64,000 bases of DNA from Cyanobacteriota bacterium. Lineage in GTDB: Bacteria > Cyanobacteriota > Cyanobacteriia > PCC-6307 > Cyanobiaceae. Under the pieces are notes generated by a model that saw only the letters and a list, made by a program, of their open reading frames with translations, was not told the origin of the DNA and searched no databases. Positions 1 to 64,000 of this stretch are shown here, piece by piece (within the stretch, counting starts at the first letter, position 1; every line of letters starts with the position of its first letter). The position numbers and the translations under genes were made by a program. The stretch spans positions 32,001 to 96,000 of the forward strand of contig JBJOMY010000002.1 of NCBI GenBank assembly GCA_046052125.1, read 5' to 3'.

Positions 1-1384
1 TCGTGATCCGGTTCTGGCTGAGGTCGGCGTATTTCACGGCGGCCAGTCCCACCGTGGTGGCCACGTGCTGAATGAAGGCCTCGTCTTCACTGCGGCCCTC
101 CTCCTCCAGGCGGCCGCGTAGATCGGCTTCGGCGCGCTCCACCGCTTCATCGAGCAGATCGCGCAGGCGCACGGTGTCGCCAGCACGGGTCTTGAGCTTC
201 TTGCCGTCTTCCCCCTGCACCAGGCCGAAGGGCACATGCTCCAGCCGCCCATCCTCCGGCACCCATCCGGCCCGGCGAGCCACCTGGAACACCCCAGCGA
301 AGTGGTTGGCCTGGCCAGCGTCAGTCACGTAGATCACGCGGCGGGCGCCATCGCCATCGGGGGCTGCTCCGAAGCGATAGCGGATCGCAGCCAGATCAGT
401 GGTGGCGTAGTTGAAGCCGCCATCACTCTTCTGCACGATCACCGGCAGGGGCTTGCCGTCCTTACCGCTCACCCCTTCGAGAAACACGCAGCGGGCGCCG
501 TCGTCCACCACCAACAGGCCAGCGGCGTCGAGGTCGGCAACGACGCTCTCCAGGTAGGGGTTGTAGAAGGATTCGCCGCGCTCGTTGAGGCGAATGTCGA
601 GCCGGTCGTAGATCTTCTGGAATTCACGGCGGCTCTGATCACAGAGCAGGCCCCAGGCCTTGAGCGACACCGGATCGCCGCCTTGGAGCTTCACCACCTC
701 TTCGCGGGAGGTGGTCTGGAAGGCCTCGTCGTCGTCGAAGCGCTGCTTGGCCTGGCGGTAGAAGGCCACCAGGTCGCCCAGATCCACCGCATCGGCGGTG
801 TTGAGCGCTTCGGGCGCTTCCTCCTTCAAGTGGGTGATCAGCATCCCGAACTGGGTGCCCCAATCGCCCACGTGGTTAAGGCGCAGCACCGGATGGCCGC
901 GGAACTCGAGCACCCGCGCCAGGGAGTCGCCAATGATCGTGGAGCGCAGGTGCCCCACATGCATTTCCTTGGCGATGTTGGGGCTGGAGAAATCCACCAC
1001 CACTGGCGCCCCCTGATCCACACCTGGCACCCCAAGGCGCTGATCACCGAGGCGGGTCTGCACCTCCGCGGCCAGCAGCTCAGGCCTGAGGGTGAGGTTG
1101 ATGAAGCCAGGGCCGGCGATCTGGGGCTCCAGGCAGAGCTCGTTAAACCCTGGATCTGCCTTGAGCTGCTCCACGATGGCCGTGGCGATTGCCCGCGGCG
1201 GCTGGCCCAGGGGCTTGGCCAGGGGGAGGGCGCCATTGGCCTGAAAGTCGCCGAACTCCGGCTTGCTAGCGGGGGCTAACTGCGGATCAAAACCCGAGCC
1301 AGCCGCCTCAGCTGCAGCATCGGGGAAGGCACGCTGCATGGCCGAGCGCAGCTGGGCTTCGAGGGTCTCAGCGATGCGCAGCAT
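1..1384 (-). CDS. argS: Arginine--tRNA ligase (3' end runs off the window)
   Basis: Minus-strand translation from ATG at 1384: [20 protein letters not shown]...[17 protein letters not shown]...[18 protein letters not shown] (HIGH-like motif)...KKLKTRAGD. Confidence 0.96.
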
Positions 1385-1444
1385 GGACTTCAGAAACCGC
1401 TCTGGCGGCATGTCTGCTTCTGATCATCCCTCCCAGCCTTGAGC

Positions 1445-2296
1445 TCAGCCCTCGAAGCGCATACTCAGATCCAGCCAGCTGCTACGTGTGATCGGAGCAC
1501 TGGTGGAGATCAGATCAATACCGGTGGCGGCATAGGCGCGCAGCTGATCGGGCTGCACACCAGATGCCTCCAGCACCACTGAGCGCGGGGCCAGCTGGCG
1601 TAATTGCGGCACCAGCTCTGCCAGAGCCTCCGGGCTGAACTCATCGAGCAACACCCCATCCGCCCCAGCCAGCACCGCTTCTTGGGCCTGTTCGGGTGTT
1701 TCAGCTTCCACAATCACCTGCGCCGGCCAGGGAGCGGCGGCCCGCACGGCTGTGAGGGCCTGGCTGATGCCACCGGCCCAGGCCAGGTGGTTCTCCTTGA
1801 GCATGGCTGCGTCATCAAGGCCGAGGCGATGGTTCACGCCACCGCCGCAGCGCACCGCGTATTTCTCCAGCACCCGCAGACCGGGGGTGGTTTTGCGGGT
1901 ATCCGCCAGACGAACGCCCGTGCCCTGCAGCTGGTCCGCCAATGCCGCCGTGGCCGTGGCAATGCCGCTGAGCCGCATAGCGAGATTCAAGGCTGTGCGC
2001 TCCACCGCCGCCAACGCCTGGGCCTGACCCTCCAGCTCCAGCAGCCGTTGACCGCAGCCCACCAGCTCCCCCTCCGCCACGAGCAACCGCACCTGCGCCT
2101 GGGGATCGAGGCTCTGGAGCAGCGGTTCCAGCAGCACCCCGCCGCAGAACACGCCCTCGGCCTTGCTGATCCAGTGGGCCCTGGCATGGGTGCCTTGCAG
2201 GGCGGGGGCCGTGAGATCACCGCGGCCGATGTCCTCCATCAGCCAGGCCTGCAGCTGAGCGCGCAGTTGCGGCGTGATCACCAGCGGAGCTGCCAT
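1445..2296 (-). CDS. nadC: Nicotinate-nucleotide diphosphorylase (quinolinate phosphoribosyltransferase)
   Basis: EDIGRGDLT, DTRKTTPGLR, NHRLGLDDAAMLKENH motifs; likely start MAAPLV at 2296. Confidence 0.95.
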   Translation of the reverse strand: MAAPLVITPQLRAQLQAWLMEDIGRGDLTAPALQGTHARAHWISKAEGVFCGGVLLEPLLQSLDPQAQVRLLVAEGELVGCGQRLLELEGQAQALAAVERTALNLAMRLSGIATATAALADQLQGTGVRLADTRKTTPGLRVLEKYAVRCGGGVNHRLGLDDAAMLKENHLAWAGGISQALTAVRAAAPWPAQVIVEAETPEQAQEAVLAGADGVLLDEFSPEALAELVPQLRQLAPRSVVLEASGVQPDQLRAYAATGIDLISTSAPITRSSWLDLSMRFEG

Positions 2297-2359
2297 CCAA
2301 TCCACCAGCCAACGCCCCCTCATTGTGTGGGGCAGGCCGGGGCCCATTCAGGCCAGGGT

Positions 2360-3745
2360 CTACTTGCCGATGCAGAAGCGAGAGAACACGCGATCGAGCA
2401 CCGCTTCGCTCACCTCCTCACCGGTGATCTCCCCCAGGGCGCGCACGGCTGCCCGCAGATCAATGGTCCAGAAATCCCATGGCAGCTCTTGCCGTGCAGC
2501 CTCCAGGCTGGCGCCCAAGCTCGCAGCCGCAGCTGCCGCCAGATCCTGCTGGCGGCGATTGAGCGCCAGCTGCACCCCATGGGGATCACTGTGGCCGCAG
2601 CGACTCAGCAACTGCTGCACCAGATCGTCCTGCCCCGCTCCAGTGAGGGCGCTGATGCAGACATCCGCCTGAGCACTCGGCTCATTGGCGCGGGCTAAGC
2701 AATCGGCTTTGTTGCCCACCACCACCAGCGGCACCGCCTCGGGCACCAGATCGCGCAGGGCCTGATCCTCCGCACACCACCCCGCCGAGAGGTCAAACAG
2801 CAGCAGCACCGCATCGGCGGCCTGCAAGGCGGCGCGACTGCGCTCAATGCCGATCTGCTCCACCCGATCGCTGGTGGTGCGGATGCCGGCGGTATCAAGC
2901 AGCGTGATCGGCACGCCCTGGAGCACCAGCTCGCTTTCCACCAGATCGCGGGTAGTGCCGGGCAGATCGGTCACGATGGCGCGCTCACTGCGGCTGAGCA
3001 GGTTGAGCAGGCTGGATTTGCCCACATTGGGGCGGCCCACGATCGCCACCTTGAGGCCTTCACGCAGCAGCTGACCGCGCTGGCCATCAGCCACGAGCTG
3101 CTCGAGTGCAGCCTGAACATCCTTCAGCTGGTGCGCCACAGCGGGCCCATCGAGGGGCGGCAGATCCTCTTCAAAGTCCACCCGCGCTTCCAGCTCCGCC
3201 AACTGATCGAGCAGGCGCTCGCGCAGGGATGCGATGCGCGCCTGCAAACCACCATCCAGGCCTGCCATCGCCAGCTGCGCGGCACGGCGGCTGCGGGCGG
3301 CGACCAGTTCGCTGATCGCTTCGGCACGGGTGAGATCGAGCCGTCCGTTCAAAAACGCCCGCTGGCTGAATTCGCCGGGCAGAGCACGGCGGGCGCCGCT
3401 TGCAAGCACCAACTCGAGCACCCGCTGCACGCAAATCAGGCCGCCGTGGCAGTGGAGCTCCACCACGGTTTCGCGGGTGAAGCTCCGGGGCGCTCGCATC
3501 AACAGCAGCAACGCTTCATCCACCCGCTCGCCGCTGGCGGGATTGCACACATGGCCGTAGAGCACCCGGTGGCTCTCCCAGGACTGCTCACCAGGTGCCA
3601 CAAACAAGCGGCGGCCAATCGCCTCGGCCTCGGGACCGGAGATCCGCACGATCGCCACGCTGCCCTCGCCGGGGGCAATGGCCGTGGCAACCGCAGCGAT
3701 GGTGTCGTCCGGCAAGGCGGGAGGCGGGGATGCCTCCAGTGTCAC
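2360..3745 (-). CDS. mnmE: tRNA modification GTPase MnmE/TrmE
   Basis: DTIAAVAT, GRPNVGKSS, PGTTRD, DTAG, NKAD, C-terminal FCIGK. Confidence 0.97.
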   Translation of the reverse strand: MTLEASPPPALPDDTIAAVATAIAPGEGSVAIVRISGPEAEAIGRRLFVAPGEQSWESHRVLYGHVCNPASGERVDEALLLLMRAPRSFTRETVVELHCHGGLICVQRVLELVLASGARRALPGEFSQRAFLNGRLDLTRAEAISELVAARSRRAAQLAMAGLDGGLQARIASLRERLLDQLAELEARVDFEEDLPPLDGPAVAHQLKDVQAALEQLVADGQRGQLLREGLKVAIVGRPNVGKSSLLNLLSRSERAIVTDLPGTTRDLVESELVLQGVPITLLDTAGIRTTSDRVEQIGIERSRAALQAADAVLLLFDLSAGWCAEDQALRDLVPEAVPLVVVGNKADCLARANEPSAQADVCISALTGAGQDDLVQQLLSRCGHSDPHGVQLALNRRQQDLAAAAAASLGASLEAARQELPWDFWTIDLRAAVRALGEITGEEVSEAVLDRVFSRFCIGK

Positions 3746-3752
3746 CCGCGGC

Positions 3753-3941
3753 TCAAGACTCCGGGAAGCCGGGGCAGACCATCAGATCGATATGACCTCC
3801 GCTGGGATGGCGCCACTCCCGAAACTCTTCGGCAAGGGCCCTGTGGTTTTGGATCTGTTGCTCGTGCTCGAGCGAGATCAACCGTTGATGCACCAGATCA
3901 AGGGTGTCGTCGATCAGTTGAGCGGCCTGTTCAGAAGTCAT
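3753..3941 (-). CDS. Small hypothetical protein (~62 aa)
   Basis: ORF MTSEQAAQLIDDTLDLVHQRL... fills the gap between relA and mnmE on the same strand. Confidence 0.6.
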   Translation of the reverse strand: MTSEQAAQLIDDTLDLVHQRLISLEHEQQIQNHRALAEEFREWRHPSGGHIDLMVCPGFPES

Positions 3942-4054
3942 GGCAACGGCAGCAGGTTGCACCTGTCGTAGGCAGCCGAGCGCCGCGGAGCTGTAGTGCA
4001 CGCCACCGGCCGTGGTGTGTGTTGCCGGATCAGAACGCAAAGGAGCAGAGCCCG

Positions 4055-6397
4055 TCAGCCGATGCCGGTGCGGGCGATGTCGAGCACATCCGCCATCGAG
4101 CGGATCTGGTCCATGGTGTCGCGCAGCTGGTGGGCGCTCTGAAGCTCCACGCGCAGGTCGATGCGGGCGGGCTTGCCGGGGTTGGTGCGCACGCGGGCAT
4201 CACTCACGTTGATGCGGTGATCGGAGAGGCGGGTGAGGATGTCTTTGAGCACGCCAACGCGATCGAGCACTTCGATGCGGAGCTGCACGGGGTAGCGCCG
4301 GCGCAGGGCTTCGGCGGCATTGGGGCTCCATTGCACGGGCAGGCGCCGCTCCACCGGGACCGAGCGGAGATTGGAGCAGTCCTGGCGGTGAATGGTGATG
4401 CCGTGGTTGCCGAGGGCCACGGTGCCCACAATCGCTTCACCGGGCAGTGCGCTGCAGCAGCCGCCCATGCGGTATTCCAGGCCCTCCAACCCCAGGATCG
4501 GGCTGGCCTCACCGTGGGTGGCCAAGGAGGTGGCTGGTGCCGCGGAGGCCTGGGCCTCCACCTTGCGGGCCAGCTCCTCATTGCTGAGCTCCGGCTCCAC
4601 CTCAGCCGAAACGAGCCGCAGCTCCTCCCGCAGGCGATTGAGCACCTGATGCAGGGTGACCCCACCAAAACCGATCGCCGCCAGCAGGTCTTCGGTGGCC
4701 ACGAGGTTGCAACGCCGCGCCACCTTCGCCATCGCGTCGCCGTTGAGCAGGGCGTCAAAGCCATCGCGGCCGAGCTCCCGCTCGAGCATCGCTGTGCCGC
4801 GTTGGATGTTCTCCTCGCGGTGGCTCTTTTTGTACCACTGGCGGATGCGATTTCTGGCCGTGGGTGTAGCCACGAAGTTGAGCCAGTCGAGGCTGGGATG
4901 CGCCGCCTTGGAGGTCATCACCTGCACGAAGTCGCCGTTCTGCAGGGGCGTGGCCAGGGGACAGAGACGATCGTTAATCCGCACGCCCTGGCAGTGATTA
5001 CCAACTTCGGAGTGAATGCGATAGGCGAAATCCACAGCGGTTGAGCCCTTGCGCAGACCCACCACATCACCCTTGGGGGTGAACACGAACACCTCCTCAT
5101 CGAAGAGGTCTTCCTTGATCGAGCGAAGGAAATCGCTGCTGTCGTCGCCAACTCCATCTTTCTGCCAATCCACCAGCTGCCGCAGCCAGTTGAAGCGCTC
5201 GGCATCAGCGCCGGTGGCGGCCGGGGAGCCGCCCTCCTTGTATTTCCAGTGGGCGGCGATACCGAACTCCGCCACGCGATGCATTTCGCCGGTGCGGATC
5301 TGCACCTCGATCGGCCGATGCCGACCGATCACCGCCGTGTGCAGCGATTGGTAGCCGTTGGGCTTGGGCAGACCGATGTAGTCCTTGAAGCGGCCGGGGA
5401 TGGGCCGGAAGGTGTCGTGCACAACCGCCAGGGCCCGGTAGCAGCTCTCGAGATTCGGGCAGATGATCCGCAGGGCGGCCACGTCATAGATCTCGTGGAA
5501 CGCCTTCTGCTGACGCTGCATCTTGTTCCAGATGCCATAGAGGTGCTTCGGCCTGCCACTCACCTCACAGTCAGACAACCCCACCGCCGCCAAGCGATCG
5601 CGCAGAAGCTGAACGGTGACGCCGAGCCGCTCCTCGCGATCACTCCGCTTGCTCGCGACCTGCTGCTGCACATCGCGGAAGGCCTCGGGCTCGAGGATCT
5701 TGAAGGCCAGATCCTCCAGTTCCCACTTGAAGCGGCCGATGCCCAGGCGATTCGCGAGCGGCCCGTAGATCTCACGGGTTTCGCGGGCGATGCGCTGCTG
5801 CTTTTCGGGTTTGAGCGCCCCGAGCGTGCGCATGTTGTGGAGCCGGTCCGCCAGCTTCACCAGCACCACCCGGATGTCGCTGGCCATGGCCAGGAACATG
5901 CGCCGCAGGTTCTCCGCCTGGGCCTCGGTTTTGTTGGTGAAGTGGATGCCGCCGAGCTTGGTCACGCCCTCCACCAGCCCGCGCACCTCAGCGCCGAAAT
6001 GCTGCTCGATCTCCTCAGGGGTGACGTCGGTGTCTTCCACCACGTCGTGGAGGAAACCAGCGGCGATCACCCCTGCGCTGGCGCCGATGTCGCGCAGGAG
6101 ATCCGCCACTGCCACGGGATGACAGATGTAGGGCTCGCCACTGGCCCGCACCTGGCCGTCATGCAGCTGAAAGGCGAAATGGAACGCCGCCGCCAGCAGA
6201 CCCTCCGCATCGGTAGGGCAACTGTCGCCCGCCCCCGGGGGCACATGTTCGATGCAACGGCACAACCAGTCCGGAAGGGCGATGCCGTAATCCGCCGGGC
6301 CATGGATGCTGCGCAAACCCAAGGCCGGAGGCGCACCAGCACACACAGGCTCCTCGGGAGCAACTGCTGCAGCTGTGCCGGTTACCGCCTGGAGCAT
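4055..6397 (-). CDS. spoT: Bifunctional (p)ppGpp synthase/hydrolase, RelA/SpoT family
   Basis: HD domain (SGEPYICHP, LHDVVED, KLADRLHNMRTL), synthase (KPNGYQSLHT, EVQIRT), TGS (VFTPKG), C-terminal ACT; start MLQAV at 6397 is approximate. Confidence 0.95.
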   Translation of the reverse strand: MLQAVTGTAAAVAPEEPVCAGAPPALGLRSIHGPADYGIALPDWLCRCIEHVPPGAGDSCPTDAEGLLAAAFHFAFQLHDGQVRASGEPYICHPVAVADLLRDIGASAGVIAAGFLHDVVEDTDVTPEEIEQHFGAEVRGLVEGVTKLGGIHFTNKTEAQAENLRRMFLAMASDIRVVLVKLADRLHNMRTLGALKPEKQQRIARETREIYGPLANRLGIGRFKWELEDLAFKILEPEAFRDVQQQVASKRSDREERLGVTVQLLRDRLAAVGLSDCEVSGRPKHLYGIWNKMQRQQKAFHEIYDVAALRIICPNLESCYRALAVVHDTFRPIPGRFKDYIGLPKPNGYQSLHTAVIGRHRPIEVQIRTGEMHRVAEFGIAAHWKYKEGGSPAATGADAERFNWLRQLVDWQKDGVGDDSSDFLRSIKEDLFDEEVFVFTPKGDVVGLRKGSTAVDFAYRIHSEVGNHCQGVRINDRLCPLATPLQNGDFVQVMTSKAAHPSLDWLNFVATPTARNRIRQWYKKSHREENIQRGTAMLERELGRDGFDALLNGDAMAKVARRCNLVATEDLLAAIGFGGVTLHQVLNRLREELRLVSAEVEPELSNEELARKVEAQASAAPATSLATHGEASPILGLEGLEYRMGGCCSALPGEAIVGTVALGNHGITIHRQDCSNLRSVPVERRLPVQWSPNAAEALRRRYPVQLRIEVLDRVGVLKDILTRLSDHRINVSDARVRTNPGKPARIDLRVELQSAHQLRDTMDQIRSMADVLDIARTGIG

Positions 6398-6510
6398 GAC
6401 GCCCTGCCGATATTTCCATCGTATGCAGAGGGTGAAACAAACCGGCCCCAGGTTCGGGTTTGCAGGCGAAGTGGCTGCCAACCTGAGCGACAACAGCGCC
6501 GCCGCAATCC

Positions 6511-8142
6511 ATGGCCGCACGCCAGAGCTCCGGGCCGGTGCTGAAGCTCGATCAATTGCAGGTTCGCTACCCCGAGGCGAACAGCGACACCCTGGCCGGA
6601 CTAACGCTCACGCTGAACCCAGGAGAGCGACTGGCGCTGGTGGGCCCCTCCGGCTGCGGCAAGAGCACCGTGGCCCGGGCCGTGCTGCAGCTCCTTCCCC
6701 AGGGCAGCCTCTGCCAAGGGGGGCTGGAGTTGTGCGGCCAGGATCCGCGGGCGCTCCGGCGCGGGGCGCTGCGCAGGCTGCGGGGCGAAGCGGTGGGGCT
6801 GGTGTTTCAGGACCCGATGACCCGGCTCAATCCGCTGCTCACCATCGGAGAGCACCTGGCCGACACCCTGGCCCAGCACCGGCCGGCCTGGAAACGCCAC
6901 CAGGTGAGGCTGCGGGCGGAGATGCTGCTGGAGCGGGTGGGCATCCGCGCCGATCGCTACGGCAGCTACTCCCATGAATTCAGCGGTGGGATGCGCCAGC
7001 GGCTGGCGATCGCCCTGGCCATGGCCCTGGAACCGGCGCTGGTGATCGCCGACGAGCCCACCACGAGCCTCGATGTGGCGGTAGCGGGGCAGGTGATGGA
7101 AGAACTTTGCCGGCTGTGCGAGGAAGCGGGCAGCGCCCTGCTGCTGATCAGCCACGACCTGGCCATGGCCGGGCGCTGGTGCCAGCAGATCGGCGTGCTC
7201 GATCAGGGAAGGCTGGTGGAGCAGGCTCCGGCCACGGAGCTGCTCACGGCACCGCGATCCGCCCTGGCCCAACGGCTGGTGGGAGCAGCCCGCAGCCGCG
7301 AAGGCAGCCGCACGCCCGAAGCCCCAGCCGCAGCGCCTCTGCTGCTCGAACTGGAGGATCTGCGCTGCTGGCACCCCTTGCCAGGGCTGCCCTGGCAGCG
7401 CAACTGGTACCGGGCCGTGGACGGGGTGAGCCTGCAGTTGCGGCAAGGCGAAACCGTTGGGGTGGTAGGCGCTTCCGGCTGCGGCAAGAGCACCCTCTGC
7501 CGGGCCCTGATGGGGCTGGCGCCGGTGCGGGGAGGCACGGTGCGGCTGCAGGGGCAGGATCTGCGACGCCTGAGGGGCCAAGCCCTACGGCGCGCACGGC
7601 GGCGCATTCAGATGGTGTTTCAGGACCCACTGGCCTGCCTGAACCCAGTGATGACCGTGGCTGAAGCGATCGCCGATCCGCTCTTGATCCATGGACTGAG
7701 CAGCCGCAGCCAGGCGATGGAGCGGGCCCGCGAGCTACTGGCCGCCGTGGGGCTGAACCCGCCGGAGGCCTATGCACAGCGGCTACCCCGCCAACTCTCA
7801 GGCGGACAGCAACAGCGGGTGGCCATCGCCCGCGCCCTGGTGCTCGACCCACAGGTGCTGCTCTGCGACGAGAGCGTGAGCATGCTCGATGCGGAAATCC
7901 AGGCGGAGGTGCTGGAGTTGCTGAGGGAGCTGCAGCAACGGCTGGGCCTGGGCCTGGTGTTCGTGACCCACGACCTCTCGGTGGCCAGCGGCTTCTGCCA
8001 GCGCGTGATCGTGGTCGATGGAGGACGGATCGTGGAGGAGGGCCCCGGCGATCAGCTGCTGGAGCATCCGCAAGCTGCGATCACGCGCACGCTGGTGGAA
8101 GCCTGTCCTCGCCTGCCTCAGCCGGCCAGCTCCCACCACTGA
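6511..8142 (+). CDS. Fused double ABC ATPase, dipeptide/oligopeptide family
   Basis: Two Walker A motifs (GPSGCGKST, GASGCGKST), FSGGMRQR and LSGGQQQR signatures, IADEPTT. Confidence 0.92.
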   Translation: MAARQSSGPVLKLDQLQVRYPEANSDTLAGLTLTLNPGERLALVGPSGCGKSTVARAVLQLLPQGSLCQGGLELCGQDPRALRRGALRRLRGEAVGLVFQDPMTRLNPLLTIGEHLADTLAQHRPAWKRHQVRLRAEMLLERVGIRADRYGSYSHEFSGGMRQRLAIALAMALEPALVIADEPTTSLDVAVAGQVMEELCRLCEEAGSALLLISHDLAMAGRWCQQIGVLDQGRLVEQAPATELLTAPRSALAQRLVGAARSREGSRTPEAPAAAPLLLELEDLRCWHPLPGLPWQRNWYRAVDGVSLQLRQGETVGVVGASGCGKSTLCRALMGLAPVRGGTVRLQGQDLRRLRGQALRRARRRIQMVFQDPLACLNPVMTVAEAIADPLLIHGLSSRSQAMERARELLAAVGLNPPEAYAQRLPRQLSGGQQQRVAIARALVLDPQVLLCDESVSMLDAEIQAEVLELLRELQQRLGLGLVFVTHDLSVASGFCQRVIVVDGGRIVEEGPGDQLLEHPQAAITRTLVEACPRLPQPASSHH

Positions 8143-8351
8143 GGCTTCATGAAGTAGTCCTCGTCCTCGTAGTCCACCAGGGCGCCATCGGCGTGCTTCA
8201 CCAGGTCGCTGGGGCGCACCTCAAAACCGGCCTGACGGGCAATCGCAGCCACTTCATCCGCATCGGCCGCCGCCGCGGTGGAGAGCTCCTGCTGCAGAGC
8301 CGGATCCTGGCGGACAGCGGTGATGAAGGCGTGGAGTGCCTGCTCGGCCAT
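8118..8351 (-). CDS. Nif11-like leader-peptide domain protein (in frame with upstream rluD)
   Basis: MAEQALHAFITAVRQDPALQQEL...EVAAIARQAGF matches the Nif11 leader pattern; GAGG lies just upstream of the ATG at 8351. Confidence 0.75.
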   Translation of the reverse strand: MAEQALHAFITAVRQDPALQQELSTAAAADADEVAAIARQAGFEVRPSDLVKHADGALVDYEDEDYFMKPQWWELAG

Positions 8352-9332
8352 GGATAAGGCCTCTGGAGGGAACGTGGAACCAGTCTGATGGCGGCGGCGC
8401 AACAGGGCCAGCAGCTTCTCGAACACAGGCGGCAGCGGTGCCTCAAAGAGCATCCGCTCGCGATGAATCGGATGGTCGAGCCCCAGTTGAAAGGCATGCA
8501 AAGCCTGGCCGGGCAGGGCCAGCGGCAGCTTGCGGCAGCGGGAATACACCGGATCGCCCACGATCGGATGGCCGATATGGGCGCAGTGCACGCGGATCTG
8601 GTGCGTGCGGCCGGTGTCGAGCTTGAAGCGCATCAGGGAGTAATCGCCAAAGCGCTCCAGCAGGGTCCAGTGGGTGCAGGCATGGCGGCCGCTGTCGTCA
8701 TGCACCACGGCGTATTTCTTGCGATCGGCGGGATGGCGGCCGATGGCGCCCACGATCGTGCCGTGCTCGGCGGCGGGCACGCCGTGCACCACCGCCAGGT
8801 ATTCGCGTGAGGCGATGCGCTTCTGGATCTGCACCTGCAGCTTCACCAGCGCTTCCTGGCTTTTGGCCACCACAATGCAGCCGGTGGTGTCTTTATCGAG
8901 GCGGTGCACGATGCCGGGCCGCAACTTGCCGCTGATCCCAGGCAGATCCGGGCAGTGGTGCAGGAGCCCATTCACCAGGGTGCCGTCTTTATTGCCGGGG
9001 GCCGGATGCACCGTGAGACCAGCCGGCTTGTTGAGCACGATCAAGTGCTCGTCTTCAAACAGCACATCCAGGGGGATCTCCTGGGGCATCAGGTAAGGCA
9101 GCGGCTCCGGCGGCGGCATCCAGACCTCCACCGTGTCGCTCTGGCGCAGGGGGGTTTTGGCCTTGCCCGTGACGCCATTCACCCGCACGTAGCCAGCATC
9201 GATGAACTTCTGGATGCGGGCGCGGCTCTGCTCGGGGCGCTGAGCCACGAGCCAGCGGTCGAGCCGCATCGGCAGCGGCTTGGGGTAGGTGAGGGTGACG
9301 AGCTCGCCCTCGCCTTCGCCGAATCCGCTCAC
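8118..9332 (-). CDS. rluD: RluA/RluD-family pseudouridine synthase, reading through into the Nif11-like domain
   Basis: S4 domain (RLDRWL...SRARIQKFI), NKPAGLTVHP, HRLDKDTTG, TGRTHQIRVH. Confidence 0.93.
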   Translation of the reverse strand: MSGFGEGEGELVTLTYPKPLPMRLDRWLVAQRPEQSRARIQKFIDAGYVRVNGVTGKAKTPLRQSDTVEVWMPPPEPLPYLMPQEIPLDVLFEDEHLIVLNKPAGLTVHPAPGNKDGTLVNGLLHHCPDLPGISGKLRPGIVHRLDKDTTGCIVVAKSQEALVKLQVQIQKRIASREYLAVVHGVPAAEHGTIVGAIGRHPADRKKYAVVHDDSGRHACTHWTLLERFGDYSLMRFKLDTGRTHQIRVHCAHIGHPIVGDPVYSRCRKLPLALPGQALHAFQLGLDHPIHRERMLFEAPLPPVFEKLLALLRRRHQTGSTFPPEALSMAEQALHAFITAVRQDPALQQELSTAAAADADEVAAIARQAGFEVRPSDLVKHADGALVDYEDEDYFMKPQWWELAG

Positions 9333-10360
9333 GGCAGCTCCAGGGCCAGGGGCCCCAGCATGCCCCGCCGGAAATCATCGAGAAAGCGCTGGGCCATGCG
9401 GGCGGTGTCGCCACTGGTGTGGCGCTCTGCCGCGGCCCGCAACCAACCATCGGCATCCGGGCGCGGCGCAGCTGGCACACCGTCCAGCGAAGACGCGCCC
9501 GCAGACAACTGTCCAGGATTCTGCGCAGTCTGTACAGAATCCTGGACCGTTGCGATGGAGAGATCCGCAGCTGGTCCGCGCTCCAGAGCCAAGCCCTGAT
9601 CCGGACCTTGATCCAAGGCCTCAACCGGAACGCCATAGCGGCTCTCCAGCAAACCCGGCTTCACGCCAGAAGCCGCCACGCGTTCCAGCGCAGCCAGCAT
9701 CTGCACGAAGGCCATCGCCACCGCTTCGCCGTCGTAGGCCGCCTGACCGATGTCGTCGCAGAGGGCCAGGCGCAGTGCCGCCAGTTGGTCGTCGAGCCGC
9801 GGGGGCAGCACCCCCGGGGCATCGAGCAGATCAAGGTCCTGCCCCAAGCGCACCCAACGCAGGCTGCGGGTGACGCCGGCGCGGCGGGCGCTGTCCACTA
9901 CCTTCTGGCGCACCAAGCGGTTGATCAAGGCCGATTTGCCCACATTCGGAAAGCCGAGCATCAGGGCGCGCACCGGCCGGGGGCGCATGCCGCGGGAGCG
10001 GCGGCGTTCATTAAGAGCATCACCGGCGCGGATCGCCGCCTGTTGCAGCTGCTTCACGCCAGTGCCCGCCTTGGCATCGCTCCACCAGGGGGTCTGCCCC
10101 TGGCTGCGGAACCAGGCATCCCAGGCCTCTTGGGCGGCTTTCGGGATCATGTCGCGCCGATTAAGCACCAGCAGGTGCTGCTTGCCTGAAATCCAGCGCT
10201 GCAGGCGGGGGTGACCGGTGGCCGTGGGGATGCGCGCATCGCGCACCTCGATCACCAGGTCCACCTTGGCCAGGTTGTCGGTGAGCGAGCGCTCCGCCTT
10301 GGCGATATGGCCCGGATACCACTGGATCGCCGGGGCGGCGGAGCTCAGCAACTCACTCAC
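9329..10360 (-). CDS. ylqF: Ribosome biogenesis GTPase YlqF/RbgA with an apparent C-terminal insertion
   Basis: IQWYPGHIAKA, EVRDARIP, GFPNVGKSALIN, LLDAPG. Confidence 0.94.
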   Translation of the reverse strand: MSELLSSAAPAIQWYPGHIAKAERSLTDNLAKVDLVIEVRDARIPTATGHPRLQRWISGKQHLLVLNRRDMIPKAAQEAWDAWFRSQGQTPWWSDAKAGTGVKQLQQAAIRAGDALNERRRSRGMRPRPVRALMLGFPNVGKSALINRLVRQKVVDSARRAGVTRSLRWVRLGQDLDLLDAPGVLPPRLDDQLAALRLALCDDIGQAAYDGEAVAMAFVQMLAALERVAASGVKPGLLESRYGVPVEALDQGPDQGLALERGPAADLSIATVQDSVQTAQNPGQLSAGASSLDGVPAAPRPDADGWLRAAAERHTSGDTARMAQRFLDDFRRGMLGPLALELP

Positions 10361-10734
10361 GGAACCACCAACACAGGGCAGGGCGCCAGCTGGATCACGC
10401 GCGAGGCGGTGCTGGGCGCTTCGTCAGCCTCCAGCGTGAGCCCTCGCGTGCCCATCACGATCACATCGGCGTTGATCTCATCGGCCACATCGCAGATCAC
10501 AAACGCCGGCTTGCCCTCCCGCTCGATCACCTCACAGCTCACGCCCTGCTCCTGAAAACGGCTGCGGGCCTGCTCCAGCAGCGCGGCCACGGCGGCCGGA
10601 TCGTCCTGCCCCGGCTCCACAACCGACAGCACCACGAGGCGGCTCTGGTGTTGCTGGGCCAGCTTCAGGGCCGTGGCGGCGGTTTCAGCCGCCTGGCGGC
10701 TGCGATCAATCGGGAAGAGAACGGTCTCGAACAT
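10357..10734 (-). CDS. Universal stress protein
   Basis: MFETVLFPID, ADVIVMGTRG, C-terminal APCPVLVVP. Confidence 0.92.
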   Translation of the reverse strand: MFETVLFPIDRSRQAAETAATALKLAQQHQSRLVVLSVVEPGQDDPAAVAALLEQARSRFQEQGVSCEVIEREGKPAFVICDVADEINADVIVMGTRGLTLEADEAPSTASRVIQLAPCPVLVVP

Positions 10735-10855
10735 GGCCGCTGGGCCGGTGTTCCCTCTGTTTAGCGCCAGAAGCGACATCAGCCAGGGCCTGCCGTATTA
10801 AGCCCCCCCTTGACCGGCCCGCTAAATTCGCCCGACCCTTCTTTTGCTTAACGCC

Positions 10856-12061
10856 ATGGCGAAGCGCTCCCTGGCCAGCCTCTCCGCTGATGAACTGCGC
10901 GGCAAGCGCGTGCTGGTCCGGGTCGACTTCAACGTGCCCCTCAACGATGCCGGCGCCATTACCGATGACACCCGCATCCGCGCCGCCCTGCCCACCATCA
11001 ACGACCTCACCGGCAAGGGCGCCAAGGTGATCCTCTCGGCCCACTTCGGCCGTCCCAAGGGCCAGGTGAACGAGGGCATGCGCCTCACCCCCGTGGCCGC
11101 CCGCCTGAGCGAACTGCTGGGCAAGAGCGTGGTGAAGACCGACAGCTGCATCGGCCCCGACGCCGAAGCCAAGGTGGCCGCCATGGCTGAGGGCGATGTG
11201 GTGCTGCTGGAGAACGTGCGCTTCTTCGCTGAGGAAGAGAAGAACGAAGGCGATTTCGCCAAGCAGCTGGCAGCCCTGGCTGATGTGTATGTGAACGACG
11301 CCTTCGGCGCCGCCCACCGCGCCCATGCCTCCACCGAGGGCGTGACCCAGTACCTGAGCCCCAGCGTGGCCGGCTACCTGATGGAGAAGGAGCTGCAGTA
11401 CCTGCAGGGCGCCATCGATGAGCCCAAGCGCCCCCTGGCCGCCATCGTGGGAGGCTCGAAGGTGAGCTCCAAGATCGGCGTGCTCGAAGCCCTGCTCGAC
11501 AAGTGCGACAAGATCCTCGTCGGCGGCGGCATGGTCTTCACCTTCTACAAAGCCCGCGGCCTGGCCGTTGGCAAGAGCCTGGTGGAAGAGGACAAGCTGG
11601 AGCTGGCCAAGGAGCTTGAGGCAAAGGCTGCGGCCAAGGGCGTTCAGTTCCTGCTGCCCACCGATGTGGTGCTGGCCGACAACTTCGCTCCCGACGCCAA
11701 CACTCAGATCGCCAATGTGAACGCCATCCCCGATGGCTGGATGGGCCTGGACATCGGTCCTGACTCCGTGAAGGTGTTCCAGGACGCCCTGGCCGACTGC
11801 AAGACCGTGATCTGGAACGGCCCCATGGGCGTGTTCGAGTTCGACGCCTTCGCCGCCGGCACCAACGCCATCGCCACCACCCTGGCGGACCTGAGCGGCA
11901 AGGGCTGCTGCACGATCATCGGCGGCGGTGACTCCGTGGCCGCTGTGGAGAAGGCCGGCCTGGCCGACAAGATGTCGCACATCTCCACCGGCGGCGGCGC
12001 CAGCCTCGAGCTGCTCGAAGGCAAGGTGCTGCCCGGTGTGGCCGCCCTCGACGAAGCCTGA
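10856..12061 (+). CDS. pgk: Phosphoglycerate kinase
   Basis: [44 protein letters not shown]. Confidence 0.98.
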
Positions 12062-12085
12062 TTCAGCGGGTTCAACCCACTGCAG

Positions 12086-12110
12086 AGGCCCCCGTAAGGG
12101 GGCCTTTTTT
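12086..12110 (+). terminator. Rho-independent terminator of pgk
   Basis: AGGCCCCC-GTAA-GGGGGCCT followed by a T tract. Confidence 0.85.
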
Positions 12111-12114
12111 GCGC

Positions 12115-13404
12115 CTAGCGATCGTCGCGATCACCAGATGCAACCGAGCGGCCCCGCAGCACCACCGCAAAGCCCTCGGCGCTGCGCCGGCACTCCAGCT
12201 GACCGCCATGGCTGGCCGCCACCCGCGCCGCGATCGCCAGGCCCAGGCCGCAGTGGCCGCCGCCGCCACGGGCCCGATCAAGCCGCTGAAACGGCTGCAG
12301 CGCCTGCGGCCAGGCCTCGGGGCTGATGCCGGCGCCGCGATCCCACACCTCGATGCGGAATCCGTCGTCGGCTTCGCGGCGCAACACCAACCGCAGGGGC
12401 GGCCGGCCATGGCTGAGGGCATTATCGAGCAAGTTGCCCACGGCCCGGCCCAACGCTGTGGGCTGCACACAGGCCTGCAGCGGTTCGAGATCGAGCAGCA
12501 ACTGATCGGGCTCAATCGGCGCGCTGAGCTCCGCAAGCCATTGATCCAGCGGCAACTCCACCGCCGCCTCCGCATCACCGCCGCCGGCGAACAGCAGAAA
12601 CTGGGCTGTGATCCGCTCCAGCGCATCGAGATCGGCCTCGGCCCGCTGCTGCTCCTTATGGCCGGTCAGACGCAGACGCAGTCGGGTGAGCGGGCTCTTG
12701 AGGTCGTGGGCGATGCCGGCGAGCATGGTGGTGCGATCGCGTTCATTGGCCGCCAGGCGCTGCACCATCGCCTTGAAGCGCGCCGTAAGCCGGCGCACGG
12801 CGCCACTGCCGGATGACGGCAGGGGGGAAGCCAGAGAGGCGGCACCGGCCTGATCGCTGTTGCCCACTTGGGCCAGGGCCTGCTCCAACTGCTGCAGCGG
12901 CCGTTGCACCTCCCACCACAGGTAGAGCAGCGAGCTGGAGATACTGCCCGCGAGCAGAGCCAGTCCCAACAGGAGCGGATCGGGGGCACGTCCCCGCGCT
13001 GTATCGAGCGGGGTAAACAGCCACACCGGTTCCAGGGGTGAGAGCAACTCAACCCACACGCCCGGACGCGTTGCCGCAGCCGGCAACACCGGCGGGCAGG
13101 GGGCGATCTCCCTGCAGAGCTCCTGCTGCAGTTGGCGGGCCTGCCGCTGCAGCCGGCCATCGCGACTGAGCGGTGGATGGGCACCCACCCGCAGCGGTAG
13201 GCCGCTGAGGCGCGCCAGAGCAGCCGGTGGCAGGCGATCAAGAGCCAGCTCTCCGAGGCGGAGATTGAACGCCACCTCAGGGCCGAGCTGGAGGATCTGA
13301 GCCCGCTCCAACCGCTGGGCCAGCAGAGCCTGCAGCAAAGCCAGGCTGAGAGCCGACACGCCGGCCCCCACCAGGACAGTCCTAACGGCTGCGGGGCTGG
13401 CCAT
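12115..13404 (-). CDS. EnvZ-like membrane sensor histidine kinase (HAMP, HisKA, HATPase)
   Basis: Two hydrophobic segments, H-box AGIAHDLKSPL, N-box NLLDNA, DRGAGI, GLGLAI. Confidence 0.9.
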   Translation of the reverse strand: MASPAAVRTVLVGAGVSALSLALLQALLAQRLERAQILQLGPEVAFNLRLGELALDRLPPAALARLSGLPLRVGAHPPLSRDGRLQRQARQLQQELCREIAPCPPVLPAAATRPGVWVELLSPLEPVWLFTPLDTARGRAPDPLLLGLALLAGSISSSLLYLWWEVQRPLQQLEQALAQVGNSDQAGAASLASPLPSSGSGAVRRLTARFKAMVQRLAANERDRTTMLAGIAHDLKSPLTRLRLRLTGHKEQQRAEADLDALERITAQFLLFAGGGDAEAAVELPLDQWLAELSAPIEPDQLLLDLEPLQACVQPTALGRAVGNLLDNALSHGRPPLRLVLRREADDGFRIEVWDRGAGISPEAWPQALQPFQRLDRARGGGGHCGLGLAIAARVAASHGGQLECRRSAEGFAVVLRGRSVASGDRDDR

Positions 13405-14122
13405 CAGGCACGAACACATAGCCGTAGCCCCACACCGTCTGCAGGTAGCGGGGACGGGCGGGATCGGGTTCGACCAGCTTGCGCACGCGCGACACCTGCA
13501 CATCCATGCTGCGGCTATCGGTGTCGGAGCCGGGACCGCGGGCCAGCTCGATCAAGCGCTCCCGCGAGAGGGGGCGATGCGGGTGCTGCACGAAGGCGGC
13601 CAACAGGCTGAACTCACCGCTGGTGATCACCACCGGTGCACCAGAGCGCTCCAGGCTGCGGGCCGCAAGATCGAGGCGGTTATCGCCGAACTCCACCAGC
13701 CGCCCCTCCGCCACTGGCGTCCCGGCCGGGAGAGCCACACGCCGCCGCAACACCGCCTCGATCCGCGCCGTGAGCTCCCGCGGCAGGAACGGTTTACCCA
13801 GGTAATCGTCGGCCCCCTGCTCGAGGCCAATAATCCTGTCGACGCCGTCGCCCCGGGCGGTGAGCATCACCACCGGTAGATCGTCACCGCCATCGCGCAG
13901 GCGGCGCAGCAGGGTGAGGCCGTCGTCGCCGGGGAGCATCACATCGAGCACCACTAGATCGGGCCGCTGCGCATCGAGCCGGGCCATCAGCTGCTCACCG
14001 CTGCTCAAGCAGCGCACGTCGTAGCCCTGATCGGTGAGGTAGGTACCCAGCAAACGCCGCTGCTCAGGGTCGTCATCCACCACCCAGATGCGCGACGAAG
14101 CGCTGCGCTGAGCAACAACCAT
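13382..14122 (-). CDS. OmpR-family response regulator
   Basis: IWVVDDD, DLVVLDVMLPG, GADDYLGKPF, winged helix ending YLQTVWGYGY. Confidence 0.93.
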   Translation of the reverse strand: MVVAQRSASSRIWVVDDDPEQRRLLGTYLTDQGYDVRCLSSGEQLMARLDAQRPDLVVLDVMLPGDDGLTLLRRLRDGGDDLPVVMLTARGDGVDRIIGLEQGADDYLGKPFLPRELTARIEAVLRRRVALPAGTPVAEGRLVEFGDNRLDLAARSLERSGAPVVITSGEFSLLAAFVQHPHRPLSRERLIELARGPGSDTDSRSMDVQVSRVRKLVEPDPARPRYLQTVWGYGYVFVPDGQPRSR

Positions 14123-14251
14123 CGATCGGTTCAGCGAGGCTGCGCCGACTGTATGGAGATCAGGGCGTTCAGGCAGCGTCAGACAGATCTGGTCACAGGT
14201 TGGTGGCGAGACTGCCGCCTGGAACCCCAAGCGGCTCCATAGCCTGAGGGC

Positions 14252-14740
14252 ATGCGCCGCCGCCATGCGACCCCCCAATGCGCTCTTGCGTTCGCCCTGG
14301 CGTTGAGCCTGGGCGCAGCTGCTGCGGGCCGGGCTCAGACCGCCGCGGAGAAGCAGAGCTATCAGCAGCGGCTCCAACAGCTGTTCCAACGCCTGGATCG
14401 CAATAGCGACCAGCGCCTGCAGCGACAGGAAGTGCAGGGGCATCCCTATCTGGAGCGCCACTTCGAGCGGCTGGACAGCCAGCAGCGGGGTTATCTCACC
14501 CCCGACGAGCTGAAGCCGGCCGAGGCCCAACGCGGCGAACGCGCAGCGCGCTTCTTCAGCCAGGCTGATCGCAACGGCGATGGCCGCATCGACCGCCGCG
14601 AAGCGGAGGGATACACCTGGTTGCGGCAACACTTCAGCAGTGCCGACCGCAATGGCGATGGCAGTGTGGATCGGCAGGAGCTGAACGGCCTGGCCGAGCA
14701 GCGTCGCCGCCAACAGTCACCCGAAAGCCGTGCCCGCTGA
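14252..14740 (+). CDS. Secreted EF-hand protein
   Basis: Signal peptide; EF-hand-like loops DRNSDQRLQRQE, DSQQRGYLTPDE, DRNGDGRIDRRE, DRNGDGSVDRQE. Confidence 0.85.
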   Translation: MRRRHATPQCALAFALALSLGAAAAGRAQTAAEKQSYQQRLQQLFQRLDRNSDQRLQRQEVQGHPYLERHFERLDSQQRGYLTPDELKPAEAQRGERAARFFSQADRNGDGRIDRREAEGYTWLRQHFSSADRNGDGSVDRQELNGLAEQRRRQQSPESRAR

Positions 14741-15650
14741 TTCCACGCCGATGCCTCTGGCCTGGATCGGCCTGGGGGCCCTGGGCGCACCGATGGCGCT
14801 CAACCTGGTGCAGGCCGGGTACCGGCTCAGGGTGTTCAACCGCGACCCAAGCCGCTGCGAAGCCCTGATCAGTGCCGGGGCGGATCAAGCTCTCACCCCG
14901 TCCGAAGCCGCAGCAGGAGCCGAGGTGCTGCTGGTGTGCGTGAGCGACGATGCCGCCGTGGAGGCGGTGCTCCTTGGAACGCCCAATCCAGAGTTCCGTA
15001 CAGACCAAACGGAATCGCAAGCAGCAGCGATTCACGGCCTGGCCCCAGGCAGCCTGGTGATCGACTGTTCCACCATCAGCCCCGCCACCAGCCGCCGCGT
15101 GGCAGCAGCCCTGGGGGAGCGCGGGATCGCCTACATCGATGCCCCGGTGACCGGCGGCACCGAGGGCGCCAAGGCCGGCACGCTCTCCGTGCTCGTGGGC
15201 GGTGAGACCGCCCACCTGGAGCGGGCCCGGCCGCTGCTGGAGGTGCTCGGCAGCGCAATCACCCACTTCGGCCCAGTGGGATCCGGCCAGGAGGCCAAAG
15301 CGGTGAACCAGGTGCTGGTGGCGGGCAGCTACGCCGCCGTGGCCGAGGCGCTCAGCCTGGCCGAACGCCTTGGCCTCAATCGCAGCCAGGTGGTGGAGGC
15401 GCTCAAGGGCGGCGCCGCGGGCTCCTGGGCCCTGGAACACCGCAGCGAGCGGATGATCAACGATCACTACCCCCTGGGTTTCAAGCTGGCTCTGCACCGC
15501 AAGGATCTGGGCATCGCCCTTGCTGCAGCGGCCGAACAAGAGCTGGAGCTACCGGTGAGCCAGTTGGTGGCCGCCATGGAAGACCAGCTCATGGAAGCCG
15601 GGCACAGCGATCTGGATGTGTCGGCGTTAGCGCGTTGGTTTAGAAGCTGA
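14730..15650 (+). CDS. NAD(P)-dependent 3-hydroxyisobutyrate/tartronate-semialdehyde reductase family oxidoreductase
   Basis: WIGLGALGAPMA, IDCSTISP, DAPVTGG, AKAVNQ, KDLGIAL. Confidence 0.9.
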   Translation: MPADSTPMPLAWIGLGALGAPMALNLVQAGYRLRVFNRDPSRCEALISAGADQALTPSEAAAGAEVLLVCVSDDAAVEAVLLGTPNPEFRTDQTESQAAAIHGLAPGSLVIDCSTISPATSRRVAAALGERGIAYIDAPVTGGTEGAKAGTLSVLVGGETAHLERARPLLEVLGSAITHFGPVGSGQEAKAVNQVLVAGSYAAVAEALSLAERLGLNRSQVVEALKGGAAGSWALEHRSERMINDHYPLGFKLALHRKDLGIALAAAAEQELELPVSQLVAAMEDQLMEAGHSDLDVSALARWFRS

Positions 15651-16377
15651 GCTCCGCGCGGTCGGCCACCACACGCACCTGCTTGCTGGCGGCCACGATC
15701 CCCTTGGGATGCACCAGCAACACCGCCCAGGTTTGGCTGCCGGGCTGGAACGGGGCCTGCACGCTCTTGAACAATCCGCCGCCGCCGAGGGCTTCCAGCT
15801 GCAGGTCGGGCGTCTGCAGACGCAAGAGCTCACCGGGGCTCACCGCCTTGATCGCACCAGCCACCACAGCCCCATCGAGCGGTTCATCGAACACCACGTC
15901 GAGGTCGTAGCGCTGACCGGTGAGGACCGCATCGGGGATCAACAGGCTCACCTTGAGGTCGTTGTCGCCGCTCCGCAACAGCGACGACTCACGGATCAGC
16001 TCCTGGCTGTTGAAGCGCGGACCACTGGCGCCAAGCACCAACTGCTGACGCGCCTCAAAACGGAAGCGGTAGGGGCCCTCCTCACGGCTCCCGGTCACAT
16101 TGATCTCGGTGGTAGCCCGCCCGTCCTTGAGCAGAGGGCCGGGCTGAACGCGCCAACTGGCATCCGGGAACTGCTGGCGGAGCAACAGGCGGCGGCGCTC
16201 CACCTCCGCTGGATCAAGGCCCTGTCCCGGCTCGAGCACCGCATCCAGAGCAGCCGGCGAGCTGCTGTTGAGGGCATCCTGCAGGGCCTGCAGGCTGGGG
16301 GCCGCCCGCAGCGGTGTTGAGCCCATCACCACACCGGCCAGGGCGAGGGCAGCCGGCAGGAGAGGGCGCAACAGCAC
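15640..16377 (-). CDS. Conserved secreted hypothetical protein
   Basis: Signal peptide and host-like codon usage; divergent from murG. Confidence 0.75.
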   Translation of the reverse strand: MLLRPLLPAALALAGVVMGSTPLRAAPSLQALQDALNSSSPAALDAVLEPGQGLDPAEVERRRLLLRQQFPDASWRVQPGPLLKDGRATTEINVTGSREEGPYRFRFEARQQLVLGASGPRFNSQELIRESSLLRSGDNDLKVSLLIPDAVLTGQRYDLDVVFDEPLDGAVVAGAIKAVSPGELLRLQTPDLQLEALGGGGLFKSVQAPFQPGSQTWAVLLVHPKGIVAASKQVRVVADRAELSF

Positions 16378-16431
16378 TGGGGCTCAACCAACACACGGCC
16401 CTTAAGTTAGGCGCGCCTTCCCGCCGCCACC

Positions 16432-17508
16432 ATGTCCCGCCTGTTGATCGCGGCCAGCGGCACCGGCGGGCATCTGTTCCCGGCTATGGCCGTGGCGCAG
16501 GCACTGCCCCCCGACTGGCAGATCCAGTGGCTGGGGGTGCCTGACCGACTGGAGACCGAGCTGGTGCCAGCGGAGATCACCCTGCACACCGTGCAAGCGG
16601 GCGGGCTGCAGGGGCGAGGGCTGCAGAAACTGCTCAACCTGCTGCGACTGCTATGCGCCAGCTGGAGCGTGCGCCAACTGATCCGCCGAGAGCGCATCCA
16701 GGTGGTGTTCAGCACCGGCGGCTACATCGCCGCGCCGGCGATCCTCGCGGCCCGCTGGTGCGGCGTTCCAGTGGTGCTGCACGAATCGAATGGCGTTCCC
16801 GGCAGAGTGACACGTCTGCTCGGCAAGCTCTGTACGCACGTGGCGGTGGGTCTACCCCAAGCGGCCGAGCGGCTCCAGGGCTGCCAGCCGCGGGTCACGG
16901 GAACCCCCGTGCGGCGCGAGTTTTTGCAGCCTGCGGCCCTGCCCGCTTGGGTGCCCGCGGGGCCGGGGCCCTTGCTTTTGGTGATGGGCGGCAGCCAGGG
17001 AGCGGTTGGGCTGAATCGCATGGTGCGACCCCTGTTGCCTCGCTTGCTGAGCGCGGGGTGCCGCGTGGTGCATCTGAGCGGCAGCAACGACCCCGAAAGC
17101 GGCCAACTGCAGCACCCGCACTACGCCGAGCGTCCCTTCAGCGATGAAGTGGCGGGCCTTCTGCAACACGCCGATCTGGTGATCAGTCGCGCCGGGGCCG
17201 GCAGCCTCAGCGAACTAGCGGTGTGCGGCAGCCCCTCAATCCTGGTGCCCTTCCCCCAAGCCGCCGACAAGCATCAAGACGCCAACGCTGGTGCAGCAGC
17301 AGCGCTCGGGGCGGCCGTGATCGTGTGGCAGCACCCGCCTGAGCACCCGGCGCTTGAGCAGGCGATCTGGCGCTTGCTGGGGCCTCGGCTGCGGGGCAGC
17401 GATCCGGCTGTGGATCCACTCCTGGAGCTGCGGCGCGGCATGGAGCGGCTAGAGGTGCGGGATGCGGATCAGCTGTTGGCGGGGTTGCTGATGGAGTTGA
17501 GCTCCTGA
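16432..17508 (+). CDS. murG: UDP-GlcNAc:lipid I N-acetylglucosamine transferase
   Basis: [37 protein letters not shown]. Confidence 0.96.
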
Positions 17509-18575
17509 CGCATTGCTCGGATGATGCGGCGATTGCCAGCGCGGCTCAGGTAGCCGATGCGCAACCAGGTTTCGTCCAATCCTTCAAAGGAGCGGCAATC
17601 GCGCAGGAGGATCCGGTGTCGAGTTTCCAGAGCCTCACGCAACGGCTGGAGAGACACGGGCTCGCCATTGCACTCGCCGCGAATCAAGAGGTAATTCGCC
17701 GCAGACGGCATCGGGATGATGCCGGGCAAGCTCGCGAGCTGGTGCTGCAACCACGCACCCTCGCGGGCCGTCCAGCGCTGCACGCGTTGTATCCAGGCCT
17801 GGTGCCGTTTCGGGCTCCGCAACAAGGCTTGACCCACTGCCGAGGCCACAGCATTCACCGGCCAGGGATCACGCCACTGAGCCCAACGCTGTAGGCGCTC
17901 AGGTTGAGCCACCGCGTAGCCCAGTCGTAATCCGGCGATTCCGTACAGCTTGGTGAGGCTGCGGATCACCACGAGGTTGGGGTGATCCGCCACGAGTGGG
18001 ATCAACGATTGGACTTCGCCGTTGGGCACCAAGGGAAGAAAAGCCTCATCACAAATCACCAAAGCAAAACGGTCCAACAACGGTTCAAGCGACGTACGAC
18101 TCCACAGCTGGCCCGTGGGGTTGTGGGGATTGGTGATCCAGAGCACCCCCGCCTCAGTCGGGCAAGACGGGAAGGACGTCGCGTCATTGCTGGTCCACTG
18201 CAATGGCAGTCGCATAGGAGCGGTATCAGCGCCCCAACAACACAACGCTCGCCGATAGTCAGCGAATCCAGGCTGGGGGAGCACAGAACATCCCATTGCC
18301 TCCGCATCCCGAGCCGCCCAGGTGAAAAGCTCCGCAGCGCCATTACCAGGGAGAACGGTCTCCGGAGCCAATTCATGGGACAGGCCAATGCACTGACGTA
18401 GCCGTTCCATGCCTCGATCGGGATACGCACCCAACGAAGCCCGAAAAGCCTCCGTACGGACAGTCCATGGGAGAGCGAACGGAGCCAAGGAGGCGCTTGC
18501 ATCCAGCAACTGGTGCGGACGGCAGCCGAGCCGAAGGGCGGTGGCTTCAAGATTGCCGCCGTGGGCTTCAAGCAC
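17469..18575 (-). CDS. cobD: PLP-dependent L-threonine-O-3-phosphate decarboxylase (CobD/CobC family)
   Basis: [38 protein letters not shown]. Confidence 0.85.
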
Positions 18576-18662
18576 TCAGGAACTGCACTCGCAACAACCA
18601 GCCTGATCGACGATCTGACACAGGTCCTGTACAACCAGTGAACTGTTGATGCACTGAACGCG

Positions 18663-19469
18663 ATGCCACAGCACCACTGGCTAGCCCTGGGATCAATCCT
18701 GGCCGTGGTCAGCTGTGGTGCCGGCATCCCAGCAATGTCAGCCGATTCCAAAGCTCTCGTACAAACCCTGGACGAGCGGAGCTGCACCCGTTGCAACCTT
18801 CAGGACGCTGATCTAGTGCATGCCGACCTGCGCGACGCGCGTCTTCAAGGGGCTCAATTGCAACGGGCCAACCTGAGCGGAGCGCGCCTTGACGGAGCTG
18901 ATTTACGGCATGCGGATCTCAGCTTCACCAGCCTGACAGGAGCCTCTTTGGAAGGCGCCGATCTGCGGGGAGCAACGCTCACGGGCACTGATTTCCGCAA
19001 CAGCAATCTGAGTGGGGCCCAAATCGACCCAGGCAGCCTGAGTAGAAGTCACTGGCATGGAGCCAGAGGAGTTTCGGGATCGCTGCACAGTTACGCCGAA
19101 CTGCACAATGCTGGCGTCCAAGCGGCACTGAAGGATCAGCATCCCGTGGCGGAACGTTGGTTCAGCGAAGCGATCAAGCGCATGCCCAACGCAGCGGTCA
19201 GCTGGGTTGCCCGCGGCATCAGTCGAGCTGAACAGGGACAACTCCTGCTGGCGTCCCAAGACCTTCGTTACGCCGGCGCGCTTTATGCACAACTGGGAGA
19301 CCAAGAACAAGCCACAGCCCTCACCAAGGCAGCGGAACTACTGGTTCAGCCGACCAAACGCCCAAAAGGCGGCAATGGAATCGGTTCTCAGCTGATGACA
19401 GGCGCCCTAGCCGCATTCCAATTGCTTGCCCCATTAGCAGCGAAAACGATGCTGCCGATGCCGTTTTAA
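18663..19469 (+). CDS. Pentapeptide-repeat protein with a TPR-like C-terminus
   Basis: Signal/lipoprotein-like N-terminus, CTRCNL, many A(D/N)Lxx repeats, TPR-like helices. Confidence 0.88.
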   Translation: MPQHHWLALGSILAVVSCGAGIPAMSADSKALVQTLDERSCTRCNLQDADLVHADLRDARLQGAQLQRANLSGARLDGADLRHADLSFTSLTGASLEGADLRGATLTGTDFRNSNLSGAQIDPGSLSRSHWHGARGVSGSLHSYAELHNAGVQAALKDQHPVAERWFSEAIKRMPNAAVSWVARGISRAEQGQLLLASQDLRYAGALYAQLGDQEQATALTKAAELLVQPTKRPKGGNGIGSQLMTGALAAFQLLAPLAAKTMLPMPF

Positions 19470-21628
19470 AAACCTGATGACGGAGACGACACAAACTGCC
19501 GCGCGTCTTGCGTGGTGGCCTGATAGCCATATCCGTACACACCCCCATCCACATCATCGACAATCCTCGGCGTCACGAGGATGACAAGCTCATTTTTCGA
19601 GCGTGTATTTGAAGACGATCTGAAGAACTGACCCACGAAAGGCAGATCGCCAAGAATTGGCCATTTCGTAACGGCTTGCCTGTCTTCGTCGGAAATCACA
19701 CCAGTAAGGATGAGGGTCTGCCCATCTCGCACGCGCACAGAGCCCGTATCCAACCTACGCACACGCAAGATACTGACATTGCCACATCCTTCAATTTGCT
19801 GAGGAGTGTCCGCAACAGCAGACACTGCGGGCGATAGCGAAAACGTCACAAATCCATTGTCATCAATCTTGGACACCTTGGCACCAAAGGTCAGACCAGC
19901 AGTGCCAAATTCAGGCTGACAGGTATTAGGGGCCCCGTTTTGACCAGCTTGAACCGTGTAGTCCGTAATTACCTGAGTCCCAACAGTCACAAATGATTCA
20001 TTGGCAAACGGCCTCCCGATACTTGCCGTGTTTAAGACAGCATTACCACCGCCGTCGGACGCCGCCGCAACAGCGGCGCCGCCCTGAATGGGCTCGGCAT
20101 TTTCACTCAGAATCAACGTCGGACTCGCAAGAACTTTTGTATTTTCCGACTGAATCTGAGCCCTAACTAGATCATAGAAGTTGTTCCGTGCATAAGCCTC
20201 ACCAGGATTCGCAGGGCCAGGAACGAATGGCTGATCAGAAACAGGGGGCAGACGATCATTGAAGGCGCCGACCAATCGCCCTTCCTGACTCACGATAAAG
20301 TTGTTACCATACCGAAAAGCGAAGCTATTTTTAATATCAGTATCGTTCTTCAATGTCACGTCAAGGATTCTTACCGATAGAGCAACCTGCCGCTGGCGCA
20401 GGTCGATCTGGCGCAAGTAGTTTTCGGCGACATGCACTAGCTGGGCATCGCCAACCAGAGTGATCGTCTGCAGTCTCGAGTCCGTCGTGCCAATCAAACC
20501 AAGGAGCGGTCCAGCCGCAGAGCCATAGGTTTCAGTGGAGGTGATTTTTTCTTCCCTCGTCTGCTGAGTCTGCTGAGCACCAGCCACCTGATTAGCCAAA
20601 GACTGACCAGAGCTCACCACATTGGTGATGGAAGTTACTTTCGTAATCCGAGCACCAAGACTGGCGAGATAATTGGCAGCCGAATCAGCCGACACTTGAT
20701 TCAGTCGATAGACCTTAGAGAGCTGAGCCCCGAAAGTCTTACCCAAAACAGAGGGGCCCACCATCAACATTCTCCCCTCAAGCTTTCCCTGCAAACCAGC
20801 AGCCAAGAGCACAGAATTAATAGCCCTTGAATAGGATTCACCACGAAATGCCAGGGAAACTGTGGGCTCCTGCCTAGGCGATGGATTGGAAGAGGGAGCA
20901 GACGATGGAAGCTGCGCAGCATCGTCTGCTACATAAACAAAGCCATATCCCCCCAACTGCGCCAATGCCATTAATGCATCCTTTGGGGGTGCATTACGAA
21001 GGGTCATCGTTACAGGAGGGCCATCCAAGCGAAGAAAGCTTCGATTGGATAACACCATGGTTCCAACGGCCATATCACCCAGCGGAGGCGCCACTGCACG
21101 AGGCTGGAAGGGCGGCGCATAAGCGGACTGTGGAACACTGCCAGGCTGGCGAACATTGAGCAAAGCAGCCCTAGAACTTGACGGTGCTGAAGCCTGAAAA
21201 CTGATAATCAGATTGCGACCATCCGCACTCACCACAGGACGACCAAGCGCAGCACCTGGCATGGGTACAACTTGCAATTGATAGTCACGACCAGCCCCAT
21301 CCAGATTCACCGCCTGCAAGCCGGCTTCAGGCAACGTGAGGCGCTGAGGGCCTAGCCGTAAGCCACCAGGAGTTCCAATCCGAAGATCCCCCTGCCAGGC
21401 CTGTCCATCACGGCTCTGTTGCAGTACCGGGCCGGCACCGGTGCCCTCAATCACGAGTTCAACACCTTCGGAGGAGCGTCTCAAGGTGAGCGCTACAGCT
21501 CCAGCCGGATTCGCAGAAGAACTGGCTGTGGGTGCTGGTATGGCAGCTTGGCGGGGAGCCGCGCTCAAGGGCGCCAGCGATGCGCCTGCGGCCAGCAAGG
21601 CCAGAACCAGGCCACAACGCAGCTTCAC
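19466..21628 (-). CDS. pilQ: Type IV pilus secretin (PilQ/GspD family)
   Basis: KVLASPTL, VRDGQTLILTGVI, KWPILGDLPFVGQFF, ELVILVTPRI. Confidence 0.92.
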   Translation of the reverse strand: MKLRCGLVLALLAAGASLAPLSAAPRQAAIPAPTASSSANPAGAVALTLRRSSEGVELVIEGTGAGPVLQQSRDGQAWQGDLRIGTPGGLRLGPQRLTLPEAGLQAVNLDGAGRDYQLQVVPMPGAALGRPVVSADGRNLIISFQASAPSSSRAALLNVRQPGSVPQSAYAPPFQPRAVAPPLGDMAVGTMVLSNRSFLRLDGPPVTMTLRNAPPKDALMALAQLGGYGFVYVADDAAQLPSSAPSSNPSPRQEPTVSLAFRGESYSRAINSVLLAAGLQGKLEGRMLMVGPSVLGKTFGAQLSKVYRLNQVSADSAANYLASLGARITKVTSITNVVSSGQSLANQVAGAQQTQQTREEKITSTETYGSAAGPLLGLIGTTDSRLQTITLVGDAQLVHVAENYLRQIDLRQRQVALSVRILDVTLKNDTDIKNSFAFRYGNNFIVSQEGRLVGAFNDRLPPVSDQPFVPGPANPGEAYARNNFYDLVRAQIQSENTKVLASPTLILSENAEPIQGGAAVAAASDGGGNAVLNTASIGRPFANESFVTVGTQVITDYTVQAGQNGAPNTCQPEFGTAGLTFGAKVSKIDDNGFVTFSLSPAVSAVADTPQQIEGCGNVSILRVRRLDTGSVRVRDGQTLILTGVISDEDRQAVTKWPILGDLPFVGQFFRSSSNTRSKNELVILVTPRIVDDVDGGVYGYGYQATTQDARQFVSSPSSGF

Positions 21629-21687
21629 CCTTGATCTCGCGCGGTTTTGGGCGGATCGTATCGGTGAACACCAGGCGCGGCCAGGCT

Positions 21688-22374
21688 TTACGGGGTTTTG
21701 CGTGGCGGCTCCGCTTCGCTGTAGACGCTGAGAGTCAGGCGCAGGTTGGTGGTGTTAGGGGCTGCTTCGCCAGGCTTTCCAGCCTCCTTGAGCTCATGTT
21801 TAAGGCTGAGATCGCTCTGCACCACCAACAGGCTCAGCTGCTCGAGTCGACGCAGGAGGTCCAGCAATTGCGGCCCCTTCCCCCTGGCCGTCAGCAATAG
21901 CGAGGTTTTCTGCAGGCCTGGGGCCAGCAGAGGATCGGGGGGTGGAGGCGGCGGCTCGCCCTTGGCGGGTTTGGGTTTCGCGGATGCGGCCCCAGCCTCA
22001 GATGCGGACGTGGTGATCGGCTCGTAGCCATCGAGCACAACGCCGCTGCGCTGGGCTTCTGCGCTCAGCTGAGCCATGAACGTGTTGATCTCACCACTGC
22101 CAGCAATCAGACCCAGGATCTGGCGGCTGCGCCGCTCGGCCTCCTGCACGTTGTCGCCGAGCTTGAGCAATTGGGCCCGCAACAGCGGTAGGCGCTGGCG
22201 CTGCTCCTCCAGTTGCTCCAACTCCTGTTGCGCAAGCTGGAGCTGCTGCCAGCTGGGCCAGAGCGCTGCCGCCACCACACCCAAGCTCAACAGGGCGCCG
22301 GCTGCCACAGGCAACCCGAGCAGGAGCCACTCCCGCTTGGTGGGGGAAGAAGGTTTCCCCTGCAGGTTGGTCAT
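21688..22374 (-). CDS. pilO: PilO-like pilus assembly protein
   Basis: TM helix plus coiled coil; lies between the pilN-like gene and the secretin. Confidence 0.7.
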   Translation of the reverse strand: MTNLQGKPSSPTKREWLLLGLPVAAGALLSLGVVAAALWPSWQQLQLAQQELEQLEEQRQRLPLLRAQLLKLGDNVQEAERRSRQILGLIAGSGEINTFMAQLSAEAQRSGVVLDGYEPITTSASEAGAASAKPKPAKGEPPPPPPDPLLAPGLQKTSLLLTARGKGPQLLDLLRRLEQLSLLVVQSDLSLKHELKEAGKPGEAAPNTTNLRLTLSVYSEAEPPRKTP

Positions 22375-23066
22375 GGCAGCACCCCCGCCCGCTCAAGGAT
22401 CTGCAGGCGCCGAGCCAGACCCTCAGCGCCAAGCTTCTGCAGCAGCCTCACCTGTTGATTGGGGGGCAGGGTGGCGAATGATGCAGTGAGATCCCATTCC
22501 ACCGGCGCCCCGGTCTTCGCGGGATCACGACTGAGCTTCACCACCTTCACGCCCTTGGCTTCAAACAGGGGGGATTCAGCCAACAGCAGGGTCAGGGCAT
22601 TCACCCGCCGAAACGCCTGTGGATCAGCGGCCACACCCTTGAGCTTGAGGCTGCCGCCCTGCACCTGCGCGTCGATGAGCTGAACGCCTTGCGGGGTGAT
22701 CGCTGCCAGTTGGGCGACCAGCGCCGAGCCTGAAGACACGGCCACCAACCCTTTCGCCAAACCCTCATTGCTGCGCTGGATGGTGCTGAGCTTGCGGCGC
22801 TGGACCAGCGCCCTGGCCTCGAGGGTCTGCACCTGAACCGGAATCCCCCGCAGCCCCTGCAACTGCAGCTCGAGCTGAGCCTGCCTCCATCGCAACCCAA
22901 CCCAGATCAGCAGCACCGCCACCACCAACCCACCACTGATCGACGCACCGCGCAGCAACAGCCCCCGCGCCGGAACCAATGGCTCCGCCGCCGCTGCTAA
23001 TCCGCGCTCCAGCCGCCGCTGCGGCAGCAGATCTCCATCGCTCTCCAGCCAGCTGGGGGTGCTCAT
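22371..23066 (-). CDS. pilN: PilN-domain protein
   Basis: TM helix, coiled coil, LAAITPQGVQL...LKGVA...ESPLF. Confidence 0.75.
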   Translation of the reverse strand: MSTPSWLESDGDLLPQRRLERGLAAAAEPLVPARGLLLRGASISGGLVVAVLLIWVGLRWRQAQLELQLQGLRGIPVQVQTLEARALVQRRKLSTIQRSNEGLAKGLVAVSSGSALVAQLAAITPQGVQLIDAQVQGGSLKLKGVAADPQAFRRVNALTLLLAESPLFEAKGVKVVKLSRDPAKTGAPVEWDLTASFATLPPNQQVRLLQKLGAEGLARRLQILERAGVLP

Positions 23067-23908
23067 CGCCTCAGCTCTGCCTCCGCCAGTCCCCATAGGG
23101 CTGGCACACCCTCAACCCGGGCTGTCCCGCTAGCGGGACAGCCCAGCGCCTCGGCACTGGCGGGATCACCACCGAGCACGATCGCGGCAGTGGGGCTGTA
23201 GCGCCGCCGCCATCGAGCCAAGGCCAGGCTCAGCTCCTCGGGATCACTGGTCGCTGGCATCAACCACTCGCCGAGCGGCTGCCCCTGATCCAGAGCCAGC
23301 AACCAACTTTGATCCGGCTCCAACTGCAGCAACACCTGCACACCCTCGCCAGCCTGAATCTGTGAACTCACCGCGCGCCAGAGGCAGATCGGCAGGGCCT
23401 CCACAGCGTCGAGCGCCACGCTGGCCTGGTTGCACACTTCAATCCAGGCTTCCAGCACACTCCGCTGCACTGCCACCACTAAGGATCGCGGCTGGTCGCC
23501 CGGTAGAGGTTCCAACAACAGATCCGCGTCCTGCAGCGACCAGGGCAACTCCAGCTCCAGTTGTTGCTGCCGCACCACCAGCTCGGGATGCTCCGGCCAG
23601 GAGGCATCAGGCCACTCGATCACGCGCCAGGCGGTGGCGGTTCGCGGCAGCACGGCTTTCACTCGGGCGCTGGCGTAGCCACGCTCCACCAATAGATCTC
23701 CGAGCAGATCTCCTAAGGCCTCAACCGCCTTGGGCTCACCATTCACACAAAGCCCTTCCGGCAGCGGTACCCGCTCCAGCCAAGCCACGCGCTCCCCATC
23801 GAGAACCATCGCCGTGAATGCCTGATCCTCGAGCTGCAGATACACGCGCCGAGGGAAGAGCCAACTCTTGAGCGGTGCCAGCTGATCCTGAAGCCCGGAG
23901 AGCACCAC
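23063..23908 (-). CDS. pilM: Divergent PilM-like protein
   Basis: First gene of the overlapping pil operon; PLPEGLCVNGEP...ALGDLLGDLL. Confidence 0.6.
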   Translation of the reverse strand: MVLSGLQDQLAPLKSWLFPRRVYLQLEDQAFTAMVLDGERVAWLERVPLPEGLCVNGEPKAVEALGDLLGDLLVERGYASARVKAVLPRTATAWRVIEWPDASWPEHPELVVRQQQLELELPWSLQDADLLLEPLPGDQPRSLVVAVQRSVLEAWIEVCNQASVALDAVEALPICLWRAVSSQIQAGEGVQVLLQLEPDQSWLLALDQGQPLGEWLMPATSDPEELSLALARWRRRYSPTAAIVLGGDPASAEALGCPASGTARVEGVPALWGLAEAELRR

Positions 23909-23936
23909 CGCAGCTCAGCCGCCCACTGCCCGCAAA

Positions 23937-25097
23937 CTATCGCCAGCCCGCGCCGCTGCCCACCGCTTCACCGATGTTCCGGAAGCCGTGGCGATCGAGC
24001 TGCTGGCAGATCCCCTCAACGATCGCCGGCACCAGCTGCGGGCCCTCGTAGATCCAACCGGTGTAGAGCTGAATCAGCGAGGCCCCGGCACTGATCCTCT
24101 CCCAGGCCGACTCGGGCGAGTCAATCCCACCCACGCCGATTAACGGCAGGCCAGGCCCAGCCACCGCCCGCAGCCGGCGCAGCACCTCCAGAGCACGGCC
24201 GCGCAGCGGCGCACCGCTGAGGCCACCGGCTTCCTCCGCCAGGGTGCGGCCGGTTTGGGCGATGCGCCGCTGCTCAAAGCCGAGCCGGTTCAGGCTCGTG
24301 TTCACGGCGATCACGCCGGCCAGGCCCTCCTCGTAGGCCAGGCGGGCAATGGCATCGATCGCTTCATCCTCGAGATCAGGGGCGATCTTCACCAGCAACG
24401 GCGGGCAGGCCGGCAGCCGCCGCAGCCGCTCCACCAGGCGGCGCAGCTGGGCATCGTCCTGCAGCTCCCGAAGCCCCGGAGTGTTGGGGGAGCTCACATT
24501 GATCACGGCGTAATCCGCCAGGGGAGCGAGCAGCTCCAGGGAGGAGGCGTAATCGTCGGGCGCCTGCTCCAGCGGCGTGATCTTCGACTTGCCGAGGTTG
24601 ATCCCAAGCACCGCCGGCCGCTGGCCCGCCGGTGGCAGCGCCTGGCGCTCAAGGGTGCGGCGAGCAGCTTGAGCGCCGTTGTTGTTGAAGCCCATGCGGT
24701 TGAGCGCCGCCCGCTCGGCCGCCAGCCGGAATAGGCGTGGCTTGGGATTGCCGGGCTGGGCGTGCCAGGTGACGGTGCCCACCTCCGCAAAGCCGAAGCC
24801 AAACAAGTGCCAGATGCCGGCGGCCACGGCGTTCTTATCGAAACCGGCCGCCAGGCCCACGGGGTTGCGGAAGCGGCAACCGAACAGGGTTTGCTCGAGG
24901 CGCAGGTCGCGCACCTCCAGCTCAGCGCCAAGCCCCGCCAGGCTGCCGTTCACCAGCGGCCAGTTGCGCCGAAGCGAGGCCTGACCCAGGGCCTGCAGGG
25001 TGAGCTGGCTGAGCTGCTCGGCGTCGGCCCCCTCGTCCCGGCTCAGCAGCGGGCCGACGAAGCGTTGATACAGAGCCCCGGTGCCGGTCTCAGCCAT
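23937..25097 (-). CDS. pyrD: Quinone-dependent dihydroorotate dehydrogenase
   Basis: [43 protein letters not shown]. Confidence 0.96.
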
Positions 25098-25860
25098 CCA
25101 GATTCCGCTCGGCCTCTACCGATCCTGACGCTTCCCTGGCCAAACGCCAGCGTCCATCCGCCTGGGGCAGCACCTGCCAATCCCGCCAACGCCAGGGTTC
25201 GCTGCGGGCTTCCAGGCTCTTGAGGGGCTTTTCCACCAGTTGCGCCAGTTCCGCAAGGCTGAGGCCATAGGCCCCTTCCGCCAGGCGATCGGCCAGCTCC
25301 AGGCGGGTGAGCAGCTGCTGCAGCGCCGGTGGCGCCAGATCCGGCTTGGCCGCGGGGGCGGTCTCACTCACCATTAAGCCGCCGTAGTCGCCATGGGCCA
25401 ACTGGGGCTTCTGCCCCTTGGAGTAGGCCACGGCGATGGCATCGCAGCGATCGTTATCGGGATCACCGCTGTGGCCCTTCACATAGGTGAACGGCAGGCC
25501 TGACACGCGCGCGGCATCGAGGGCTTCCCAGAGATCACGGTTGAGCACCGGGCTGCCGGAAGCCGTGCGCCAGCCCTTGCGCTTCCAACCGTTGATCCAC
25601 TTGCTGAAGCCGTCGATCAGATATTTGGAATCGGTACGGATCGTGAGGTTGGGGTCACGCGGGAGCACCGCCAGCTTCTCGAGCAGCGTCAGCGCCGCCG
25701 TGAGCTCCATGCGGTTGTTGGTGGTGTTGGGCTCGAAGCCGCCGAACTCCTGCACCGAGCCATCGCTGAAACGCAGCAGGCAGCCCCAGCCGCCGGGGCC
25801 TGGGTTGCCGCTACACGCGCCATCACAGGCAGCCGCTACCACCACTGGCTGATCAGGCAC
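25090..25860 (-). CDS. rnhA: Ribonuclease HI with C-terminal extension
   Basis: [41 protein letters not shown] start at 25860 assumed. Confidence 0.93.
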
Positions 25861-25922
25861 TGGGCTTGCTCCTCCGGCTCCGGTACAACTCTCTCCTGAT
25901 GTGATGTGCAGGCGAGAGATCC

Positions 25923-26606
25923 ATGCAGCGAACCTACCTGCCACTGCTGGGGCTCGCCGCGAGCGCGGCCGCACCGGCCATCGCCGCCAGCGTGTTCAAC
26001 AGCCAACCCCTCGATCAGGCGCGCTTCGCGGTGCTGGCCCAGCCGCTCGGCAAGAGCGATTGGAAACTGCTCGTGCTCGAGCAGATCAAGCCGGAGCCCC
26101 GCTGCTGGGAGAGCCGCAGCGACGGCCTGATCGATCCGGCGCTCAACCGCTTCGACTTCACCGGGATCTGCAGCCGCTACATCGACAGCAACGGCTACTC
26201 GCTGCGGGTGGGCGATGAGGACCTGGCGAACCGCTATCGCCTGCGGCTGGAGCAGAACGGCCAGAGCGTGGTGCTCCTGGCCATGAACCCCAACGAGCCG
26301 GCGGAACTGGTGGTGGGCCGAGGGTCGATGCCCCAGCGCGACCGCGAAGCGTTTGTGGCGATCCAGCTGGAGCCGGGCTGGCGCCTGGAGCGGCGCGCCT
26401 ACGGCAGCCAGACCCTCAGCCACGTGTATTTCGCCAATGGCACCCCGCTGAGCCAGCTGGTGGCGCGGGCAAACCGCACACCGGCCACCAAAGCGCCGGT
26501 GACGGCGATCGCGCCCCCGCCCACCGGAAGCATCCGCCCGCTTCCCCCCCAGCCAAGCGGCGGCGGCGGGGCCATTGCGCTTCAGGTGATCCCCTTCAAG
26601 CCGTAG
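25923..26606 (+). CDS. DUF3747-like secreted cyanobacterial protein
   Basis: [44 protein letters not shown]. Confidence 0.8.
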
Positions 26607-26668
26607 GCCAGCTGATCCAGTGGCCCAATCCCCCTTGGAGCTTTTTCCTCCTGCTGTATGTTTCTCTT

Positions 26669-26765
26669 GTGTGAGGAGTGCGGAACACCACTTCCGGGGT
26701 CGAAACGAGGACAGACTCCCAGAAGCGTTCCGAACTCAAAGCCCTGCCTTCGGCGGGGCTTTTTT
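26669..26765 (+). ncRNA. Yfr2-family small RNA (putative)
   Basis: 5' GTGTGAGGAG, long stem (GAGTGCGGAAC/GTTCCGAACTC) with loop GAAACGAGGACA, terminator GCCCTGCC-TTC-GGCGGGGC plus T tract; -10-like TATGTT at 26657-26662. Confidence 0.7.
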
Positions 26766-26785
26766 GTTGGCTGCCGATCACGCAC

Positions 26786-26814
26786 AAAAAAACCGGCCCC
26801 CGCAGGAGCCGGCT
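26786..26814 (-). terminator. Rho-independent terminator of rplJL
   Basis: CCGGC...GCCGG hairpin next to an A tract on + (T tract on -), downstream of rplL. Confidence 0.7.
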
Positions 26815-26860
26815 GAATAGAAGCGTGATGGCAGGCCGCCGGGGCGGCCCACCGCAGCGA

Positions 26861-27247
26861 TCACTTGATGGTGACCTTGCCGCCGGCCTCTTCAACGGCC
26901 TTCTTGAGGGTCTCGGCGTCAGCCTTGGACACGCCTTCCTTGATGGCACAAGGAGCGCCTTCCACGAGAGCCTTGGCTTCGCCCAGGCCCAGACCGGTAG
27001 CTTCGCGCACGGCCTTGAGCACCTTGATCTTGGCAGCGGCGTCGAAGCTGTCGAGCATGACGTCGAACTCGGTCTTCTCTTCAGCAGCCTCAGCAGCACC
27101 GCCAGCGGCGGGAGCGGCCATCACAACGCCAGCGGAAGCGGCGGCGGACACACCGAAAGCCTCTTCGATCTGCTTGACGAGCTCGGAAGCTTCAAGCAGG
27201 GAGAGCGACTTCAGTTGCTCGAGAATTTGGTCGGTAGTAGCAGACAT
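26861..27247 (-). CDS. rplL: 50S ribosomal protein L7/L12
   Basis: [39 protein letters not shown]. Confidence 0.98.
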
Positions 27248-27309
27248 GGTTGGGAATCAGCAACAGATCTGTATGAACAGTCGGAGCGGAGAGCTCAGCA
27301 GAGCAGGCC

Positions 27310-27843
27310 TCAGTTGGCCGTGCCCTCGCCGTCGGCGTGCTGCTTGAGCGCCCGGGCAAGACCGGAGGGAACTTCGTTGATGCCCACAGCCACCTTGGTG
27401 GCCACGGCATTGATCGCACCGGCGATCTGTGCCATGAGCACCTCCTTGGAGGGCAGATCCCCGATCGCCTTGATTTCGGACTTGGAGAGGAGCTTGCCTT
27501 CGAAAAGGCCGCCCTTCGTTTCCGATTTCTTGGTGTCCTTCTGGAAGGACTGAACGGCTTTCACCGCACCACCCACGTCGCCCTTAACGAGCACGAAGGC
27601 GTTGGTGCCGGTGAGCAGGGAATCGAGTTCCGACCAAGCGCTGTTGCCATCAATGGCACGGCGCATCAAGGTGTTTTTGGTCACCTTGCACACACCGTTG
27701 CTGGCCTGCAGACGGGTCCGCAGATCAGACATCTCCTTGATGGACAGGCCCTTGTAATCAAGAACCAGCGCCATTTCGGCCTCACCGAGGAGCTGCTTGA
27801 GCTCTTCGACGATCTGTTGCTTGTTCTCCAGCGTGCGGCCCAT
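27310..27843 (-). CDS. rplJ: 50S ribosomal protein L10
   Basis: [31 protein letters not shown]. Confidence 0.97.
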
Positions 27844-27959
27844 GGGAAACGGAACGGATCGGGGGAACAAGCCGGGTACGCAGCCCCAGTGCGAATGCAC
27901 TCGAGGGGCTGCGGCTTGTCATCCCCCCAACGGCGAACCGCCAGGGCAAAAACCAGTCG

Positions 27960-28045
27960 CGTGCACCTCGGCAGGGTTTGCAACTCGCGGCACGGGATCA
28001 CCGAAGCGATCGCCAGCCTTGAACAGACCTGCTGTCTTGGGTAGG
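27960..28045 (-). promoter_or_regulatory. L10 leader autoregulatory RNA element
   Basis: Minus strand reads AAGACAGCAGG...CCTGCCGAGGT upstream of rplJ, the typical L10-leader pattern. Confidence 0.65.
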
Positions 28046-28149
28046 GCGCGTGCCCTTCTGGCCTAAGCCAGCTTGCAACCTTACAACAAGGCCCCCGCCA
28101 AGGCAGGGGCTGAGAGCCGGGAACGGAGCCCCGGCCGGAAGCACCTGGA

Positions 28150-28857
28150 TCAGGCTTCCTGCTTGATGTCCTGCAGGGCAGACACATCCACTTCCACCGA
28201 GGGGCCCATGGTGGAGGTGATGTAGAGGCTCTTCCAGTAGCGACCCTTCGCACCGCTGGGCTTGTTGCGGTCGATGGTCTCCTGCAGGGCCTTGAGGTTG
28301 TCGAGCAGCTTGGCGGCGTCGAAGCTGGCCTTACCGAAACGCACGTGCACGATGCCGGTGCGGTCGGCGCGGAATTCCAGTTTGCCGGCCTTGAACTCAC
28401 TGATGGCGCCAGCCAGATCAGTGGTGACGGTGCCAGCCTTGGGGTTCGGCATCAGACCACGGGGACCGAGCACGCGACCGAGCTTGGCCACCTTGGGCAT
28501 CATGTCGGGGGTGGCGATCAGGAGGTCGAACTCCATTTCGCCCTTGGCGATGGTCTCCACCAGATCGTCGTCACCAGCCAGATCAGCGCCGGCGGCCTTG
28601 GCTTCGGCCACCTTCTCGCCACGGGCGATCACGGCGATGCGGATGCTCTGGCCGGTGCCGTGGGGCAGCGCCACGGTGGTGCGCAGCTGCTGGTCGGTGT
28701 ACTTGGGGTCGATGCCGAGGCGGGCGTGGGCTTCGACGGTCTCGTCGAACTTGGCCGTGGCGTTGGCCTTCACCAGTTCCACCGCCTCGAGCGGGGAGTA
28801 GGTGCGGGTCTCAACCTTGCCGAAGGCGGCGGAATAACGCTTGGAAACTTTGGGCAT
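28150..28857 (-). CDS. rplA: 50S ribosomal protein L1
   Basis: [33 protein letters not shown]. Confidence 0.98.
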
Positions 28858-28954
28858 GTCGGGCGTGGGGTGCAGGCGAGCGTTGAAGCTCTCCCCCGGT
28901 AAAGAACAGAGATGGACAGGAGATCAGTGCATGGGCCTAAGCCCGCGGCTGGCC

Positions 28955-29380
28955 TCAGTCGTTCACGGCGACGCCCATGTTGCGGGCGGTGCCTTCGATG
29001 ATGCGCATGGCCGAATCAACGCTGGTGCAGTTGAGGTCGGGCAGCTTGGTCTTGGCGATCTCTTCGAGTTGCGCGCGGCTAATCGCACCCACGGAACCCT
29101 TGGAGGAGGTGGCAGCACCCTTCTCGATGCCGGCTGCTTTGGAGATCAGCACGGAAGCGGGAGGGGTCTTGGTGATGAAGGTGAAACTGCGGTCTTCAAA
29201 AACCGAGATTTCAACCGGGATCACATAGCCAGCCTTGTCCTGCGTCCGAGCGTTGTACTCCTTGCAGAACGCCATGATGTTGACGCCGTGCTGACCGAGG
29301 GCAGGGCCCACCGGCGGCGCGGGGTTGGCTTTGCCGGCCTGGAGGGCCAGCTTGATCACAGCTACAACTTTTTTTGCCAT
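28955..29380 (-). CDS. rplK: 50S ribosomal protein L11
   Basis: [28 protein letters not shown]. Confidence 0.98.
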
Positions 29381-29498
29381 CGTCCTGGCGGCTTGAGCAA
29401 TCTGCGGATTCGCGACCCTAGGGCAGCGTGTGCGGCAGGTCCCGGAGACCGGAACACCACCTGTGGCCGCCCTCCGCAGGGAGACGGCCGCACCGAAA

Positions 29499-30170
29499 TC
29501 AGCTCTGCTTGCTGATCTGCGAGAACTCGAGTTCCACCGGGGTCTCCCGGCCGAAGATCGAGAGCAGGGCCTTGAGCTTGTTGCGCTCGCCCGACACCTC
29601 GATCACCTCGCCCTGGAAGTCCTTGAACGGACCGGCGGTCACCAGGATCTGATCGCCCTCGGTGAGGTCGACCTTCACCACAGGCTTCTTCTCGGCAGCG
29701 CGCTTGAAGATGCGATCCACCTCAGAGCGGCTGAGGGGACGGGGCTTGATGTGGCCACGGGCCTTGCCGGTGGCGCGGCGATCCTCAGCGCCCACGAAGT
29801 TGATCACGTTCGGGGTGCTGCGCACCGCCATCATCGTGTCCTCATCCAGCACCATCCGCACGAGCACGTAGCCGGGGAACACCTTCTCTTCGGTGCTGGT
29901 GCGGCTGCCGTCCTTCTTGAGCTTCACCGCCGGGGTCTGGGGGATCTCGATCTCGAGGATGCGGTTGTCCACGCCCAGGGTCACGGCGCGCTGCTCGAGC
30001 GTGGCCTTCACCTTCTTCTCGCAGCTGGAAGCCACCTGCACGGCATACCAGCGGGCGATCGGTGCACGACCCTCCAGCGCTGGTGCCGCAGGAGCTTCGG
30101 CCGTTTCAGCCAGCTCGGCAACAGCAAGATCTTCAGTGCTCAGATCAACGTCGGACACGGGCAATGGCAA
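29499..30170 (-). CDS. nusG: Transcription elongation factor NusG
   Basis: [29 protein letters not shown]; start uncertain by a few codons. Confidence 0.96.
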
Positions 30171-30185
30171 GGGGGGAGAGATAAA

Positions 30186-30398
30186 TCAGCGGAACACCTG
30201 GGCATTGGCCCAGCTGTAGAGACGATCGACGGCGGCGATGGCGAAGGCCGAGAGGGTCACCATCAGAATCACAGCCACGGACTCAGCGAACAGCTGCTGG
30301 CGGCTGGGCCACACCACCTTGCGGAGCTCGGCGACGGTGTTGCCCACGAAGCCTTCAGAGGCCGGCGGATTGGGTTGTGGCTCAGTCGGGGTTTCCAC
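30186..30398 (-). CDS. secE: Preprotein translocase SecE
   Basis: ELRKVVWPSR plus TM helix, directly upstream of nusG. Confidence 0.92.
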   Translation of the reverse strand: METPTEPQPNPPASEGFVGNTVAELRKVVWPSRQQLFAESVAVILMVTLSAFAIAAVDRLYSWANAQVFR

Positions 30399-30470
30399 CG
30401 GAGTGTCCAGAAGGGGTTCGCACAGCGAATGTGCGCGCTGTTGCGCAAACAGCCACCCTACCGGATGTGA

Positions 30471-33236
30471 TCAAACCGCCAGAGCGATCGGACTGAAGCA
30501 CAGCCGCCCCTCCGCCTCCACCAGGCTCACCTGCACAGCAGATGCGCCGACAAAGCGCTCCTCTAGGAGTTCGGTGGCGAGCGGATTCTCGATGCTGCGC
30601 CGCAACAGGCGCCGCAGCGGGCGAGCGCCGTATTCGGGCTCGTAGCCCTGCTGGGCCAGCCAGGGCACCACAGGCTCATCCACCTGCAGCTCCAACCCCT
30701 GCTCCCGCAGCAATGCACCCAGTTCCGCCAGCTGCAGATGCACAATCCGCTGCAGCTCCTCAGGCCCAAGCGGCTTGAAGCGGATCACCTCATCAATGCG
30801 GTTGAGGAACTCCGGCCGGAACTGGCTGGCCAGGGCCTGCTCCACCTGCTGCTCCAGCGCAGCGGGGTCGGCGCCACTGCGAGCGTTGTCGAGGATGGCG
30901 CGGCTGGCGAGGTTGCTGGTCATCACCACCACCGTGTGGCGGAAATCCACGGTGCGGCCCTGGGAATCGGTGAGGCGCCCATCGTCGAGCACCTGCAGCA
31001 GCACGTTGAACACATCCGGGTGGGCCTTCTCCACTTCATCGAGCAGCAGCACCGCATAGGGGCGGCGGCGCACCGCCTCGGTGAGCTGACCGCCTTCCTC
31101 GTAGCCCACATAGCCCGGAGGAGCCCCGAGCAGGCGGGCCACGGCGTTGCGCTCCATGAATTCGCTCATGTCGAGCCGCACCAGCGCCTCCTCCTCATCG
31201 AAGAGCGCCGCCGCCAGGGCCTTGGCCAGCTCGGTTTTGCCCACGCCAGTGGGGCCGAGAAACAGGAACGAACCCACGGGCCGGCGCGGATCCTTCATGC
31301 CGGCCCGGGCGCGGCGGATCGCCGCGGCCACGGCCGCCACCGGCTCCCGCTGGCCAATCACCCGCTCGCCGAGCCGCTGCTCCAGCTCCAGCAATTTCTG
31401 GCGCTCGCCCGCCATCAGGCGCTGCACGGGAATCCCGGTCCAGCGGGCCACCACATCAGCGATGTCGCCCTCTTCCACCTGCTCGCGCAGCAACGACTGG
31501 CCCGCTCGCTGCTGCTCCTGCAGTTGCGCCTCCAGCTCGCTGCGGCGCTGTTGCACGCCATGGAGCTGGTCGTATTGCAAGCGGGCCGCCTCCTCCAGGT
31601 CGCCGTCGCGCTCGGCCTCGGCGATCTGCAGCCGCAGGCTCTCGTCGTCGGCCAGCAACTGCCGCAACTCCGCCAATTCCTCGCGCTCCCCCTGCCAGCG
31701 CTGCTGCAGCTCCTGGAGTTGGGCGCTGGCCTGGCGGCGCTGCTCCTGCAAGGCCACCCGCTCGGGCTCAGGTGCACTCTCCGCCGACAGCAACGCCAGT
31801 TCCACCCGCCGCAGCTCGCTTTCGGCCTCCTCCACGAGCCGCGGCTTGGAGGTGACCTCCATGCGCAGCTGGGCGGCGGCCTCATCGATCAGATCGATCG
31901 CCGAATCAGGCAAACAGCGATCGGCGATGTAGCGATCGGCCAGGCGCGCCGCGGCCACCACGGCTCCATCGGTGATTGCCACGCCGTGGTGCAGCTCGTA
32001 GCGCTCCTTCAGGCCCCGCAGGATCAGGGTGCTCTCCTCCAGGCCCGGCTCCTTGATCAACACCTGCTGGAAGCGGCGGTTGAGCGCCGGATCCTTTTCC
32101 ACCGTGCGGCTGAACTCCTCGGGGGTGGTGGCACCGATGCAGCGCAGATCCCCCCGGGCCAGGGCCGGCTTGAGGATGCTGCCCGCATCGCTGCTGGAGC
32201 GCTCCGGCCCCACCACCATGTGCAGCTCATCGATGAACAGGATCACGCCGGCCCCTTCGCCTTCGGCCTCGCGCACCTCCTTGAGCACGCTGCGCAGGCG
32301 CTCCTCGAACTGCCCGCGGAACTTGGCACCGGCGATCAGGGCACCGAGATCCAGGCTGATCAGCCGCTGCCCCTTGAGCGCATCGGGCACCTCACCGGCC
32401 ACGATCCGCTGGGCCAACAGCTCAGCGATCGCTGTTTTGCCCACGCCGGGTTCGCCGATCAGCACCGGATTGTTCTTGCCCCGGCGCGAGAGCACCTGCA
32501 TCAAGCGACGGATCTCGGTGTCGCGGCCGATCACCGGATCCAGTTCGCCGGCGCGGGCGGCGGCGGTGAGATCGCGGCCGAACTGATCGAGGGCGCTGGG
32601 TTCCTGCTCGAGCTTCAGCTCAGGAGGCGCAGGAGCGGGCGCCGGCTCCGGGGCGGGGCTGCGATCGATCCAGCTGTCGGCAGGTGGCGTGGGCCTGGGC
32701 GCCGCAGGAGCAACCGGTGACACAGAAGGAACGGATGGCGCTGGGGCAGCGGCGGGCTGCTGCACAGCGCGCGGCTCCACACGCTGTTGGCGCAGCAGAA
32801 GGTCTTCGCTCAGGCCCTGCTGTGCCAGCAAGGCACCACCCAGACGGGGTTCATCAAGCAGCGCCAGGAGCAGCTGGGGGAGATCGATCAGCCGCGCACC
32901 AGCCGCCGCCCGGCGGCGCTCCGCCGCATCGAGAAGCTCCTCGAGCGCTTCACCCACGTAGAGCTCACGCCCCGAGCTGGTGGGCTGATCGGCGCAGAAA
33001 TCATCGAGCTGATCGAGCAGGCGATCGGGATCGATCGGCAGGGGATCGATCCAGCTGCCGTAGCGCGGATCGCTGAACAGCACCTGCAACAGATGCTCCA
33101 CGTCCATCTCCCCGTGGCGCCAGCGACGCGCCTGCTCCTGGGTGGAGAGCAGCAGATCCCAGGCTGCATCGCTGAAGCGATCCGGCTCGGCGGTGAGGCT
33201 GCCGCGGCTGGCGGACGACGGTGATTCAGGCCGCAT
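30471..33236 (-). CDS. clpB: ClpB-family chaperone (second paralogue)
   Basis: [16 protein letters not shown], middle coiled coil, [14 protein letters not shown]. Confidence 0.93.
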
Positions 33237-33627
33237 GGGCGCGGGAGCTCAGCTCGATCAGTTCCACCTTGTAGCCATCGGGATCTTCCACAAAGGCGAT
33301 CACGGTGCTGCCGTTCTTCATCGGGCCCGGCTCACGCACCACCCGGCCACCCTTGGCGCGGATCTGATCGCACACGCCCACGATGTCGTCCACGCCGATG
33401 GCGATGTGCCCGTAGCCGCTGCCGATCTCGTAATCAGAGGTGTCCCAGTTGTGGGTGAGTTCGAGCACGGTGGTGTCGCTCTCCTCGCCATACCCCACAA
33501 ACGCGAGGGTGAAACGGCCGCCGGGGTAATCCTTACGGCGCAGCAGGCGCATCCCGAGCACCTCTGTATAGAAGGTGATCGATCGCTCCAGGTCGCCGAC
33601 CCGCAGCATCGTGTGGAGCAAGCGCAT
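33226..33627 (-). CDS. gloA: Lactoylglutathione lyase (glyoxalase I)
   Basis: [35 protein letters not shown]. Confidence 0.96.
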
Positions 33628-33736
33628 GGCAGCAGCATCAGCCAGGCGCATTCTGGCGAGTGGTGCCAACGGTCACACAAGAGCAGACCAGGGCGACCCA
33701 TAGGATCGCCGTCAAGGACCACCGAGACACACCTAG

Positions 33737-35035
<1,299 letters not shown>

Positions 35036-35059
35036 TCACGGCGAGGCGGCTGAGCCGCC

Positions 35060-36727
35060 TCAGGATTGACCCAACTTGTCGATCCGGCCATCGCGGCGCA
35101 GCCGGGCCTGCAGCTTCAACCAGCTCAGGCTCACAGGCGCTGACAGCACAATTGGCACGGCCGTGAGCGCGGGCCGGGCGCTGGCGGCCAACAGCGCCGC
35201 CGACACCAACAACGCCGCCAGCAACATCGACTGACCCACGCTCTGCTGGCTCAGGGCAACGCGCCGCAGGAGGCGGTCGGTTTCGCCGGCGCGGATCTGC
35301 ACCTGCAGATCGCCCTGCTCAATGCGCGAGAGGCTTTCCTCCAAACGCTGCGGCAGGCCGAGGGCACGGCTGCCCACCTCCACGGCCTGGCGTCCCAGCT
35401 GATTGAACAGGTCGTTGGGGCCGTTGCCGGAAGCGCTCATCAGGGGCAGGAGATAGGGGCGGGCGATGGCCACGAGGCTAAAGCTGGGATCGAGGCTGCG
35501 GCCCACACCCTCGAAGGTGGAGAGGGCCCGCATCACGAAGATCAGCTCGGGTGGCAGGCGGAACGGCTGGCCATAGACCAGCTCATAGAGATCACCCGAA
35601 AGCTTCTCGAGCACGTTGGCGGAGAAGGGTGGCGTGAGCGCTTCGGTGAGCATCACTCGCACGAGCCGGCGCACAGGACCAGGGTCGATGTCGGCAGCGA
35701 TCACCCCGGCAGCCTGAAGCTCGTTCACCAGGCCCGCTGCATCCCTTGCCGCGGCCGAGGTCACCATCCGTCCCAGACGGCTGCGCAGGCGCTGCGACAG
35801 GCTGCCCACCATGCCGAAGTCGTAGTAGATCAGCGCCCCATCGCGGGCCACGGCCAGGTTGCCGGGGTGGGGATCAGCGTGGAAAAAGCCAAAGCGCACC
35901 AGCTGCTGGAGGTAGCTGGCGGCTCCTTTCTCGGCCACCGCGGCCGGGTCGATGCCGGCCTCGATCAGGGCCTCGCGGTCGTTGATCTTGATGCCCGGCA
36001 CGTAATCGAGGCAGAGCACGCGGCGGGTGGTGAGCTCCCACACCACCGCCGGAATGCGGATCCCGGGATCGTCGAGAAACTGCTGGCGGAAGCGGGCGGC
36101 GTGTTCGGCCTCCAAACGGAAATCGAGCTCCCGCAGCAACACGCGCCGGCATTCCTGGGCGATCGACACCCAATCGCGCCCCACGCCCCAGCTGGGGTGG
36201 CGCTGCAGCAGCGCCGCCACCTGCTGCATCACCTCGAGATCGAGGCGGAACAGTCGCTCCAGGCCGGGGCGCTGGATCTTGAACACCACCTGCCGGCCGC
36301 TGCGCAGGCTGGCGCGATGCACCTGAGCCAGGCTGGCGGCCCCGAGGGGTTCGGGATCGATGTCAATGATTTCGGCGCAGCGCTCCCCGAGCTCCTGCTC
36401 CAACAACGCCTGAGCCGTTTCAAAGGAGAAGGCGGGAACGCTGTCCTGCAGGCGGGCGAGCTCCTCCACCCAGCTAGCCGGCAACACATCCGGCCGAGCC
36501 GACAACAGCTGACCAAGCTTGATGAACGCCGATCCGAGCTCCAGCAGTTCAGCGGTGAGCCAACGGGCACGGCGCCGCTGGCGAGCAGCCCGCCGCTCAG
36601 CCGTGGCACCGCCGGGATAGCTCCAGCCTTTGCCGTCGAGCCAAAGCCACAGCAAAAGCTGCAGCACCGCACTCCAGATGCGAAGCACCCGGCCGGCGCT
36701 GCGCAAGCCCTGCACAACAGGGGGCAT
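35060..36727 (-). CDS. AarF/ABC1/UbiB-family kinase
   Basis: FIKLGQLLSARPD, AASLAQVH, FFHADPHPGN, YDFGM. Confidence 0.93.
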   Translation of the reverse strand: MPPVVQGLRSAGRVLRIWSAVLQLLLWLWLDGKGWSYPGGATAERRAARQRRRARWLTAELLELGSAFIKLGQLLSARPDVLPASWVEELARLQDSVPAFSFETAQALLEQELGERCAEIIDIDPEPLGAASLAQVHRASLRSGRQVVFKIQRPGLERLFRLDLEVMQQVAALLQRHPSWGVGRDWVSIAQECRRVLLRELDFRLEAEHAARFRQQFLDDPGIRIPAVVWELTTRRVLCLDYVPGIKINDREALIEAGIDPAAVAEKGAASYLQQLVRFGFFHADPHPGNLAVARDGALIYYDFGMVGSLSQRLRSRLGRMVTSAAARDAAGLVNELQAAGVIAADIDPGPVRRLVRVMLTEALTPPFSANVLEKLSGDLYELVYGQPFRLPPELIFVMRALSTFEGVGRSLDPSFSLVAIARPYLLPLMSASGNGPNDLFNQLGRQAVEVGSRALGLPQRLEESLSRIEQGDLQVQIRAGETDRLLRRVALSQQSVGQSMLLAALLVSAALLAASARPALTAVPIVLSAPVSLSWLKLQARLRRDGRIDKLGQS

Positions 36728-37050
36728 CAGGCCTGATCCTCAAGACGGCGCGCCAGGCGTGCCACCTGGGCCCGCAACTGGTCGATCTGCTCCTGGGGAT
36801 CCGAGGGAGTTGGGGACTCAGCCCCAGGGCTCGAGTGGGCAGCGCTGGTTGGGCCCGCAGCCTCGCCGTGTTCAAGCCGCTGGGCCTCCAGTTCCACCTC
36901 CTCGCGGAAGAGGTCCCACTCCTGGCGAAGCCGCTCCGGTGCGTCCTGTGCGAGCACGGCGAAGCCGGCCGCTGCATCGGCCAGGCCGCTGCCCAAGCGC
37001 GCCGTCAGCCGGTTGAGTGCTGCCTGCACCAGGGTCTGGGGTGTGCTCAT
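36727..37050 (-). CDS. Conserved hypothetical protein coupled to the aarF-like gene
   Basis: Coiled-coil ORF whose stop abuts the aarF-like start. Confidence 0.75.
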   Translation of the reverse strand: MSTPQTLVQAALNRLTARLGSGLADAAAGFAVLAQDAPERLRQEWDLFREEVELEAQRLEHGEAAGPTSAAHSSPGAESPTPSDPQEQIDQLRAQVARLARRLEDQA

Positions 37051-37100
37051 GGCGGCCGACCGGGCCGAGGCCAGGCTTGATCTGCTGAAACTGTGGCAGA

Positions 37101-37534
37101 TCAGAGCGGAGGAGCGGGAGCGCTGGGCGGTGGGGCCACCGGCGGCAGCGGTGCAGGGTCGCTTGCGGCGGGCAACTGCGGCTTAGCCGGCGGATCGAGC
37201 TGGGGATCGATCGCATCCGAGCGATTGAGGGCGGCCTCTGCTTGCTTGGCCGCCTCGGCCCGCTGTTTGGCTTCCTGCTGCTGTTGGCGCTCGAGTTCCT
37301 GCAGCTCCAGATCACCGCGGATTTCCGCTTCGGCATCGCCAAAGCGCAGCCGCAAGCTCTCCAGGCTTGTGCCAGGGAACACCTGCACGTCAAACCCCGG
37401 ACCGAACCGGATCAGCTCGGTGACGTTGAGGCTGAGCAGGCGCTGGGTGACGCCGTAAGCCACCCCAAAACAGAGGCCCGCCACCAGGGGACCCTTCCAG
37501 ATCTCGCGCAGAGCCGGTTGCGACACCCGTGCCA
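37101..37534 (-). CDS. Hypothetical membrane protein
   Basis: WKGPLVAGLCFGVAYGVTQRL, FPGTSLESLRLRFG, Pro-rich tail; start uncertain. Confidence 0.7.
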
Positions 37535-37704
37535 TCCAGCGCCTACCAGGGAATCGAACTCTAAGCAGGGCGAACACAGCGCCCAGCAACCGGCAAACCA
37601 TGCAGCTTCTGCATAAACGCGCAGATCCCTTGACCTAACCGTGAACAACACAGACCACAGCCAACCGGAGCACCTACGGTCCAAGGGAGCTGCCGGAGCG
37701 GGTT

Positions 37705-38598
37705 GTGATCTCGGTGGATGGCCTGGCCGCCCTCGATCACCTCATCTGGTTGCGCACCGGTCAGCGCGCGGCAGAGGCGCTCGCTTGCACGCAGCCCACC
37801 GTGAGCCGCAACAGCCGCAAGTGCCTGGATGTGTTCGAACTGGAGCTGGAACGCAGCCGCGGCGAATGGCGACTTCTGGGTGACACCCAGCTGATCAAGC
37901 TTGAGCGCCTTGTGCATCAAAAGCAGCGCTGGGCCCGCAATCTCACACTGCGGCTTGAAGCGCAGCACTGGTCGGCGCCTGGGCTGGATGGACTTGAGCT
38001 GGCGAACTGGCAGCGCGGCAACTTCAACCAACTCGAGTACGAACAGCCGCTCGCGTTGCTCGAAGACGGAGTGATCGATGCCTGGATCTGCTCCGCTCCC
38101 GATGCTCCAGTGCGGCCAGGCCTCACGGGCCTACGCCTCACCACCATGCCGATGCACCTGATGGTGCCCCGCGGCCATCCCCTGGCCGAACGACGCAGCC
38201 CCATCGCCTGGGAGGAGTTGCTGCCTTATCCGGTGCTACCGCTGCCAAGCGGCAGCTTCCCGATCTTTGAAGCGGTGCTGCAGCGCTGCAGCTTGCTGCC
38301 GTGCCCTGAGCGCACTCAAGCCATCAAGGCCTCCGGCTGGTACGGGCAGAGACCCACCGAAGCGATGCTGATCGCCTACTCCTCACCGCTCACGCTGCAG
38401 CTCTATGGCGACGCCTGGGTGCGACTGCCCCAGAAGCTGCCGGTGGAGGTGGGCGATGTGTTGATGGTGCGCGAGGAGTTCAGCGATCACCCACGCACGC
38501 AACAACTGCTGCGCAAGCTTCTCGATCATCTGGCCGAGCTGGCTGCGCCCCACAGCGATGTGATGGTGCATCATGCACCGGCGGCTTACGTCGTGTAA
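37705..38598 (+). CDS. LysR-type transcriptional regulator (divergent)
   Basis: N-terminal HTH (AAEALACTQPTVSR) and substrate-binding motif LMVPRGHPLA. Confidence 0.8.
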   Translation: MISVDGLAALDHLIWLRTGQRAAEALACTQPTVSRNSRKCLDVFELELERSRGEWRLLGDTQLIKLERLVHQKQRWARNLTLRLEAQHWSAPGLDGLELANWQRGNFNQLEYEQPLALLEDGVIDAWICSAPDAPVRPGLTGLRLTTMPMHLMVPRGHPLAERRSPIAWEELLPYPVLPLPSGSFPIFEAVLQRCSLLPCPERTQAIKASGWYGQRPTEAMLIAYSSPLTLQLYGDAWVRLPQKLPVEVGDVLMVREEFSDHPRTQQLLRKLLDHLAELAAPHSDVMVHHAPAAYVV

Positions 38599-38605
38599 TC
38601 GGCGT
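38585..38605. repeat. att-like direct repeat, left copy
   Basis: CTTACGTCGTGTAATCGGCGT, identical to 50076-50096. Confidence 0.9.
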
Positions 38606-38754
38606 CTTGCTCGCCCATCCCTCTGCGCCTGCCGCTGCAGAGCTTTGATGGCTTTACGGATCTCAGCGGCATAGTACCAACCGCTTCTGGACCACTGCTT
38701 GAGGATCCACCCACCTCACTGGAGGCAATTGGTCCTCTGATGTCAGGTCAGTGC

Positions 38755-39054
38755 TCAGTAGTTGTCCCCGTACTTGAGTCCAGAGGCGGCATCCATCAGT
38801 TCCACCGTGGTCTGATGCCCCTGCGCCACAGTCACCTCGTGCTGGATGCCGATGTCCCGCAGTGCCTTGATGTCGAACTCAGGCGCGGTGATCCAACTGA
38901 AACCCTTACCAAAGGTGTTGTCGGGATTCACCACATACCAATGGCAGGCAGTGTCGGGGACGGCGACAGAGCATTTGGTCCAGTCGTTATCCCACTGAGG
39001 CACCTGAACGAAGGAGAGGGCGGCGAATAGGAAACCAAACAGACTGGAGAACAT
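38755..39054 (-). CDS. Small secreted hypothetical protein
   Basis: Hydrophobic N-terminus, QVPQWDNDWTKC...CHWYV. Confidence 0.7.
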   Translation of the reverse strand: MFSSLFGFLFAALSFVQVPQWDNDWTKCSVAVPDTACHWYVVNPDNTFGKGFSWITAPEFDIKALRDIGIQHEVTVAQGHQTTVELMDAASGLKYGDNY

Positions 39055-39255
39055 GCCGCTTTTACATTTCTCAATATCCTAGGCGGTATCTGGGTTTTCC
39101 TTCGCCAATGGGTTGAACGGGCGTGTATCGGGCATCCCGATTTGCTTCCTCAGGATGGTTCTTTTGAGGGCGTCCCTGGAAGCATTGCCTGAGCGGTAAC
39201 TGCAGTGTCTGGCACTGGATTCTGGCTTGAGGACACTCGATGTACTGTGCGCTTG

Positions 39256-39497
39256 ATGGCAAAGCAAGTCCGTCTGACCCTCGCCAAGGCAAATCTGCGC
39301 CGTGCTGAGGCAGGGGAGAAATCCATCACCATGAACTCGTTGGCGACTCAGGCAGGGGTGGCGGCAACAACCATCACTCGCTTGGCAAGAACCGACGACA
39401 AGGCGGCATCAGCACTGTCACTAGACCTGGCATCCAAGATTGGACGGTGCTGGATTGTGAGATTGAAGATCTTCTGGAAGTAGTGGTAGCGGATTAG
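39256..39497 (+). pseudogene. Cro/C1-type HTH regulator with an apparent frameshift near 39440
   Basis: SLATQAGVAATTITRLAR...LSLDLASKI, then the family-like tail (TVLDCEIEDLLEVVVAD*) continues in another frame. Confidence 0.65.
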
Positions 39498-40414
39498 TTC
39501 TCCAACTCCAGGAAGAAATCCTCATCCATTCTCCGGATCACGAATGTCTGCTTTGTTGAAACGCCGATGCCGTGTTTGAGCATCAGTTCAGACATTCTCT
39601 TACCATCAACAAGAATGATTCTGCGGTCAGTCAGTGTCTTGACGTATTCCTGGGCGGGTTGAGCAAATGTCGAGGTGGTCATAATCACACCTTTGGAAGC
39701 ACCAACCCCTGCAAGCGCACCCACAAAACCTTGAATAACGGGTCTCCCAACTGACCCCTCCCATCGCTTTGCCTGGATATAAATGCGATCAAGACCAAGG
39801 TGATCTTGGTTTACGACGCCATCGACGCCACCATCTGCACCACGGGCAACGCCTTGAACGTCTTCCATTGACCCGCCATATCCCATACCAACAAGCAGGC
39901 GCAACACCAACTGCTCAAATCCCTCAGGGGGCAACTGCTTGACTCGATCCAAGACCTCATCTTGAAGTTCACGTTGGATTCGCCTCACGCCCTTCTCAAT
40001 CTGTTCTTCTGGTGTCAGATCATCATCAATATCGCCTGATTCAATCAGATCTTGCTTGCCATTTCTGGTAGTCGAGATGAAGTCATTGAACTGCTCGTAA
40101 GACCGAAGGAACTCAGCGTCGATTGCGGCAGGCGGATTTGAGAGTAGATCTTTGCCGCTTTGACTGATGACATAAGTTGCTCGACGTGGGCGTTCGATCA
40201 ATCCTGCCTTAAACAGATAGGTTCGTGCCCACCCCATTCGATTATCAAAGGCAGTTTGTGTTCCACTGGGCAGGCGTTGACTCAACGCTTCAGCGCTCAG
40301 ACCAAGGTGATCTGCGACGGCATCCCGCATCTGATTGGTTGTGAGTTCGCTGCCACCACCCATCACCTTGAGGAGAGGAAGCATCAGAGTGTGATATTGA
40401 GGAATGCTGTTCAT
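39494..40414 (-). CDS. mrr: Mrr-type (type IV) restriction endonuclease
   Basis: Mrr N-domain (IPQYHTLMLPLL, FDNRMGWARTYLFKAGLI) and catalytic DGGVDG...YIQAKRW; ATGA overlap with the hsdR stop. Confidence 0.93.
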   Translation of the reverse strand: MNSIPQYHTLMLPLLKVMGGGSELTTNQMRDAVADHLGLSAEALSQRLPSGTQTAFDNRMGWARTYLFKAGLIERPRRATYVISQSGKDLLSNPPAAIDAEFLRSYEQFNDFISTTRNGKQDLIESGDIDDDLTPEEQIEKGVRRIQRELQDEVLDRVKQLPPEGFEQLVLRLLVGMGYGGSMEDVQGVARGADGGVDGVVNQDHLGLDRIYIQAKRWEGSVGRPVIQGFVGALAGVGASKGVIMTTSTFAQPAQEYVKTLTDRRIILVDGKRMSELMLKHGIGVSTKQTFVIRRMDEDFFLELEN

Positions 40415-43400
40415 TCGCCGACGCCTCCCAACTGACCGCCCATATTGCTTGTAAGTGCATGAGCGACAACCGCCTGAATCTTCTTGCCAAGATCCTCTCT
40501 CGACCACTCCTCAGAAATCATCTCGGTCTGCTGGAGCACCAACTCAATCGCTGCTGCTTCCTGATCAGGCGGATACTTGTAGCGTTTGAGCAGTGCCTTG
40601 ATCATCGTTCGCAGTCGTGCCCGAACGTTTTCCTTGTATTGCCAGTCGATGCTGAGGTTGCCTCTGAGTTTTTCTGCCAGTTCCCTTGCCATCTTCATCA
40701 GCACCTCATCACCCATCAGATCGTGTGCTGACTGGTTGTTCGCCAGGGCGTCGTAGAAGGCGACTTCGGCAACCGACAATCCCATTGCTTCGACTTTCTC
40801 CGCCTCATCACGGAACTGCTTTGCCATGGCAATCAGTTCCTCGATCACTTGTGCCGCCTCGATGGAGCGGTTGGCGTATTTGTTGAGAGACGCCTGGAGC
40901 AGTTCGCTGAACCGCTTCTGCTTGACCACGTTGGTCTTGAAGCGTGTCTGAACTTCCTCTGCCAGCAACCTCTGGAGCAGTTCAACCGCCAAGTTCTTCT
41001 GAGGGATCTTGCTGACTTCTGCCAGGAACTGATCCGACAGGATGCTGATGTCTGGTTTTTCAAGACCTGCCACCTTGAAGACATCAGTGATTCCATCTGC
41101 CACCAATGACTCAGAGAGCAGTTGGCGCAACTGAAAATCAACATTTTTAGGAGCAGATCCGTCGCCCCCTGCGTCATCGCCTTTGACTAGTGGTGCTCGG
41201 ATCGCCTGAAGGAAGGTCACCTCATCATTCAGTGCCATCGCTTCATCAGTCGTGCCGCACAAAGCAAATGCCTTAGTCATCGCCAGCACGGTGTCGCAAT
41301 ATCGCTTCTTCCCATCGGGCATCGCCAGGATGTGATCCAGGCAGTTGGGCAGCAGTGCCATTGCTGTCTTGGGATCCCTGAATCCACTCCAGTCGATGGG
41401 ATGCAGGAGGTCATGGGCAACCCGGAGTTTCTCCTTGAGGATCCTCAGCGCCTCACTGTTATCGATGGTGGGAGCACCCTTGCCCTTGGCAGCAGTGTAG
41501 GTCGCCAGTGCTTCTTTGAGTTGGGGGGCGATGCCGATGTAATCGACCACCAGACCGCCTGGTTTGTCTTTGAACACCCTGTTCACTCGGGCAATCGCCT
41601 GCGCCAGGTTTGCCCCCTTCATCGGTTTATCCACATACATCGTCGCCATACAGGGAGCGTCAAACCCCGTCAACCACATATCCCGCACCAGCACGATCTT
41701 GAGAGGATCAGCGGGATCCTTGAACCGTTTCTCCAGATCCTTCTTCTGCTGCTTGCTGGTGTGGTGAGGTTGGAGGTGGGATTCGTCTGATGCCGATGCC
41801 GTCATCACCACCTTGATGGCACCCTTCAAATGGTCGTCGTCGTGCCAGTTAGGGCGTAGGGCAACGATGGCGTCATAGAGGCGAGCACAGATATCCCTGC
41901 TCATCGCCACCACCATCGCTTTGCCTGGTTGGGTGCGTGAGCGTTGCTCGTAATGGGCAACCAGATCCGCTGCCACTTGCTTCAGGCGTGGTTCAGCACC
42001 CACGAGTGCTTCCAGTGCTGCCCACCTGCTCTTTGCCCGCTCAGCAGCAGGGATGTCGTCTTCATCAGCGAACAGGTCATCGACCTGTTCATCCACCTGC
42101 GGCAGCAGCGGTTCTTTGAGCGCCAGTTTTGCCAGGCGTGACTCGTAGTAGATCGGCACCGTGGCACCGTCTTCCACTGCCTGCTGGATGTCGTAGACGG
42201 AGACGTAGTGCCCGAAGACCGCCTGGGTGTCACGGTCGTCTTGGGAGATGGGCGTTCCCGTGAAGGCAAGGAAGGTCGCCTGGGGTAGAGCATCCCGCAA
42301 CGCCTTTGCTAACCCGTATTTGATCTCCCCTGTCTTGGTGTCGAAGCGACCCTTGAACCCGTATTGGGTGCGGTGTGCCTCGTCGCAGATCACCACGATG
42401 TTGTGGCGTTCGGTCAGGGCAGGGAACTTGTCTTCATCAGGTTCGGTAGCGAACTTCTGAATGGTGGTGAAGATGATGCCGCCACTGGGTCGGTTGGCGA
42501 GCAGATCCCTGAGTTCCTGGCGACTCTCTGCCTGCTTGGGGGATTCGCCCAGCAGGTCACCCGCCCCAGCAAAGACCCCGAACAGTTGCCCATCCAGGTC
42601 TTGACGGTCGGTGACCATCACCAGGGTGGGGTTCTCCAGGCGTGGATCGGTAAGCAACTTGCCCGCCAGACACGCCATCTCGATGCTCTTGCCAGCGCCC
42701 TGGGTGTGCCAGACCACCCCACCCTTCTTGTCACCATCAGGTCTGCTTGCTTCCACCACCCGCTCCACTGCTGCCCTGACGGCGTGGAACTGGTGGTAAG
42801 CAGCGATCTTCTTGATGATCTGCCCGTCTTCCTCAAACAGGCAGAAGGAGCGCACGAACTCCAGCAGTCGCCCCTGATCGAAGATGCCCCGCACCAGGGT
42901 CTCCAGATCACGGTGAGCACCCAGCGGATCGAGGTGGTTCTCGCCGTCGATGGTGCGCCAACGTTGGAACCGCTCCCGATCAGCACTCAGCGACCCCAAC
43001 CGTGCCTGGATACCATCGCTGATCACCAGCAGCACATTGGGCGTGAACAGGTCGGGGATGTCTTGCTTATAGGTCTGGAGTTGGTTGAACGCTGCCCAGA
43101 TGTCTGCCTTCTCATCGGCAGGGTTCTTCAGTTCGATCACCGCCAGCGGCAGACCGTTCACGTAGATCACGACATCAGGGCGGCGGTTGTGTTTGGTGCC
43201 CTGGATCGCCAACTGGTTCACCACCAACCAATCGTTGGAAGCAGGGTCATCGAATCCGATCACCTTGAGACGGATGCCCACCTGCTGGTTCCCATCCATA
43301 TAGGTGATGGGTAAACCCTGGGTCATCCAACGGTGGAAGTTGCGGTTGGATGCCAGCAGACCAGGCACGTTGGGGTTCGCCAGTTGGAGCACCGCTGATT

Positions 43401-43602
43401 CGATGGTGCTTGCTGGAACTTCAGGGTTGAGGCGTTGGAGTGCTGAGCGCAGACGCCCCGTGAGGATGACTTGCCTGAAGTCAGTGCGTTCTGGTGAGGC
43501 GCCGTCGCTGTCGAGTTGGGGCGCGAAGACGTGGGTGTATCCCAGTTCCTGGAACCACTCAAGGCACTGCTGCTCCAGATGGTCTTCTGTGATCAAGGCC
43601 AT
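40411..43602 (-). CDS. hsdR: Type I restriction endonuclease subunit R
   Basis: RRPDVV...IELKNP nuclease, WHTQGAGKS, DEAH, FTGTP, MWLTGFDAP, QAIARVNR; start MALITED at 43602. Confidence 0.96.
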   Translation of the reverse strand: MALITEDHLEQQCLEWFQELGYTHVFAPQLDSDGASPERTDFRQVILTGRLRSALQRLNPEVPASTIESAVLQLANPNVPGLLASNRNFHRWMTQGLPITYMDGNQQVGIRLKVIGFDDPASNDWLVVNQLAIQGTKHNRRPDVVIYVNGLPLAVIELKNPADEKADIWAAFNQLQTYKQDIPDLFTPNVLLVISDGIQARLGSLSADRERFQRWRTIDGENHLDPLGAHRDLETLVRGIFDQGRLLEFVRSFCLFEEDGQIIKKIAAYHQFHAVRAAVERVVEASRPDGDKKGGVVWHTQGAGKSIEMACLAGKLLTDPRLENPTLVMVTDRQDLDGQLFGVFAGAGDLLGESPKQAESRQELRDLLANRPSGGIIFTTIQKFATEPDEDKFPALTERHNIVVICDEAHRTQYGFKGRFDTKTGEIKYGLAKALRDALPQATFLAFTGTPISQDDRDTQAVFGHYVSVYDIQQAVEDGATVPIYYESRLAKLALKEPLLPQVDEQVDDLFADEDDIPAAERAKSRWAALEALVGAEPRLKQVAADLVAHYEQRSRTQPGKAMVVAMSRDICARLYDAIVALRPNWHDDDHLKGAIKVVMTASASDESHLQPHHTSKQQKKDLEKRFKDPADPLKIVLVRDMWLTGFDAPCMATMYVDKPMKGANLAQAIARVNRVFKDKPGGLVVDYIGIAPQLKEALATYTAAKGKGAPTIDNSEALRILKEKLRVAHDLLHPIDWSGFRDPKTAMALLPNCLDHILAMPDGKKRYCDTVLAMTKAFALCGTTDEAMALNDEVTFLQAIRAPLVKGDDAGGDGSAPKNVDFQLRQLLSESLVADGITDVFKVAGLEKPDISILSDQFLAEVSKIPQKNLAVELLQRLLAEEVQTRFKTNVVKQKRFSELLQASLNKYANRSIEAAQVIEELIAMAKQFRDEAEKVEAMGLSVAEVAFYDALANNQSAHDLMGDEVLMKMARELAEKLRGNLSIDWQYKENVRARLRTMIKALLKRYKYPPDQEAAAIELVLQQTEMISEEWSREDLGKKIQAVVAHALTSNMGGQLGGVGE

Positions 43603-43788
43603 GGGGTGAAGCCAGAGATTTTGCCAGTGGTCGATGGCTTGGCCCTGCCTCTTGCCACCTGCCACGCGGAGAGGCCAGACGAGCCTGGGATGCCTGGCTC
43701 AGGGAAAGCCTTAAATACGAGACCGACTGGGGCCCAGGCGGTTTGGGGGATTGGGCGGCGGCGGCGGTGGGTTGCCATTAAAAAGGCC

Positions 43789-45198
43789 TCATGCCCAGAA
43801 AGGGAGGTAGCGGGCGAACTTCCGTGAGGCGCCGACGCTGCCGTCCGGCTTGATCAGATTGGCCTCAATGGTGGCTGAAATGACCTGGGACGTCACGGCG
43901 GCCTTCTCCTCTCCAAGCCGAAATCGCTCTCTAAGCGTCTGATTAGACATCCGCTCGCCCATCACCCACCGGAGAGCGCAGTGTTGATAACAGGCTCGAA
44001 CCCGGTTGTTCCGGTCCATTTGGTCAAATGGAAGGGGGCCGAAGATCGTGACAATCGTGCGGCGGAAACCTGCGTGAAAATCTGGAGCAGGGAGTTGATA
44101 CACCTCAGCGGCATCAACCACCCGATCAATACCGCTGCTCTTCTCCTCGCAGATGCCGAAGCGACGCATCAGATCAGCAAGATGTTCATTGCGAGATTGA
44201 TAGCCATCGATGAAGCGCTCTACAGGCACAAGGGGTTCGCCCGGATTGGAGATCTCAACGCGATTGGCGAAGATGTCGATCATGACAGAAGCCCCAGCGA
44301 CAACGAAGTCCTGATGAATTAGGGCATTGGCCAAAAGCTCACGAATCACAACATCTGGAACGAGCTTAACCTCTTTGCGCAAGGCGCGCTCAATGATTTC
44401 ATTCTGCGGCAGTTGTGCATAGATGTAGTTCACAAATTCCTGAAAGCCAACGGCGTAACCGCGATCAAAAACGTGATCCAGCTTTGTTTGCAACTTGGAT
44501 GGCCCTGAGTAGACGACAACGCGCGCAGCTTTACGTGATAGATCAGGGAAATCACTCAGTCGGCGAGCCAGTAAAAGCGCACCAAGACGTCGAATGGTGT
44601 AGCTGCTGCCTTCATAATCGACAAGCTTTTCTGCCGTGAGCCTGTCAAGAACGCCTACGCGATCTGTGGGATAGGGCAACCGCAGAAGCTCAAAAAAGGT
44701 TTGTGTATCGAGCAGCTCTACAACCTCCTGAGCATCCAGACCTCGTCGGGAAGGCTCTTCGAGCCAATCAGGTTGACCTTCAGAAAAAATGCGCCTCAGC
44801 TGGTCTTCGCTCATCGGCACCAACGCTTCGCCTGCGCGCATCAAATATTTGCCTTCCAGGTTGTAAGCCGTTCCGCGGGGACGTGATGGAATGTGAAAAA
44901 CAAGAACACGTCCATCTGGATGAACAACGGCCTCGATATCGACTCTGAATCCAACGGCCTTGAACAGTTTTTCTGCTGCTGCAACCGTGTCTGGGAAGGC
45001 TTGAGTGCTGACAACCTGGCGTGGAGGTTCATCTGCGATTCCAAGAAGAAGCACACCGCCACCCTCATTGGCCAGGGCCACGCAGTATTCATTCAGTTTG
45101 CGCGTGTCAAACTGATGCTTCGCTTCCTTGAATTCCAACCGTTGGTGCTCAGAGGCCGCTTGCCGCCAGAGATCAATCTGCTGTGGGGTCGTGCTCAT
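43789..45198 (-). CDS. Schlafen/AlbA_2-domain protein with a HATPase-like middle region and C-terminal wHTH-like region
   Basis: SEHQRLEFKEA...VALANEGGGVLLLGIAD; RELLANALIHQD, EISNPG, SRNEHLADLMRRFGICEEKSSG. Confidence 0.85.
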   Translation of the reverse strand: MSTTPQQIDLWRQAASEHQRLEFKEAKHQFDTRKLNEYCVALANEGGGVLLLGIADEPPRQVVSTQAFPDTVAAAEKLFKAVGFRVDIEAVVHPDGRVLVFHIPSRPRGTAYNLEGKYLMRAGEALVPMSEDQLRRIFSEGQPDWLEEPSRRGLDAQEVVELLDTQTFFELLRLPYPTDRVGVLDRLTAEKLVDYEGSSYTIRRLGALLLARRLSDFPDLSRKAARVVVYSGPSKLQTKLDHVFDRGYAVGFQEFVNYIYAQLPQNEIIERALRKEVKLVPDVVIRELLANALIHQDFVVAGASVMIDIFANRVEISNPGEPLVPVERFIDGYQSRNEHLADLMRRFGICEEKSSGIDRVVDAAEVYQLPAPDFHAGFRRTIVTIFGPLPFDQMDRNNRVRACYQHCALRWVMGERMSNQTLRERFRLGEEKAAVTSQVISATIEANLIKPDGSVGASRKFARYLPFWA

Positions 45199-46499
45199 GA
45201 CAGCATCCCCTCAAGCATCTTCTCGGCATCAGGGATTCGGATTTGACCTGAGATGAGTTTGGAAAGGAGGGTATCCCTGGTTGTTGCGAGATCTTTGGAT
45301 TGCTTCCGTAAACCAAAGACTCGATCCAGAAGAGGGGCAAATGCTGAATCCATCGCAGCAAGAAGAGATGGTGTGGGGATCAGCGCCTTAGCCTCACTTA
45401 GATGATGCCTTTGGATGTGCCCCATCGTTGTCGCTTTCCCCTGGGCGATTTCCTGAAACTCAGGCAGATGGTGCTTGACCCACTGAAGGAAGAACCACTT
45501 GTCGTAGGTCTTGGATGTGACCTTGAAGAGGTGCTGGTTCAGAGCACCATCACCTCCACACCACATATCAACAGCAAGAGAACCAGACCAGGAGAACAAC
45601 ACATCACCATCCCTAACTACATAGTCGGATGGAACTGCTGTCGAGCACCTGTCTGCCCCAATGGAATCGCCCTTCTTTAGTTGAGCGATCTTGATCACTG
45701 GAAGCGTTGGGTTGCCGTCTTCAGGCGGGAACTTCTGTAGGGCAAGACCATTGAGGAAATGAGCGACCTCATCCAATGACTTCACTTTCCACCCACTAGG
45801 AATCTCGCCGTGTTCCGAATCCTCAAATGAATCTTGGAACAGGTCGCTGATTTCTGCTGGCAATCCAGTAGGGCGACCTTCTGCCTTCGCTCTGACTGGA
45901 TCGAAATCCACAAACCACGACTTGAAGAGCGCCTTTGCCATCGCCTCCAAGGTTTCGTTGGTCTTGCGGTTCAGTTCGATCTTGTCATCAAGGGTGCCGA
46001 GGATATGAGCGATTGCTTTCTGTTCATTGAAGGGTGGCAAGTCAATCTCAACCTGCTTCAGTTCCCTGACTGAAAGGTTGCCCTGAACGGAACCATTATC
46101 CAGTTCTCTGGCAATGGTCTTCCCAGTTGATCCGCTCAGGATGTAATAAAGAAAATCACGGGATACGTTTTGCTTTGGTCGAATGATGACAAGAGACGAT
46201 GCTATCGCCCCTTTCTGAATGCCCTTCGCAAGACCGATCTTTCCAAGAGATCCACGAAGGCAAAACAAGATATCGCCCTTCTCAATCTTTCCATTACCAA
46301 GCCGATCGTATGCCCCTTGCGAAATAAAGGTTGCCCCCGACAGGTCTATGCGCCTACCGTCAAGGTCAGAGGCGCTGACAAACGGTATTCCGCTGGCGAC
46401 ATAATCAGAAGAGGATGGGTAGTTCTTCCCCCTGTCGCCATTGATGAAATCAGCAGCGTTGTCGAGAGTAGAAGTCGACCAACTAAAATCAGAACTCAT
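45195..46499 (-). CDS. hsdS: Type I restriction-modification specificity subunit
   Basis: Two TRDs with conserved spacers ([46 protein letters not shown]). Confidence 0.95.
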
Positions 46500-48375
46500 A
46501 TCCCAACCTCCTCAGATTCTCGGCAATCTGCTGATCCAACTTCGCCCCCTCTTCCTGCTGCTGCTTGAGCAGAGCAGTGAGGCGCTTCATCTTCTGATCA
46601 AAGGGTTCGTCGTCGTCATCCTGATCTGCCGCTCCCACATAGCGACCAGGTGTGAGCACAAAACCATTCTTCTCAATCTCATCTAACTTGGCGCTGTAGC
46701 AGAATCCAGCAACATCCTCATAGACATCAGATACCTCGCCATCACCACGCCAGGCGTGAACAGCACCAGCAATCTTCTCAATATCCTCATCCGTTAGCAC
46801 CCGTTCAACCCTGGTCTTCATCGTGCCCATCTGACGGGCATCAATAAAAAGCGTCTCTCCACGACGATCACGACCACGCAGGGTCTTGTCATTCGTCAAG
46901 AACCACAAGCAAACAGGAATCTGAGTGTTGAGGAACAGTTGACCAGGCAGTGCCACCATCACCTCAACCACATCACCACGCACCATCGCTTCACGGATCT
47001 GCCCCTCACCGCTCTGGTTGGAACTCATCGATCCATTTGCCAGCACTACACCTGCTTCACCACCAGGGCGTAGTTTCCAGAGCATATGTTGCAACCACGC
47101 ATAGTTCGCATTGCCTACAGGTGGTCGCCCGTAGACCCAGCGTGGATCACTTTCGTATTTCTCCCCGCCCCAATCCGAAATGTTGAACGGTGGATTAGCA
47201 AGGATGTAGTCGAACTTCTGATCAGGGAACTGATCTCTGGCAAAGGTGTCAGCAGGTTCCTGACCCAGATCCGCAGCAAACCCACGGATCGCCAGGTTCA
47301 TCGCTGCCAACCTCCAGGTGGTTGGGTTGCTCTCCTGCCCATAGATCGAAGCGTCATCACGCTTGCCCCCGTGCGCCTGGATGAACTTTTCGCTTTGAAC
47401 GAACATTCCACCTGAACCGCAGCAGGGGTCATAGATCCGACCCTTGTGCGGTGCCAGCACAGCAACCAGCGTTTTGACGACGTGAGCAGGCGTATAGAAC
47501 TGACCTCCCTTCTTGCCTTCTGCGCTGGCGAACTGACCGAGGAAATATTCGTAGACCTCCCCCAGCACATCACCCGAACGCTGGTCGTCAGCAAATCCAA
47601 TGGTGGAAATCAGATCTACCAGTTCACCCAGACGCCCTGGTTCCAGTTGAGCGGCACCAAACCGCTTATCCAACTTGCCCCGCAGGGTCGGGTTCTCGTT
47701 CTCGATGGCGACCAGTGCCCGATCAATCAGTTGACCGATATCAGGTTGCTTTGCCCGTGCCCGTAGCGACTCCCAGCGAGCATCAGCAGGCACCCAAAAC
47801 ACGTTCTCTTGGGTGTAGTAGTCACGATCCTCCAGTGCTGCTTCGTGATCGGCAGGGTCATCACCGATGTAGAAGTCAGAGTCAGGCGAACTGACCATTG
47901 CCAGCACCTTCGCCCGATGCTCGGCAAACGTGTCTGAGATGTATTTCAGGAAGATCAGACCCAGAACCAGATGCTTGTATTCCGCCGCATCCATCTGGGC
48001 ACGGAGTTTGTCGGCGCTCGCCCAGAGAACTGCCTTGAAATCCTTGGCGGGTGCTTCCTTCTTCGCTCGACCTCGACCGTTACCTGCTGCTGGTGCTGAG
48101 GGTGCCTCGTAGCGACTGCCGCCAGGGATCCCATCTGCCAACCCAATGGCACCCCCACGCCCCCGACCCTTGCGGATTATTCCCAGGGCAAGCGCCTTTT
48201 CCTTGACTGCCTCGTACTCCTCTTCGCTGATCTGGCGCTCTGCTGCTCGACTCAGCGCCTCCCGTGCCGACTGGTTCCCGATGGTGCTGCCATCAGGGGG
48301 GAGCACCTCCAGGAGCAGGTCACTCAGTTCTGCTTCCCCTGCGTCGGGTGTGGTGAAAGTCGCTGAGTCGGTCAC
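46489..48375 (-). CDS. hsdM: Type I N6-adenine methyltransferase with an ~110-aa N-terminal extension
   Basis: [24 protein letters not shown] (motif I), ANPPF (motif IV), LTPGRYVG. Confidence 0.95.
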
Positions 48376-48493
48376 TGGGACTGGATGCTTCCGCCCATTT
48401 TCGCCGCTGCGCCTTGGTTTTGCCCGTTATGCGCTATTCGCATAGACCAACGGCGCCTGTGGTGGGAACTCTGAGAGCAGTCGCACTGATCCG

Positions 48494-48712
48494 ATGACCA
48501 CACTCACCACTGGTGCCCTGGCAACCGAGACCCTGATCGCCTCGCTCCTTGCCCTGGAAGACCTGACCAACCGCCTGACGGTGCTAACCCTCAATGCCTC
48601 TGGATGCCCTGAGCAATCCCCCAGGGTGCGGGCGCTGCTGGCAGACCTGGCGGATGCCCTGAAGCGATGTGAGGAGGATCTGGGGACCTATGCCGCAGCA
48701 AACGACACCTGA
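48494..48712 (+). CDS. Small helical hypothetical protein
   Basis: 72-aa Leu/Ala-rich ORF divergent from hsdM. Confidence 0.6.
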   Translation: MTTLTTGALATETLIASLLALEDLTNRLTVLTLNASGCPEQSPRVRALLADLADALKRCEEDLGTYAAANDT

Positions 48713-48716
48713 CGGT

Positions 48717-48971
48717 TCAACGCCTCTCGGTGATGGGTTCCCATTCCGCCTTAATCCCGATGTCGGGTGCTCCTGACTCTTTGTTGGTCTTCTCCATCCA
48801 CTGTGACCTCACGATCCTGTGCCCCTTAAGCACCTGCCGCATTCCTGCTGGTGCTTTGGCGGCGGCGCAGGAGGTGCCACCGTCCCTACAGGCGCTGGAT
48901 GCTGAGCGGTCCCTCTTGCTCCCACACCCCGCCAGCAGCAGCACCCCAAGGAACAGGGCAACCCGCTTCAT
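48717..48971 (-). CDS. Putative lipoprotein
   Basis: MKRVALFLGVLLLAGC lipobox; ATG overlaps the upstream stop (ATGA). Confidence 0.6.
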   Translation of the reverse strand: MKRVALFLGVLLLAGCGSKRDRSASSACRDGGTSCAAAKAPAGMRQVLKGHRIVRSQWMEKTNKESGAPDIGIKAEWEPITERR

Positions 48972-49150
48972 CGCTTGTGAGCAGTCTTTGCCCAGATCCG
49001 CTCCAGGGTCTTGCGGAACTCGCCCTCGCTCAAGGGTCGTGCCAGATCTCGCTTCCTGACGGTGCTCCAGATCCACCAGACCTGAAGACCGCCAAAGGCA
49101 AGGGCGAACAGACCCAGTTGGAGGTACCCAGAGTTCAGATGCTCCATCAC
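48968..49150 (-). CDS. Small membrane protein with LERIWAK motif
   Basis: One TM helix then FRKTLERIWAK. Confidence 0.7.
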   Translation of the reverse strand: MMEHLNSGYLQLGLFALAFGGLQVWWIWSTVRKRDLARPLSEGEFRKTLERIWAKTAHKR

Positions 49151-49323
49151 GCCGTCTGCTGGTCCTTTGCCCAGATCCGTTCCAAGGACTGCCTGACCTG
49201 ATCGGTTCTGGAGGTAGCGCCCAGCACTCGCTTGCGGAACAGGGTGGTCAGGCGCCAGAACTTGACTCCAGCAGCAAGGGCAAAGACCGCCCAGGGCACC
49301 AGCATCCAGAGCGGGTTGCTCAT
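49147..49323 (-). CDS. Small membrane protein with LERIWAK motif
   Basis: MSNPLWMLVPWAVFALAAG...VRQSLERIWAK. Confidence 0.7.
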   Translation of the reverse strand: MSNPLWMLVPWAVFALAAGVKFWRLTTLFRKRVLGATSRTDQVRQSLERIWAKDQQTA

Positions 49324-49535
49324 CCCCTGTTCAACGCCCACCGCAGTGCCCCCAGACCGATCGAGAGTCCCACCATCGTGTTCCAGGCGATTGCCCTGCG
49401 GGTGCTGAGGCGCAGCAGGAAGGGCGGCAGGGTCTGATGGCGACTCAGCAGCAGGGCGGTGCTGATCAGGAGGTAGGCAGCGGGGATGCCCAGTGCCAGC
49501 AACAACTCAGTCGTCACAGCGGGGTCTGCTGCCAC
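49320..49535 (-). CDS. Small two-TM membrane protein
   Basis: Two hydrophobic segments; stop overlaps the next start. Confidence 0.6.
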   Translation of the reverse strand: MAADPAVTTELLLALGIPAAYLLISTALLLSRHQTLPPFLLRLSTRRAIAWNTMVGLSIGLGALRWALNRG

Positions 49536-49581
49536 TGGTGAAACGGTAGTGACGCTCCAGGGAGGCGCCCGATCGGAACCC

Positions 49582-49620
49582 TTGACCCCACCACCGCACC
49601 ACAGGTAGTACAGGTGTACC
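49582..49620 (+). promoter_or_regulatory. Promoter with a cyanobacterial LexA box over the -10 element
   Basis: -35-like TTGACC (49582-49587); AGTACAGGTGTACC (49607-49620) fits RGTAC-N3-DGTWCB. Confidence 0.7.
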
Positions 49621-49632
49621 CGCCCGCCTCAG

Positions 49633-49899
49633 ATGCCTGCTGCTCGTCCCGTCGCCTCTGGCGCCCCTGCTGAAGAGTGGGACTACCTGGATGTGGATGT
49701 CCTTCGCCCTGCCCGTTCAGGTGCCGTCTGTATCACCTGCCAGCACTTCCGTTACGAGGTCGGCAGGCACTGCGTCACGGTGCTGACCTGCCCGATCCAT
49801 CAGGGTCTTATCCCCCAGGGTGAGCACCTGACTAAGCGGTGCGCTCAGTGGGTTGCTCGGCGGGAGGTGGCGGTTGGGTGGCGCCCTGAGACGGGGTGA
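49633..49899 (+). CDS. Small Cys/His-rich putative metal-binding protein
   Basis: CITCQHF...CPIHQGLIPQGEHLTKRC. Confidence 0.75.
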   Translation: MPAARPVASGAPAEEWDYLDVDVLRPARSGAVCITCQHFRYEVGRHCVTVLTCPIHQGLIPQGEHLTKRCAQWVARREVAVGWRPETG

Positions 49900-50075
49900 A
49901 ACCGCTTTGCTTACGGAGAAATCATTTGCCCCGCAATGGGTTTGCGGGAATGACCTCGACCTGAACGTAAGCACTACCCTGATCGACACTGGGTTTTACG
50001 TCTGTCTTCTCCGTAAGCGTTGCGTAAGCGTCGATCTAAGGTCCCCCAGATCCCTTGCGGCAGAACGGGTTTGCC

Positions 50076-50096
50076 CTTACGTCGTGTAATCGGCGT
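50076..50096. repeat. att-like direct repeat, right copy (3' end of argJ)
   Basis: CTTACGTCGTGTAATCGGCGT encodes ...ADYTT* of argJ on the - strand. Confidence 0.9.
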
Positions 50097-51306
50097 TGAT
50101 GCGCACGTATTGATCCGACAGGTCACATCCCCAGGCGCGACCCTGCCCTGAGCCTTCACCCACCTGCAGGCGGATCACCACGGTGTCGTCACGGAGGTAG
50201 GCGCCGGCAGCGCGATCGCGCATGTAGGCAGAGGCGGCAGAGCGATCAAAGGCCAGCGGCTGACCGGCTGCCATCAGCTGGTGATCGCCGAGCCACAGGG
50301 CCACGGCGTCGGGATCGAAGGGCACACCGGCCCGGCCGGCAGCCGCCACGATGCGCCCCCAGTTGGGATCGCGGCCGTGCACGGCACATTTCACCAGCGA
50401 CGAACCGCAGATGGTGCGGGCGATGGCGCGGGCACCGGCATCGTCGGCTGCCCCCTCCACCAGCACCTCGATCAAGCAGGTGGCACCTTCGCCGTCGCGG
50501 GCGATCGCCTTGGCCAGATGTTGCGACACCGCCGTCAGGCCAACCTCCAACGCATCGAAGTGCTCGGGGCTCAGGGGCTCACCGGCTGCAAACGCCAGGT
50601 ACGTGTCGTTGGTGCTGGTGTCGCCGTCCACCGTGATCGCATTGAAGGAGCGATCCACCGCCCGCTTCACCATCGCCTGCCACGCATCCGCCGGCACGCC
50701 GGCATCGCAGCTGAGGTAGCCGAGCATCGTGGCCATGTTGGGGTGAATCATTCCCGACCCCTTGGCCATCCCGCCGATGCGCACGCGGCGGCCGCCCAGC
50801 TCCGCCTCCAGGGCGATCTGTTTGTCGATCAGATCGGTGGTGAGGATCGCGGTAGCCGCTGCCGCACCGCCCTCGGGGCTGAGGGCCTCGGCCAGTGGGT
50901 CGAGCCCCGCAAGGAGGGTGTCCATGGGGATCGGCACGCCGATCACGCCGGTGGAGCAAATCAACACTTCATCCGGGGCCAAACCCAGGTGATCCGCCAT
51001 GGCCTGGGTGGCGCGCAGGCTGTCGATCAGGCCGCGATCACCCGTGCAGGCATTGGCCTGCCCTGAGTTGCTCAGCACCGCACGGGCGCGGCCGCCGCTG
51101 GCCTGCAGGCGCTCAGCACAGAGGTCGACGCATGCGGCCCGCACCAGTGAGGTGGTGAAGGTGCCAGCGCAGACAGAACCTTCCGGGGCCAACAGCAGTG
51201 AAAGATCAGGCTTGCCGGAGGCCTTGAGGCCAGCGGTGATGCCAGCCGCCAGGAAGCCTTCAGGAGCCGTGACGCCTCCGGGAATCGACTGCCAAGAGTG
51301 GGGCAC
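50077..51306 (-). CDS. argJ: Glutamate N-acetyltransferase / ornithine acetyltransferase
   Basis: SNSGQANACTG, AKGSGMIHPNMATML, DGDTSTND, DGEGAT, NADYTT. Confidence 0.97.
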   Translation of the reverse strand: MPHSWQSIPGGVTAPEGFLAAGITAGLKASGKPDLSLLLAPEGSVCAGTFTTSLVRAACVDLCAERLQASGGRARAVLSNSGQANACTGDRGLIDSLRATQAMADHLGLAPDEVLICSTGVIGVPIPMDTLLAGLDPLAEALSPEGGAAAATAILTTDLIDKQIALEAELGGRRVRIGGMAKGSGMIHPNMATMLGYLSCDAGVPADAWQAMVKRAVDRSFNAITVDGDTSTNDTYLAFAAGEPLSPEHFDALEVGLTAVSQHLAKAIARDGEGATCLIEVLVEGAADDAGARAIARTICGSSLVKCAVHGRDPNWGRIVAAAGRAGVPFDPDAVALWLGDHQLMAAGQPLAFDRSAASAYMRDRAAGAYLRDDTVVIRLQVGEGSGQGRAWGCDLSDQYVRINADYTT

Positions 51307-51352
51307 AGACGAGGTTGTTGCTGCACCAATCCTCCTCCCGAACTGGGCCCGC

Positions 51353-51535
51353 TCAGCTTTTGCGCCAACGGATAAACATGGGGATCAGCACCAGGCCCAC
51401 CAGGAGACCCACGGGGTTCTGAAGCACCACCCAGCCGCAGACTCCCACGGAGAACATCAAGATCACGCGAGCCATCACTCGCCCGGATCGACTTCGGTAG
51501 AAACCGCGGCTATAGACAGGGTCGTAGAGGGCCAC
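51353..51535 (-). CDS. Possible small membrane protein
   Basis: Hydrophobic ILMFSVGVCGWVVLQNPVGLLVGLVLIPMFI; start uncertain. Confidence 0.4.
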   Translation of the reverse strand: MALYDPVYSRGFYRSRSGRVMARVILMFSVGVCGWVVLQNPVGLLVGLVLIPMFIRWRKS

Positions 51536-51556
51536 GCAGCCTCCCTGCAAAACCAG

Positions 51557-52258
51557 ATGACTCACCCATCTTGGAAACGCTGGCAGGGATCGCAACGGCG
51601 CATTGGCCTCACCGGCGGCATTGCCACCGGGAAGAGCACCGTGGGGCGCTGGCTGGAGCAGCAGGGCCTGCCGGTGTTGGATGCGGATGTCTACGCCCGT
51701 GAAGCGCTCAGGCCAGGAACCGCTGCCACCAAAGCCGTTCTGGAGCGTTACGGAGAACGCGTTGAGTCAACGAGCGGCGAAGGACAGAGCGCTGTGATTG
51801 ATCGAGGGGCTCTTGGAGCAATCGTGTTTCATGACCCCGCCGAAAAGGCTTGGCTCGAAGCCCTGATCCACCCTCTGGTGCGCGCACGCTTTGAGCAAGA
51901 ACTCACCGGCTTGAGCCACGAGACCACGGTGGTGTTGATAATCCCCCTGCTGTTTGAAGCGGGCCTGGAGGAGCTGTGCAGCGAGATCTGGCTGGTGGAT
52001 TGCACAGAGAACCAGCAACTGGAGCGACTGATGCAGCGGGATGGACTGAGTGAGGCGGGGGCCCAGGCACGGATCAACGCGCAGTGGCCAATGGAGCAGA
52101 AACGTCGACTGTCGGACCACCTGATCGCGAACCAGGGAGATCCAGAAGCTCTGGTGCGAGAGCTTCGCGATCAGCTCGGCTTAGGCGGCTCAGGGGTATT
52201 CCTGGATTCCACCAGCTCAGTACGGGGCAATGGATCCTGCTGGCGATCGGCCACATAG
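51557..52258 (+). CDS. coaE: Dephospho-CoA kinase
   Basis: IGLTGGIATGKST, LDAD, LIHPLV, IPLLFE. Confidence 0.94.
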   Translation: MTHPSWKRWQGSQRRIGLTGGIATGKSTVGRWLEQQGLPVLDADVYAREALRPGTAATKAVLERYGERVESTSGEGQSAVIDRGALGAIVFHDPAEKAWLEALIHPLVRARFEQELTGLSHETTVVLIIPLLFEAGLEELCSEIWLVDCTENQQLERLMQRDGLSEAGAQARINAQWPMEQKRRLSDHLIANQGDPEALVRELRDQLGLGGSGVFLDSTSSVRGNGSCWRSAT

Positions 52259-52440
52259 GTTTTGCACAACCGAGCCCCGATGTGGTTATCGGTCCTGGAA
52301 ACGTAGTCACTCTCCCGGCCCAGGTTGCCGAGATGCCTGCGCCTATACATCCGGCAGTTGATCTCAACCAGCAGGAAGAAGATCGATACGAAAGAAAGAC
52401 AAAAAGCCAGAACGACATCGGAGCGTCCTAAGCCTGAGCT

Positions 52441-53913
52441 TTAGCCCTTGAGTTTCTGAGTGAGGATCTGGTTCGCGAGCTTTGGATCTGCCTTGCCGCC
52501 GGTTTTCTTCATCAGCTGACCGACAAAGAAGCCCTGCAGCTTGGTCTTGCCGCCGCGGAAGGCTTCCACCTGTTCTGGGTGCGCCGCCAGCAATTCCTCA
52601 ACGATCGCTGTGATCGCCGCCGGGTCACTGATCATTCCCAGACCGCGCTCTTCGACGATCGCCGCCGGTGAGCCCCCCTTCTCCAGAAGCTCGGGCAGGA
52701 TCTCCTTGGCGATCTTGCCGCTGATCGTGCCGCCGTCGATCAGCGTGACCATCTCCGCCAGCTGCTCCGGGCGGAAGGCGAGCTCGGAGTAGCTGAGGCG
52801 ATTGGCATTCACATAGGCGGCGATATCGCCGGCGATCCAGTTGGCCACACCCTTGGCGTCTGCCCCGGCCGCCACAGCAGCTTCAAAGAACTCCGCCATC
52901 GGCCGCTCATCGGTGAGCACACGGGCGTCGTATTGCGAGAGTCCGAATTCCTCGGCGTAGCGGTGACGCTTGGCCGCCGGCAGCTCCGGCAGCTCAGCGC
53001 GCCAACCCTCGCGCAGATCGGCACCCACCTCAATCGGGCCAAGATCCGGATCGGGGAAATAGCGATAGTCGCTGGCGCCTTCCTTACCGCGCATGCTCTT
53101 GGTGAGCTGTTTGCCCTCATCCCAGAGGCGGGTTTCCTGCACCACCGGCTCTCCGGTTTCGTAGGCCTTGATCTGGCGCTGAATCTCGTATTCACAGGCC
53201 CGTTGGATGGCAGAGAAGGAGTTCATGTTCTTGATCTCCACCTTCGTGCCGAAGGGCGCATCAGGCCCGCGGCGCACGGAGATGTTCACATCGCAGCGCA
53301 GGGAGCCCTCCTGCATATTTCCGTCGCTGACCCCCAGGTACCGCATGATCCGGCGGATCTCGGAGGCGTATTCCGCCGCCTCACGGCCCGTGCGGAGATC
53401 GGGCTTACTGACGATTTCAGCGAGGGCCACACCGGCGCGGTTGTAATCCACCAGTGAATGGGTCGAGCCCGCCAGGCGGTCACTGCCGGCATGCACCAAC
53501 TTGCCGGCGTCTTCCTCCATGTGCAGGCGCTCAATGCCGATGCGCTTGAGGTAGCTGTCTTTGCCTTTTTCAGCCACCTCGACTTCGATCCAGCCGTCTT
53601 CAGCGATCGGCTCATCGTATTGGGAGATCTGGTAGTTCTTCGGCAGATCGGGATAGAAATATTGCTTACGATCGAACTTGCTGTGCTCAGCGATGTTGAG
53701 ATTGAGGGCCATGGCCGCCTTCACCGCATACTCGAGCACCTTCTGATTGAGCACTGGCAGGGTGCCGGGCAGCCCGCACACCACAGGATCAATGTGGGTG
53801 TTGGGGTCATCACCGAAGGCAGTCGAGGCGCTGGTGAAGATCTTGCTGTTGGTCCCCAACTGCACGTGGGTCTCCAGGCCGATCACTGCTTCCCAGGCCG
53901 CCTCAGCTGCCAT
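52441..53913 (-). CDS. gatB: Asp/Glu-tRNA amidotransferase subunit B
   Basis: IGLETHVQL, RKQYFYPDLPKNYQISQ, HMEEDAGK, DYRYFPDPDL. Confidence 0.98.
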   Translation of the reverse strand: MAAEAAWEAVIGLETHVQLGTNSKIFTSASTAFGDDPNTHIDPVVCGLPGTLPVLNQKVLEYAVKAAMALNLNIAEHSKFDRKQYFYPDLPKNYQISQYDEPIAEDGWIEVEVAEKGKDSYLKRIGIERLHMEEDAGKLVHAGSDRLAGSTHSLVDYNRAGVALAEIVSKPDLRTGREAAEYASEIRRIMRYLGVSDGNMQEGSLRCDVNISVRRGPDAPFGTKVEIKNMNSFSAIQRACEYEIQRQIKAYETGEPVVQETRLWDEGKQLTKSMRGKEGASDYRYFPDPDLGPIEVGADLREGWRAELPELPAAKRHRYAEEFGLSQYDARVLTDERPMAEFFEAAVAAGADAKGVANWIAGDIAAYVNANRLSYSELAFRPEQLAEMVTLIDGGTISGKIAKEILPELLEKGGSPAAIVEERGLGMISDPAAITAIVEELLAAHPEQVEAFRGGKTKLQGFFVGQLMKKTGGKADPKLANQILTQKLKG

Positions 53914-54006
53914 GTCCCGTCTCCAAGCGTGCCTCGATCCTATGGAAGAGGCCCTGGGGCCAGGGGTCCGTCAAGCTGAAACACTTAACCCTGCTCCCAA
54001 CGCTGC

Positions 54007-55116
54007 GTGATGGCGGTGCTGATCCTGGGTGGCGGCCTGATGGGTCTGGCCCTCGCCCACCAATTGGCGCGCAACGGTCAACGGGTGGAAGTGTTGAGCC
54101 GGCGCCGCAGCGAAGCCGCGGGCTTTGTGGCCGCGGGGATGCTGGCTCCCCATGCCGAGGGGCTGAGCGGCGATCTGCTGCGCCTGGGCCAAATCAGCCT
54201 CGAGCGGATTCCCGACTGGGTCAAGCAGATCGAAGCAGACAGCGGGGTGAACTGCGGCCTACGCCCCTGCGGGATCGTGGTGCCCTTTGCTTCAGAGGCA
54301 GAGCGGGATGTGTATCCCACCGCCCGCTGGGGCACGGCGCTGAACCGCCAGCAATTGGAAGAGGAGGTTCCTGGCATCGGGCCTGGCTGGCAAGCCGGAT
54401 TGCTGTTCTCCCAGGACGGGCAGATCGACAACCGCCGCCAGCTGATGCGCGCCCTCGAGCGCTCCTGCGTCGATCTGGGGGTGCGCTTCCAAGAGGGCCT
54501 TGAGGTGCTCGAGGTCCTCCAGAGCCAGCAACAACTCCAGGGGGTGCGGGTCCGCAATGCAGAAGGCGACCTCGAAACCCTGAGGGCTGATCAGGCGGTG
54601 CTGTGTTGTGGGGCCTGGAGCGGACAACTGCTGCCCGATCTGCCGATCCACCCGGTGAAGGGACAGATGCTCTCGTTGCAGGGGCCAAGAGACGCCTTGC
54701 AGCGGGTGATTTTTGGACCTGGCACCTATTTGGTGCCCAGGGAGGACGGCCTGCTGGTGGTGGGCGCCACCAGCGAACGCGAGGCGGGGTTCACCGGCGG
54801 TCTGACCCCCTTCGGGCAGCGACAACTCCAGGCGGGGATCGCGGCCCTGCTGCCGGAAGCCGAACACTGGCCACCGATGGAGCGCTGGTGGGGCTTCCGT
54901 CCCTGCACCCCCGATGAAGGTCCTCTGCTGGGAGCCAGCAGGATCAAAGGTCTATGGCTGGCAGCAGGGCATCACCGCAATGGGGTTCTGCTGGCGGCGA
55001 TCACCGCCGAGCTGCTGCGCGGATGCCTGCTCGAGGAGGAGCTCTCCCTGGAGCACCAGCAGCTGCTCGAAGCCTTCAGCTACCGGCGCTTCGAGCGGGA
55101 CAAACGCTTCGACTGA
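54007..55116 (+). CDS. thiO: Glycine oxidase ThiO
   Basis: ILGGGLMG, AAGMLAP, PVKGQM, GFRPCTPD, GHHRNGVLLA. Confidence 0.9.
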   Translation: MMAVLILGGGLMGLALAHQLARNGQRVEVLSRRRSEAAGFVAAGMLAPHAEGLSGDLLRLGQISLERIPDWVKQIEADSGVNCGLRPCGIVVPFASEAERDVYPTARWGTALNRQQLEEEVPGIGPGWQAGLLFSQDGQIDNRRQLMRALERSCVDLGVRFQEGLEVLEVLQSQQQLQGVRVRNAEGDLETLRADQAVLCCGAWSGQLLPDLPIHPVKGQMLSLQGPRDALQRVIFGPGTYLVPREDGLLVVGATSEREAGFTGGLTPFGQRQLQAGIAALLPEAEHWPPMERWWGFRPCTPDEGPLLGASRIKGLWLAAGHHRNGVLLAAITAELLRGCLLEEELSLEHQQLLEAFSYRRFERDKRFD

Positions 55117-55172
55117 AGCCATTCCACAAAACTTTCCGACAGATCGCCCTGATGCCCCAGGCTTTTGCGACA

Positions 55173-55204
55173 TAAAAAAGCCGGGGTGCTCTCGCAACCC
55201 CGGC
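55173..55204 (-). terminator. Rho-independent terminator of ndk
   Basis: A tract then GCCGGGG...CCCCGGC hairpin on +. Confidence 0.75.
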
Positions 55205-55230
55205 CGGGACCGTGCTCTGAAAGGGCTTGA

Positions 55231-55689
55231 TCAGCCTTCGACGCGCCAGGTCTGATCAGAAGGGGTCCAGTCGCTGAGCTCAGAGGCCTGGAACCAGAGA
55301 CCGATCTCGAACTGGGCGGTTTCCGGGGCGTCGGAACCGTGGATCACGTTGCGGCCGATGTTCACGGCCAGGTCACCACGGATGGTGCCGGGCTCGGCCT
55401 CGAGGGGCTTGGTGGCACCGATCAGCTTGCGGGCGCTGGCGATCACGCCGTCGCCTTCCCACACCATCGCCACCACGGGGCCGGAGGTGATGAAGTCAAC
55501 GAGGCCAGCGAAGAAGGGACGCTCACGGTGCACGCCGTAGTGGCTCTCGGCCAGCTCACGGCTGGGGGTGAGCTGTTTGAGGCCCACCAGCTTGAAGCCC
55601 TTGCGCTCGAAGCGGCCGAGGATCTCGCCCACCAGCCCGCGCTGAACACCATCGGGCTTGATGGCAACAAAGGTGCGCTCGGCAGCCAT
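55231..55689 (-). CDS. ndk: Nucleoside diphosphate kinase
   Basis: [30 protein letters not shown]. Confidence 0.98.
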
Positions 55690-55803
55690 AACTCAAAACG
55701 TTGTATCCGGCCCATCGTCCGTGGCCGCCCTGCCGCTTGGCAAGCAGACCTGGCACAGCGGGCGTCAGTCCTTAGATTTCCGCCATTGCCCTGCTCCCGG
55801 TTG

Positions 55804-57738
55804 ATGGTCGCCGCTGAACACACCGGCTGGAGCGTGAATGACAGTGCAGCCCTCTACGGCCTTGATCGCTGGGGGGATCCCTATTTCTCGGTGAATGGGC
55901 GCGGGCACATCAGTGTTCAACCCAAAGGTGAGCGGGGCGGAAGCCTCGATCTGCTGGATCTGGTCCAGGGTCTTGAGGGGCGCAATCACACCCTCCCCCT
56001 ACTGATCCGCTTCGACGACATCCTCGAAGATCGCCTCGAACGCCTACACGCCGCCTTCGAGCGCGCGATCGCTCAATACGGATACAACGGTCGCTACCAG
56101 GGTGTGTTCCCTGTGAAGTGCAACCAGCAGCGCCACGTGGTCGAAGAACTGGTGGCCTGCGGCAAACGCTGGCACTTCGGGCTGGAGGCCGGCAGCAAGG
56201 CGGAATTGCTGATCGCCCTCTCGCTGATCGATGACCAGGAAGCGCTGCTGATCTGCAACGGATACAAGGATCAGCGCTACATCGAGACCGCCATCCTCGC
56301 CAGGCGCCTCGGCCGGCAACCGGTGGTGGTGATTGAGCAGGCCGATGAGGTCGAACGCATCATCCAAGCCAGCAAAGGGCTGGGCGCCGCCCCCTTCATC
56401 GGCATCCGCGCCAAGCTTTCGAGTCGCAGCACCGGGCGCTGGGGCAGCTCCGTGGGGGCCAAGGCCAAATTCGGCCTCTCCATTCCCGACCTGCTGGCCA
56501 CGGTTGAGGCCCTGCGGCAAGCCGATCTGCTGAACGATCTGAAGTTGCTGCACTTCCACGTCGGCAGCCAGATCAATGACATCGCCGTTCTCAAGGACGC
56601 CCTCCAGGAAGCGGGGCAGATCTATGTCGAACTGACCAAGCTCGGGGCCCCCATGGGGTTCCTCGATGTGGGCGGAGGCCTGGGGGTGGATTACGACGGG
56701 AGCCGCACCGCCACGGCTGCCTCCACCAACTACTCCCTGCAGAACTACGCCAACGATGTGGTCGCCACTGTGCGCGAGTGCTGCGAACCCCATGGCGTCC
56801 CGGTGCCCACCCTGGTCAGTGAAAGCGGACGGGCGATCGCCAGTCACTTCTCGGTGTTGGTGTTCAACGTGCTGGGGCAAAGCGCTGTGCCGAGCGGTTG
56901 CCCCGCCGCCAGCGACAACGAAGCCCTGACAGTCCGCAACCTGCGGCAAACCCTGGCGGAGATCGCCGCAGTGGAGGGGGGGCAGACCAGCGACACCTCC
57001 AAATTGCAGGAGGCCTGGAACGACGCCCTCAAGTTCAAAGATGACGCCCTGAACGCGTTCCGCCTGGGCTATCTGGGCCTGACCGAACGATCCGTGGCGG
57101 AGCAGCTCACCTGGGCCTGCGCCCAGACCATCGCCTCGAAACTTCCCAACAGCGACACCATCCCCGAGGAGCTCAAGAACCTCAAAGCGGAACTGGCCTC
57201 CACCTTCTACGCCAACCTCTCGGTGTTCCGGTCCGCCCCCGACAGCTGGGCAATTGAGCAGCTGTTTCCCCTGCTGCCCATCCATCGGCTCAACGAGAAG
57301 CCCCAGGAACTCGGGCACTTCGCCGATCTCACCTGTGACTCCGATGGCAAGTTGGCGCGCTTCATCGCCCAGGGCCAGAGCAAGCCGCTCCTGGAGCTGC
57401 ATCACCACAATCCCGATGAGCCCTATCTGATCGGACTGTTCCTGGGCGGGGCCTATCAGGAGGTGATGGGTAACCTGCACAACCTGTTCGGCAGCACCAA
57501 TGCGGTGCACATCCGCTTGTCACCAGGAGGGGGCTACCAGGTGGATCACGTGGTGCGCGGAAACACCAACGCCGAGGTGCTGGAGGCGATGGAGCACAGC
57601 CCTGAACTGCTGCTGGAACGCCTGCGAGTCGCCAGTGAAACCGCGATCCAACGGGGCGACCTCAAAATCCAGGAGGCCCGTCGCCTGATGGATCATCTGG
57701 AAACCAGCCTGCGGCAAACCACCTACCTGCAGAACTAG
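55804..57738 (+). CDS. speA: Biosynthetic arginine decarboxylase
   Basis: FPVKCNQ, GLEAGSKAE, HFHVGSQI, DVGGGLG, DLTCDSDG, GAYQEVMGNLHNLFG. Confidence 0.96.
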   Translation: MVAAEHTGWSVNDSAALYGLDRWGDPYFSVNGRGHISVQPKGERGGSLDLLDLVQGLEGRNHTLPLLIRFDDILEDRLERLHAAFERAIAQYGYNGRYQGVFPVKCNQQRHVVEELVACGKRWHFGLEAGSKAELLIALSLIDDQEALLICNGYKDQRYIETAILARRLGRQPVVVIEQADEVERIIQASKGLGAAPFIGIRAKLSSRSTGRWGSSVGAKAKFGLSIPDLLATVEALRQADLLNDLKLLHFHVGSQINDIAVLKDALQEAGQIYVELTKLGAPMGFLDVGGGLGVDYDGSRTATAASTNYSLQNYANDVVATVRECCEPHGVPVPTLVSESGRAIASHFSVLVFNVLGQSAVPSGCPAASDNEALTVRNLRQTLAEIAAVEGGQTSDTSKLQEAWNDALKFKDDALNAFRLGYLGLTERSVAEQLTWACAQTIASKLPNSDTIPEELKNLKAELASTFYANLSVFRSAPDSWAIEQLFPLLPIHRLNEKPQELGHFADLTCDSDGKLARFIAQGQSKPLLELHHHNPDEPYLIGLFLGGAYQEVMGNLHNLFGSTNAVHIRLSPGGGYQVDHVVRGNTNAEVLEAMEHSPELLLERLRVASETAIQRGDLKIQEARRLMDHLETSLRQTTYLQN

Positions 57739-58015
57739 ATCAACGACCGGCAGGCCCAGAGATATCTCGAAGCCATTAAAAGACCCACCCAATAAGCAAA
57801 GTCACCCATATATTTGACAAGAAAAAGCAAGATAAAAAAGTACTTTTTCGAGCATGACTTCACCAGTCTTACCGGCACAAAGGGTGGGCCCCCGCCAGGC
57901 GCAAGTCGCTGGCGGAGGATAAATAGGCTGGCATGGGACTCAGGCTACAGAATTACCCTTGCCTCGACCAGAGCATGCCCACCCCAAAATCAGCCGCTAT
58001 TGCGACTAGAAGCCA

Positions 58016-58945
58016 CTAAATTGCCGGCAGACCGAGAGCTCTGGCACAGCTAGAGTTTCGATTATCAACCGGGATCGAGATCCGAAGGTTGTCATTTAAA
58101 TATTCAAGCCTGATGCAATTCTCAGGCATCCGCGCATACTTTGCAATCACAGAAGCCTTTGCGAATTTTGCAATGTAGGTATTTGCAGTTGGAGTAATCG
58201 TCCGCAGTGCATTTGTCGCAGCAGTGCTGGCGATTTTGCGCATCGTGCGATCCGGGAGCAGAGAATCAATACCACCAAGATCAAACGACCCCGAAACACC
58301 CACACTTGACTGAGGCTTAAGAGTCAGATTATTATTAAAGAGTAGGTTGATTTGTATCGCTGGGCTGTTCCAGTTCACGTCCGGGCATGCATTATCTATC
58401 CAACCGCCTGGTCCAGCGGGATCGCCATGGCAGAGCAACTTTGCTCGCGAGAAAGGAATAGTAAAACGCAAGCCTCCTGGAATGGGGGCAACGCTTTCAA
58501 CACCACTGGAAATCGGATCCCCTACGCGGACCTTAATATCAAGTGGACTGACGTTACTCGTGTACTTGAACAGTGTGCCGTCAGCTATGACTGCTGTCGA
58601 ATGCGGATTCTGCCTAAAATTGATCGAGGGAATCTCCTGAGGTCCCAAACGCCAATCTAGCTTGGTCTGGCCACCCCAGCCGGTGGAATAAATTTTGAAG
58701 CCAGATTGAGAAAAGTAGGGATTCAACAGCGCTGCAAGCGCTGTGTTGTTGCACGAGACGCCAACCTGCGGTGATGCTTGGGTCGGAAATGCCGCCACAA
58801 CGCATCCTTCGCGCATTAGGGCAGCTGCCGCCTGACTAACAGCCTGCTGCGAGGGGACAGCTGCCGATACAGGAGTGCTAGCAGTTGCGAAGACAGAGAA
58901 TCCTGCTAGCAATACTGCTGTTTTACGATGGCCAGATGAAATCAT
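58016..58945 (-). CDS. Secreted hypothetical protein (low GC)
   Basis: Signal peptide MISSGHRKTAVLLAGFSVFATASTPVSA, ~309 aa, several Cys. Confidence 0.7.
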   Translation of the reverse strand: MISSGHRKTAVLLAGFSVFATASTPVSAAVPSQQAVSQAAAALMREGCVVAAFPTQASPQVGVSCNNTALAALLNPYFSQSGFKIYSTGWGGQTKLDWRLGPQEIPSINFRQNPHSTAVIADGTLFKYTSNVSPLDIKVRVGDPISSGVESVAPIPGGLRFTIPFSRAKLLCHGDPAGPGGWIDNACPDVNWNSPAIQINLLFNNNLTLKPQSSVGVSGSFDLGGIDSLLPDRTMRKIASTAATNALRTITPTANTYIAKFAKASVIAKYARMPENCIRLEYLNDNLRISIPVDNRNSSCARALGLPAI

Positions 58946-59357
58946 CAGAAAGCCTGAAGAAGCACATCCGAACAGTAGCCAGACTGCAGACAAACGGCTG
59001 AGGCCTTATTTTTTTTCAATATTCAAACAACAGAAGGCTCAGGCTTTTGAGGCGATCAAACGATTGAACAGCGAGAATTCACACGCTGCACCTTGACCAT
59101 CCGCCTGGTAGATGCGCGGCTGCCATAGGAGTGGAAGCTTAATGGTCGCCGCAACTTATCCGAGCTCTCGAAAGCAAAGCAACAATAGCGGCGCTGAGTA
59201 TTAAGATCAAAGAACAAATGCCCTTTACGACATTGACTGATCACAGATCTGGCTTAGACGAAAAGCCACGCCCCCTATACAGAAGGGCATTAAAACACGT
59301 AGAGAACTCAGAGCCTCCTCTATTTGTAGCCTACTAAGCTATATTGCAGAGAATATC

Positions 59358-61034
59358 TCACTTTGAAAACGCTTGCTGAAGCAGTCCAGACAAGGCCGAA
59401 AGCAACGCACAAGCTAGTTGCTCGCTAAACGTCTGGCCCGTACATGCAGCGGCAGTGGGAGCTCCCATGCCAGGGGGAATCATCTCTTCTGTGGTATCGA
59501 ATTCGCCCTGATCATCGCCACCCGTCAAAGCTGGGTCGCCTCCCTGATCTCCAAGATCTGAACTTGGATCTCCAACACTTGGGTCACCATCGACAACAGC
59601 ATCGCCTCCCGCCATTTCATCTGACAAGCAGGACTGAGAATCAGGATCCAAGTAACTACCAGACGGACAATCTCCCTGACCACCCGAAGGGGAGCCTGAC
59701 GCACCGCCTAAATCCGAGGGTGGCTGAGCTTCTGAGTCTTGACCAGGAAATGGCGTCGACGGCTTTCCTTGCATTGTCTCAACGCACCCAGAAAAGTCCT
59801 GAGCCTTTAAACAGTACTCGGCAATTTGTGGGTCAACCTGGGAAACTAGATTTGAGTGATCAAGCGATCGAGCGCCATGAAGCGCATCAACCAACGCCGT
59901 GAGAGCAACACCGACGTGGGGGGAGCTGTCAGAAGTGAACAAGCCAAAAGATCCTAGACTTGCCACTAGAGCTCGGGACGAATCAAAAGTCATACCGCCC
60001 CCTGAGTCTCCTGGCATCAAATAAGACTGACTTGAATTAGGCTTCACAATTTTCTTAAGATCAATTATTCGCCGCAAAGAAGACTTTGCGCTATCCGAAA
60101 GCACCTGAGCTACGTCCTGCGATAAACCGATCAAACGCAGTGGCATAGCAACTTCAGCAACCTTAAAGCTTGACTGGTTACGTCCGTCAACAAATAACAC
60201 CAAGGCATTGTTAACAGTCAGAACAAGCATTGGGCGACTCTCGCCCGACAACGACCTCCAGACAGCCTCCCTGGCGATAATGCCAAACCTGGAAGCCTTA
60301 CCATTGTTGGCCTTCAGGAAATCAGCATAACTTCCATACAAAGGAAATGCATAGCCATCGGAAGAACGAACGAGGGAAGAAGGCTTTTTGGCGCCAAGGT
60401 ATTTCCCAAATTCGGCAGGACTGATTACCCCTGTATACAAGCAGCGAGAAAGATTTCCACCAAAGCCCTGATAAGTAGAAAGCGAGTTCTTTAGGCTGGA
60501 AGCGATAGCAGCCGCCTTGGCTCCATAAAGCCTGGATCGGAAACCTTTAACGATCTGACCGTCTCGACGAAAAGAACGGCAAACGAGAACAGGCTTTCTC
60601 AGAGGAACAAAACGTGACTTTTGGGTTTTAGGCAGTGGCCTTGAATCACCCAGAGGGCTAGGTAATGGAGCCGAGGGATCAAGTGGGCTAGTGGAAAGCT
60701 CTTTAGAAGGCGGCGTTGCATTCGGACCGGGCACCAGAGGGAAACGCGTTACCGGCGGCTTGACCGGCTTGGGCGAAGTCAGCGATGGCGTAGCACTTGG
60801 ACCAGGCACCACAGGGAAACGGGTAACTGGTGGTTTGAGTTGGTAATTCAGGCCGCCAGCAGAGGGCTTAAGGGGCGTTAGGCCGGTCTTAGGCACACCT
60901 GAGGGCGGCGAAGTCTTGTAGAGCGTTGAAGAGGATGGAGTTTGTTGGGCCAGCAAGGGGTAAGCACCTGCTCCCCAGGCAGACATTGCTCCTAATCCAG
61001 TGATGAAGCAGGCAAGCTTTCGTTTGACCTGCAT
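59358..61034 (-). CDS. Secreted modular hypothetical protein (low GC)
   Basis: 558-aa ORF with signal peptide, Pro-rich repeats and a Gly/Asp-rich Cys-containing tail. Confidence 0.75.
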   Translation of the reverse strand: MQVKRKLACFITGLGAMSAWGAGAYPLLAQQTPSSSTLYKTSPPSGVPKTGLTPLKPSAGGLNYQLKPPVTRFPVVPGPSATPSLTSPKPVKPPVTRFPLVPGPNATPPSKELSTSPLDPSAPLPSPLGDSRPLPKTQKSRFVPLRKPVLVCRSFRRDGQIVKGFRSRLYGAKAAAIASSLKNSLSTYQGFGGNLSRCLYTGVISPAEFGKYLGAKKPSSLVRSSDGYAFPLYGSYADFLKANNGKASRFGIIAREAVWRSLSGESRPMLVLTVNNALVLFVDGRNQSSFKVAEVAMPLRLIGLSQDVAQVLSDSAKSSLRRIIDLKKIVKPNSSQSYLMPGDSGGGMTFDSSRALVASLGSFGLFTSDSSPHVGVALTALVDALHGARSLDHSNLVSQVDPQIAEYCLKAQDFSGCVETMQGKPSTPFPGQDSEAQPPSDLGGASGSPSGGQGDCPSGSYLDPDSQSCLSDEMAGGDAVVDGDPSVGDPSSDLGDQGGDPALTGGDDQGEFDTTEEMIPPGMGAPTAAACTGQTFSEQLACALLSALSGLLQQAFSK

Positions 61035-61154
61035 CGGGGCGGTCCCAGAGAGATGTCCTTCAGATAGCAGCTCTGCTCAGAGAACGACAACGCTTAGACG
61101 CCATTGTTCATTTACTCGAATCGTCTAAACACTCTTGGGGATCCGGAAGATGCC

Positions 61155-61358
61155 TCAGAGCGCGCAGCTGGGGTGGGCCATCAAGTCGTGGGCCACGTCA
61201 TACGGGGTGTCCTGGGGCTGCAGCCAGGTGGAGCAGTGAAGGGGCTCATCCCCTGGTCGCTCCGCATCGCGGCAGCCTTCCAGGCGAAGACGGCTCCCCA
61301 ACAGCACCAGCTGGAAGCTCCAGTGCTGGCGGGCTTGGATTTCAAAGCTGCTGGCCAT
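61155..61358 (-). CDS. Small hypothetical protein
   Basis: 67-aa ORF with host-like GC, downstream of alaS on the same strand. Confidence 0.5.
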   Translation of the reverse strand: MASSFEIQARQHWSFQLVLLGSRLRLEGCRDAERPGDEPLHCSTWLQPQDTPYDVAHDLMAHPSCAL

Positions 61359-61462
61359 GGCGTGCAGCTCCTCGGCGTTTGATACCAGAAGGATTCCCCC
61401 GCTGTTTCAGGGCGCCAGCCAGCAGGAACGGTTCCTGATCCGGCTGGCCCTGACGCAGGGCC

Positions 61463-64000
61463 TCAGCCCAATGCCGACGCGAGGTCCGTGCGGGCCTGCT
61501 CCAGCGCCCCATCGAGTGCGGCCCCATCGCGGCCACCAGCCTGAGCCAGGTTGGGCCGGCCGCCGCCGCCGCCGCCGCAGGCCTTAGCGATGCCACCGAT
61601 GAACTTGCCAGCCTGCAGCCCCTTGGCGATCACGCCCTTCCCAAAGGCCGCCACCAGAATCACCTTGCCCAGATCAGCAGAATCGGGCAGGCCGCCGAGC
61701 ACCACGGCCGCGCCATCACCCAGCTGATCCGCCAAGCCTTGAGCGGCACTCTGCAGACCGCCGCCTTCCACGCCATCGAGGCGGGCCACCAGCAGCTGGT
61801 GCTCGCCAACGGCCACCGCTTGAGCCACCAACGCCGCTGATTTCGCCAGGGCCAGCTCCTCGCGCGCCGCGGCCAGAGCCTTCTGGCTGGCCTTGAGCTC
61901 ATCTGACAGCTGCCCCACCCGCTCAACGATCTCGGCGGGCTGGGCCTTGAAGCGCTCGCCCAGTTGCTTCACCACCGCATCGCGCTCGTTGAGATACGCC
62001 AGCACCGCCGGGCCGGCCACCGCTTCGATGCGGCGGATGCCGGCGGCCACGCCGCTCTCGCTCACGATCTTGAACAGTCCGATCTCAGCTGTGTTGGCCA
62101 CGTGGGTGCCGCCGCAGAGCTCCATCGACACGCCGGGTACATCCACCACCCGCACCACATCGGCGTACTTCTCGCCGAACATCGCCACGGCGCCAGCAGC
62201 CTTGGCCTTCTCGATCGCCATCTCCTGCACCTCGAGGCGGTGGGCCTCGCTGATCCAGCCGTTGATCAGGCTCTCGATCTGCTCGAGCTCAGCGGCGGAC
62301 ACAGCGCGGGGGCAGTGGAAGTCGAAACGCAAGCGATCGAAATCCACCAGCGAGCCGGCCTGGCCGATGCCTGGATCCACCACCTGCTTGAGGGCCGCCT
62401 GCAGCAGGTGCGTGGCGGTGTGGTTCGCCTGGGCGCGGCGACGGCAGGCGCGATCCACCTGGGCATTGAGCAGATCACCCACCGCCAGGCTGCCCCGCTC
62501 CATCCGACCGCTGTGCACGAACACGCTGCGGTTGCGGCTGACGCCCTCGATCGCCACGATCACACCATCACCGCTCAGCACGCCGCGGTCGCCGATCTGG
62601 CCGCCGCCCTCGCCGTAGAAGGGGGTCACATCGAGCACGAGCTGCACGCTGTCACCAGCCGTGGCACGCTCCGCTGGCTCACCGTTCACCACCAGGGCCA
62701 GCACGCAGCTGGGGTGTTCCAGGGCCTCGTAGCCCTTGAAGGCGGTGGCCTCGAGATCTGCCGCCATCTGCTCGATCGCGCCCTGCAGGGTGAGATCGAT
62801 GCTCACCGCCGCCGCCTTGGCACGCTGGCGCTGGGCCTCCATCGCCGCTTCGAAGCCTTCGAGGTCCACCGTGAGGCCGTGCTCCTCGGCGATCTCCTCG
62901 GTGAGCTCCAGCGGGAAGCCGTAGGTGTCGTAGAGCTCAAAGGCCTGCTCACCGGAGATTTGCTTCGGCTTGGCCGCCAGCACATCCGCCAACAACTTCT
63001 CGCCCCGCTCCAGGGTTTCCAGGAAGCGGGCCTCCTCGCGGGCCAGCTCCGCCAGGATCACCTCACGGCGCTCCAGCAGCTGCGGGTAGGCGGCCTGCAT
63101 CAGCGTGATCGACGCCTCTCCCATCGCCGTCAGGAACGGCTTGTCGATACCGAGGAGCCGTCCGTGGCGCACCACGCGGCGCAGCAAGCGGCGCAGGATA
63201 TAGCCGCGGCCAAGGTTGCTGGCGGTGACGCCATCGCAAATCAGCTGGGTGATGGCGCGGGAGTGATCGCCGATCACCTTGAGGCTGGTTTTGCCCTTCT
63301 CATCGAGGGCGCGGTAGTCCACGCCAGCCAGACCCGCCGCCGTTTCAATCAGCGGATAGATCAGGTCGGTTTCGTAGTTATTGGGCACCGCCTGCAGGAT
63401 CTGCGCCATGCGCTCAAGACCCATGCCGGTGTCGATGTTGCGGTTGGCCAGCGGCGTGAGGGTGCCCTCCGCGTCGCGGTTGTACTGCATGAACACCAAG
63501 TTGTAGAACTCGATGAAGCGCGAGTCGTCTTCAAGATCGATGCCGTCGTCGCCGAGTTCGGGCTTGAAGTCGTAATAGATCTCCGAGCAGGGGCCGCAAG
63601 GACCGGTAGGGCCGGACGCCCAGAAGTTGTCGGCCTCATCCATGCGGATGATCCGCTTGGGGTTCACCCCCACCACATCGCGCCAGATCGCCTCGGCTTC
63701 GCCGTCCTCGCGGAACACGCTCACCACGAGGTTCTTCGGGCTGAGGCCGAACACGCCGGTGCTCAACTCCCAGGCCCACTGAATCGCCTGCTCCTTGAAG
63801 TAGTCGCCGAAGGAGAAGTTGCCGAGCATCTCGAAGAACGTGTGATGCCGTGCCGTGCGGCCCACGTTTTCGATGTCGTTGGTGCGGATGCACTTCTGGG
63901 AGCTGGTGGCCCGGGGAGCCGGCCGCTGCTGCTGCCCCAGAAACACCGGCTTAAAGGGGAGCATGCCCGCGATGGTGAGCAGCACCGTGGGGTCTTCCGG
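61463..64000 (-). CDS. alaS: Alanine--tRNA ligase (5' end outside the window)
   Basis: [58 protein letters not shown]. Confidence 0.98.

Follow-up and report, generated by a model that had tools for sequence, protein, structure and literature searches.

A probably decayed integrative element carrying restriction genes at the 3' end of argJ in a cyanobacterium

INTRODUCTION

How does a segment of foreign-looking DNA come to lie between two convergent genes, bounded by perfect copies of a sequence that holds the stop codons of both, with no recombinase gene inside it? The question is raised by a locus of Cyanobacteriota bacterium GCA_046052125.1, which we analyzed in a window of 64,000 nucleotides (JBJOMY010000002.1:32001-96000); all positions are those of the window. 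A preliminary description of this DNA had proposed an island at the argJ 3' end that either had lost its integrase or was mobilized in trans. The analysis reported here indicates that the island is very probably what decay has left of a site-specific integrative element, one of a family whose target is the last codons of argJ.

RESULTS

An island bounded by the ends of two convergent genes

A search of the window found exact copies of a 21-bp direct repeat, both on the plus strand, bracketing a low-GC segment of about 11.5 kb (Table 1). The GC content is 0.50 to 0.63 inside the island and 0.64 to 0.69 outside it. No third copy occurs in the window with up to three mismatches allowed, and in the whole genome (2,640,321 bases, up to two mismatches) the repeat is present at two places only, both of them island ends. 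The preliminary description had reported the exact repeat at these positions and had proposed looking for more copies of the core; the repeat is there, and the pair is unique in the 2.64-Mb genome. Its reading of two stop codons within the core agrees with the ends of the two open reading frames (ORFs). The LysR-type regulator terminates in ...AYVV*, with its last four codons and stop inside core positions 1 to 14 (the stop at 12 to 14), and the argJ product terminates in ...NADYTT*, with its stop codon at core positions 2 to 4. The direct repeats at both ends equal the chromosomal target.

Table 1. Features of the island and its flanks, in window coordinates
Feature	Position	Strand	Evidence or remark
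LysR-type regulator gene, host flank	37705-38598	+	PF03466, 4.9e-11
LysR-side core (attL), truncated	38585-38605	+	Family-core identity ends at position 21
Deletion scar	38608-38691	-	84-bp fragment, 87% identical to inside of G007 127-aa ORF
99-aa small protein, phrog_1187 family	38755-39054	-	99% aa in G007 island, 86% aa in G008 island
92-aa ORF, weak Cro/C1-like HTH	39205-39483	+	HTH_26 E = 0.059, under family cut-off
Mrr-like type IV methyl-directed restriction enzyme, cargo	39494-40507	-	Mrr_cat 2e-33, Mrr_N 4.5e-29, PADLOC mREase_IV 1.6e-78
HsdR, type I restriction subunit, cargo	40411-43665	-	PADLOC REase_I 1156 bits, TIGR00348 1.8e-180
AlbA_2/HATPase_c_4 protein, cargo	43789-45198	-	PF13749 8.6e-20, PF04326 1.3e-11, phrog_12156 1.6e-28
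HsdS specificity subunit, cargo	45195-46499	-	PF01420 two stretches; PADLOC Specificity_I 1.7e-113
HsdM methyltransferase, cargo	46489-48375	-	N6_Mtase 3e-104, HsdM_N 3e-23, PADLOC MTase_I 2e-189
Three small hydrophobic ORFs, 60/64/71 aa	48968-49535	-	First two tandem paralogs (repeat D6)
88-aa Cys-rich ORF	49633-49899	+	Backbone gene beside argJ-side arm
argJ-side arm	49908-50030	.	Four GTAAGCR sites, candidate arm-type
argJ-side core (attR), intact	50076-50096	+	Family core runs on as TGAT to 50100
argJ, host gene, intact	50077-51306	-	PF01960 4e-139; NF003802 2e-149

Empty sites and other occupants in relatives

LysR orthologs adjoin argJ in eight congeners, at 70 to 78% identity. In three of the eight (G020, G029, and G027), the site is unoccupied and holds one exact core, and the LysR (...YVV*) and ArgJ (...NADYTT*) genes overlap tail to tail. 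This is the joined allele that the preliminary description had expected of relatives, and the boundaries of the variable region behave as it had predicted, the homology of the window to the empty-site genomes stopping precisely at the repeats. It had also anticipated other cargo at this site, and the core is indeed occupied by different inserts, 0.8 to 17 kb long, in the remaining five relatives and in further genomes. Spacing between argJ and the ABC1-kinase gene was computed from coordinates for the 29 congeners, window included, that have both genes on one contig: it was 0.82 to 1.1 kb in 14, 1.4 kb in 1, 1.8 to 2.0 kb in 4, 2.5 to 2.7 kb in 4, and 4.8 to 18.9 kb in 6, the window among these last. 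Empty, intact, tandem, pseudogenized-integrase, and integrase-less states were all seen at the argJ site. G007 has three cores and thus a tandem array, and remnants of 0.83 kb occupy the site in G021, G011, and G007. The idea that the LysR gene is itself old cargo was dropped, because no core remnant was found upstream of it.

An integrase family tied to the argJ tail

The islands of G017 and G007 each encode one PF00589 protein directly inside the LysR-side core. Homology between these two integrases covers the whole of both proteins (34% identity, E 1e-82), and the N-terminal part of the G007 protein, in G007 only, matches the SAM-like family PF13102 (4e-6). The G017 island also encodes a resolvase. 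Within the genus, integrase matches at E <= 1e-150 were obtained in 7 of 45 genomes, and all seven are located between the ABC1 gene and argJ, four being linked on both sides and three to ABC1, their contigs stopping at that point. Of 401 family genomes scanned, 35 gave matches at E <= 1e-30, and these belong to 13 of 64 genera. At E <= 1e-130 there were 21 matches, 20 of them with fetched loci, and in 20 of 20 an argJ-tail core lies 153 to 230 bp upstream of the integrase on the same strand. Among 10 genomes of other genera, 9 have the integrase 1.9 to 27 kb past the 3' end of argJ, and a core at either end. An integrase-bearing element also occupies the argJ site in G065, which has a 99% identical ABC1 kinase; the integrase end of this element is 89.6% identical to that of G007, whereas the adjoining host LysR region is only 74.3% identical, which implies that the element is or was mobile.

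The integrase gene present in sister islands at the same site is missing from the window's island. Profile searches of the island ORFs gave no match to recombinase families, and tblastn of the window with the two cognate integrases and the resolvase from relatives' islands gave a best E of 1.2, in keeping with the earlier statement that no island ORF resembles a tyrosine or serine recombinase. The genome-wide integrase search that had been proposed likewise yielded no argJ-family integrase in this genome, which is 99.96% complete. The only two PF00589 ORFs of the genome, on contig C3, have just the catalytic motif in common with argJ-family integrases and were rejected as the cognate enzyme on that ground. 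A PF00239 search of the genome had no match; control genomes did match.

Core, replacement tail, and arm sites

The comparison of these loci shows how an intact member is built. It carries a tyrosine integrase of about 430 to 480 aa just inside the core away from argJ, and a core of about 25 bp with its own synonymous copy of the argJ tail, from which argJ would be rebuilt upon insertion. Paired 7-bp arm sites flank the core on either side, at constant spacing from it. In the window, positions 2 to 22 of the argJ-side core encode the argJ tail NADYTT*. Whether the site is empty or occupied, the 27 argJ copies examined all encode QYVRINADYTT*, differing by synonymous changes and in the stop codon used, which indicates that a replacement argJ tail comes with each element. 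The earlier claim that integration leaves both convergent genes whole is supported and can be refined: argJ stays intact because the element carries a copy of its last codons, and LysR because the inferred crossover falls to the right of its stop. Strand exchange would most likely occur in TCGGCGTT, core positions 15 to 22, to the right of the LysR stop, a position that rests on the comparison of attL with attR in 15 pairs, among which the G142 pair differs at position 20.

The two cores of the window are not equivalent. A weight matrix of 25 columns, which was built from sites in this genus and so is independent only for other genera, scored 29.9 for the LysR-side core versus 44.0 for the argJ-side core. 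In other attL sites the core is followed by TGAT; the window's attL has neither this TGAT nor an arm. No cryptic extra cores were revealed by a weight-matrix scan over all fetched islands, which gave known sites only.

Four of the eight GTAAGCR matches in the window fall within one 123-bp stretch, the argJ-side arm, at offsets of -168 (minus strand), -109, -63, and -52 from the start of the argJ-side core. All four offsets recur in the integrase-bearing islands of G007 and G065. The G114 arm has three sites, the distal minus-strand one at -167 and none at -109, and a site pair at -63/-52 is present in 8 of 8 argJ-side arms scanned. Three motif dialects occur among the arms, namely, GTAAGCG, GTGACAC, and GTTACCC, and on the integrase side motif pairs lie at about +80 to +160. 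From this layout we infer that the motifs act as arm-type sites. On the LysR side of the window's island, GTAAGCR has no match within 260 bp, so that the four candidate sites of the argJ side face none on the other.

A deletion on the LysR side

After core position 21 on the LysR side, the window continues with the interior of an ORF of the G007 island, about 9 kb from the G007 attL. The scar fragment begins 16 codons from the stop of this ORF (L007:8294-8677) and is fused directly to the core. The blocks common to the two islands are colinear, and the argJ-side 500 bp or so of the window are 80% identical to G007. Because core identity stops at position 21 and an internal gene is truncated there, a deletion evidently took out about 9 kb along with the integrase and the arm sites that go with it. 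Both the colinearity with G007 and the position of the junction inside a G007 ORF point to an integrase-bearing ancestor whose recombination module was lost.

We propose the following order of events. The element would have integrated at argJ, and a deletion would then have removed the right edge of the LysR-side core, the arm, the integrase, and some 9 kb of neighboring DNA. The argJ-side arm would have been left intact, along with some backbone genes and 9 kb of defense cargo (a type I restriction-modification [R-M] system with the AlbA_2/HATPase_c_4 gene, and Mrr). Most likely, the island has thus become a fixed defense island and is no longer mobile.

The left endpoint of the deletion falls at the edge of the inferred crossover block, with seven of eight block bases kept. 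Under random deletion this would be a coincidence, and a recombinase-mediated event or an ancestral attP of another form is conceivable instead. Neither idea gained support, since no core-like sequence stands at the homologous G007 position (weight-matrix scores, -18 to -67); deletion by a recombinase at a secondary site was dropped as an explanation, as was an eroded middle core. Positions 15 to 21 of the LysR-side core, seven unconstrained bases, are still perfect, whereas the older remnants in G021, G011, and G007 are mutated there; the decay would thus be recent, and some recombination ability is conceivable.

When the DNA at 38540 to 39500 was used to query the 401 family genomes, it matched 139. 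Among the matches listed, the aligned parts cover the 99-aa gene or the HTH module, at many different places, with two exceptions, both left of the 99-aa gene: a segment from inside the G007 island, and 88 bp in G014. The window's left junction occurs in none of the other 400 family genomes among the matches listed (21 more are unlisted), and spread of the integrase-less island as a unit was rejected for this reason. In assembled contigs from 4 of 24 public runs, no joint of 38605 to 50076 was seen among the matches listed, which pertain to the covered parts.

Backbone and cargo genes

The 92-aa ORF is an element backbone gene that is common to the islands of G007, G008, and G114 (tblastn, 70 to 87% aa identity). 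HsdR spans positions 3 to 1026 of the 1,029 positions of the PADLOC REase_I profile, and HsdR, HsdM, and HsdS are all full length, a complete predicted type I R-M system, with the AlbA_2/HATPase_c_4 gene embedded in the hsd operon. Homologs of the small hydrophobic ORFs are found in the G007 island, in the three 0.83-kb remnants, and just outside the attL of G114. The 88-aa Cys-rich ORF is kept at the same place in G007 (90% aa identity) and G114 (77%). It had no match in Pfam, PHROG, PADLOC, or NCBIfam, and the Atlas returned unnamed cyanobacterial clusters only; our guess is that it might be a directionality factor or a regulator.

Other explanations for the island

In the preliminary description, loss of the integrase and mobilization in trans stood side by side. 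Loss is favored by the sister integrase beside the LysR-side core and by the deletion scar. Mobilization in trans would make the island a working integrase-less element, satellite-like or similar to the cis-mobilizable elements (CIMEs) discussed below, that is moved by a related integrase via its two 21-bp cores. The repeats are indeed exact, the argJ-side arm with all four sites and its adjoining backbone gene is intact, integrase-bearing elements circulate in close relatives such as G065, and tandem arrays exist, as in G007. However, everything right of position 21 is missing from the LysR-side site, namely, the final base of the inferred overlap, the TGAT, and every arm site; a cognate integrase was not found in the genome; the left junction did not recur in the other family genomes among the matches listed; and that junction cuts through a gene, as is expected of decay and not of a designed end. 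We consider this explanation unlikely.

Still less probable is that the cargo came by homologous recombination through the flanks (argJ and LysR/ABC1) or through shared backbone, with the repeat left from an older event. The R-M block (39494 to 48400) sits between backbone modules that in G008 are near neighbors and in G007 are separated by only 2.4 kb, its GC content is unlike that of the backbone, and pieces of hsdR and hsdM occur at 90 to 95% likeness in contigs of other freshwater runs. Recombination of this kind leaves the att architecture unexplained, however, for which one or more site-specific insertions are required; none of the fetched islands could serve as a donor with identical cargo, and the proposal concerns the arrival of the cargo, not the identity of the structure.

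Twenty-one bases are far above the usual length of a target duplication. A chance match or a transposon target-site duplication, which has the bare existence of a direct repeat in its favor and nothing more, is refuted by the empty sites and by the same core flanking integrase-bearing islands in many genomes, while 0 of 100 shuffled controls matched the repeat and profile searches found no transposase in the island.

DISCUSSION

The preferred reading, a decayed argJ-site element, can be set beside several known systems. Attachment sites of the lambda type combine core-type and arm-type Int sites. The argJ family is similar in its short core with a central identity block and its repeated arm motifs at fixed spacing, the pairs, 11 bp apart, lying on both sides; these are putative binding sites. 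Unlike in lambda att, IHF or Xis sites were not identified in the argJ family.

CIMEs, described from Streptococcus thermophilus, are left after deletion of the recombination module from ICEs or IMEs. The window's island resembles them in lacking an integrase, in its att-derived repeats, and in its probable origin by deletion from an integrase-bearing relative, and tandem accretion as in CIMEs is seen in the congener G007. A CIME keeps two intact att sites usable in cis, whereas the LysR-side site of the window is truncated after position 21 and armless, and conjugation genes are not involved.

Lambdoid phage 21 and e14 integrate in icd. Further protein-gene ends serve as targets for dusA-specific integrases (PMC4482086) and for SGI1, at the trmE 3' end (PMC8409611). 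Such integrases resemble the argJ family in having a dedicated clade per conserved coding target, an element-borne gene end, and direct repeats. The dusA, trmE, and icd elements differ from it in target gene, host phylum, and integrase lineage, and one core serving at least three arm-site dialects is a feature of the argJ family within that comparison.

The nearest counterparts by host are the tycheposons of Prochlorococcus (10.1101/2020.12.28.424599) and tycheposon-like insertions at tRNA-Phe in marine Synechococcus (PMC8995045), the latter source also reporting hsdMSR operons and TnpR-like resolvases as island cargo. Tycheposons share with argJ islands their picocyanobacterial hosts, a tyrosine recombinase at the att-proximal end, the carriage of cargo, tandem integrations, and degenerate remnants accreting beside the site. 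Their target is a tRNA or tmRNA gene, in contrast to the protein-gene 3' end used by argJ islands. The window's island has neither a partial tRNA flank, its target being argJ, nor the recombinase at the proximal end that together with a replication module marks a tycheposon, and no tRNA gene was found in the window or in loci L007, L009, and L010. The word argJ is absent from the main text of both papers, and our literature search found no account of argJ-end elements or of argJ-linked genomic islands or integrases in cyanobacteria.

The window's island is a decayed member of an argJ-targeting element family for which we found no description, and the mechanism is of a known kind. A bolder proposal, which we put forward tentatively and think possible, is that the argJ-tail integrases constitute an undescribed protein-gene-targeting class that is widespread (13 of 64 genera) and is the non-tRNA counterpart of tycheposons. 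One core and a fixed arm geometry would then be read by at least three co-diverged integrase/arm-motif dialects, and the window's island would be a member whose disabling is recent and which might be recaptured, through accretion, by an incoming element of the GTAAGCG dialect.

By itself, the window's island is an ordinary decayed element. Gene flow in picocyanobacteria has been tied to tRNA-linked islands in two studies (10.1101/2020.12.28.424599 and PMC8995045). At the argJ locus, elements land with equal specificity at the end of a protein gene, and this target recurs across many genera; the locus is also a candidate site-specific integration tool for cyanobacteria that are hard to engineer. 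One core with three arm-site dialects at identical spacing offers a compact system for the co-evolution of integrases and arm sites, and the natural series of states at the argJ site can be used for studying how a mobile element becomes a fixed defense island.

The argJ insertion site

The island is bounded by an exact 21-bp direct repeat, the core, with one copy beside a LysR-type gene (attL) and the other beside argJ (attR) (see table). As the preliminary description had read it, the core contains both stop codons, that of argJ as the complement of core positions 2 to 4 and that of the LysR gene at positions 12 to 14. The 64-kb window, positions 32001 to 96000 of contig C2, held no third match at up to 3 mismatches, 0 of 100 shuffled sequences gave a match, and across the 2.64-Mb genome (99.96% complete) the same two copies were the only ones at up to 2 mismatches. 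The GC content was 0.50 to 0.63 between the repeats versus 0.64 to 0.69 in the flanks, and there were no tRNA genes within the window.

Sixty relatives were searched, 36 of them from the genus of the window (congeners), and 8 of these 36 had a LysR ortholog (70 to 78% identity) and argJ on one contig. In three of the eight (G020, G029, and G027), the 3' ends of LysR and argJ overlap and the locus has exactly one perfect core, which is the joined allele expected of an empty site. The window flanks align with these three genomes on the left up to the core and on the right from the core onward, so that the edges of the variable region coincide with the repeats. The other five congeners carry different cargo at the same site, with inserts of 0.83 kb (G021 and G011), 2.9 kb (G008), 5.2 kb (G017), and 17 kb (G007). 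Core copies with 1 to 4 mismatches bound the inserts in G021, G011, G017, and G007; G008 retains only the argJ-side core, and G007 has three cores, with a 0.85-kb remnant beside a 16-kb island. The spacing between argJ and ABC1, a conserved kinase gene beyond the LysR side, was computed by hand from coordinates for the 29 congeners with both genes on one contig. It was 0.82 to 1.1 kb in 14, which have no LysR gene, 1.4 kb in 1, 1.8 to 2.0 kb in 4, 2.5 to 2.7 kb in 4, and 4.8 to 18.9 kb in 6, the window included. Because empty sites, differing inserts, and varied spacing all occur, the argJ 3' end is a hotspot at which insertion has recurred.

Comparison with G026, G062, and 12 other congeners shows that the LysR gene, too, was added to the locus. 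In the 14 congeners without it, a 166-aa ORF starts at most about 40 bp after argJ, and a search upstream of the LysR gene found no remnant of a core. A mini-remnant of 0.83 to 0.85 kb, conserved between LysR and the next core in G021 (locus L006), G011 (L008), and G007 (L007), ends in a degenerate core (positions 15 to 21 mutated) and a good core and looks like an old, eroded integration. Within it is an ORF homologous to the 64-aa hydrophobic ORF of the window, and an ORF of the same type lies just outside attL in G114, from another genus. The public record of the G007 contig (L030) names an acetic acid bacterium and is probably mislabelled; by gene content and by position in the genome collection, the contig belongs to the window's picocyanobacterial genus.

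Survival of both host genes

The ArgJ tail reads QYVRINADYTT, followed by the stop, in all 27 argJ copies examined, 18 from the genus and 9 from other genera, at empty and occupied sites. At occupied sites, the differences from the host version in core positions 1 to 14 are synonymous or concern which stop codon is used. Because the tail protein is constant while its DNA differs synonymously, each element supplies the final argJ codons itself. Left and right island ends were compared by eye for 15 pairs, and the block identical at both ends included TCGGCGTT, or a local variant of it, at core positions 15 to 22 in 14 pairs; the exception was G142, whose ends differ at position 20. We infer this block to be the crossover region. 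The LysR stop would then lie to the left of the crossover and would never be exchanged, in agreement, together with the constant argJ tail, with the earlier proposal that integration leaves both genes intact.

Gene content of the island

All of the large island genes lie on the minus strand. Family profiles and tblastn with the recombinases of relatives found no tyrosine or serine recombinase among the island ORFs, as had been described, and no ORF resembles a transposase.

Features of the island and its flanks, with blocks colinear with the 16-kb G007 island
Feature	Position	Strand	Match
166-aa ORF	37101-37601
LysR-type gene, left flank	37705-38598	+	PF03466, 4.9e-11
Core, LysR side (attL)	38585-38605
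99-aa protein	38755-39054	-	phrog_1187 (2e-32), also phrog_14182
92-aa ORF, weak HTH	39205-39483
Mrr-like type IV enzyme	39494-40507	-	domain/family profiles
HsdR	40411-43665	-	domain/family profiles
AlbA_2/HATPase_c_4 protein	43789-45198	-	domain/family profiles
HsdS	45195-46499	-	domain/family profiles
HsdM	46489-48375	-	domain/family profiles
Small hydrophobic ORFs (three)	48968-49535
60- and 64-aa ORFs among these	48968-49341	-
88-aa Cys-rich ORF	49633-49899	+
Core, argJ side (attR)	50076-50096
argJ, right flank	50077-51306	-	PF01960, 4e-139
Colinear block	38608-38691		G007 11273-11356, 87%
Colinear block	38755-39484		G007 13109-13850, 86%
Colinear block	49164-49496		G007 16267-16883
Colinear block	49606-50100		G007 17901-18386, 80%

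The Mrr ORF, as listed from a GTG codon, shares 97 bp with the end of hsdR (40411 to 40507), and translation probably begins at an ATG further in (...MNSIPQYH...). The 60- and 64-aa ORFs are tandem paralogs with a common ...ERIWAK... motif and contain a 35-nt direct repeat (D6) at a spacing of 179 bp. The family of the 99-aa protein also occurs in phages, and a DNA search with segment 38540 to 39500 matched 139 of 401 genomes of the family, mostly over the 99-aa gene and in many unrelated places.

An integrase family specific to the site

The first gene inward from the LysR-side core in the G017 and G007 islands encodes a tyrosine recombinase, of 432 aa in G017 (PF00589, 2e-12) and 475 aa in G007 (PF13102, 4e-6; PF00589, 7.6e-5, below cut-off), and both are integrases by PHROGs. 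Homology between the two extends over the full length (34% identity, E of 1e-82), and among 45 genomes of the genus a profile made from them matched 10 at an E of ≤1e-10. Seven matched at ≤1e-150 (G007, G017, G065, G010, G013, G023, and G024), and all seven matches sit between ABC1 and argJ, linked to both in four cases and in three on ABC1-bearing contigs that end inside or just beyond the element. The G023 (L018) and G024 (L019) integrases each have one in-frame TAA, with both cores and both arms present; these loci are an intermediate stage of decay.

Across the 401 family genomes, which include the window's own, the profile matched 35 genomes from 13 of 64 genera at ≤1e-30. There were 21 matches at ≤1e-130, and in all 20 loci examined an argJ-tail core lay 153 to 230 bp upstream on the same strand; among 10 loci with weaker or truncated matches, 3 had a core and 7 had none. 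Ten genomes represent other genera. In nine of them, the integrase and argJ are convergent, 1.9 to 27 kb separates the integrase from the argJ 3' end, and there are cores at both ends; in the tenth (G202), integrase and argJ are on separate contigs. Because the integrase ends of G065 and G007 are more alike (89.6% identity) than the adjoining host DNA (74.3%), the element family appears to be, or to have been, mobile. At its argJ-side end, the G017 island has a small serine resolvase (L009, 5766 to 6344; PF00239, 1.4e-32), which is of the TnpR-like type reported from Synechococcus tycheposon-like insertions (PMC8995045).

Alignment of the DNA inside the cores revealed repeated 7-mers, putative integrase-binding arm sites, whose version tracks the integrase subgroup: GTAAGCG in G007, G065, G114, and the window; GTGACAC in G017, G010, and G013; and GTTACCC in G023 and G024. 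G008 retains a single GTAAGCR copy. Counted from the core start, a pair at -63/-52 is found in all 8 argJ-side arms scanned, whatever the version, and integrase-side pairs occur at +81/+92 and +131/+142 or nearby. The window has 8 GTAAGCR matches versus 5.2 expected, 4 of them inside 49908 to 50030, and the argJ-side sites at -168, -109, -63, and -52 are at offsets shared with G007 and G065; the 260 bp nearest the LysR-side core contain no match. The 88-aa Cys-rich ORF, which adjoins the argJ-side arm also in G007 (90% aa identity) and G114 (77%), has no known family and only unnamed cyanobacterial clusters in Atlas, and may serve the GTAAGCG elements as a directionality factor or a regulator.

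Probable loss of the integrase, and evidence on current mobility

In intact elements, the LysR-side core runs on into TGAT and then the arm. In the window, identity ends at position 21, and two bases further on the sequence comes from inside a G007 127-aa ORF, 16 codons from its stop, at a point that in G007 is about 9 kb from attL. The simplest reading is that a deletion took away the integrase and the arm, together with the right-hand edge of the core and adjacent cargo. The preliminary description had offered either mobilization in trans or a lost integrase; this junction argues for loss. Mobilization in trans is disfavored, and tblastn and profile searches found no argJ-family integrase in the genome. 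The only two PF00589 ORFs, both on contig C3 (L011, 712 to 1980, 422 aa; L012, 865 to 2103, 412 aa), have no adjoining tRNA and were rejected as cognate integrases, as only the catalytic motif is common to them and the argJ family. No PF00239 protein was found in the genome by a search that was positive in 12 of 14 control genomes.

Another derivative of this backbone that lacks an integrase is the G008 island. Because the backbone modules that flank the R-M/Mrr block lie near each other in G008 and are separated by 2.4 kb in G007, this block is cargo specific to the window's island. The decay looks recent, because positions 15 to 21 of the LysR-side core are under no coding constraint yet are intact, unlike those altered in the older remnants of G021, G011, and G007. 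The left junction was not found among the matches listed from a DNA search of the other 400 family genomes. In assembled contigs of run X3, an independent freshwater sample, one contig lies on the argJ-side core (window 50076), preceded by eight loose letters that are the last window LysR bases before the core; it reads as an empty site would, although a single contig and eight letters are a hint only. In X3, a LysR contig with about 2% divergence had greater depth than the contigs identical to the island.

Comparison with known elements

The mechanism is the classical tyrosine-integrase scheme of core plus arms, here at the 3' end of a protein gene, as in icd elements, and decay to an integrase-less island is well known from CIMEs. 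Elements at dusA (PMC4482086) and trmE (PMC8409611) are further examples of the scheme, and degenerate tycheposons (10.1101/2020.12.28.424599) of the decay. Tycheposons are described at seven tRNA/tmRNA genes in Prochlorococcus (10.1101/2020.12.28.424599), with tycheposon-like insertions at tRNA-Phe in Synechococcus (PMC8995045), whereas the window's island lies at the argJ 3' end. The word argJ is absent from the main texts of these two papers, and we found no literature link of argJ to integration in cyanobacteria. We rate the window's island as a decayed example of a known mechanism; the more interesting by-product is an argJ-specific integrase family with three versions of its arm sites.

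Follow-up and report, generated by a model that had tools for sequence, protein, structure and literature searches.

Introduction

Sharp, Karlin, Gelfand and Koonin, and Rocha reportedly treated the avoidance of restriction sites in earlier studies. According to PMC4687349, phages, plasmids and host genomes contain fewer recognition words of type II enzymes than expected, the deficit is strand-symmetric, and it is greater in DNA that enters new cells. The locus described here differs from this pattern in its bearer, a chromosomal defence cassette that in this genome carries no mobility gene, and in its extent, as about ten tetranucleotides including the degenerate word RGCY are near zero and this state is conserved across the cassette family. 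Text searches of the literature found no description of such a purged defence cassette; restriction-site avoidance as such is already known, and its bearer, strength and breadth in this case appear to be new.

The immigration control region of Escherichia coli K-12 consists of hsdRMS, mrr and mcrBC. It resembles our locus in that mrr adjoins a type I system, there within a hypervariable stretch of chromosome that strains exchange, whereas our island has no mcrBC and forms a discrete insertion bounded by a 21-bp repeat; we know of no report of a tetranucleotide purge in the E. coli region. R.CviJI of chlorella viruses has the recognition sequence RGCY and is the only enzyme type known to us to recognise exactly the set of words most widely lost here (AGCT, GGCC and AGCC/GGCT), the likeness being one of word sets only. 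The tycheposons and related tRNA-targeting islands of Prochlorococcus, as presented in 10.1101/2020.12.28.424599, are cargo islands in which a tyrosine integrase faces inward next to a tRNA gene, one of the genes used being Ser(tga); the cargo named there concerns adaptation or phage interference, and the word "restriction" is absent from the main text. One relative of our cassette (L002) shares their layout of an integrase beside tRNA-Ser, whereas the island itself has no integrase, tRNA target or replication module.

Gene content and insertion site of the island

The window, i.e., the whole 64,000-nt stretch of DNA that was analysed, belongs to the genome of a small freshwater cyanobacterium and carries an island of 11.5 kb (38606-50096, one repeat copy counted) containing hsdM-hsdS-hsdR, mrr and several small ORFs. 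The island is flanked by convergent host genes with overlapping ends, a lysR-type regulator (37705..38598, + strand; LysR_substrate) and argJ (50077..51306, - strand; ArgJ 4.1e-139), the latter with normal site counts. A repeat search revealed a perfect, att-like 21-nt direct repeat, the left copy of which (38585..38605) spans the stop region of the lysR-like gene and is 100% identical to the right copy (50076..50096) in the argJ stop region, at a spacing of 11491. The 21-mer is single-copy at the empty site of a same-genus genome, G137, where a lysR-like copy with 78% identity directly abuts argJ, and in a metagenome contig of run X3 the letters preceding 50076 are those preceding the left repeat, which gives the empty-site form. 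The locus thus has both the flanking direct repeats and the empty site in a relative by which an integrative island is recognised. The Pfam scan of its ORFs found no integrase and the window has no tRNA gene; the target is the lysR/argJ overlap.

The three hsd genes are predicted to encode a type I restriction-modification system. HsdM (628 aa; 46489..48375, - strand) combines HsdM_N (PF12161, 3.2e-23) with the N6 methyltransferase domain N6_Mtase (PF02384, 3.2e-104) and matches PADLOC MTase_I (2.1e-189). HsdS (434 aa; 45195..46499, - strand) has two stretches of Methylase_S (PF01420), corresponding to two target-recognition domains, and matches Specificity_I in PADLOC over residues 17-432 (1.7e-113). 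The nuclease, SF2 motor and C-terminal domains expected of the restriction subunit are present in HsdR (1084 aa; 40411..43665, - strand) as HSDR_N (PF04313), SWI2_SNF2 (PF18766), T1R_D3-like (PF22679) and T1RH-like_C (PF11867), with 1156 bits to PADLOC REase_I. The mrr gene (39494..40507, - strand) encodes a putative type IV methylation-dependent restriction enzyme with the Mrr_N winged-helix (PF14338, 4.5e-29) and Mrr_cat nuclease (PF04471, 2.1e-33) domains and a match to PADLOC mREase_IV (1.6e-78).

The small ORFs of the island matched no family in Pfam or PADLOC. On the left, o99 (99 aa; 38755..39054, - strand) has copies with 77-88% identity in L007, L033, L039, L041, L066 and G050 that adjoin cassettes in relatives, and o92 (92 aa; 39205..39483, + strand) gives a weak helix-turn-helix signal below the cut-off (HTH_26, E 0.059). 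Copies of o92 adjoin hsdR or mrr in L016, L018, L021, L022 and L039, and an unrelated type I family in genome G072. The right-hand block (48494..49899) holds o72 (48494-48712, +), o60 (48968-49150, -), o64 (49147-49341, -), o71 (49320-49535, -) and o88 (49633-49899, +), all of them ORF calls. Copies of o60, o64, o72 and o88 go with cassettes in relatives, and in G072 the first three go with the different type I family.

Loss of tetranucleotide words

The island contains two depleted stretches that together make up 9.9 kb at 56% GC. The left one (38642..43596) covers small ORFs, mrr and most of hsdR and has no GGCC or AGCT, two CCGG and two CGCG; the right one (45155..50135) covers hsdS, hsdM and small ORFs and has none of the four words in 4981 bp. 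The preliminary description had drawn this picture from a manual scan of slightly narrower limits, and counting gave identical numbers in 38645-43596 (4952 bp, GC 0.558; GGCC 0, AGCT 0, CCGG 2, CGCG 2) and zero for all four words in 45200-50075 (4876 bp, GC 0.567), with 47 GATC in each; the purge is stronger than had been reported, and the latter stretch lies in the longest such gap in the genome. The last site to the left of the depleted DNA is the AGCT at 38641, and the four exceptions inside the depleted DNA are CGCG at 38884, CCGG at 39533 and 41422, and CGCG at 43522.

Against a dinucleotide expectation, the observed/expected counts in the 9.9 kb are 0/57 for GGCC, 0/40 for AGCT, 2/45 for CCGG and 2/35 for CGCG. 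The list of four words first proposed holds for each of them and is incomplete. AGCC and GGCT together reach 4/95, and RGCY as a whole 4/192; TGCA (6/61), CATG (6/67) and AATT (1/25) are lost as well, GTAC is also nearly absent, and GGAC/GTCC are nearly absent in the four big genes, i.e., the hsd genes and mrr. GATC, rightly described as common, is even enriched (96/56), and TCGA (46/40) and GCGC (43/44) are present.

The host DNA is rich in these words, as had been stated for the flanking genes: its 38644 bp to the left contain 514 GGCC, 274 AGCT, 336 CCGG and 266 CGCG. In the whole genome of 2,640,321 bp there are 88,989 occurrences of the four words, or one per 30 bp, and in the chromosome they are at or above expectation (GGCC 507/430). 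A genome scan of the kind that the preliminary description had suggested placed the four longest site-free gaps of the 2.64-Mb genome (4982, 2100, 1889 and 649 bp) in the island, the fifth being 547 bp long. Since the chromosome holds the words at or above expectation and the host genome has no C5-methyltransferase gene, the present host is not the selecting agent.

These counts bear on the proposal, raised in the preliminary description, that the element shuns host-methylated words so that its own Mrr spares them. The mrr gene does lie within the island, but with the words once per 30 bp Mrr would cut the chromosome throughout, and the C5-methyltransferase gene is absent from the host. Moreover, mrr is present at only four loci among the mapped relatives (L021, L022, L039 and L041), and the mrr-less cassettes L016 and L018 are just as clean. 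The proposal is thereby contradicted, and we give it next to no credence.

Maintenance of the purge

The strength of the purge was assessed with a codon-shuffled null in which protein sequence and codon usage stay unchanged (300 shuffles per gene), a check already recommended in the preliminary description. For hsdM, the observed zero was reached by 0, 0, 0, 0, 1 and 0 of 300 shuffles for GGCC, AGCT, AGCC, GGCT, CCGG and CGCG, respectively, and for hsdR no shuffle in 300 reached the observed count of any word. The AlbA_2 gene, argJ, coaE and the lysR-like gene were at expectation under the same shuffling, and five cassettes had z of -5 to -9 against the codon-preserving null. On the coding strand, AGCC, GGCT, GGAC and GTCC each occur 0-2 times per gene; as these non-palindromic words are lost equally on both strands, the constraint acts on double-stranded DNA.

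The hsdR genes of the window and of L016 differ at 216 synonymous codons, yet contain only 5 and 1 forbidden words. When an equal number of random synonymous changes was simulated, the mean number of forbidden words was 55 and the minimum 41, and none of the 300 runs reached the observed value. The simulation ended alike for hsdM and for L018, with 0/300 in three comparisons. The purge persists at dS 0.4-1.3 and past saturation. It is therefore actively maintained by selection and is not a one-off inheritance.

Another explanation would be mutational decay: words that were cytosine-methylated in earlier hosts could have disappeared via 5-methylcytosine deamination. C5-methyltransferases classically target GGCC, AGCT, CCGG and CGCG, and the family does have such enzymes, among them one next to a Vsr gene. 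The spectrum of changes, however, speaks against deamination. Ameliorated relatives offered 411 RGCY sites for alignment; at 285 of them the word in the window departs from RGCY at a single position, 103 of these being transitions at the central GC and 129 transversions at outer positions. In place of CCGG there is mostly CAGG/CCTG (30 central transversions), CTGG/CCAG accounting for just 4. AATT, CATG, TGCA and GTAC are lost too, coding DNA is completely purged, and the simulations show removal of new sites. We therefore consider mutational decay highly improbable.

Related cassettes and horizontal movement

Homologous cassettes across picocyanobacteria, in hosts spanning 27-66% GC, are purged too, with word sets that vary by lineage. 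Freshwater cassettes have lost RGCY, GGAC, CGCG, CCGG, TGCA, CATG and GTAC, a marine Synechococcus cassette RGCY, YGCR (CGCA/TGCG 1/42), CCGG and GCGC, and a Prochlorococcus cassette RGCY. Among 47 relatives with at least 76% identity, GGCC and AGCT together number at most 2 in hsdR in 17, 3-18 in 22 and more than 30 in 8, and 19 of 22 distant relatives have at least 21; the clade-wide claim for the purge rests on these identity classes and counts and not on a tree. The flanks of the relatives' cassettes have normal counts, and depletion extends beyond the island at none of the loci examined. Relatives with 79-94% identity in HsdM and HsdR share only 32-66% in HsdS. Intact genes with normal counts are found in a second type I clade of the same family and in the ameliorated copies L063 and L069; type I function thus does not need the purge. 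The different type I family that accompanies these small ORFs in G072 is also depleted, and low-GC marine metagenome contigs made up of the cassette alone are clean.

The distribution of the cassette is patchy. It was found in 1 of 12 sampled genomes of its genus (G000 only), its closest copies (94%) are in other genera, and dS of hsdR/hsdM is 0.38-0.51 vs 0.68-1.28 for flanking genes. Both the empty-site form and a form without the AlbA_2 gene occur in metagenome contigs. L002 has a P4-type integrase beside tRNA-Ser within depleted DNA, and tRNA-Ser lies at the island edge in both L002 and L018; no second copy of the tRNA end (att) was found in L002 at up to 3 mismatches. In the window's genome the L002 integrase homologue is absent, and the search for a tyrosine recombinase gave one weak match only. 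The flanks of the Prochlorococcus locus L025 carry DUF805, TPR, SNase and TerB genes and no mobility gene. Relatives of the L002 integrase are present in 44 of 201 genomes, a close copy together with the cassette in G088 and G109 only; the integrase family was rejected as the carrier of depleted DNA, as the region of the G057 integrase (66% identical) has normal GGCC (249 vs 203 expected).

Of the view put forward in the preliminary description, that the backbone is actively transferred DNA purged of type II words, the inference of mobile DNA cleared of such words is supported by the 21-bp repeat, the empty site, the close relatives in other genera with lower dS than the flanking genes, the L002 integrase and the avoidance of the same words by cyanophages. 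The attribute "phage- or satellite-like" has no such support: the island has no integrase, Pfam detected no capsid, packaging, phage-interference or replication genes in it or in the scanned relatives, and the ORFs scanned in both include no primase or helicase. The 50,697 phage records gave hsdR matches of only 24-39% identity, IMG/VR gave no hsdR match, and plasmids gave only partial DNA matches of 60-80%. With no close copy in any of these collections, carriage of the cassette by a phage or plasmid was rejected.

Cyanophages, methyltransferases and the selecting agent

Like the island, cyanophages avoid RGCY and CCGG. RGCY is strongly low in three of eight cyanophage stretches (observed/expected 13/274 in S-SRM01, 77/428 in S-SZBM1 and 17/120 in P-RSM4) and partly low in two more, and CCGG is low in five of the eight (0/52, 0/12, 1/15, 2/16 and 4/25).

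We consider it probable, with moderate confidence, that the island is mobile defence DNA which has continually been kept free of restriction sites. It would be a member of a pool of defence cassettes that moves horizontally among picocyanobacteria, and its double-stranded DNA would meet the frequent cutters of the recipient each time it enters a new cell. Copies bearing recognition words would be cut, so the lineages that persist would have lost, and would keep losing, RGCY, CCGG, CGCG, TGCA, CATG, GTAC and AATT, as well as GGAC/GTCC in the hsd and mrr genes, with any synonymous alternative serving as the replacement. The purge with its statistical strength, its strand symmetry, its persistence over long divergence, the insertion structure, the patchy occurrence among genera and the words shared with cyanophages are observations; the role of restriction enzymes as the selecting agent, the identity of these enzymes, and the route and rate of transfer are inferences. 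Some observations count against this reading. The present host is not the selecting agent, as set out above. To hold RGCY at 4 sites where about 190 are expected, filtering would have to be both frequent and stringent, while just 25 of the 201 genomes sampled from the family encode a C5-methyltransferase. The island in the window lacks any mobility gene, and other low-GC islands in the window are unpurged, with longest gaps of 276-328 bp. The normal GGCC around the G057 integrase, the missing second tRNA end in L002 and the lack of a close copy in phage records, IMG/VR and plasmids likewise weigh against it. Some of the family's C5-methyltransferase genes have unannotated neighbour ORFs and one has a Vsr neighbour. 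The enzymes are equidistant from their solved relatives M.HaeIII, M.HhaI and DNMT1, and reading their specificity from these was dropped, since equal distances are uninformative.

Alternatively, the purge could arise and persist outside the sampled chromosomes, either in a replicon that faces restriction in every generation (a phage, satellite or plasmid not yet sampled) or in a host lineage with resident frequent cutters, the chromosomal copies being recent, separate and undecayed imports. The RGCY deficit indeed matches that of the most depleted cyanophage (4/192 vs 13/274), and the chromosomal copies are at every stage of decay (17 clean, 22 intermediate and 8 normal of 47), up to full amelioration. 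The L002 integrase adjoining tRNA-Ser inside depleted DNA, the depleted G072 family with its shared small ORFs and the clean cassette-only marine contigs point the same way. Such a reservoir is nevertheless unlikely in our opinion, given that the 50,697 phage records, IMG/VR and plasmids contain no close copy, depleted flanks extend beyond the island at no locus examined, and no capsid, packaging or replication gene adjoins any examined copy.

The words shared with cyanophages could also mean that a cassette lacking the words cut by cyanophage host-DNA nucleases survives infection or lysis, and still works or is taken up by neighbours. The depleted DNA holds defence genes, the words it lacks match those avoided by cyanophages, and selection in place would give a strong purge without many transfers. 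However, defence proteins pre-exist at phage entry, and there is therefore no obvious gain from intact genes. S-SRM01 retains 13 RGCY in 40 kb, so that depleted phages would be cut by their own nuclease; the AlbA_2 module in the operon is unprotected; and the second type I clade of the same family is unpurged. We know of no such phage nuclease, and regard this protection as very unlikely.

Returning to restriction-site avoidance in a moving island, it is possible, and we propose it tentatively, that widespread undescribed frequent-cutter activities of degenerate four-base specificity in picocyanobacteria (RGCY as for CviJI, YGCR in marine lineages) shape both cyanophages and defence islands. 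Near-zero counts beyond what rare chromosomal transfer would give could then point to infection-like movement, e.g., as a satellite-like element that is packaged into vesicles or phage particles and brings restriction systems from one cell to another.

Restriction-modification is usually viewed as a barrier to gene flow; here the restriction system's own DNA looks selected to pass such barriers. As the island is nearly cleared of frequent-cutter words, as phage genomes often are, the defence cassette is marked as DNA adapted to cross host restriction barriers, and this mark provides direct sequence evidence for defence cassettes as mobile entities that compete with other restriction systems. 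Few restriction enzymes have been described from picocyanobacteria, although these are primary producers of global importance; the avoided words may be regarded as a fossil record of their restriction landscape, and the RGCY and CCGG avoidance common to the island and cyanophages points to specific enzymes to seek. Site-free stretches could serve as a simple detector for mobile defence DNA, and site-free design could help transform picocyanobacteria that are hard to engineer.

The AlbA_2 insert

A 1.6-kb insert (43591..45208) sits between hsdS and hsdR and carries a 469-aa ORF (43789-45198, - strand) with the Pfam domains SLFN_AlbA_2 and HATPase_c_4. Its word counts are normal: 15 GGCC, 9 AGCT, 5 CCGG and 10 CGCG, all found in the middle piece 43597-45199 (1603 bp, GC 0.551), and site density is normal across 43597-45154. 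A duplicated hsdR start at the insert was considered and rejected, the similarity being just 20 nt and unconvincing. The AlbA_2 ATPase insert may be a later arrival in the island. It resembles the defence genes embedded in type I restriction-modification operons in being an extra gene within the operon, and differs from them in that the embedded module has normal site density in a purged operon and that natural contigs without it join hsdS to hsdR exactly at the module limits, positions 43590, 43593 or 43602 being connected directly to 45209 via 13-25 other letters.

Island structure and insertion site

The 11.5-kb island (38606-50096) carries mrr, hsdR, an AlbA_2/HATPase_c_4 gene, hsdS and hsdM on its minus strand; each end holds small ORFs that belong to no known family. 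Its gene content resembles the immigration control region of E. coli, an hsd-mrr locus. A perfect 21-nt direct repeat (38585-38605 and 50076-50096) spans the stop regions of two convergent genes, one lysR-like and the other argJ. In G137, a genome of the same genus, the two adjoin each other and the 21-mer is present once; the 11.5 kb are therefore a discrete insertion, whose limits match those of the word purge within 60 bp. The same site in other genomes of the genus is empty, retains remnants (o92 and o99, both small ORFs) or bears another island. The eight letters before 50076 in one contig of metagenome run X3 are those preceding the left repeat, i.e., the empty-site form, and one contig of run X5 ends at 38605, each observation being weak alone. 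Domain search found no integrase in the island, and there is no tRNA gene in the window. In genome G050, copies of o92 and o99 adjoin argJ (locus L090, 1477-2483), the hsd genes are absent and the site density is intermediate, which looks like an island stripped of its restriction genes.

Word purge in the island

Direct counts bore out the preliminary description, which had reported GGCC, AGCT, CCGG and CGCG as avoided in the island and abundant around it: 38645-43596 contains none of the first two and two each of CCGG and CGCG, 45200-50075 contains none of the four, and the flanks contain hundreds. The limits are sharp, with the final left site at 38641, normal density in 43597-45154, no site in 45155-50135 and the next at 50136. 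In the 9.9 kb of purged DNA (38642-43596 and 45155-50135), observed counts against those expected from dinucleotide content were 0/57 for GGCC, 0/40 for AGCT, 2/45 for CCGG and 2/35 for CGCG, and GATC was common, as also claimed (96/56). Further words were depleted beyond the original list, i.e., AGCC plus GGCT (4/95), TGCA (6/61), CATG (6/67) and AATT (1/25), and the entire RGCY set is therefore missing. GGAC and GTCC do not occur in mrr, hsdR, hsdS or hsdM, so all 22 copies in purged DNA lie within 2.6 kb of small-ORF sequence.

Two checks proposed earlier gave the same picture. When synonymous codons were permuted per gene, the observed counts of hsdR and hsdM were reached in 0-1 of 300 shuffles, and the counts of the AlbA_2 gene and host argJ, coaE and lysR equalled expectation. 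Across the whole genome (2.64 Mb) one of the four words turns up every 30 bp on average, and the four longest site-free gaps are all in the island, the fifth-longest being 547 bp. Two more low-GC stretches of the window, 18000-21000 and 58000-61000 (50-55% GC; genome 65% GC), are island-like; the four-word purge was not found in them, their longest gaps being 276 and 328 bp. Host DNA (1-38000 and 50136-64000) is strongly GATC-rich (left 38 kb: 409 observed, 155 expected), more so than the purged DNA, and contains 12 copies of GCGATCGC, which is absent from the 9.9 kb.

The 1.6-kb AlbA_2 segment between the purged stretches has a host-like density (GGCC 15, AGCT 9, CCGG 5, CGCG 10). In contigs of two further metagenome runs, only 13-25 other letters separate 43590, 43593 or 43602 from 45209, which is the hsdS-hsdR spacing of three related loci (L016, L018 and L006). 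The segment is therefore DNA of separate history, inserted later in a purged operon. In a second type I clade of Cyanobiaceae (HsdR 51% identical), with host-like GC and normal counts, an AlbA_2 gene 77% identical occupies the same slot (L081).

Relatives of the cassette

A scan with one genome per species yielded 69 loci related to the hsdM-hsdS-hsdR cassette. HsdR identity is at least 76% in 47, nearly all from picocyanobacteria (Cyanobium, Synechococcus, Prochlorococcus), and GGCC plus AGCT in their hsdR number at most 2 in 17, 3-18 in 22 and more than 30 in 8; in the more distant group (22 relatives, 53-67% identity), 19 have at least 21. The purge of relatives ends at the cassette edges, and unbiased codon-shuffle tests showed that the purged word sets vary by lineage. 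Freshwater cassettes (the window, L016, L018, L022) have lost RGCY, GGAC/GTCC, CGCG, CCGG, TGCA, CATG and GTAC, a Prochlorococcus cassette (L025) has lost RGCY, and in L023 the loss is limited to CGCG, CCGG and GCGC. A marine Synechococcus cassette (L028, 7157-13090) lacks RGCY, CGCA/TGCG (1/42 expected), CGCG, TGCA, CCGG and GCGC, and hence the full YGCR set, a degenerate set for which we know of no enzyme. The same tests found no near-total losses in L063 (64% GC) or the outgroup L048. RGCR/YGCY words (AGCA, GGCA) become more frequent.

Metagenome contigs with about 66-98% HsdM identity are clean too (e.g., 0/92, 0/68, 2/53, 5/46), including putatively marine ones of 27-36% GC, and relatives of about 60-69% identity (contigs of 45-68% GC) match expectation. 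In genome G072, a different type I family (HsdM 42%, HsdR 34% identity) is flanked by copies of the island's small ORFs, and about 14 kb there are nearly RGCY-free, with few CCGG and CGCG. A distant hsdR (57% identity, 56% GC) in a Pyrinomonadaceae MAG (L051, 10001-13111) has GGCC 0, CGCG 44 and GCGC 39; this is avoidance of a single word, unrelated to the picocyanobacterial pattern.

Maintenance of the purge

Compared with its closest relatives, the window has a dS of 0.38-0.51 in hsdR and hsdM, rising to 1.33 against L022 and to saturation against Prochlorococcus. Between the window and L016, 216 codons of hsdR differ synonymously, and the two genes hold 5 and 1 forbidden words; an equal number of random synonymous changes created a mean of 55 (minimum 41), and the observed count was reached in 0 of 300 simulations. 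Simulations of hsdM and of L018 agreed with this, so new sites are being removed.

When 411 RGCY sites of relatives with normal word counts were aligned to the window, 285 differed at a single position, by 129 outer-position transversions, 103 central-GC transitions and 53 central transversions. The usual replacements of CCGG are CAGG and CCTG, deamination products being very rare, the lost words include AT-rich and adenine-type ones, and loss is equal on both strands. Together this argues for selection acting on double-stranded DNA rather than decay of 5-methylcytosine, and methylation-driven mutational decay, a poor fit on these grounds, is very unlikely.

Mobility and origin of the purge

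Close orthologs of the cassette occur in about 23 of 201 sampled Cyanobiaceae genomes and, within the window's genus, in 1 of 12, its own; the most similar copies (94%) belong to other genera. Cassette dS lies below that of flanking core genes, at 0.43-0.45 versus 0.68 and 1.28 for L016 and 0.43-0.62 versus 0.72-0.73 at three other loci. Near-identical parts of the stretch occur in 24 metagenome runs from 15 studies (fresh, estuarine and lagoon waters), with contigs spanning hsdR and hsdM at no less than 95% likeness. Several genomes hold cassette remnants only. Short fragments 74-83% identical to HsdR parts, some with stop codons (G189:C1:1704681-1705094, G006:C17:565-1020, G064:C3:95152-95265, G063:C21:162-494), look like remnants of lost cassettes; the full gene is absent from these genomes.

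Locus L002 has an inward-facing P4-type tyrosine integrase adjoining tRNA-Ser(tga), with the surrounding three 500-bp bins site-free, and in L018 the purged DNA ends at a tRNA-Ser gene. In L002 (6824-8985), two repeats, of 235 nt (89%) and 81 nt (85%), are common to a pair of tandem hsdS genes, and an internal piece of hsdR recurs downstream of that gene as an 80-nt copy (96%); this suggests that specificity genes have been reshuffled and that part of a second cassette has survived.

Restriction-word avoidance is well known in phages, plasmids and host genomes, and we favour, with some reserve, restriction-site avoidance in a defence island moving among picocyanobacteria as the explanation of the purge. 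Its quantitative weak point is that keeping about ten words near zero would need frequent and stringent filtering; moreover, the window's other low-GC islands are unpurged, the island has no mobility gene and the cassette was absent from the phage and plasmid records searched. These points make a reservoir replicon with an infection-like life a serious rival as the source of the purge, albeit a rather improbable one. On such a replicon rests a bolder reading, which we offer tentatively, that picocyanobacteria harbour undescribed RGCY/YGCR restriction activities and that islands move at an infection-like, satellite-like rate.

The integrase and tRNA-Ser layout of L002 is that given for tycheposons in their preprint (bioRxiv 10.1101/2020.12.28.424599). 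In text searches of the literature and in the main text of this preprint, we found no description of a restriction-modification cassette whose own purge matches that of the most depleted phage in strength, of such a purge including degenerate RGCY, of a family-wide cassette purge in hosts of 27-66% GC, or of an embedded non-purged module marking later insertion in a purged cassette.

The present host is not the selecting agent, because its chromosome is full of the avoided words and its genome has no C5-methyltransferase gene, the methyltransferase genes being two N6_N4 and one Dam-like. The same facts speak against the earlier alternative that the island avoids host-methylated words which its own Mrr would attack, now a most improbable explanation. 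C5-methyltransferases occur in 25 of 201 Cyanobiaceae genomes, some with an unannotated neighbouring ORF and one with a Vsr neighbour. Among eight cyanophage stretches examined, RGCY was strongly depleted in three (observed/expected: S-SRM01 13/274, S-SZBM1 77/428, P-RSM4 17/120), reached roughly half the expected number in two and came close to it in the other three; CCGG stood at 0/52, 0/12, 1/15, 2/16 and 4/25 in five, and RGCR/YGCY was raised, as in the island. This avoidance is independent evidence of the same pressure. Protection against phage nucleases as the cause of the island's purge fits the data poorly and is unlikely. The 40.5-kb stretch of the freshwater Synechococcus phage S-SRM01 (L075) is also poor in CATG (22/189), GATC (38/148), TCGA (29/79) and GTAC (39/93).

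Follow-up and report, generated by a model that had tools for sequence, protein, structure and literature searches.

The window, by which we mean the whole stretch of 64,000 nucleotides that was analysed, comes from a freshwater picocyanobacterium and carries hsd, Schlafen and mrr genes inside a horizontally acquired island. This inserted island of about 10.3 kb (38606..48927) occupies a variable chromosomal hotspot bounded by a LysR-type gene and by a small gene/ArgJ. The site is empty in the same-genus genomes G029, G027 and G020 (loci L124, L126 and L131), where window position 38605 adjoins position 50076, and at four further loci (L123, L125, L128 and L129) position 38605 is followed by sequence resembling window 48930-49320. 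The part at 38608-39484 matched a portion of a different insert in genome G007 at 86%, so the restriction-modification block proper can be narrowed to 39494-48375. Window composition showed a GC content of 0.50-0.56 across 39-48 kb versus 0.65-0.70 in the flanks, and an orthologue of the Schlafen gene was found in 0 of 36 same-genus genomes. The GC dip, the empty sites in congeners and the missing orthologues together identify the block 39494-48375 as horizontally acquired.

Gene identities were taken from the open reading frame (ORF) list and from Pfam, PADLOC and NCBIfam scans of the window. The genes lie on the minus strand in the order hsdM-hsdS-X-hsdR-mrr, where X (P0001) denotes the Schlafen gene and its product; a preliminary description of this DNA had given the same order with an AlbA_2 gene in this place, and ORF list and domain scans confirmed it. 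The arrangement is beyond chance, as domain matches were far above curated cut-offs and the order hsdS-X-hsdR was found in 27 of 80 related loci. The methyltransferase subunit gene hsdM (46489..48375, minus strand) showed HsdM_N at aa 114-256, N6_Mtase at aa 267-587 (E 3.2e-104) and PADLOC MTase_I (2e-189). Its longest ORF comprises 628 aa with about 113 residues before the HsdM_N domain, and since conservation with its nearest relatives (L001 and L033) does not extend to the first ~95 aa, the start is uncertain. The specificity subunit gene hsdS (45195..46499, minus strand) showed Methylase_S in two stretches and PADLOC Specificity_I (1.7e-113); its central and C-terminal conserved regions aligned with nine relatives, while the target-recognition parts differed. 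The restriction/translocase subunit gene hsdR (40411..43665, minus strand) combined HSDR_N, SWI2_SNF2, T1R_D3-like and T1RH-like_C domains with matches to TIGR00348 (1.8e-180) and PADLOC REase_I (1156 bits); this span is the longest ORF, and translation may start at GTG 43665 or a later ATG. Profiles were covered almost completely (N6_Mtase 2-310 of 311, HSDR_N 3-198 of 198, T1RH-like_C 2-328 of 329). Judged by these full-length domains in HsdM, HsdS and HsdR, the type I restriction-modification system is complete.

Downstream of hsdR lies mrr (39494..40414, minus strand), a predicted type IV modification-dependent restriction endonuclease of 306 aa from ATG 40414 (PADLOC mREase_IV 1.6e-78). 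Its longest ORF reaches 40507, and Mrr_N begins seven residues past the ATG at 40414. Mrr is intact at the domain level, with near-complete Mrr_N winged-helix (1-86 of 87, 4.5e-29) and Mrr_cat nuclease (2-115 of 115, 2.1e-33) domains. Both ATGA stop/start overlaps named in the preliminary description, from the hsdS stop to the X start (45195..45198, minus strand) and from the hsdR stop to the mrr ATG (40411..40414, minus strand), can be read in the sequence. The coupling of mrr is local, with mrr coupled to hsdR in 0 of 27 related loci. In the enterobacterial immigration control region hsdRMS stands beside mrr and mcrBC. As in that region, a type I system and Mrr are neighbours here in a hypervariable hotspot with conserved genes at its borders; unlike there, mrr is co-directional with hsdR and overlaps its stop codon.

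The gene X (43789..45198, minus strand) encodes a Schlafen nuclease-GHKL ATPase-winged-helix protein of 469 aa with Pfam domains PF04326 and PF13749, an AF2 model of pLDDT 91.4 and more than 6600 homologues. SLFN_AlbA_2 (PF04326) matched aa 17-129 with 45.5 bits (cut-off 25.3). The nuclease domain (aa 1-141; 44776..45198, minus strand) carries D56 and the motif E17-x4-E22-x-K24 (nt 45127-45150), written out E17-HQRL-E22-F-K24 within SEHQRLEFKE (residues 16-25), exactly the E-x4-E-F-K motif noticed before. Among 63 homologues E17 was present in all, position 22 was E in 58 and D in 5, K24 was kept in 62 and D56 in 52. VIA comparison of the AF2 model placed the N-domain at Z 7.9-9.5 to the SAMD9 tRNase (9.5) and the C-lobes of SLFN11/13/14/5/12, with Z 8.8 and rmsd 3.1 over 112 residues for SLFN11 (model 1-116, chain 192-328) and Z 8.6 for SLFN13. 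The X profile also retrieved SLFN13 (1.8e-11) and SLFN11 (5e-8) from the PDB, and in the HMMER alignment E17, E22 and K24 fall on the SLFN11/13 E..E.K motif. The E-x4-E-x-K residues of X, which the preliminary description had proposed to set against the SLFN11/13 core, align with SLFN11 E209/E214/K216, described as essential residues (PMC9482658), and the fold superposes.

The whole chain matched 3lmm, DIP2311 of Corynebacterium diphtheriae, at Z 20.6 over residues 1-388 and shares its multi-domain fold, and the N-domain is the same as that of the Nitrosomonas 'RecG-related' structure 2kyy (Z 10.3); both are structural-genomics entries with no depositor-assigned function and 16-20% identity to X. 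The middle helix/strand domain (aa 142-222; 44533..44775, minus strand), delimited by DSSP elements, was covered only by the whole-chain 3lmm match and gave no VIA match on its own; we infer from its secondary structure that it is winged-helix-like. It is followed by a GHKL (Bergerat-fold) ATPase domain (aa 223-388; 44035..44532, minus strand; HATPase_c_4, PF13749, 71 bits with the cut-off at 26, 8.6e-20), for which VIA gave Z 7.3-7.8 to histidine-kinase CA domains and SpoIIAB. Residues E287, N291, H295, R336, N337 and G356 were invariant in 63 of 63 homologues and N318-P-G320 near-invariant; E287/N291/G356 and N318-P-G320 presumably represent the N, G1 and G2 boxes. A C-terminal winged helix (aa 393-469; 43792..44022, minus strand) resembled Z-alpha, MarR-type and ESCRT-II winged helices (VIA, Z 7.3-8.5, rmsd 1.9-2.8), and the Pfam scan, which returned only PF04326 and PF13749 at E <= 0.01, found no HTH domain. 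By its domains, Ex4(E/D)xK motif, GHKL boxes, modelled C-terminal HTH and C-lobe fold, X is a prokaryotic Schlafen of the HisKinase-HTH / Schlatpase class.

The HisKinase-HTH class of pSlfns (Perez Taboada et al., Nat Microbiol 2026, PMC13056530 / bioRxiv 10.1101/2025.07.24.666596) corresponds to the Schlatpase supradomain with C-terminal HTH described in 10.64898/2026.05.29.728809, and X shares its SLFN_AlbA_2, PF13749 GHKL and HTH order, its Ex4(E/D)xK motif and its location in defence islands. HisKinase-HTH is reported as the commonest bacterial Schlafen architecture, accounting for 34% plus 19.2% of 5,930 proteins, with the GHKL domain in 58.6% of 103,533 (PMC13056530; 10.64898/2026.05.29.728809). 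Prokaryotic Schlafens with proven function differ from X in carrying Ig-like, DUF262, Argonaute or Csx15 sensors.

We surveyed 80 loci encoding close orthologues of X, an unusually conserved group with 62-98% identity over many phyla and a length of 468-469 aa throughout. Type I linkage was found in 39 of the 80, the strong enrichment in type I operons that the neighbourhood survey of the preliminary description was meant to reveal. The linkage is not obligate: about 33 of the 80 loci had no restriction-modification or defence gene when two neighbouring ORFs were examined to either side of the gene, a class that relies on crude ORF calls and includes several short contigs. Orthologues with 65-80% identity stand among housekeeping genes (L005, L016, L028, L037, L051, L058), and embedded and solitary copies interleave on the tree, where the 'type I slot' label changes 15 times over 70 rows in a quick, not careful, search, with at least five changes forced by well-supported branches. 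Within type I operons the setting also varies. Two loci (L056, L067) have the order hsdM-X-hsdS, and plasmid pAQ3 of Picosynechococcus sp. PCC 7002 is annotated with the hsdS-X-hsdR layout and an HsdR of another family (EcoAI/FtnUII type). The same slot of related operons elsewhere holds RhuM/Fic, Abi_C, SIR2_2, DUF6119, DUF3644 or AAA_14-DUF4143. Stop/start coupling between hsdS and the Schlafen gene was seen at seven loci and on the Acidovorax plasmid pACNA2.1. Among longer relatives the X module occurs fused to other partners, and a fusion to HsdS was found in none of 19, which is weak evidence. Over 18 operons pairwise identities of Slfn and HsdR were positively correlated (Spearman 0.34; 12 of 2000 permutations as high), so the X gene often travels with its operon, as would equally be expected of a functional partner; Slfn was conserved far more than HsdR (median 73% versus 55% identity).

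Gene content, intact motifs, fold, distribution and mobility are established here. We explain 39494-48375 as three co-resident and probably functionally separable defence modules, and consider it fairly probable that these are indeed separable and that X is a self-contained, ATP-gated abortive effector of the tRNase type. HsdM/HsdS/HsdR would cut DNA without its own methylation pattern, and the type IV enzyme of Mrr type, whose gene shows translational coupling to hsdR, would cut certain methylated DNA. X, in the cargo slot between hsdS and hsdR, would stay inactive in the absence of a phage cue; once cued, binding of ATP by its GHKL domain would drive oligomerisation and pair the Schlafen domains into an active nuclease, in which E17, E22 and K24 with a divalent metal would cut tRNA and stop translation, with growth arrest or abortive infection as the result. 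A role as sensor or tether is likely for the winged helices. The presence of X in the operon probably reflects the repeated arrival of accessory defence genes at the hsdS-hsdR junction, which also offers co-expression by translational coupling.

For X, RNase activity, tRNA as its substrate, gating by ATP and an abortive outcome are predicted by homology to RzAgo, CbCash, RorSlfn5 and SLFN11, and its autonomy is a prediction too. Characterised prokaryotic Schlafens, RorSlfn5 (10.1101/2025.07.24.666596) among them, are reported as phage- or signal-activated tRNases (PMC13462974; 10.1101/2025.07.24.666596; 10.64898/2026.05.29.728809). The triad described for CbCash is E17-D22-K24 (PMC13462974), and for RzAgo an ATP-driven tetramerisation via the same PF13749 domain is described (10.64898/2026.05.29.728809). 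The loci without defence neighbours, the label changes on the tree and the fusions to other partners suggest that X most likely works alone. Very strong type I linkage and stop/start overlaps of the Schlafen gene with its upstream gene, recurring in 9 of 26 related loci, are points against such autonomy.

The preliminary description had read the block as a three-tier system in which the type I enzyme cuts unmodified DNA, Mrr cuts modified DNA and inhibition of restriction or DNA damage triggers the Schlafen RNase. Schlafen gene, PrrC-like slot, type I enrichment and intact Mrr all hold; a single coupled system, with restriction inhibition as the trigger, is not supported. Many loci lack defence neighbours, and the mrr overlap is local. 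In EcoprrI, a type IC system, prrA, prrB and prrD correspond to hsdM, hsdS and hsdR. The anticodon nuclease gene prrC is embedded in this operon (PMC3874165), and the position of X between hsdS and hsdR with its ATGA overlap, as noted previously, is the slot described for prrC (PMC3874165; EcoSal review PMC12707154). X could be a PrrC-like guardian that the Hsd complex keeps latent, or that senses the state of this complex, and it would be freed as a tRNase once the type I enzyme is put out of action by DNA damage or by a phage anti-restriction protein of the Ocr/ArdA/Stp kind. We regard this as possible but unlikely. In both cases an accessory translation-disabling nuclease gene sits in a type I operon and an NTPase domain regulates, or in X would regulate, a tRNase domain, and the type I linkage, the coupling to hsdS and the Slfn-HsdR correlation fit such a role. 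Further points in its favour are the Schlatpase module reported as an HsdS fusion in Poribacteria (10.64898/2026.05.29.728809) and the tight association reported between this Schlafen class and restriction-modification and BREX systems. HisKinase-type pSlfns on their own in E. coli also lie outside the two protective constructs as reported (PMC13056530; 10.1101/2025.07.24.666596), as would be expected if a partner or special trigger were required. However, the Hsd complex sequesters PrrC and T4 Stp activates it, whereas for X both would be hypothetical. PrrC also has an unrelated fold, in which an R-E-H anticodon-nuclease domain is joined to an ABC-type NTPase, and Pfam (E <= 0.01) and NCBIfam scans of X gave no match to it. 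Close X orthologues, unlike PrrC, also live without any restriction-modification system, among housekeeping genes and interleaved with embedded copies. The different HsdR family on pAQ3, the hsdM-X-hsdS order and the higher conservation of Slfn than of HsdR also argue against a guardian, since partners so diverse would require a very conserved Hsd surface; the lack of HsdS fusions points weakly the same way.

A more general version, which we hold to be distinctly unlikely, makes X an anti-anti-restriction guardian whose winged helices would serve as bait for Ocr/ArdA-like DNA mimics or would read the state of the adjacent methylation-based system, capture licensing ATP-driven tRNase assembly. 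Ocr, a DNA mimic, is reported to inhibit both type I restriction-modification and BREX (PMC7261183), and such a role would explain why the same architecture occurs in type I and BREX operons and why these proteins alone gave no protection against a standard phage panel. Schlafen-histidine-kinase-wHTH proteins linked to BREX in at least 1017 taxa have been described as 'backup suicidal effectors' (PMC12839542); they share the architecture of X within a methylation-based defence operon, but their host system is BREX rather than type I and their role is only predicted.

It is highly unlikely that X is only a regulator or nucleoid-associated protein, with winged helices that bind DNA to control operon expression or island establishment and a Schlafen domain that is no nuclease. 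Source names of homologues ('predicted HTH transcriptional regulator', 'AlbA_2 nucleoid-associated protein'), the one or two modelled winged-helix domains and the treatment of AlbA_2 proteins as nucleoid-associated on mobile elements (PMC10561277) point this way. Yet the strict conservation of E17, E/D22, K24 and E287/N291/G356 would be needless in a pure DNA binder, Schlafens described as nuclease-dead are those without these residues (PMC9482658), and solitary copies have no operon to control. Barely probable is an accessory of DNA restriction that would nick or bind DNA via its winged helices and aid or modulate the type I enzyme or Mrr instead of cutting RNA: the modelled winged helices are similar to DNA binders of the Z-alpha and MarR types, the homologous SAMD9 domain was crystallised with DNA (7ksp), and SLFN11 and SLFN5 are reported to bind DNA, but all three prokaryotic Schlafens with reported biochemistry cut tRNA, and solitary orthologues speak against an obligate helper.

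The operon with its embedded Schlafen gene is real but already present in public genomes and recent papers, as the preliminary description had suspected, and the locus adds nothing categorically new. Linkage of HisKinase-HTH/Schlatpase Schlafens to restriction-modification and BREX was published in 2026, and the architecture is known from PMC13462974, from 10.64898/2026.05.29.728809 and from annotated RefSeq plasmids. 'Cluster 7' (PMC13462974, Nat Commun 2026) likewise comprises a Schlafen, ATPase and DNA-binding protein tied to restriction-modification genes, and the Poribacteria Schlatpases in type I operons (10.64898/2026.05.29.728809), which are stand-alone or HsdS-fused, are alike in linkage; for both, the papers as cited give association only. 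One orthologue group of 469 aa thus persists nearly unchanged over many phyla, occupying the hsdS-hsdR slot at roughly one third of loci and standing alone at another third. The preferred home of the commonest bacterial Schlafen architecture in type I and BREX operons hints at a backup of methylation-based immunity, as with PrrC and PARIS, and its presence on pAQ3 of the genetically tractable Picosynechococcus sp. PCC 7002 makes a test between guardian and autonomous effector feasible.

The ORF list and searches with three profile libraries revealed five co-directional genes on the minus strand in the order hsdM-hsdS-X-hsdR-mrr, where X denotes the Schlafen gene (43789-45198, 469 aa) between hsdS and hsdR. 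hsdM (46489-48375) encoded HsdM_N and N6_Mtase domains, hsdS (45195-46499) two Methylase_S stretches, hsdR (40411-43665) HSDR_N, SWI2_SNF2, T1R_D3-like and T1RH-like_C domains, and mrr (39494-40414) was intact by domain coverage, with Mrr_N and Mrr_cat. X scored 45.5 bits for SLFN_AlbA_2 over aa 17-129, where the cut-off is 25.3, and 71 bits for HATPase_c_4 over aa 302-384, where it is 26. The gene order and the Schlafen/AlbA_2 assignment of the preliminary description were correct, and the two ATGA stop/start overlaps it had claimed (hsdS/X and hsdR/mrr) are present in the sequence, as is the motif SEHQRLEFKE at residues 16-25 of X. Corrections were confined to start sites. In the longest hsdM ORF (628 aa), ~113 residues come before HsdM_N, of which the initial ~95 lack conservation in the nearest relatives (loci L001 and L033); the longest mrr ORF starts 31 codons ahead of the ATG in the hsdR/mrr overlap. 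The hsdM extension of ~95-113 aa (48094-48375 for the first ~95 codons) had no Pfam match and may be either non-coding or a locus-specific extra domain; a genuine N-terminal winged-helix extension was one candidate reading. The 350-nt gap that precedes the operon contains a small ORF of ~75 codons, noticed by eye and divergent from hsdM (~48493-48720, plus strand), which could be a controller-type protein or nothing. A promoter and terminator scan gave fewer matches than shuffled sequence, and the 20 sequencing runs listed were DNA runs from freshwater, riverine and lake metagenomes, with no RNA run among them.

GC content was 0.50-0.56 across 39-48 kb versus 0.65-0.70 in both flanks. In three same-genus genomes (L124, L126 and L131) position 38605 at the end of a LysR-type gene was joined directly to 50076 at the end of argJ, and four other congeners (L123, L125, L128 and L129) continued from 38602-38605 into sequence resembling 48930-49320 of the window. 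These empty or short junctions indicate that ~10.3 kb (38606-48927) represent an insert at a variable spot. The hotspot lies between the LysR-type gene (37705-38598) and argJ (50077-51306), and in the comparison, which also included L134, it was empty in three congeners and held only a small gene in four. Genome G007 carried a different insert of ~9 kb at this spot, with 38608-39484 common to both at 86%, and a similar operon adjoined the same ABC1/DUF6825 flank genes in a related cyanobacterial MAG (L034). X is the single AlbA_2 gene of its genome; none of 36 same-genus genomes encoded an orthologue and two encoded paralogues at 26-27%. No tRNA gene that could serve as an integration site was found within the window, and a scan of flanking ORFs turned up no integrase. 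Searching the window for recombination scars gave only short repeats (28 nt at most) of chance-like appearance, and tblastn of each gene's ends against the island yielded no stubs or duplicates save the expected internal half-repeat of HsdS.

The association of mrr with hsdR is a local feature, since mrr followed hsdR in none of 27 related operons and in one of 29 cyanobacterial hsdR loci (L098), where a gene with Mrr_N and Mrr_cat lay 58 nt downstream. L027 is the closest relative whose sequence extends beyond hsdR; there (5309-8977) the position of mrr is occupied by a small ORF lacking annotation, together with a large gene for an RTX-repeat (HemolysinCabind) protein that runs on the other strand. 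The arrangement resembles the enterobacterial immigration control region, a textbook case of type I systems and mrr sharing one hypervariable hotspot (PMC12707154).

X belongs to a large family. Word sharing linked it to more than 6,600 homologues, and the top 120 of these all had 468-469 aa, 77-95% identity and the domains PF04326 and PF13749; in a 50% library 7,017 cluster representatives matched at E <= 0.001. The best homologues were named 'ATP-binding protein', 'predicted HTH transcriptional regulator', 'RecG' and the like. In an alignment of 63 sequences with identities down to 32%, E17 was kept in all, position 22 was E in 58 and D in five, K24 was kept in 62 and D56 in 52, and each of the GHKL positions E287, N291, H295, R336, N337 and G356 was invariant. 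A profile search of the PDB recovered SLFN13 (1.8e-11) and SLFN11 (5e-8) as well as SLFN14, SLFN5 and SLFN12, and HMMER placed E17, E22 and K24 opposite the E-x4-E-x-K of SLFN13 and SLFN11. In SLFN11 the residues E209, E214 and K216 are reported as essential, and the D252A exchange as tolerated (PMC9482658). The AlphaFold2 model of X was confident (pLDDT 91.4, pTM 0.71). Comparison with the SLFN11/13 fold, a check proposed in the preliminary description, bore out the assignment: residues 1-116/141, in the N-terminal domain, superposed with VIA-align on the C-lobe of SLFN11 (Z 8.8; 112 residues at rmsd 3.1 Å, chain 192-328) and on SLFN13 (Z 8.6), as well as on the bacterial AlbA_2 domain 2kyy (Z 10.3) and the SAMD9 tRNase domain (Z 9.5). 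Z values near 8 are middling taken alone and agree here with significant sequence-profile matches. Judged by the sequence alignments and the matching superposition ranges, the catalytic residues of X would be equivalent to those of the SLFN proteins. Residues 223-388 superposed on SpoIIAB and the catalytic domains of histidine kinases (Z 7.3-7.8) and residues 393-469 on winged helices (Z 7.3-8.5). The whole chain matched 3lmm, an uncharacterised protein from structural genomics (Z 20.6; Foldseek E 1e-21). An NCBIfam scan of X gave no match, and a lone, weak and partial PADLOC match to Aga_SIR2-PNTD (2.1e-5) was disregarded.

Some longer relatives combined the same domain with other partners. 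The N-terminal Schlafen domain (the first ~31% of X) recurred at 66-74% identity in proteins P0274-P0289 (~1035-1087 aa), fused to a region of ~900 aa without Pfam annotation, as if the nuclease module had been transferred to another kind of sensor. In P0272, P0273 and P0290 the module was fused to a second GHKL ATPase (PF02518/PF13589), an N6_Mtase/Eco57I/MmeI-type methyltransferase, and a STAND-like AAA and BTAD protein.

The domain architecture of X is common among published prokaryotic Schlafens. Perez Taboada et al. classified 5,930 of these, with 'HisKinase' (34.0%) and 'HisKinase-HTH' (19.2%) as commonest fusions, a preserved Ex4(E/D)xK motif, and 69.6% located within 10 kb of a defence gene (PMC13056530). 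A preprint on SLFN-Argonaute counts SLFN together with PF13749 in 60,692 of 103,533 proteins, most of which carry a short HTH at the C-terminus, and calls this combination the 'Schlatpase' supradomain; it describes how ATP drives tetramer formation, which brings Schlafen domains together in pairs as an active tRNase (10.64898/2026.05.29.728809). The Cash paper reports a cA4-activated Schlafen tRNase with the triad E17-D22-K24 and, in its cluster 7, proteins with Schlafen, ATPase and DNA-binding parts that are tightly linked to restriction-modification genes (PMC13462974). In a BREX survey, at least 1,017 taxa had Schlafen-histidine-kinase-wHTH genes beside BREX loci, and these genes were termed backup suicidal effectors (PMC12839542). 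We consider X to be probably a putative ATP-gated Schlafen-type tRNase that would cause abortive infection and act on its own.

A different reading had been proposed in the preliminary description, which saw X in the 'PrrC slot': X would be triggered by inhibition of the type I enzyme or by DNA damage. The analogy holds for position, as the order hsdS-X-hsdR shows, and fails for kinship, because X has no homology to PrrC at all. What speaks for such a dependence on the state of the type I enzyme is the strength of the linkage, which a neighbourhood survey, likewise proposed there, confirmed. We examined the best 80 loci (62-98% identity) among 270 relatives in the genome collection, spanning Cyanobacteriota, Pseudomonadota, Acidobacteriota, Planctomycetota, Verrucomicrobiota, Chloroflexota, Elusimicrobiota and others, including one archaeal MAG. 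By tblastn with the window's own proteins, 27 of the 80 had a same-family hsdR (at least 35% identity) downstream on the same strand, with hsdS upstream of X in 23; the other four had no upstream sequence or no hsdS match. Three more loci (L002, L040 and L041) held hsdS or hsd remnants. A Pfam scan of the two nearest crude ORFs per side in the remaining 50 (169 ORFs) added other type I genes in nine (L003, L044, L049, L050, L056, L062, L067, L080 and L023), with the order hsdM-X-(…)-hsdS in L056 and L067, and other helicase, methylase or conflict-system genes in eight (L007, L013, L014, L022, L038, L042, L046 and L061). Altogether 39 of the 80 loci were type I-linked, well beyond chance expectation, and in about 33, viewed over two crude ORFs per side, the neighbours were housekeeping or unannotated or the contig was short.

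Translational coupling also recurs, as the upstream stop overlapped the X start in nine of 26 slot loci, and the identity matrices of X and HsdR correlated in 18 operons with both proteins complete (Spearman 0.34; 12 of 2000 permutations as high), so that X often, not always, moves together with the operon. For Poribacteria, the preprint (10.64898/2026.05.29.728809) reports type I operons in which a closely related Schlatpase is either fused to HsdS or stand-alone; among 19 longer relatives we found no HsdS-Schlafen fusion, which is weak evidence. Of seven constructs from four architectures, HisKinase included, each tested alone in E. coli, protection was reported only for a DUF262 fusion and the Ig-like RorSlfn5, a phage-activated tRNase (PMC13056530), so that HisKinase-type Schlafens tested alone gave none. 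Against the dependence on the type I enzyme stand near-identical orthologues found solitary, the diversity of Hsd partners and the missing PrrC homology. Over the same 18 operons the median pairwise identity was 73% for X versus 55% for HsdR, and X exceeded HsdR in 94% of the 153 pairs. A quick maximum-likelihood tree was built from 70 rows, omitting 11 loci whose matches were partial, split or interrupted. On this tree the 'type I slot' label required 15 changes, at least five of which were forced by well-supported branches, versus a mean of 21.6 for shuffled labels (2 of 500 shuffles as low as 15); the context is clustered, yet switched many times. X was within 1.5 kb of a same-family hsdR in none of 29 other cyanobacterial loci, so the slot is usually without X. 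The slots of related operons otherwise contained RhuM/Fic, Fic-wHTH, Abi_C, DUF6119, DUF3644, SIR2_2, AAA_14-DUF4143 or nucleotidyltransferase genes, which indicates that the hsdS-hsdR junction is a general cargo site. A complex prediction of HsdS and X gave ipSAE 0.00 in both runs and, made without controls, weighs for neither side. We regard the PrrC-like role as rather unlikely. That X is solely a regulator appears very improbable, and a DNA-directed helper would be more surprising still, as both fit poorly to the conserved catalytic and ATP-binding residues.

Several surveyed loci showed further peculiarities. Pieces of hsdR, either stubs of its N-terminal part or C-terminal parts duplicated to either side, lay around X in L054 (5929-6114 and 7629-8459), L010 (5472-5786), L040 (2666-2941), L003 (2020-2379) and L041 (9503-9706), and resemble traces left by recombination, either into type I operons or out of them. 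In L080 (6484-12557), hsdM and the Schlafen gene were followed in tandem by a second hsdM and another, divergent Schlafen/GHKL gene, whose product has a Fic-like_C winged helix; hsdR came next. Identical Schlafen proteins on short contigs of a Methanobacteriota MAG (L074) and a Ca. Fermentibacter MAG (L075) represent either a very recent transfer or a binning error. The central conserved region of the L004 HsdS (6247-8001) was interrupted by an insert of ~130 aa (alignment columns ~345-505), which we take to resemble a DUF559-type endonuclease domain.

The caveat that the architecture might already be known elsewhere proved justified by RefSeq plasmids as well as the published Schlafen surveys, and a Schlafen gene inside a type I operon is already known. 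Among 85 plasmid records obtained by tblastn, pACNA2.1 of Acidovorax carolinensis encoded a methyltransferase, a subunit S, an 'ATP-binding protein' (57%, 4-nt overlap with S) and an R subunit, and pAQ3 of Picosynechococcus sp. PCC 7002 an N-6 DNA methylase, a subunit S, an 'ATP-binding protein' (WP_041444060.1) 51.7% identical to X, an EcoAI/FtnUII-family R subunit and then an Abi gene. These layouts show that the architecture has been in RefSeq for years under uninformative names. Our literature search gave no paper with an explicit hsdS-X-hsdR description before these surveys, whose supplementary tables may list this orthologue group. The locus is most safely read as a mobile block in which three defence modules sit together; their coupling into one three-tier mechanism, in which the type I enzyme cuts unmodified DNA, Mrr modified DNA, and the Schlafen RNase responds to inhibition of restriction or to damage, is unproven. 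The pAQ3 operon (locus L135, 1154-8632) lies on a 16-kb plasmid of a model cyanobacterium, has an R family that differs from that of the window, and represents a ready experimental system.
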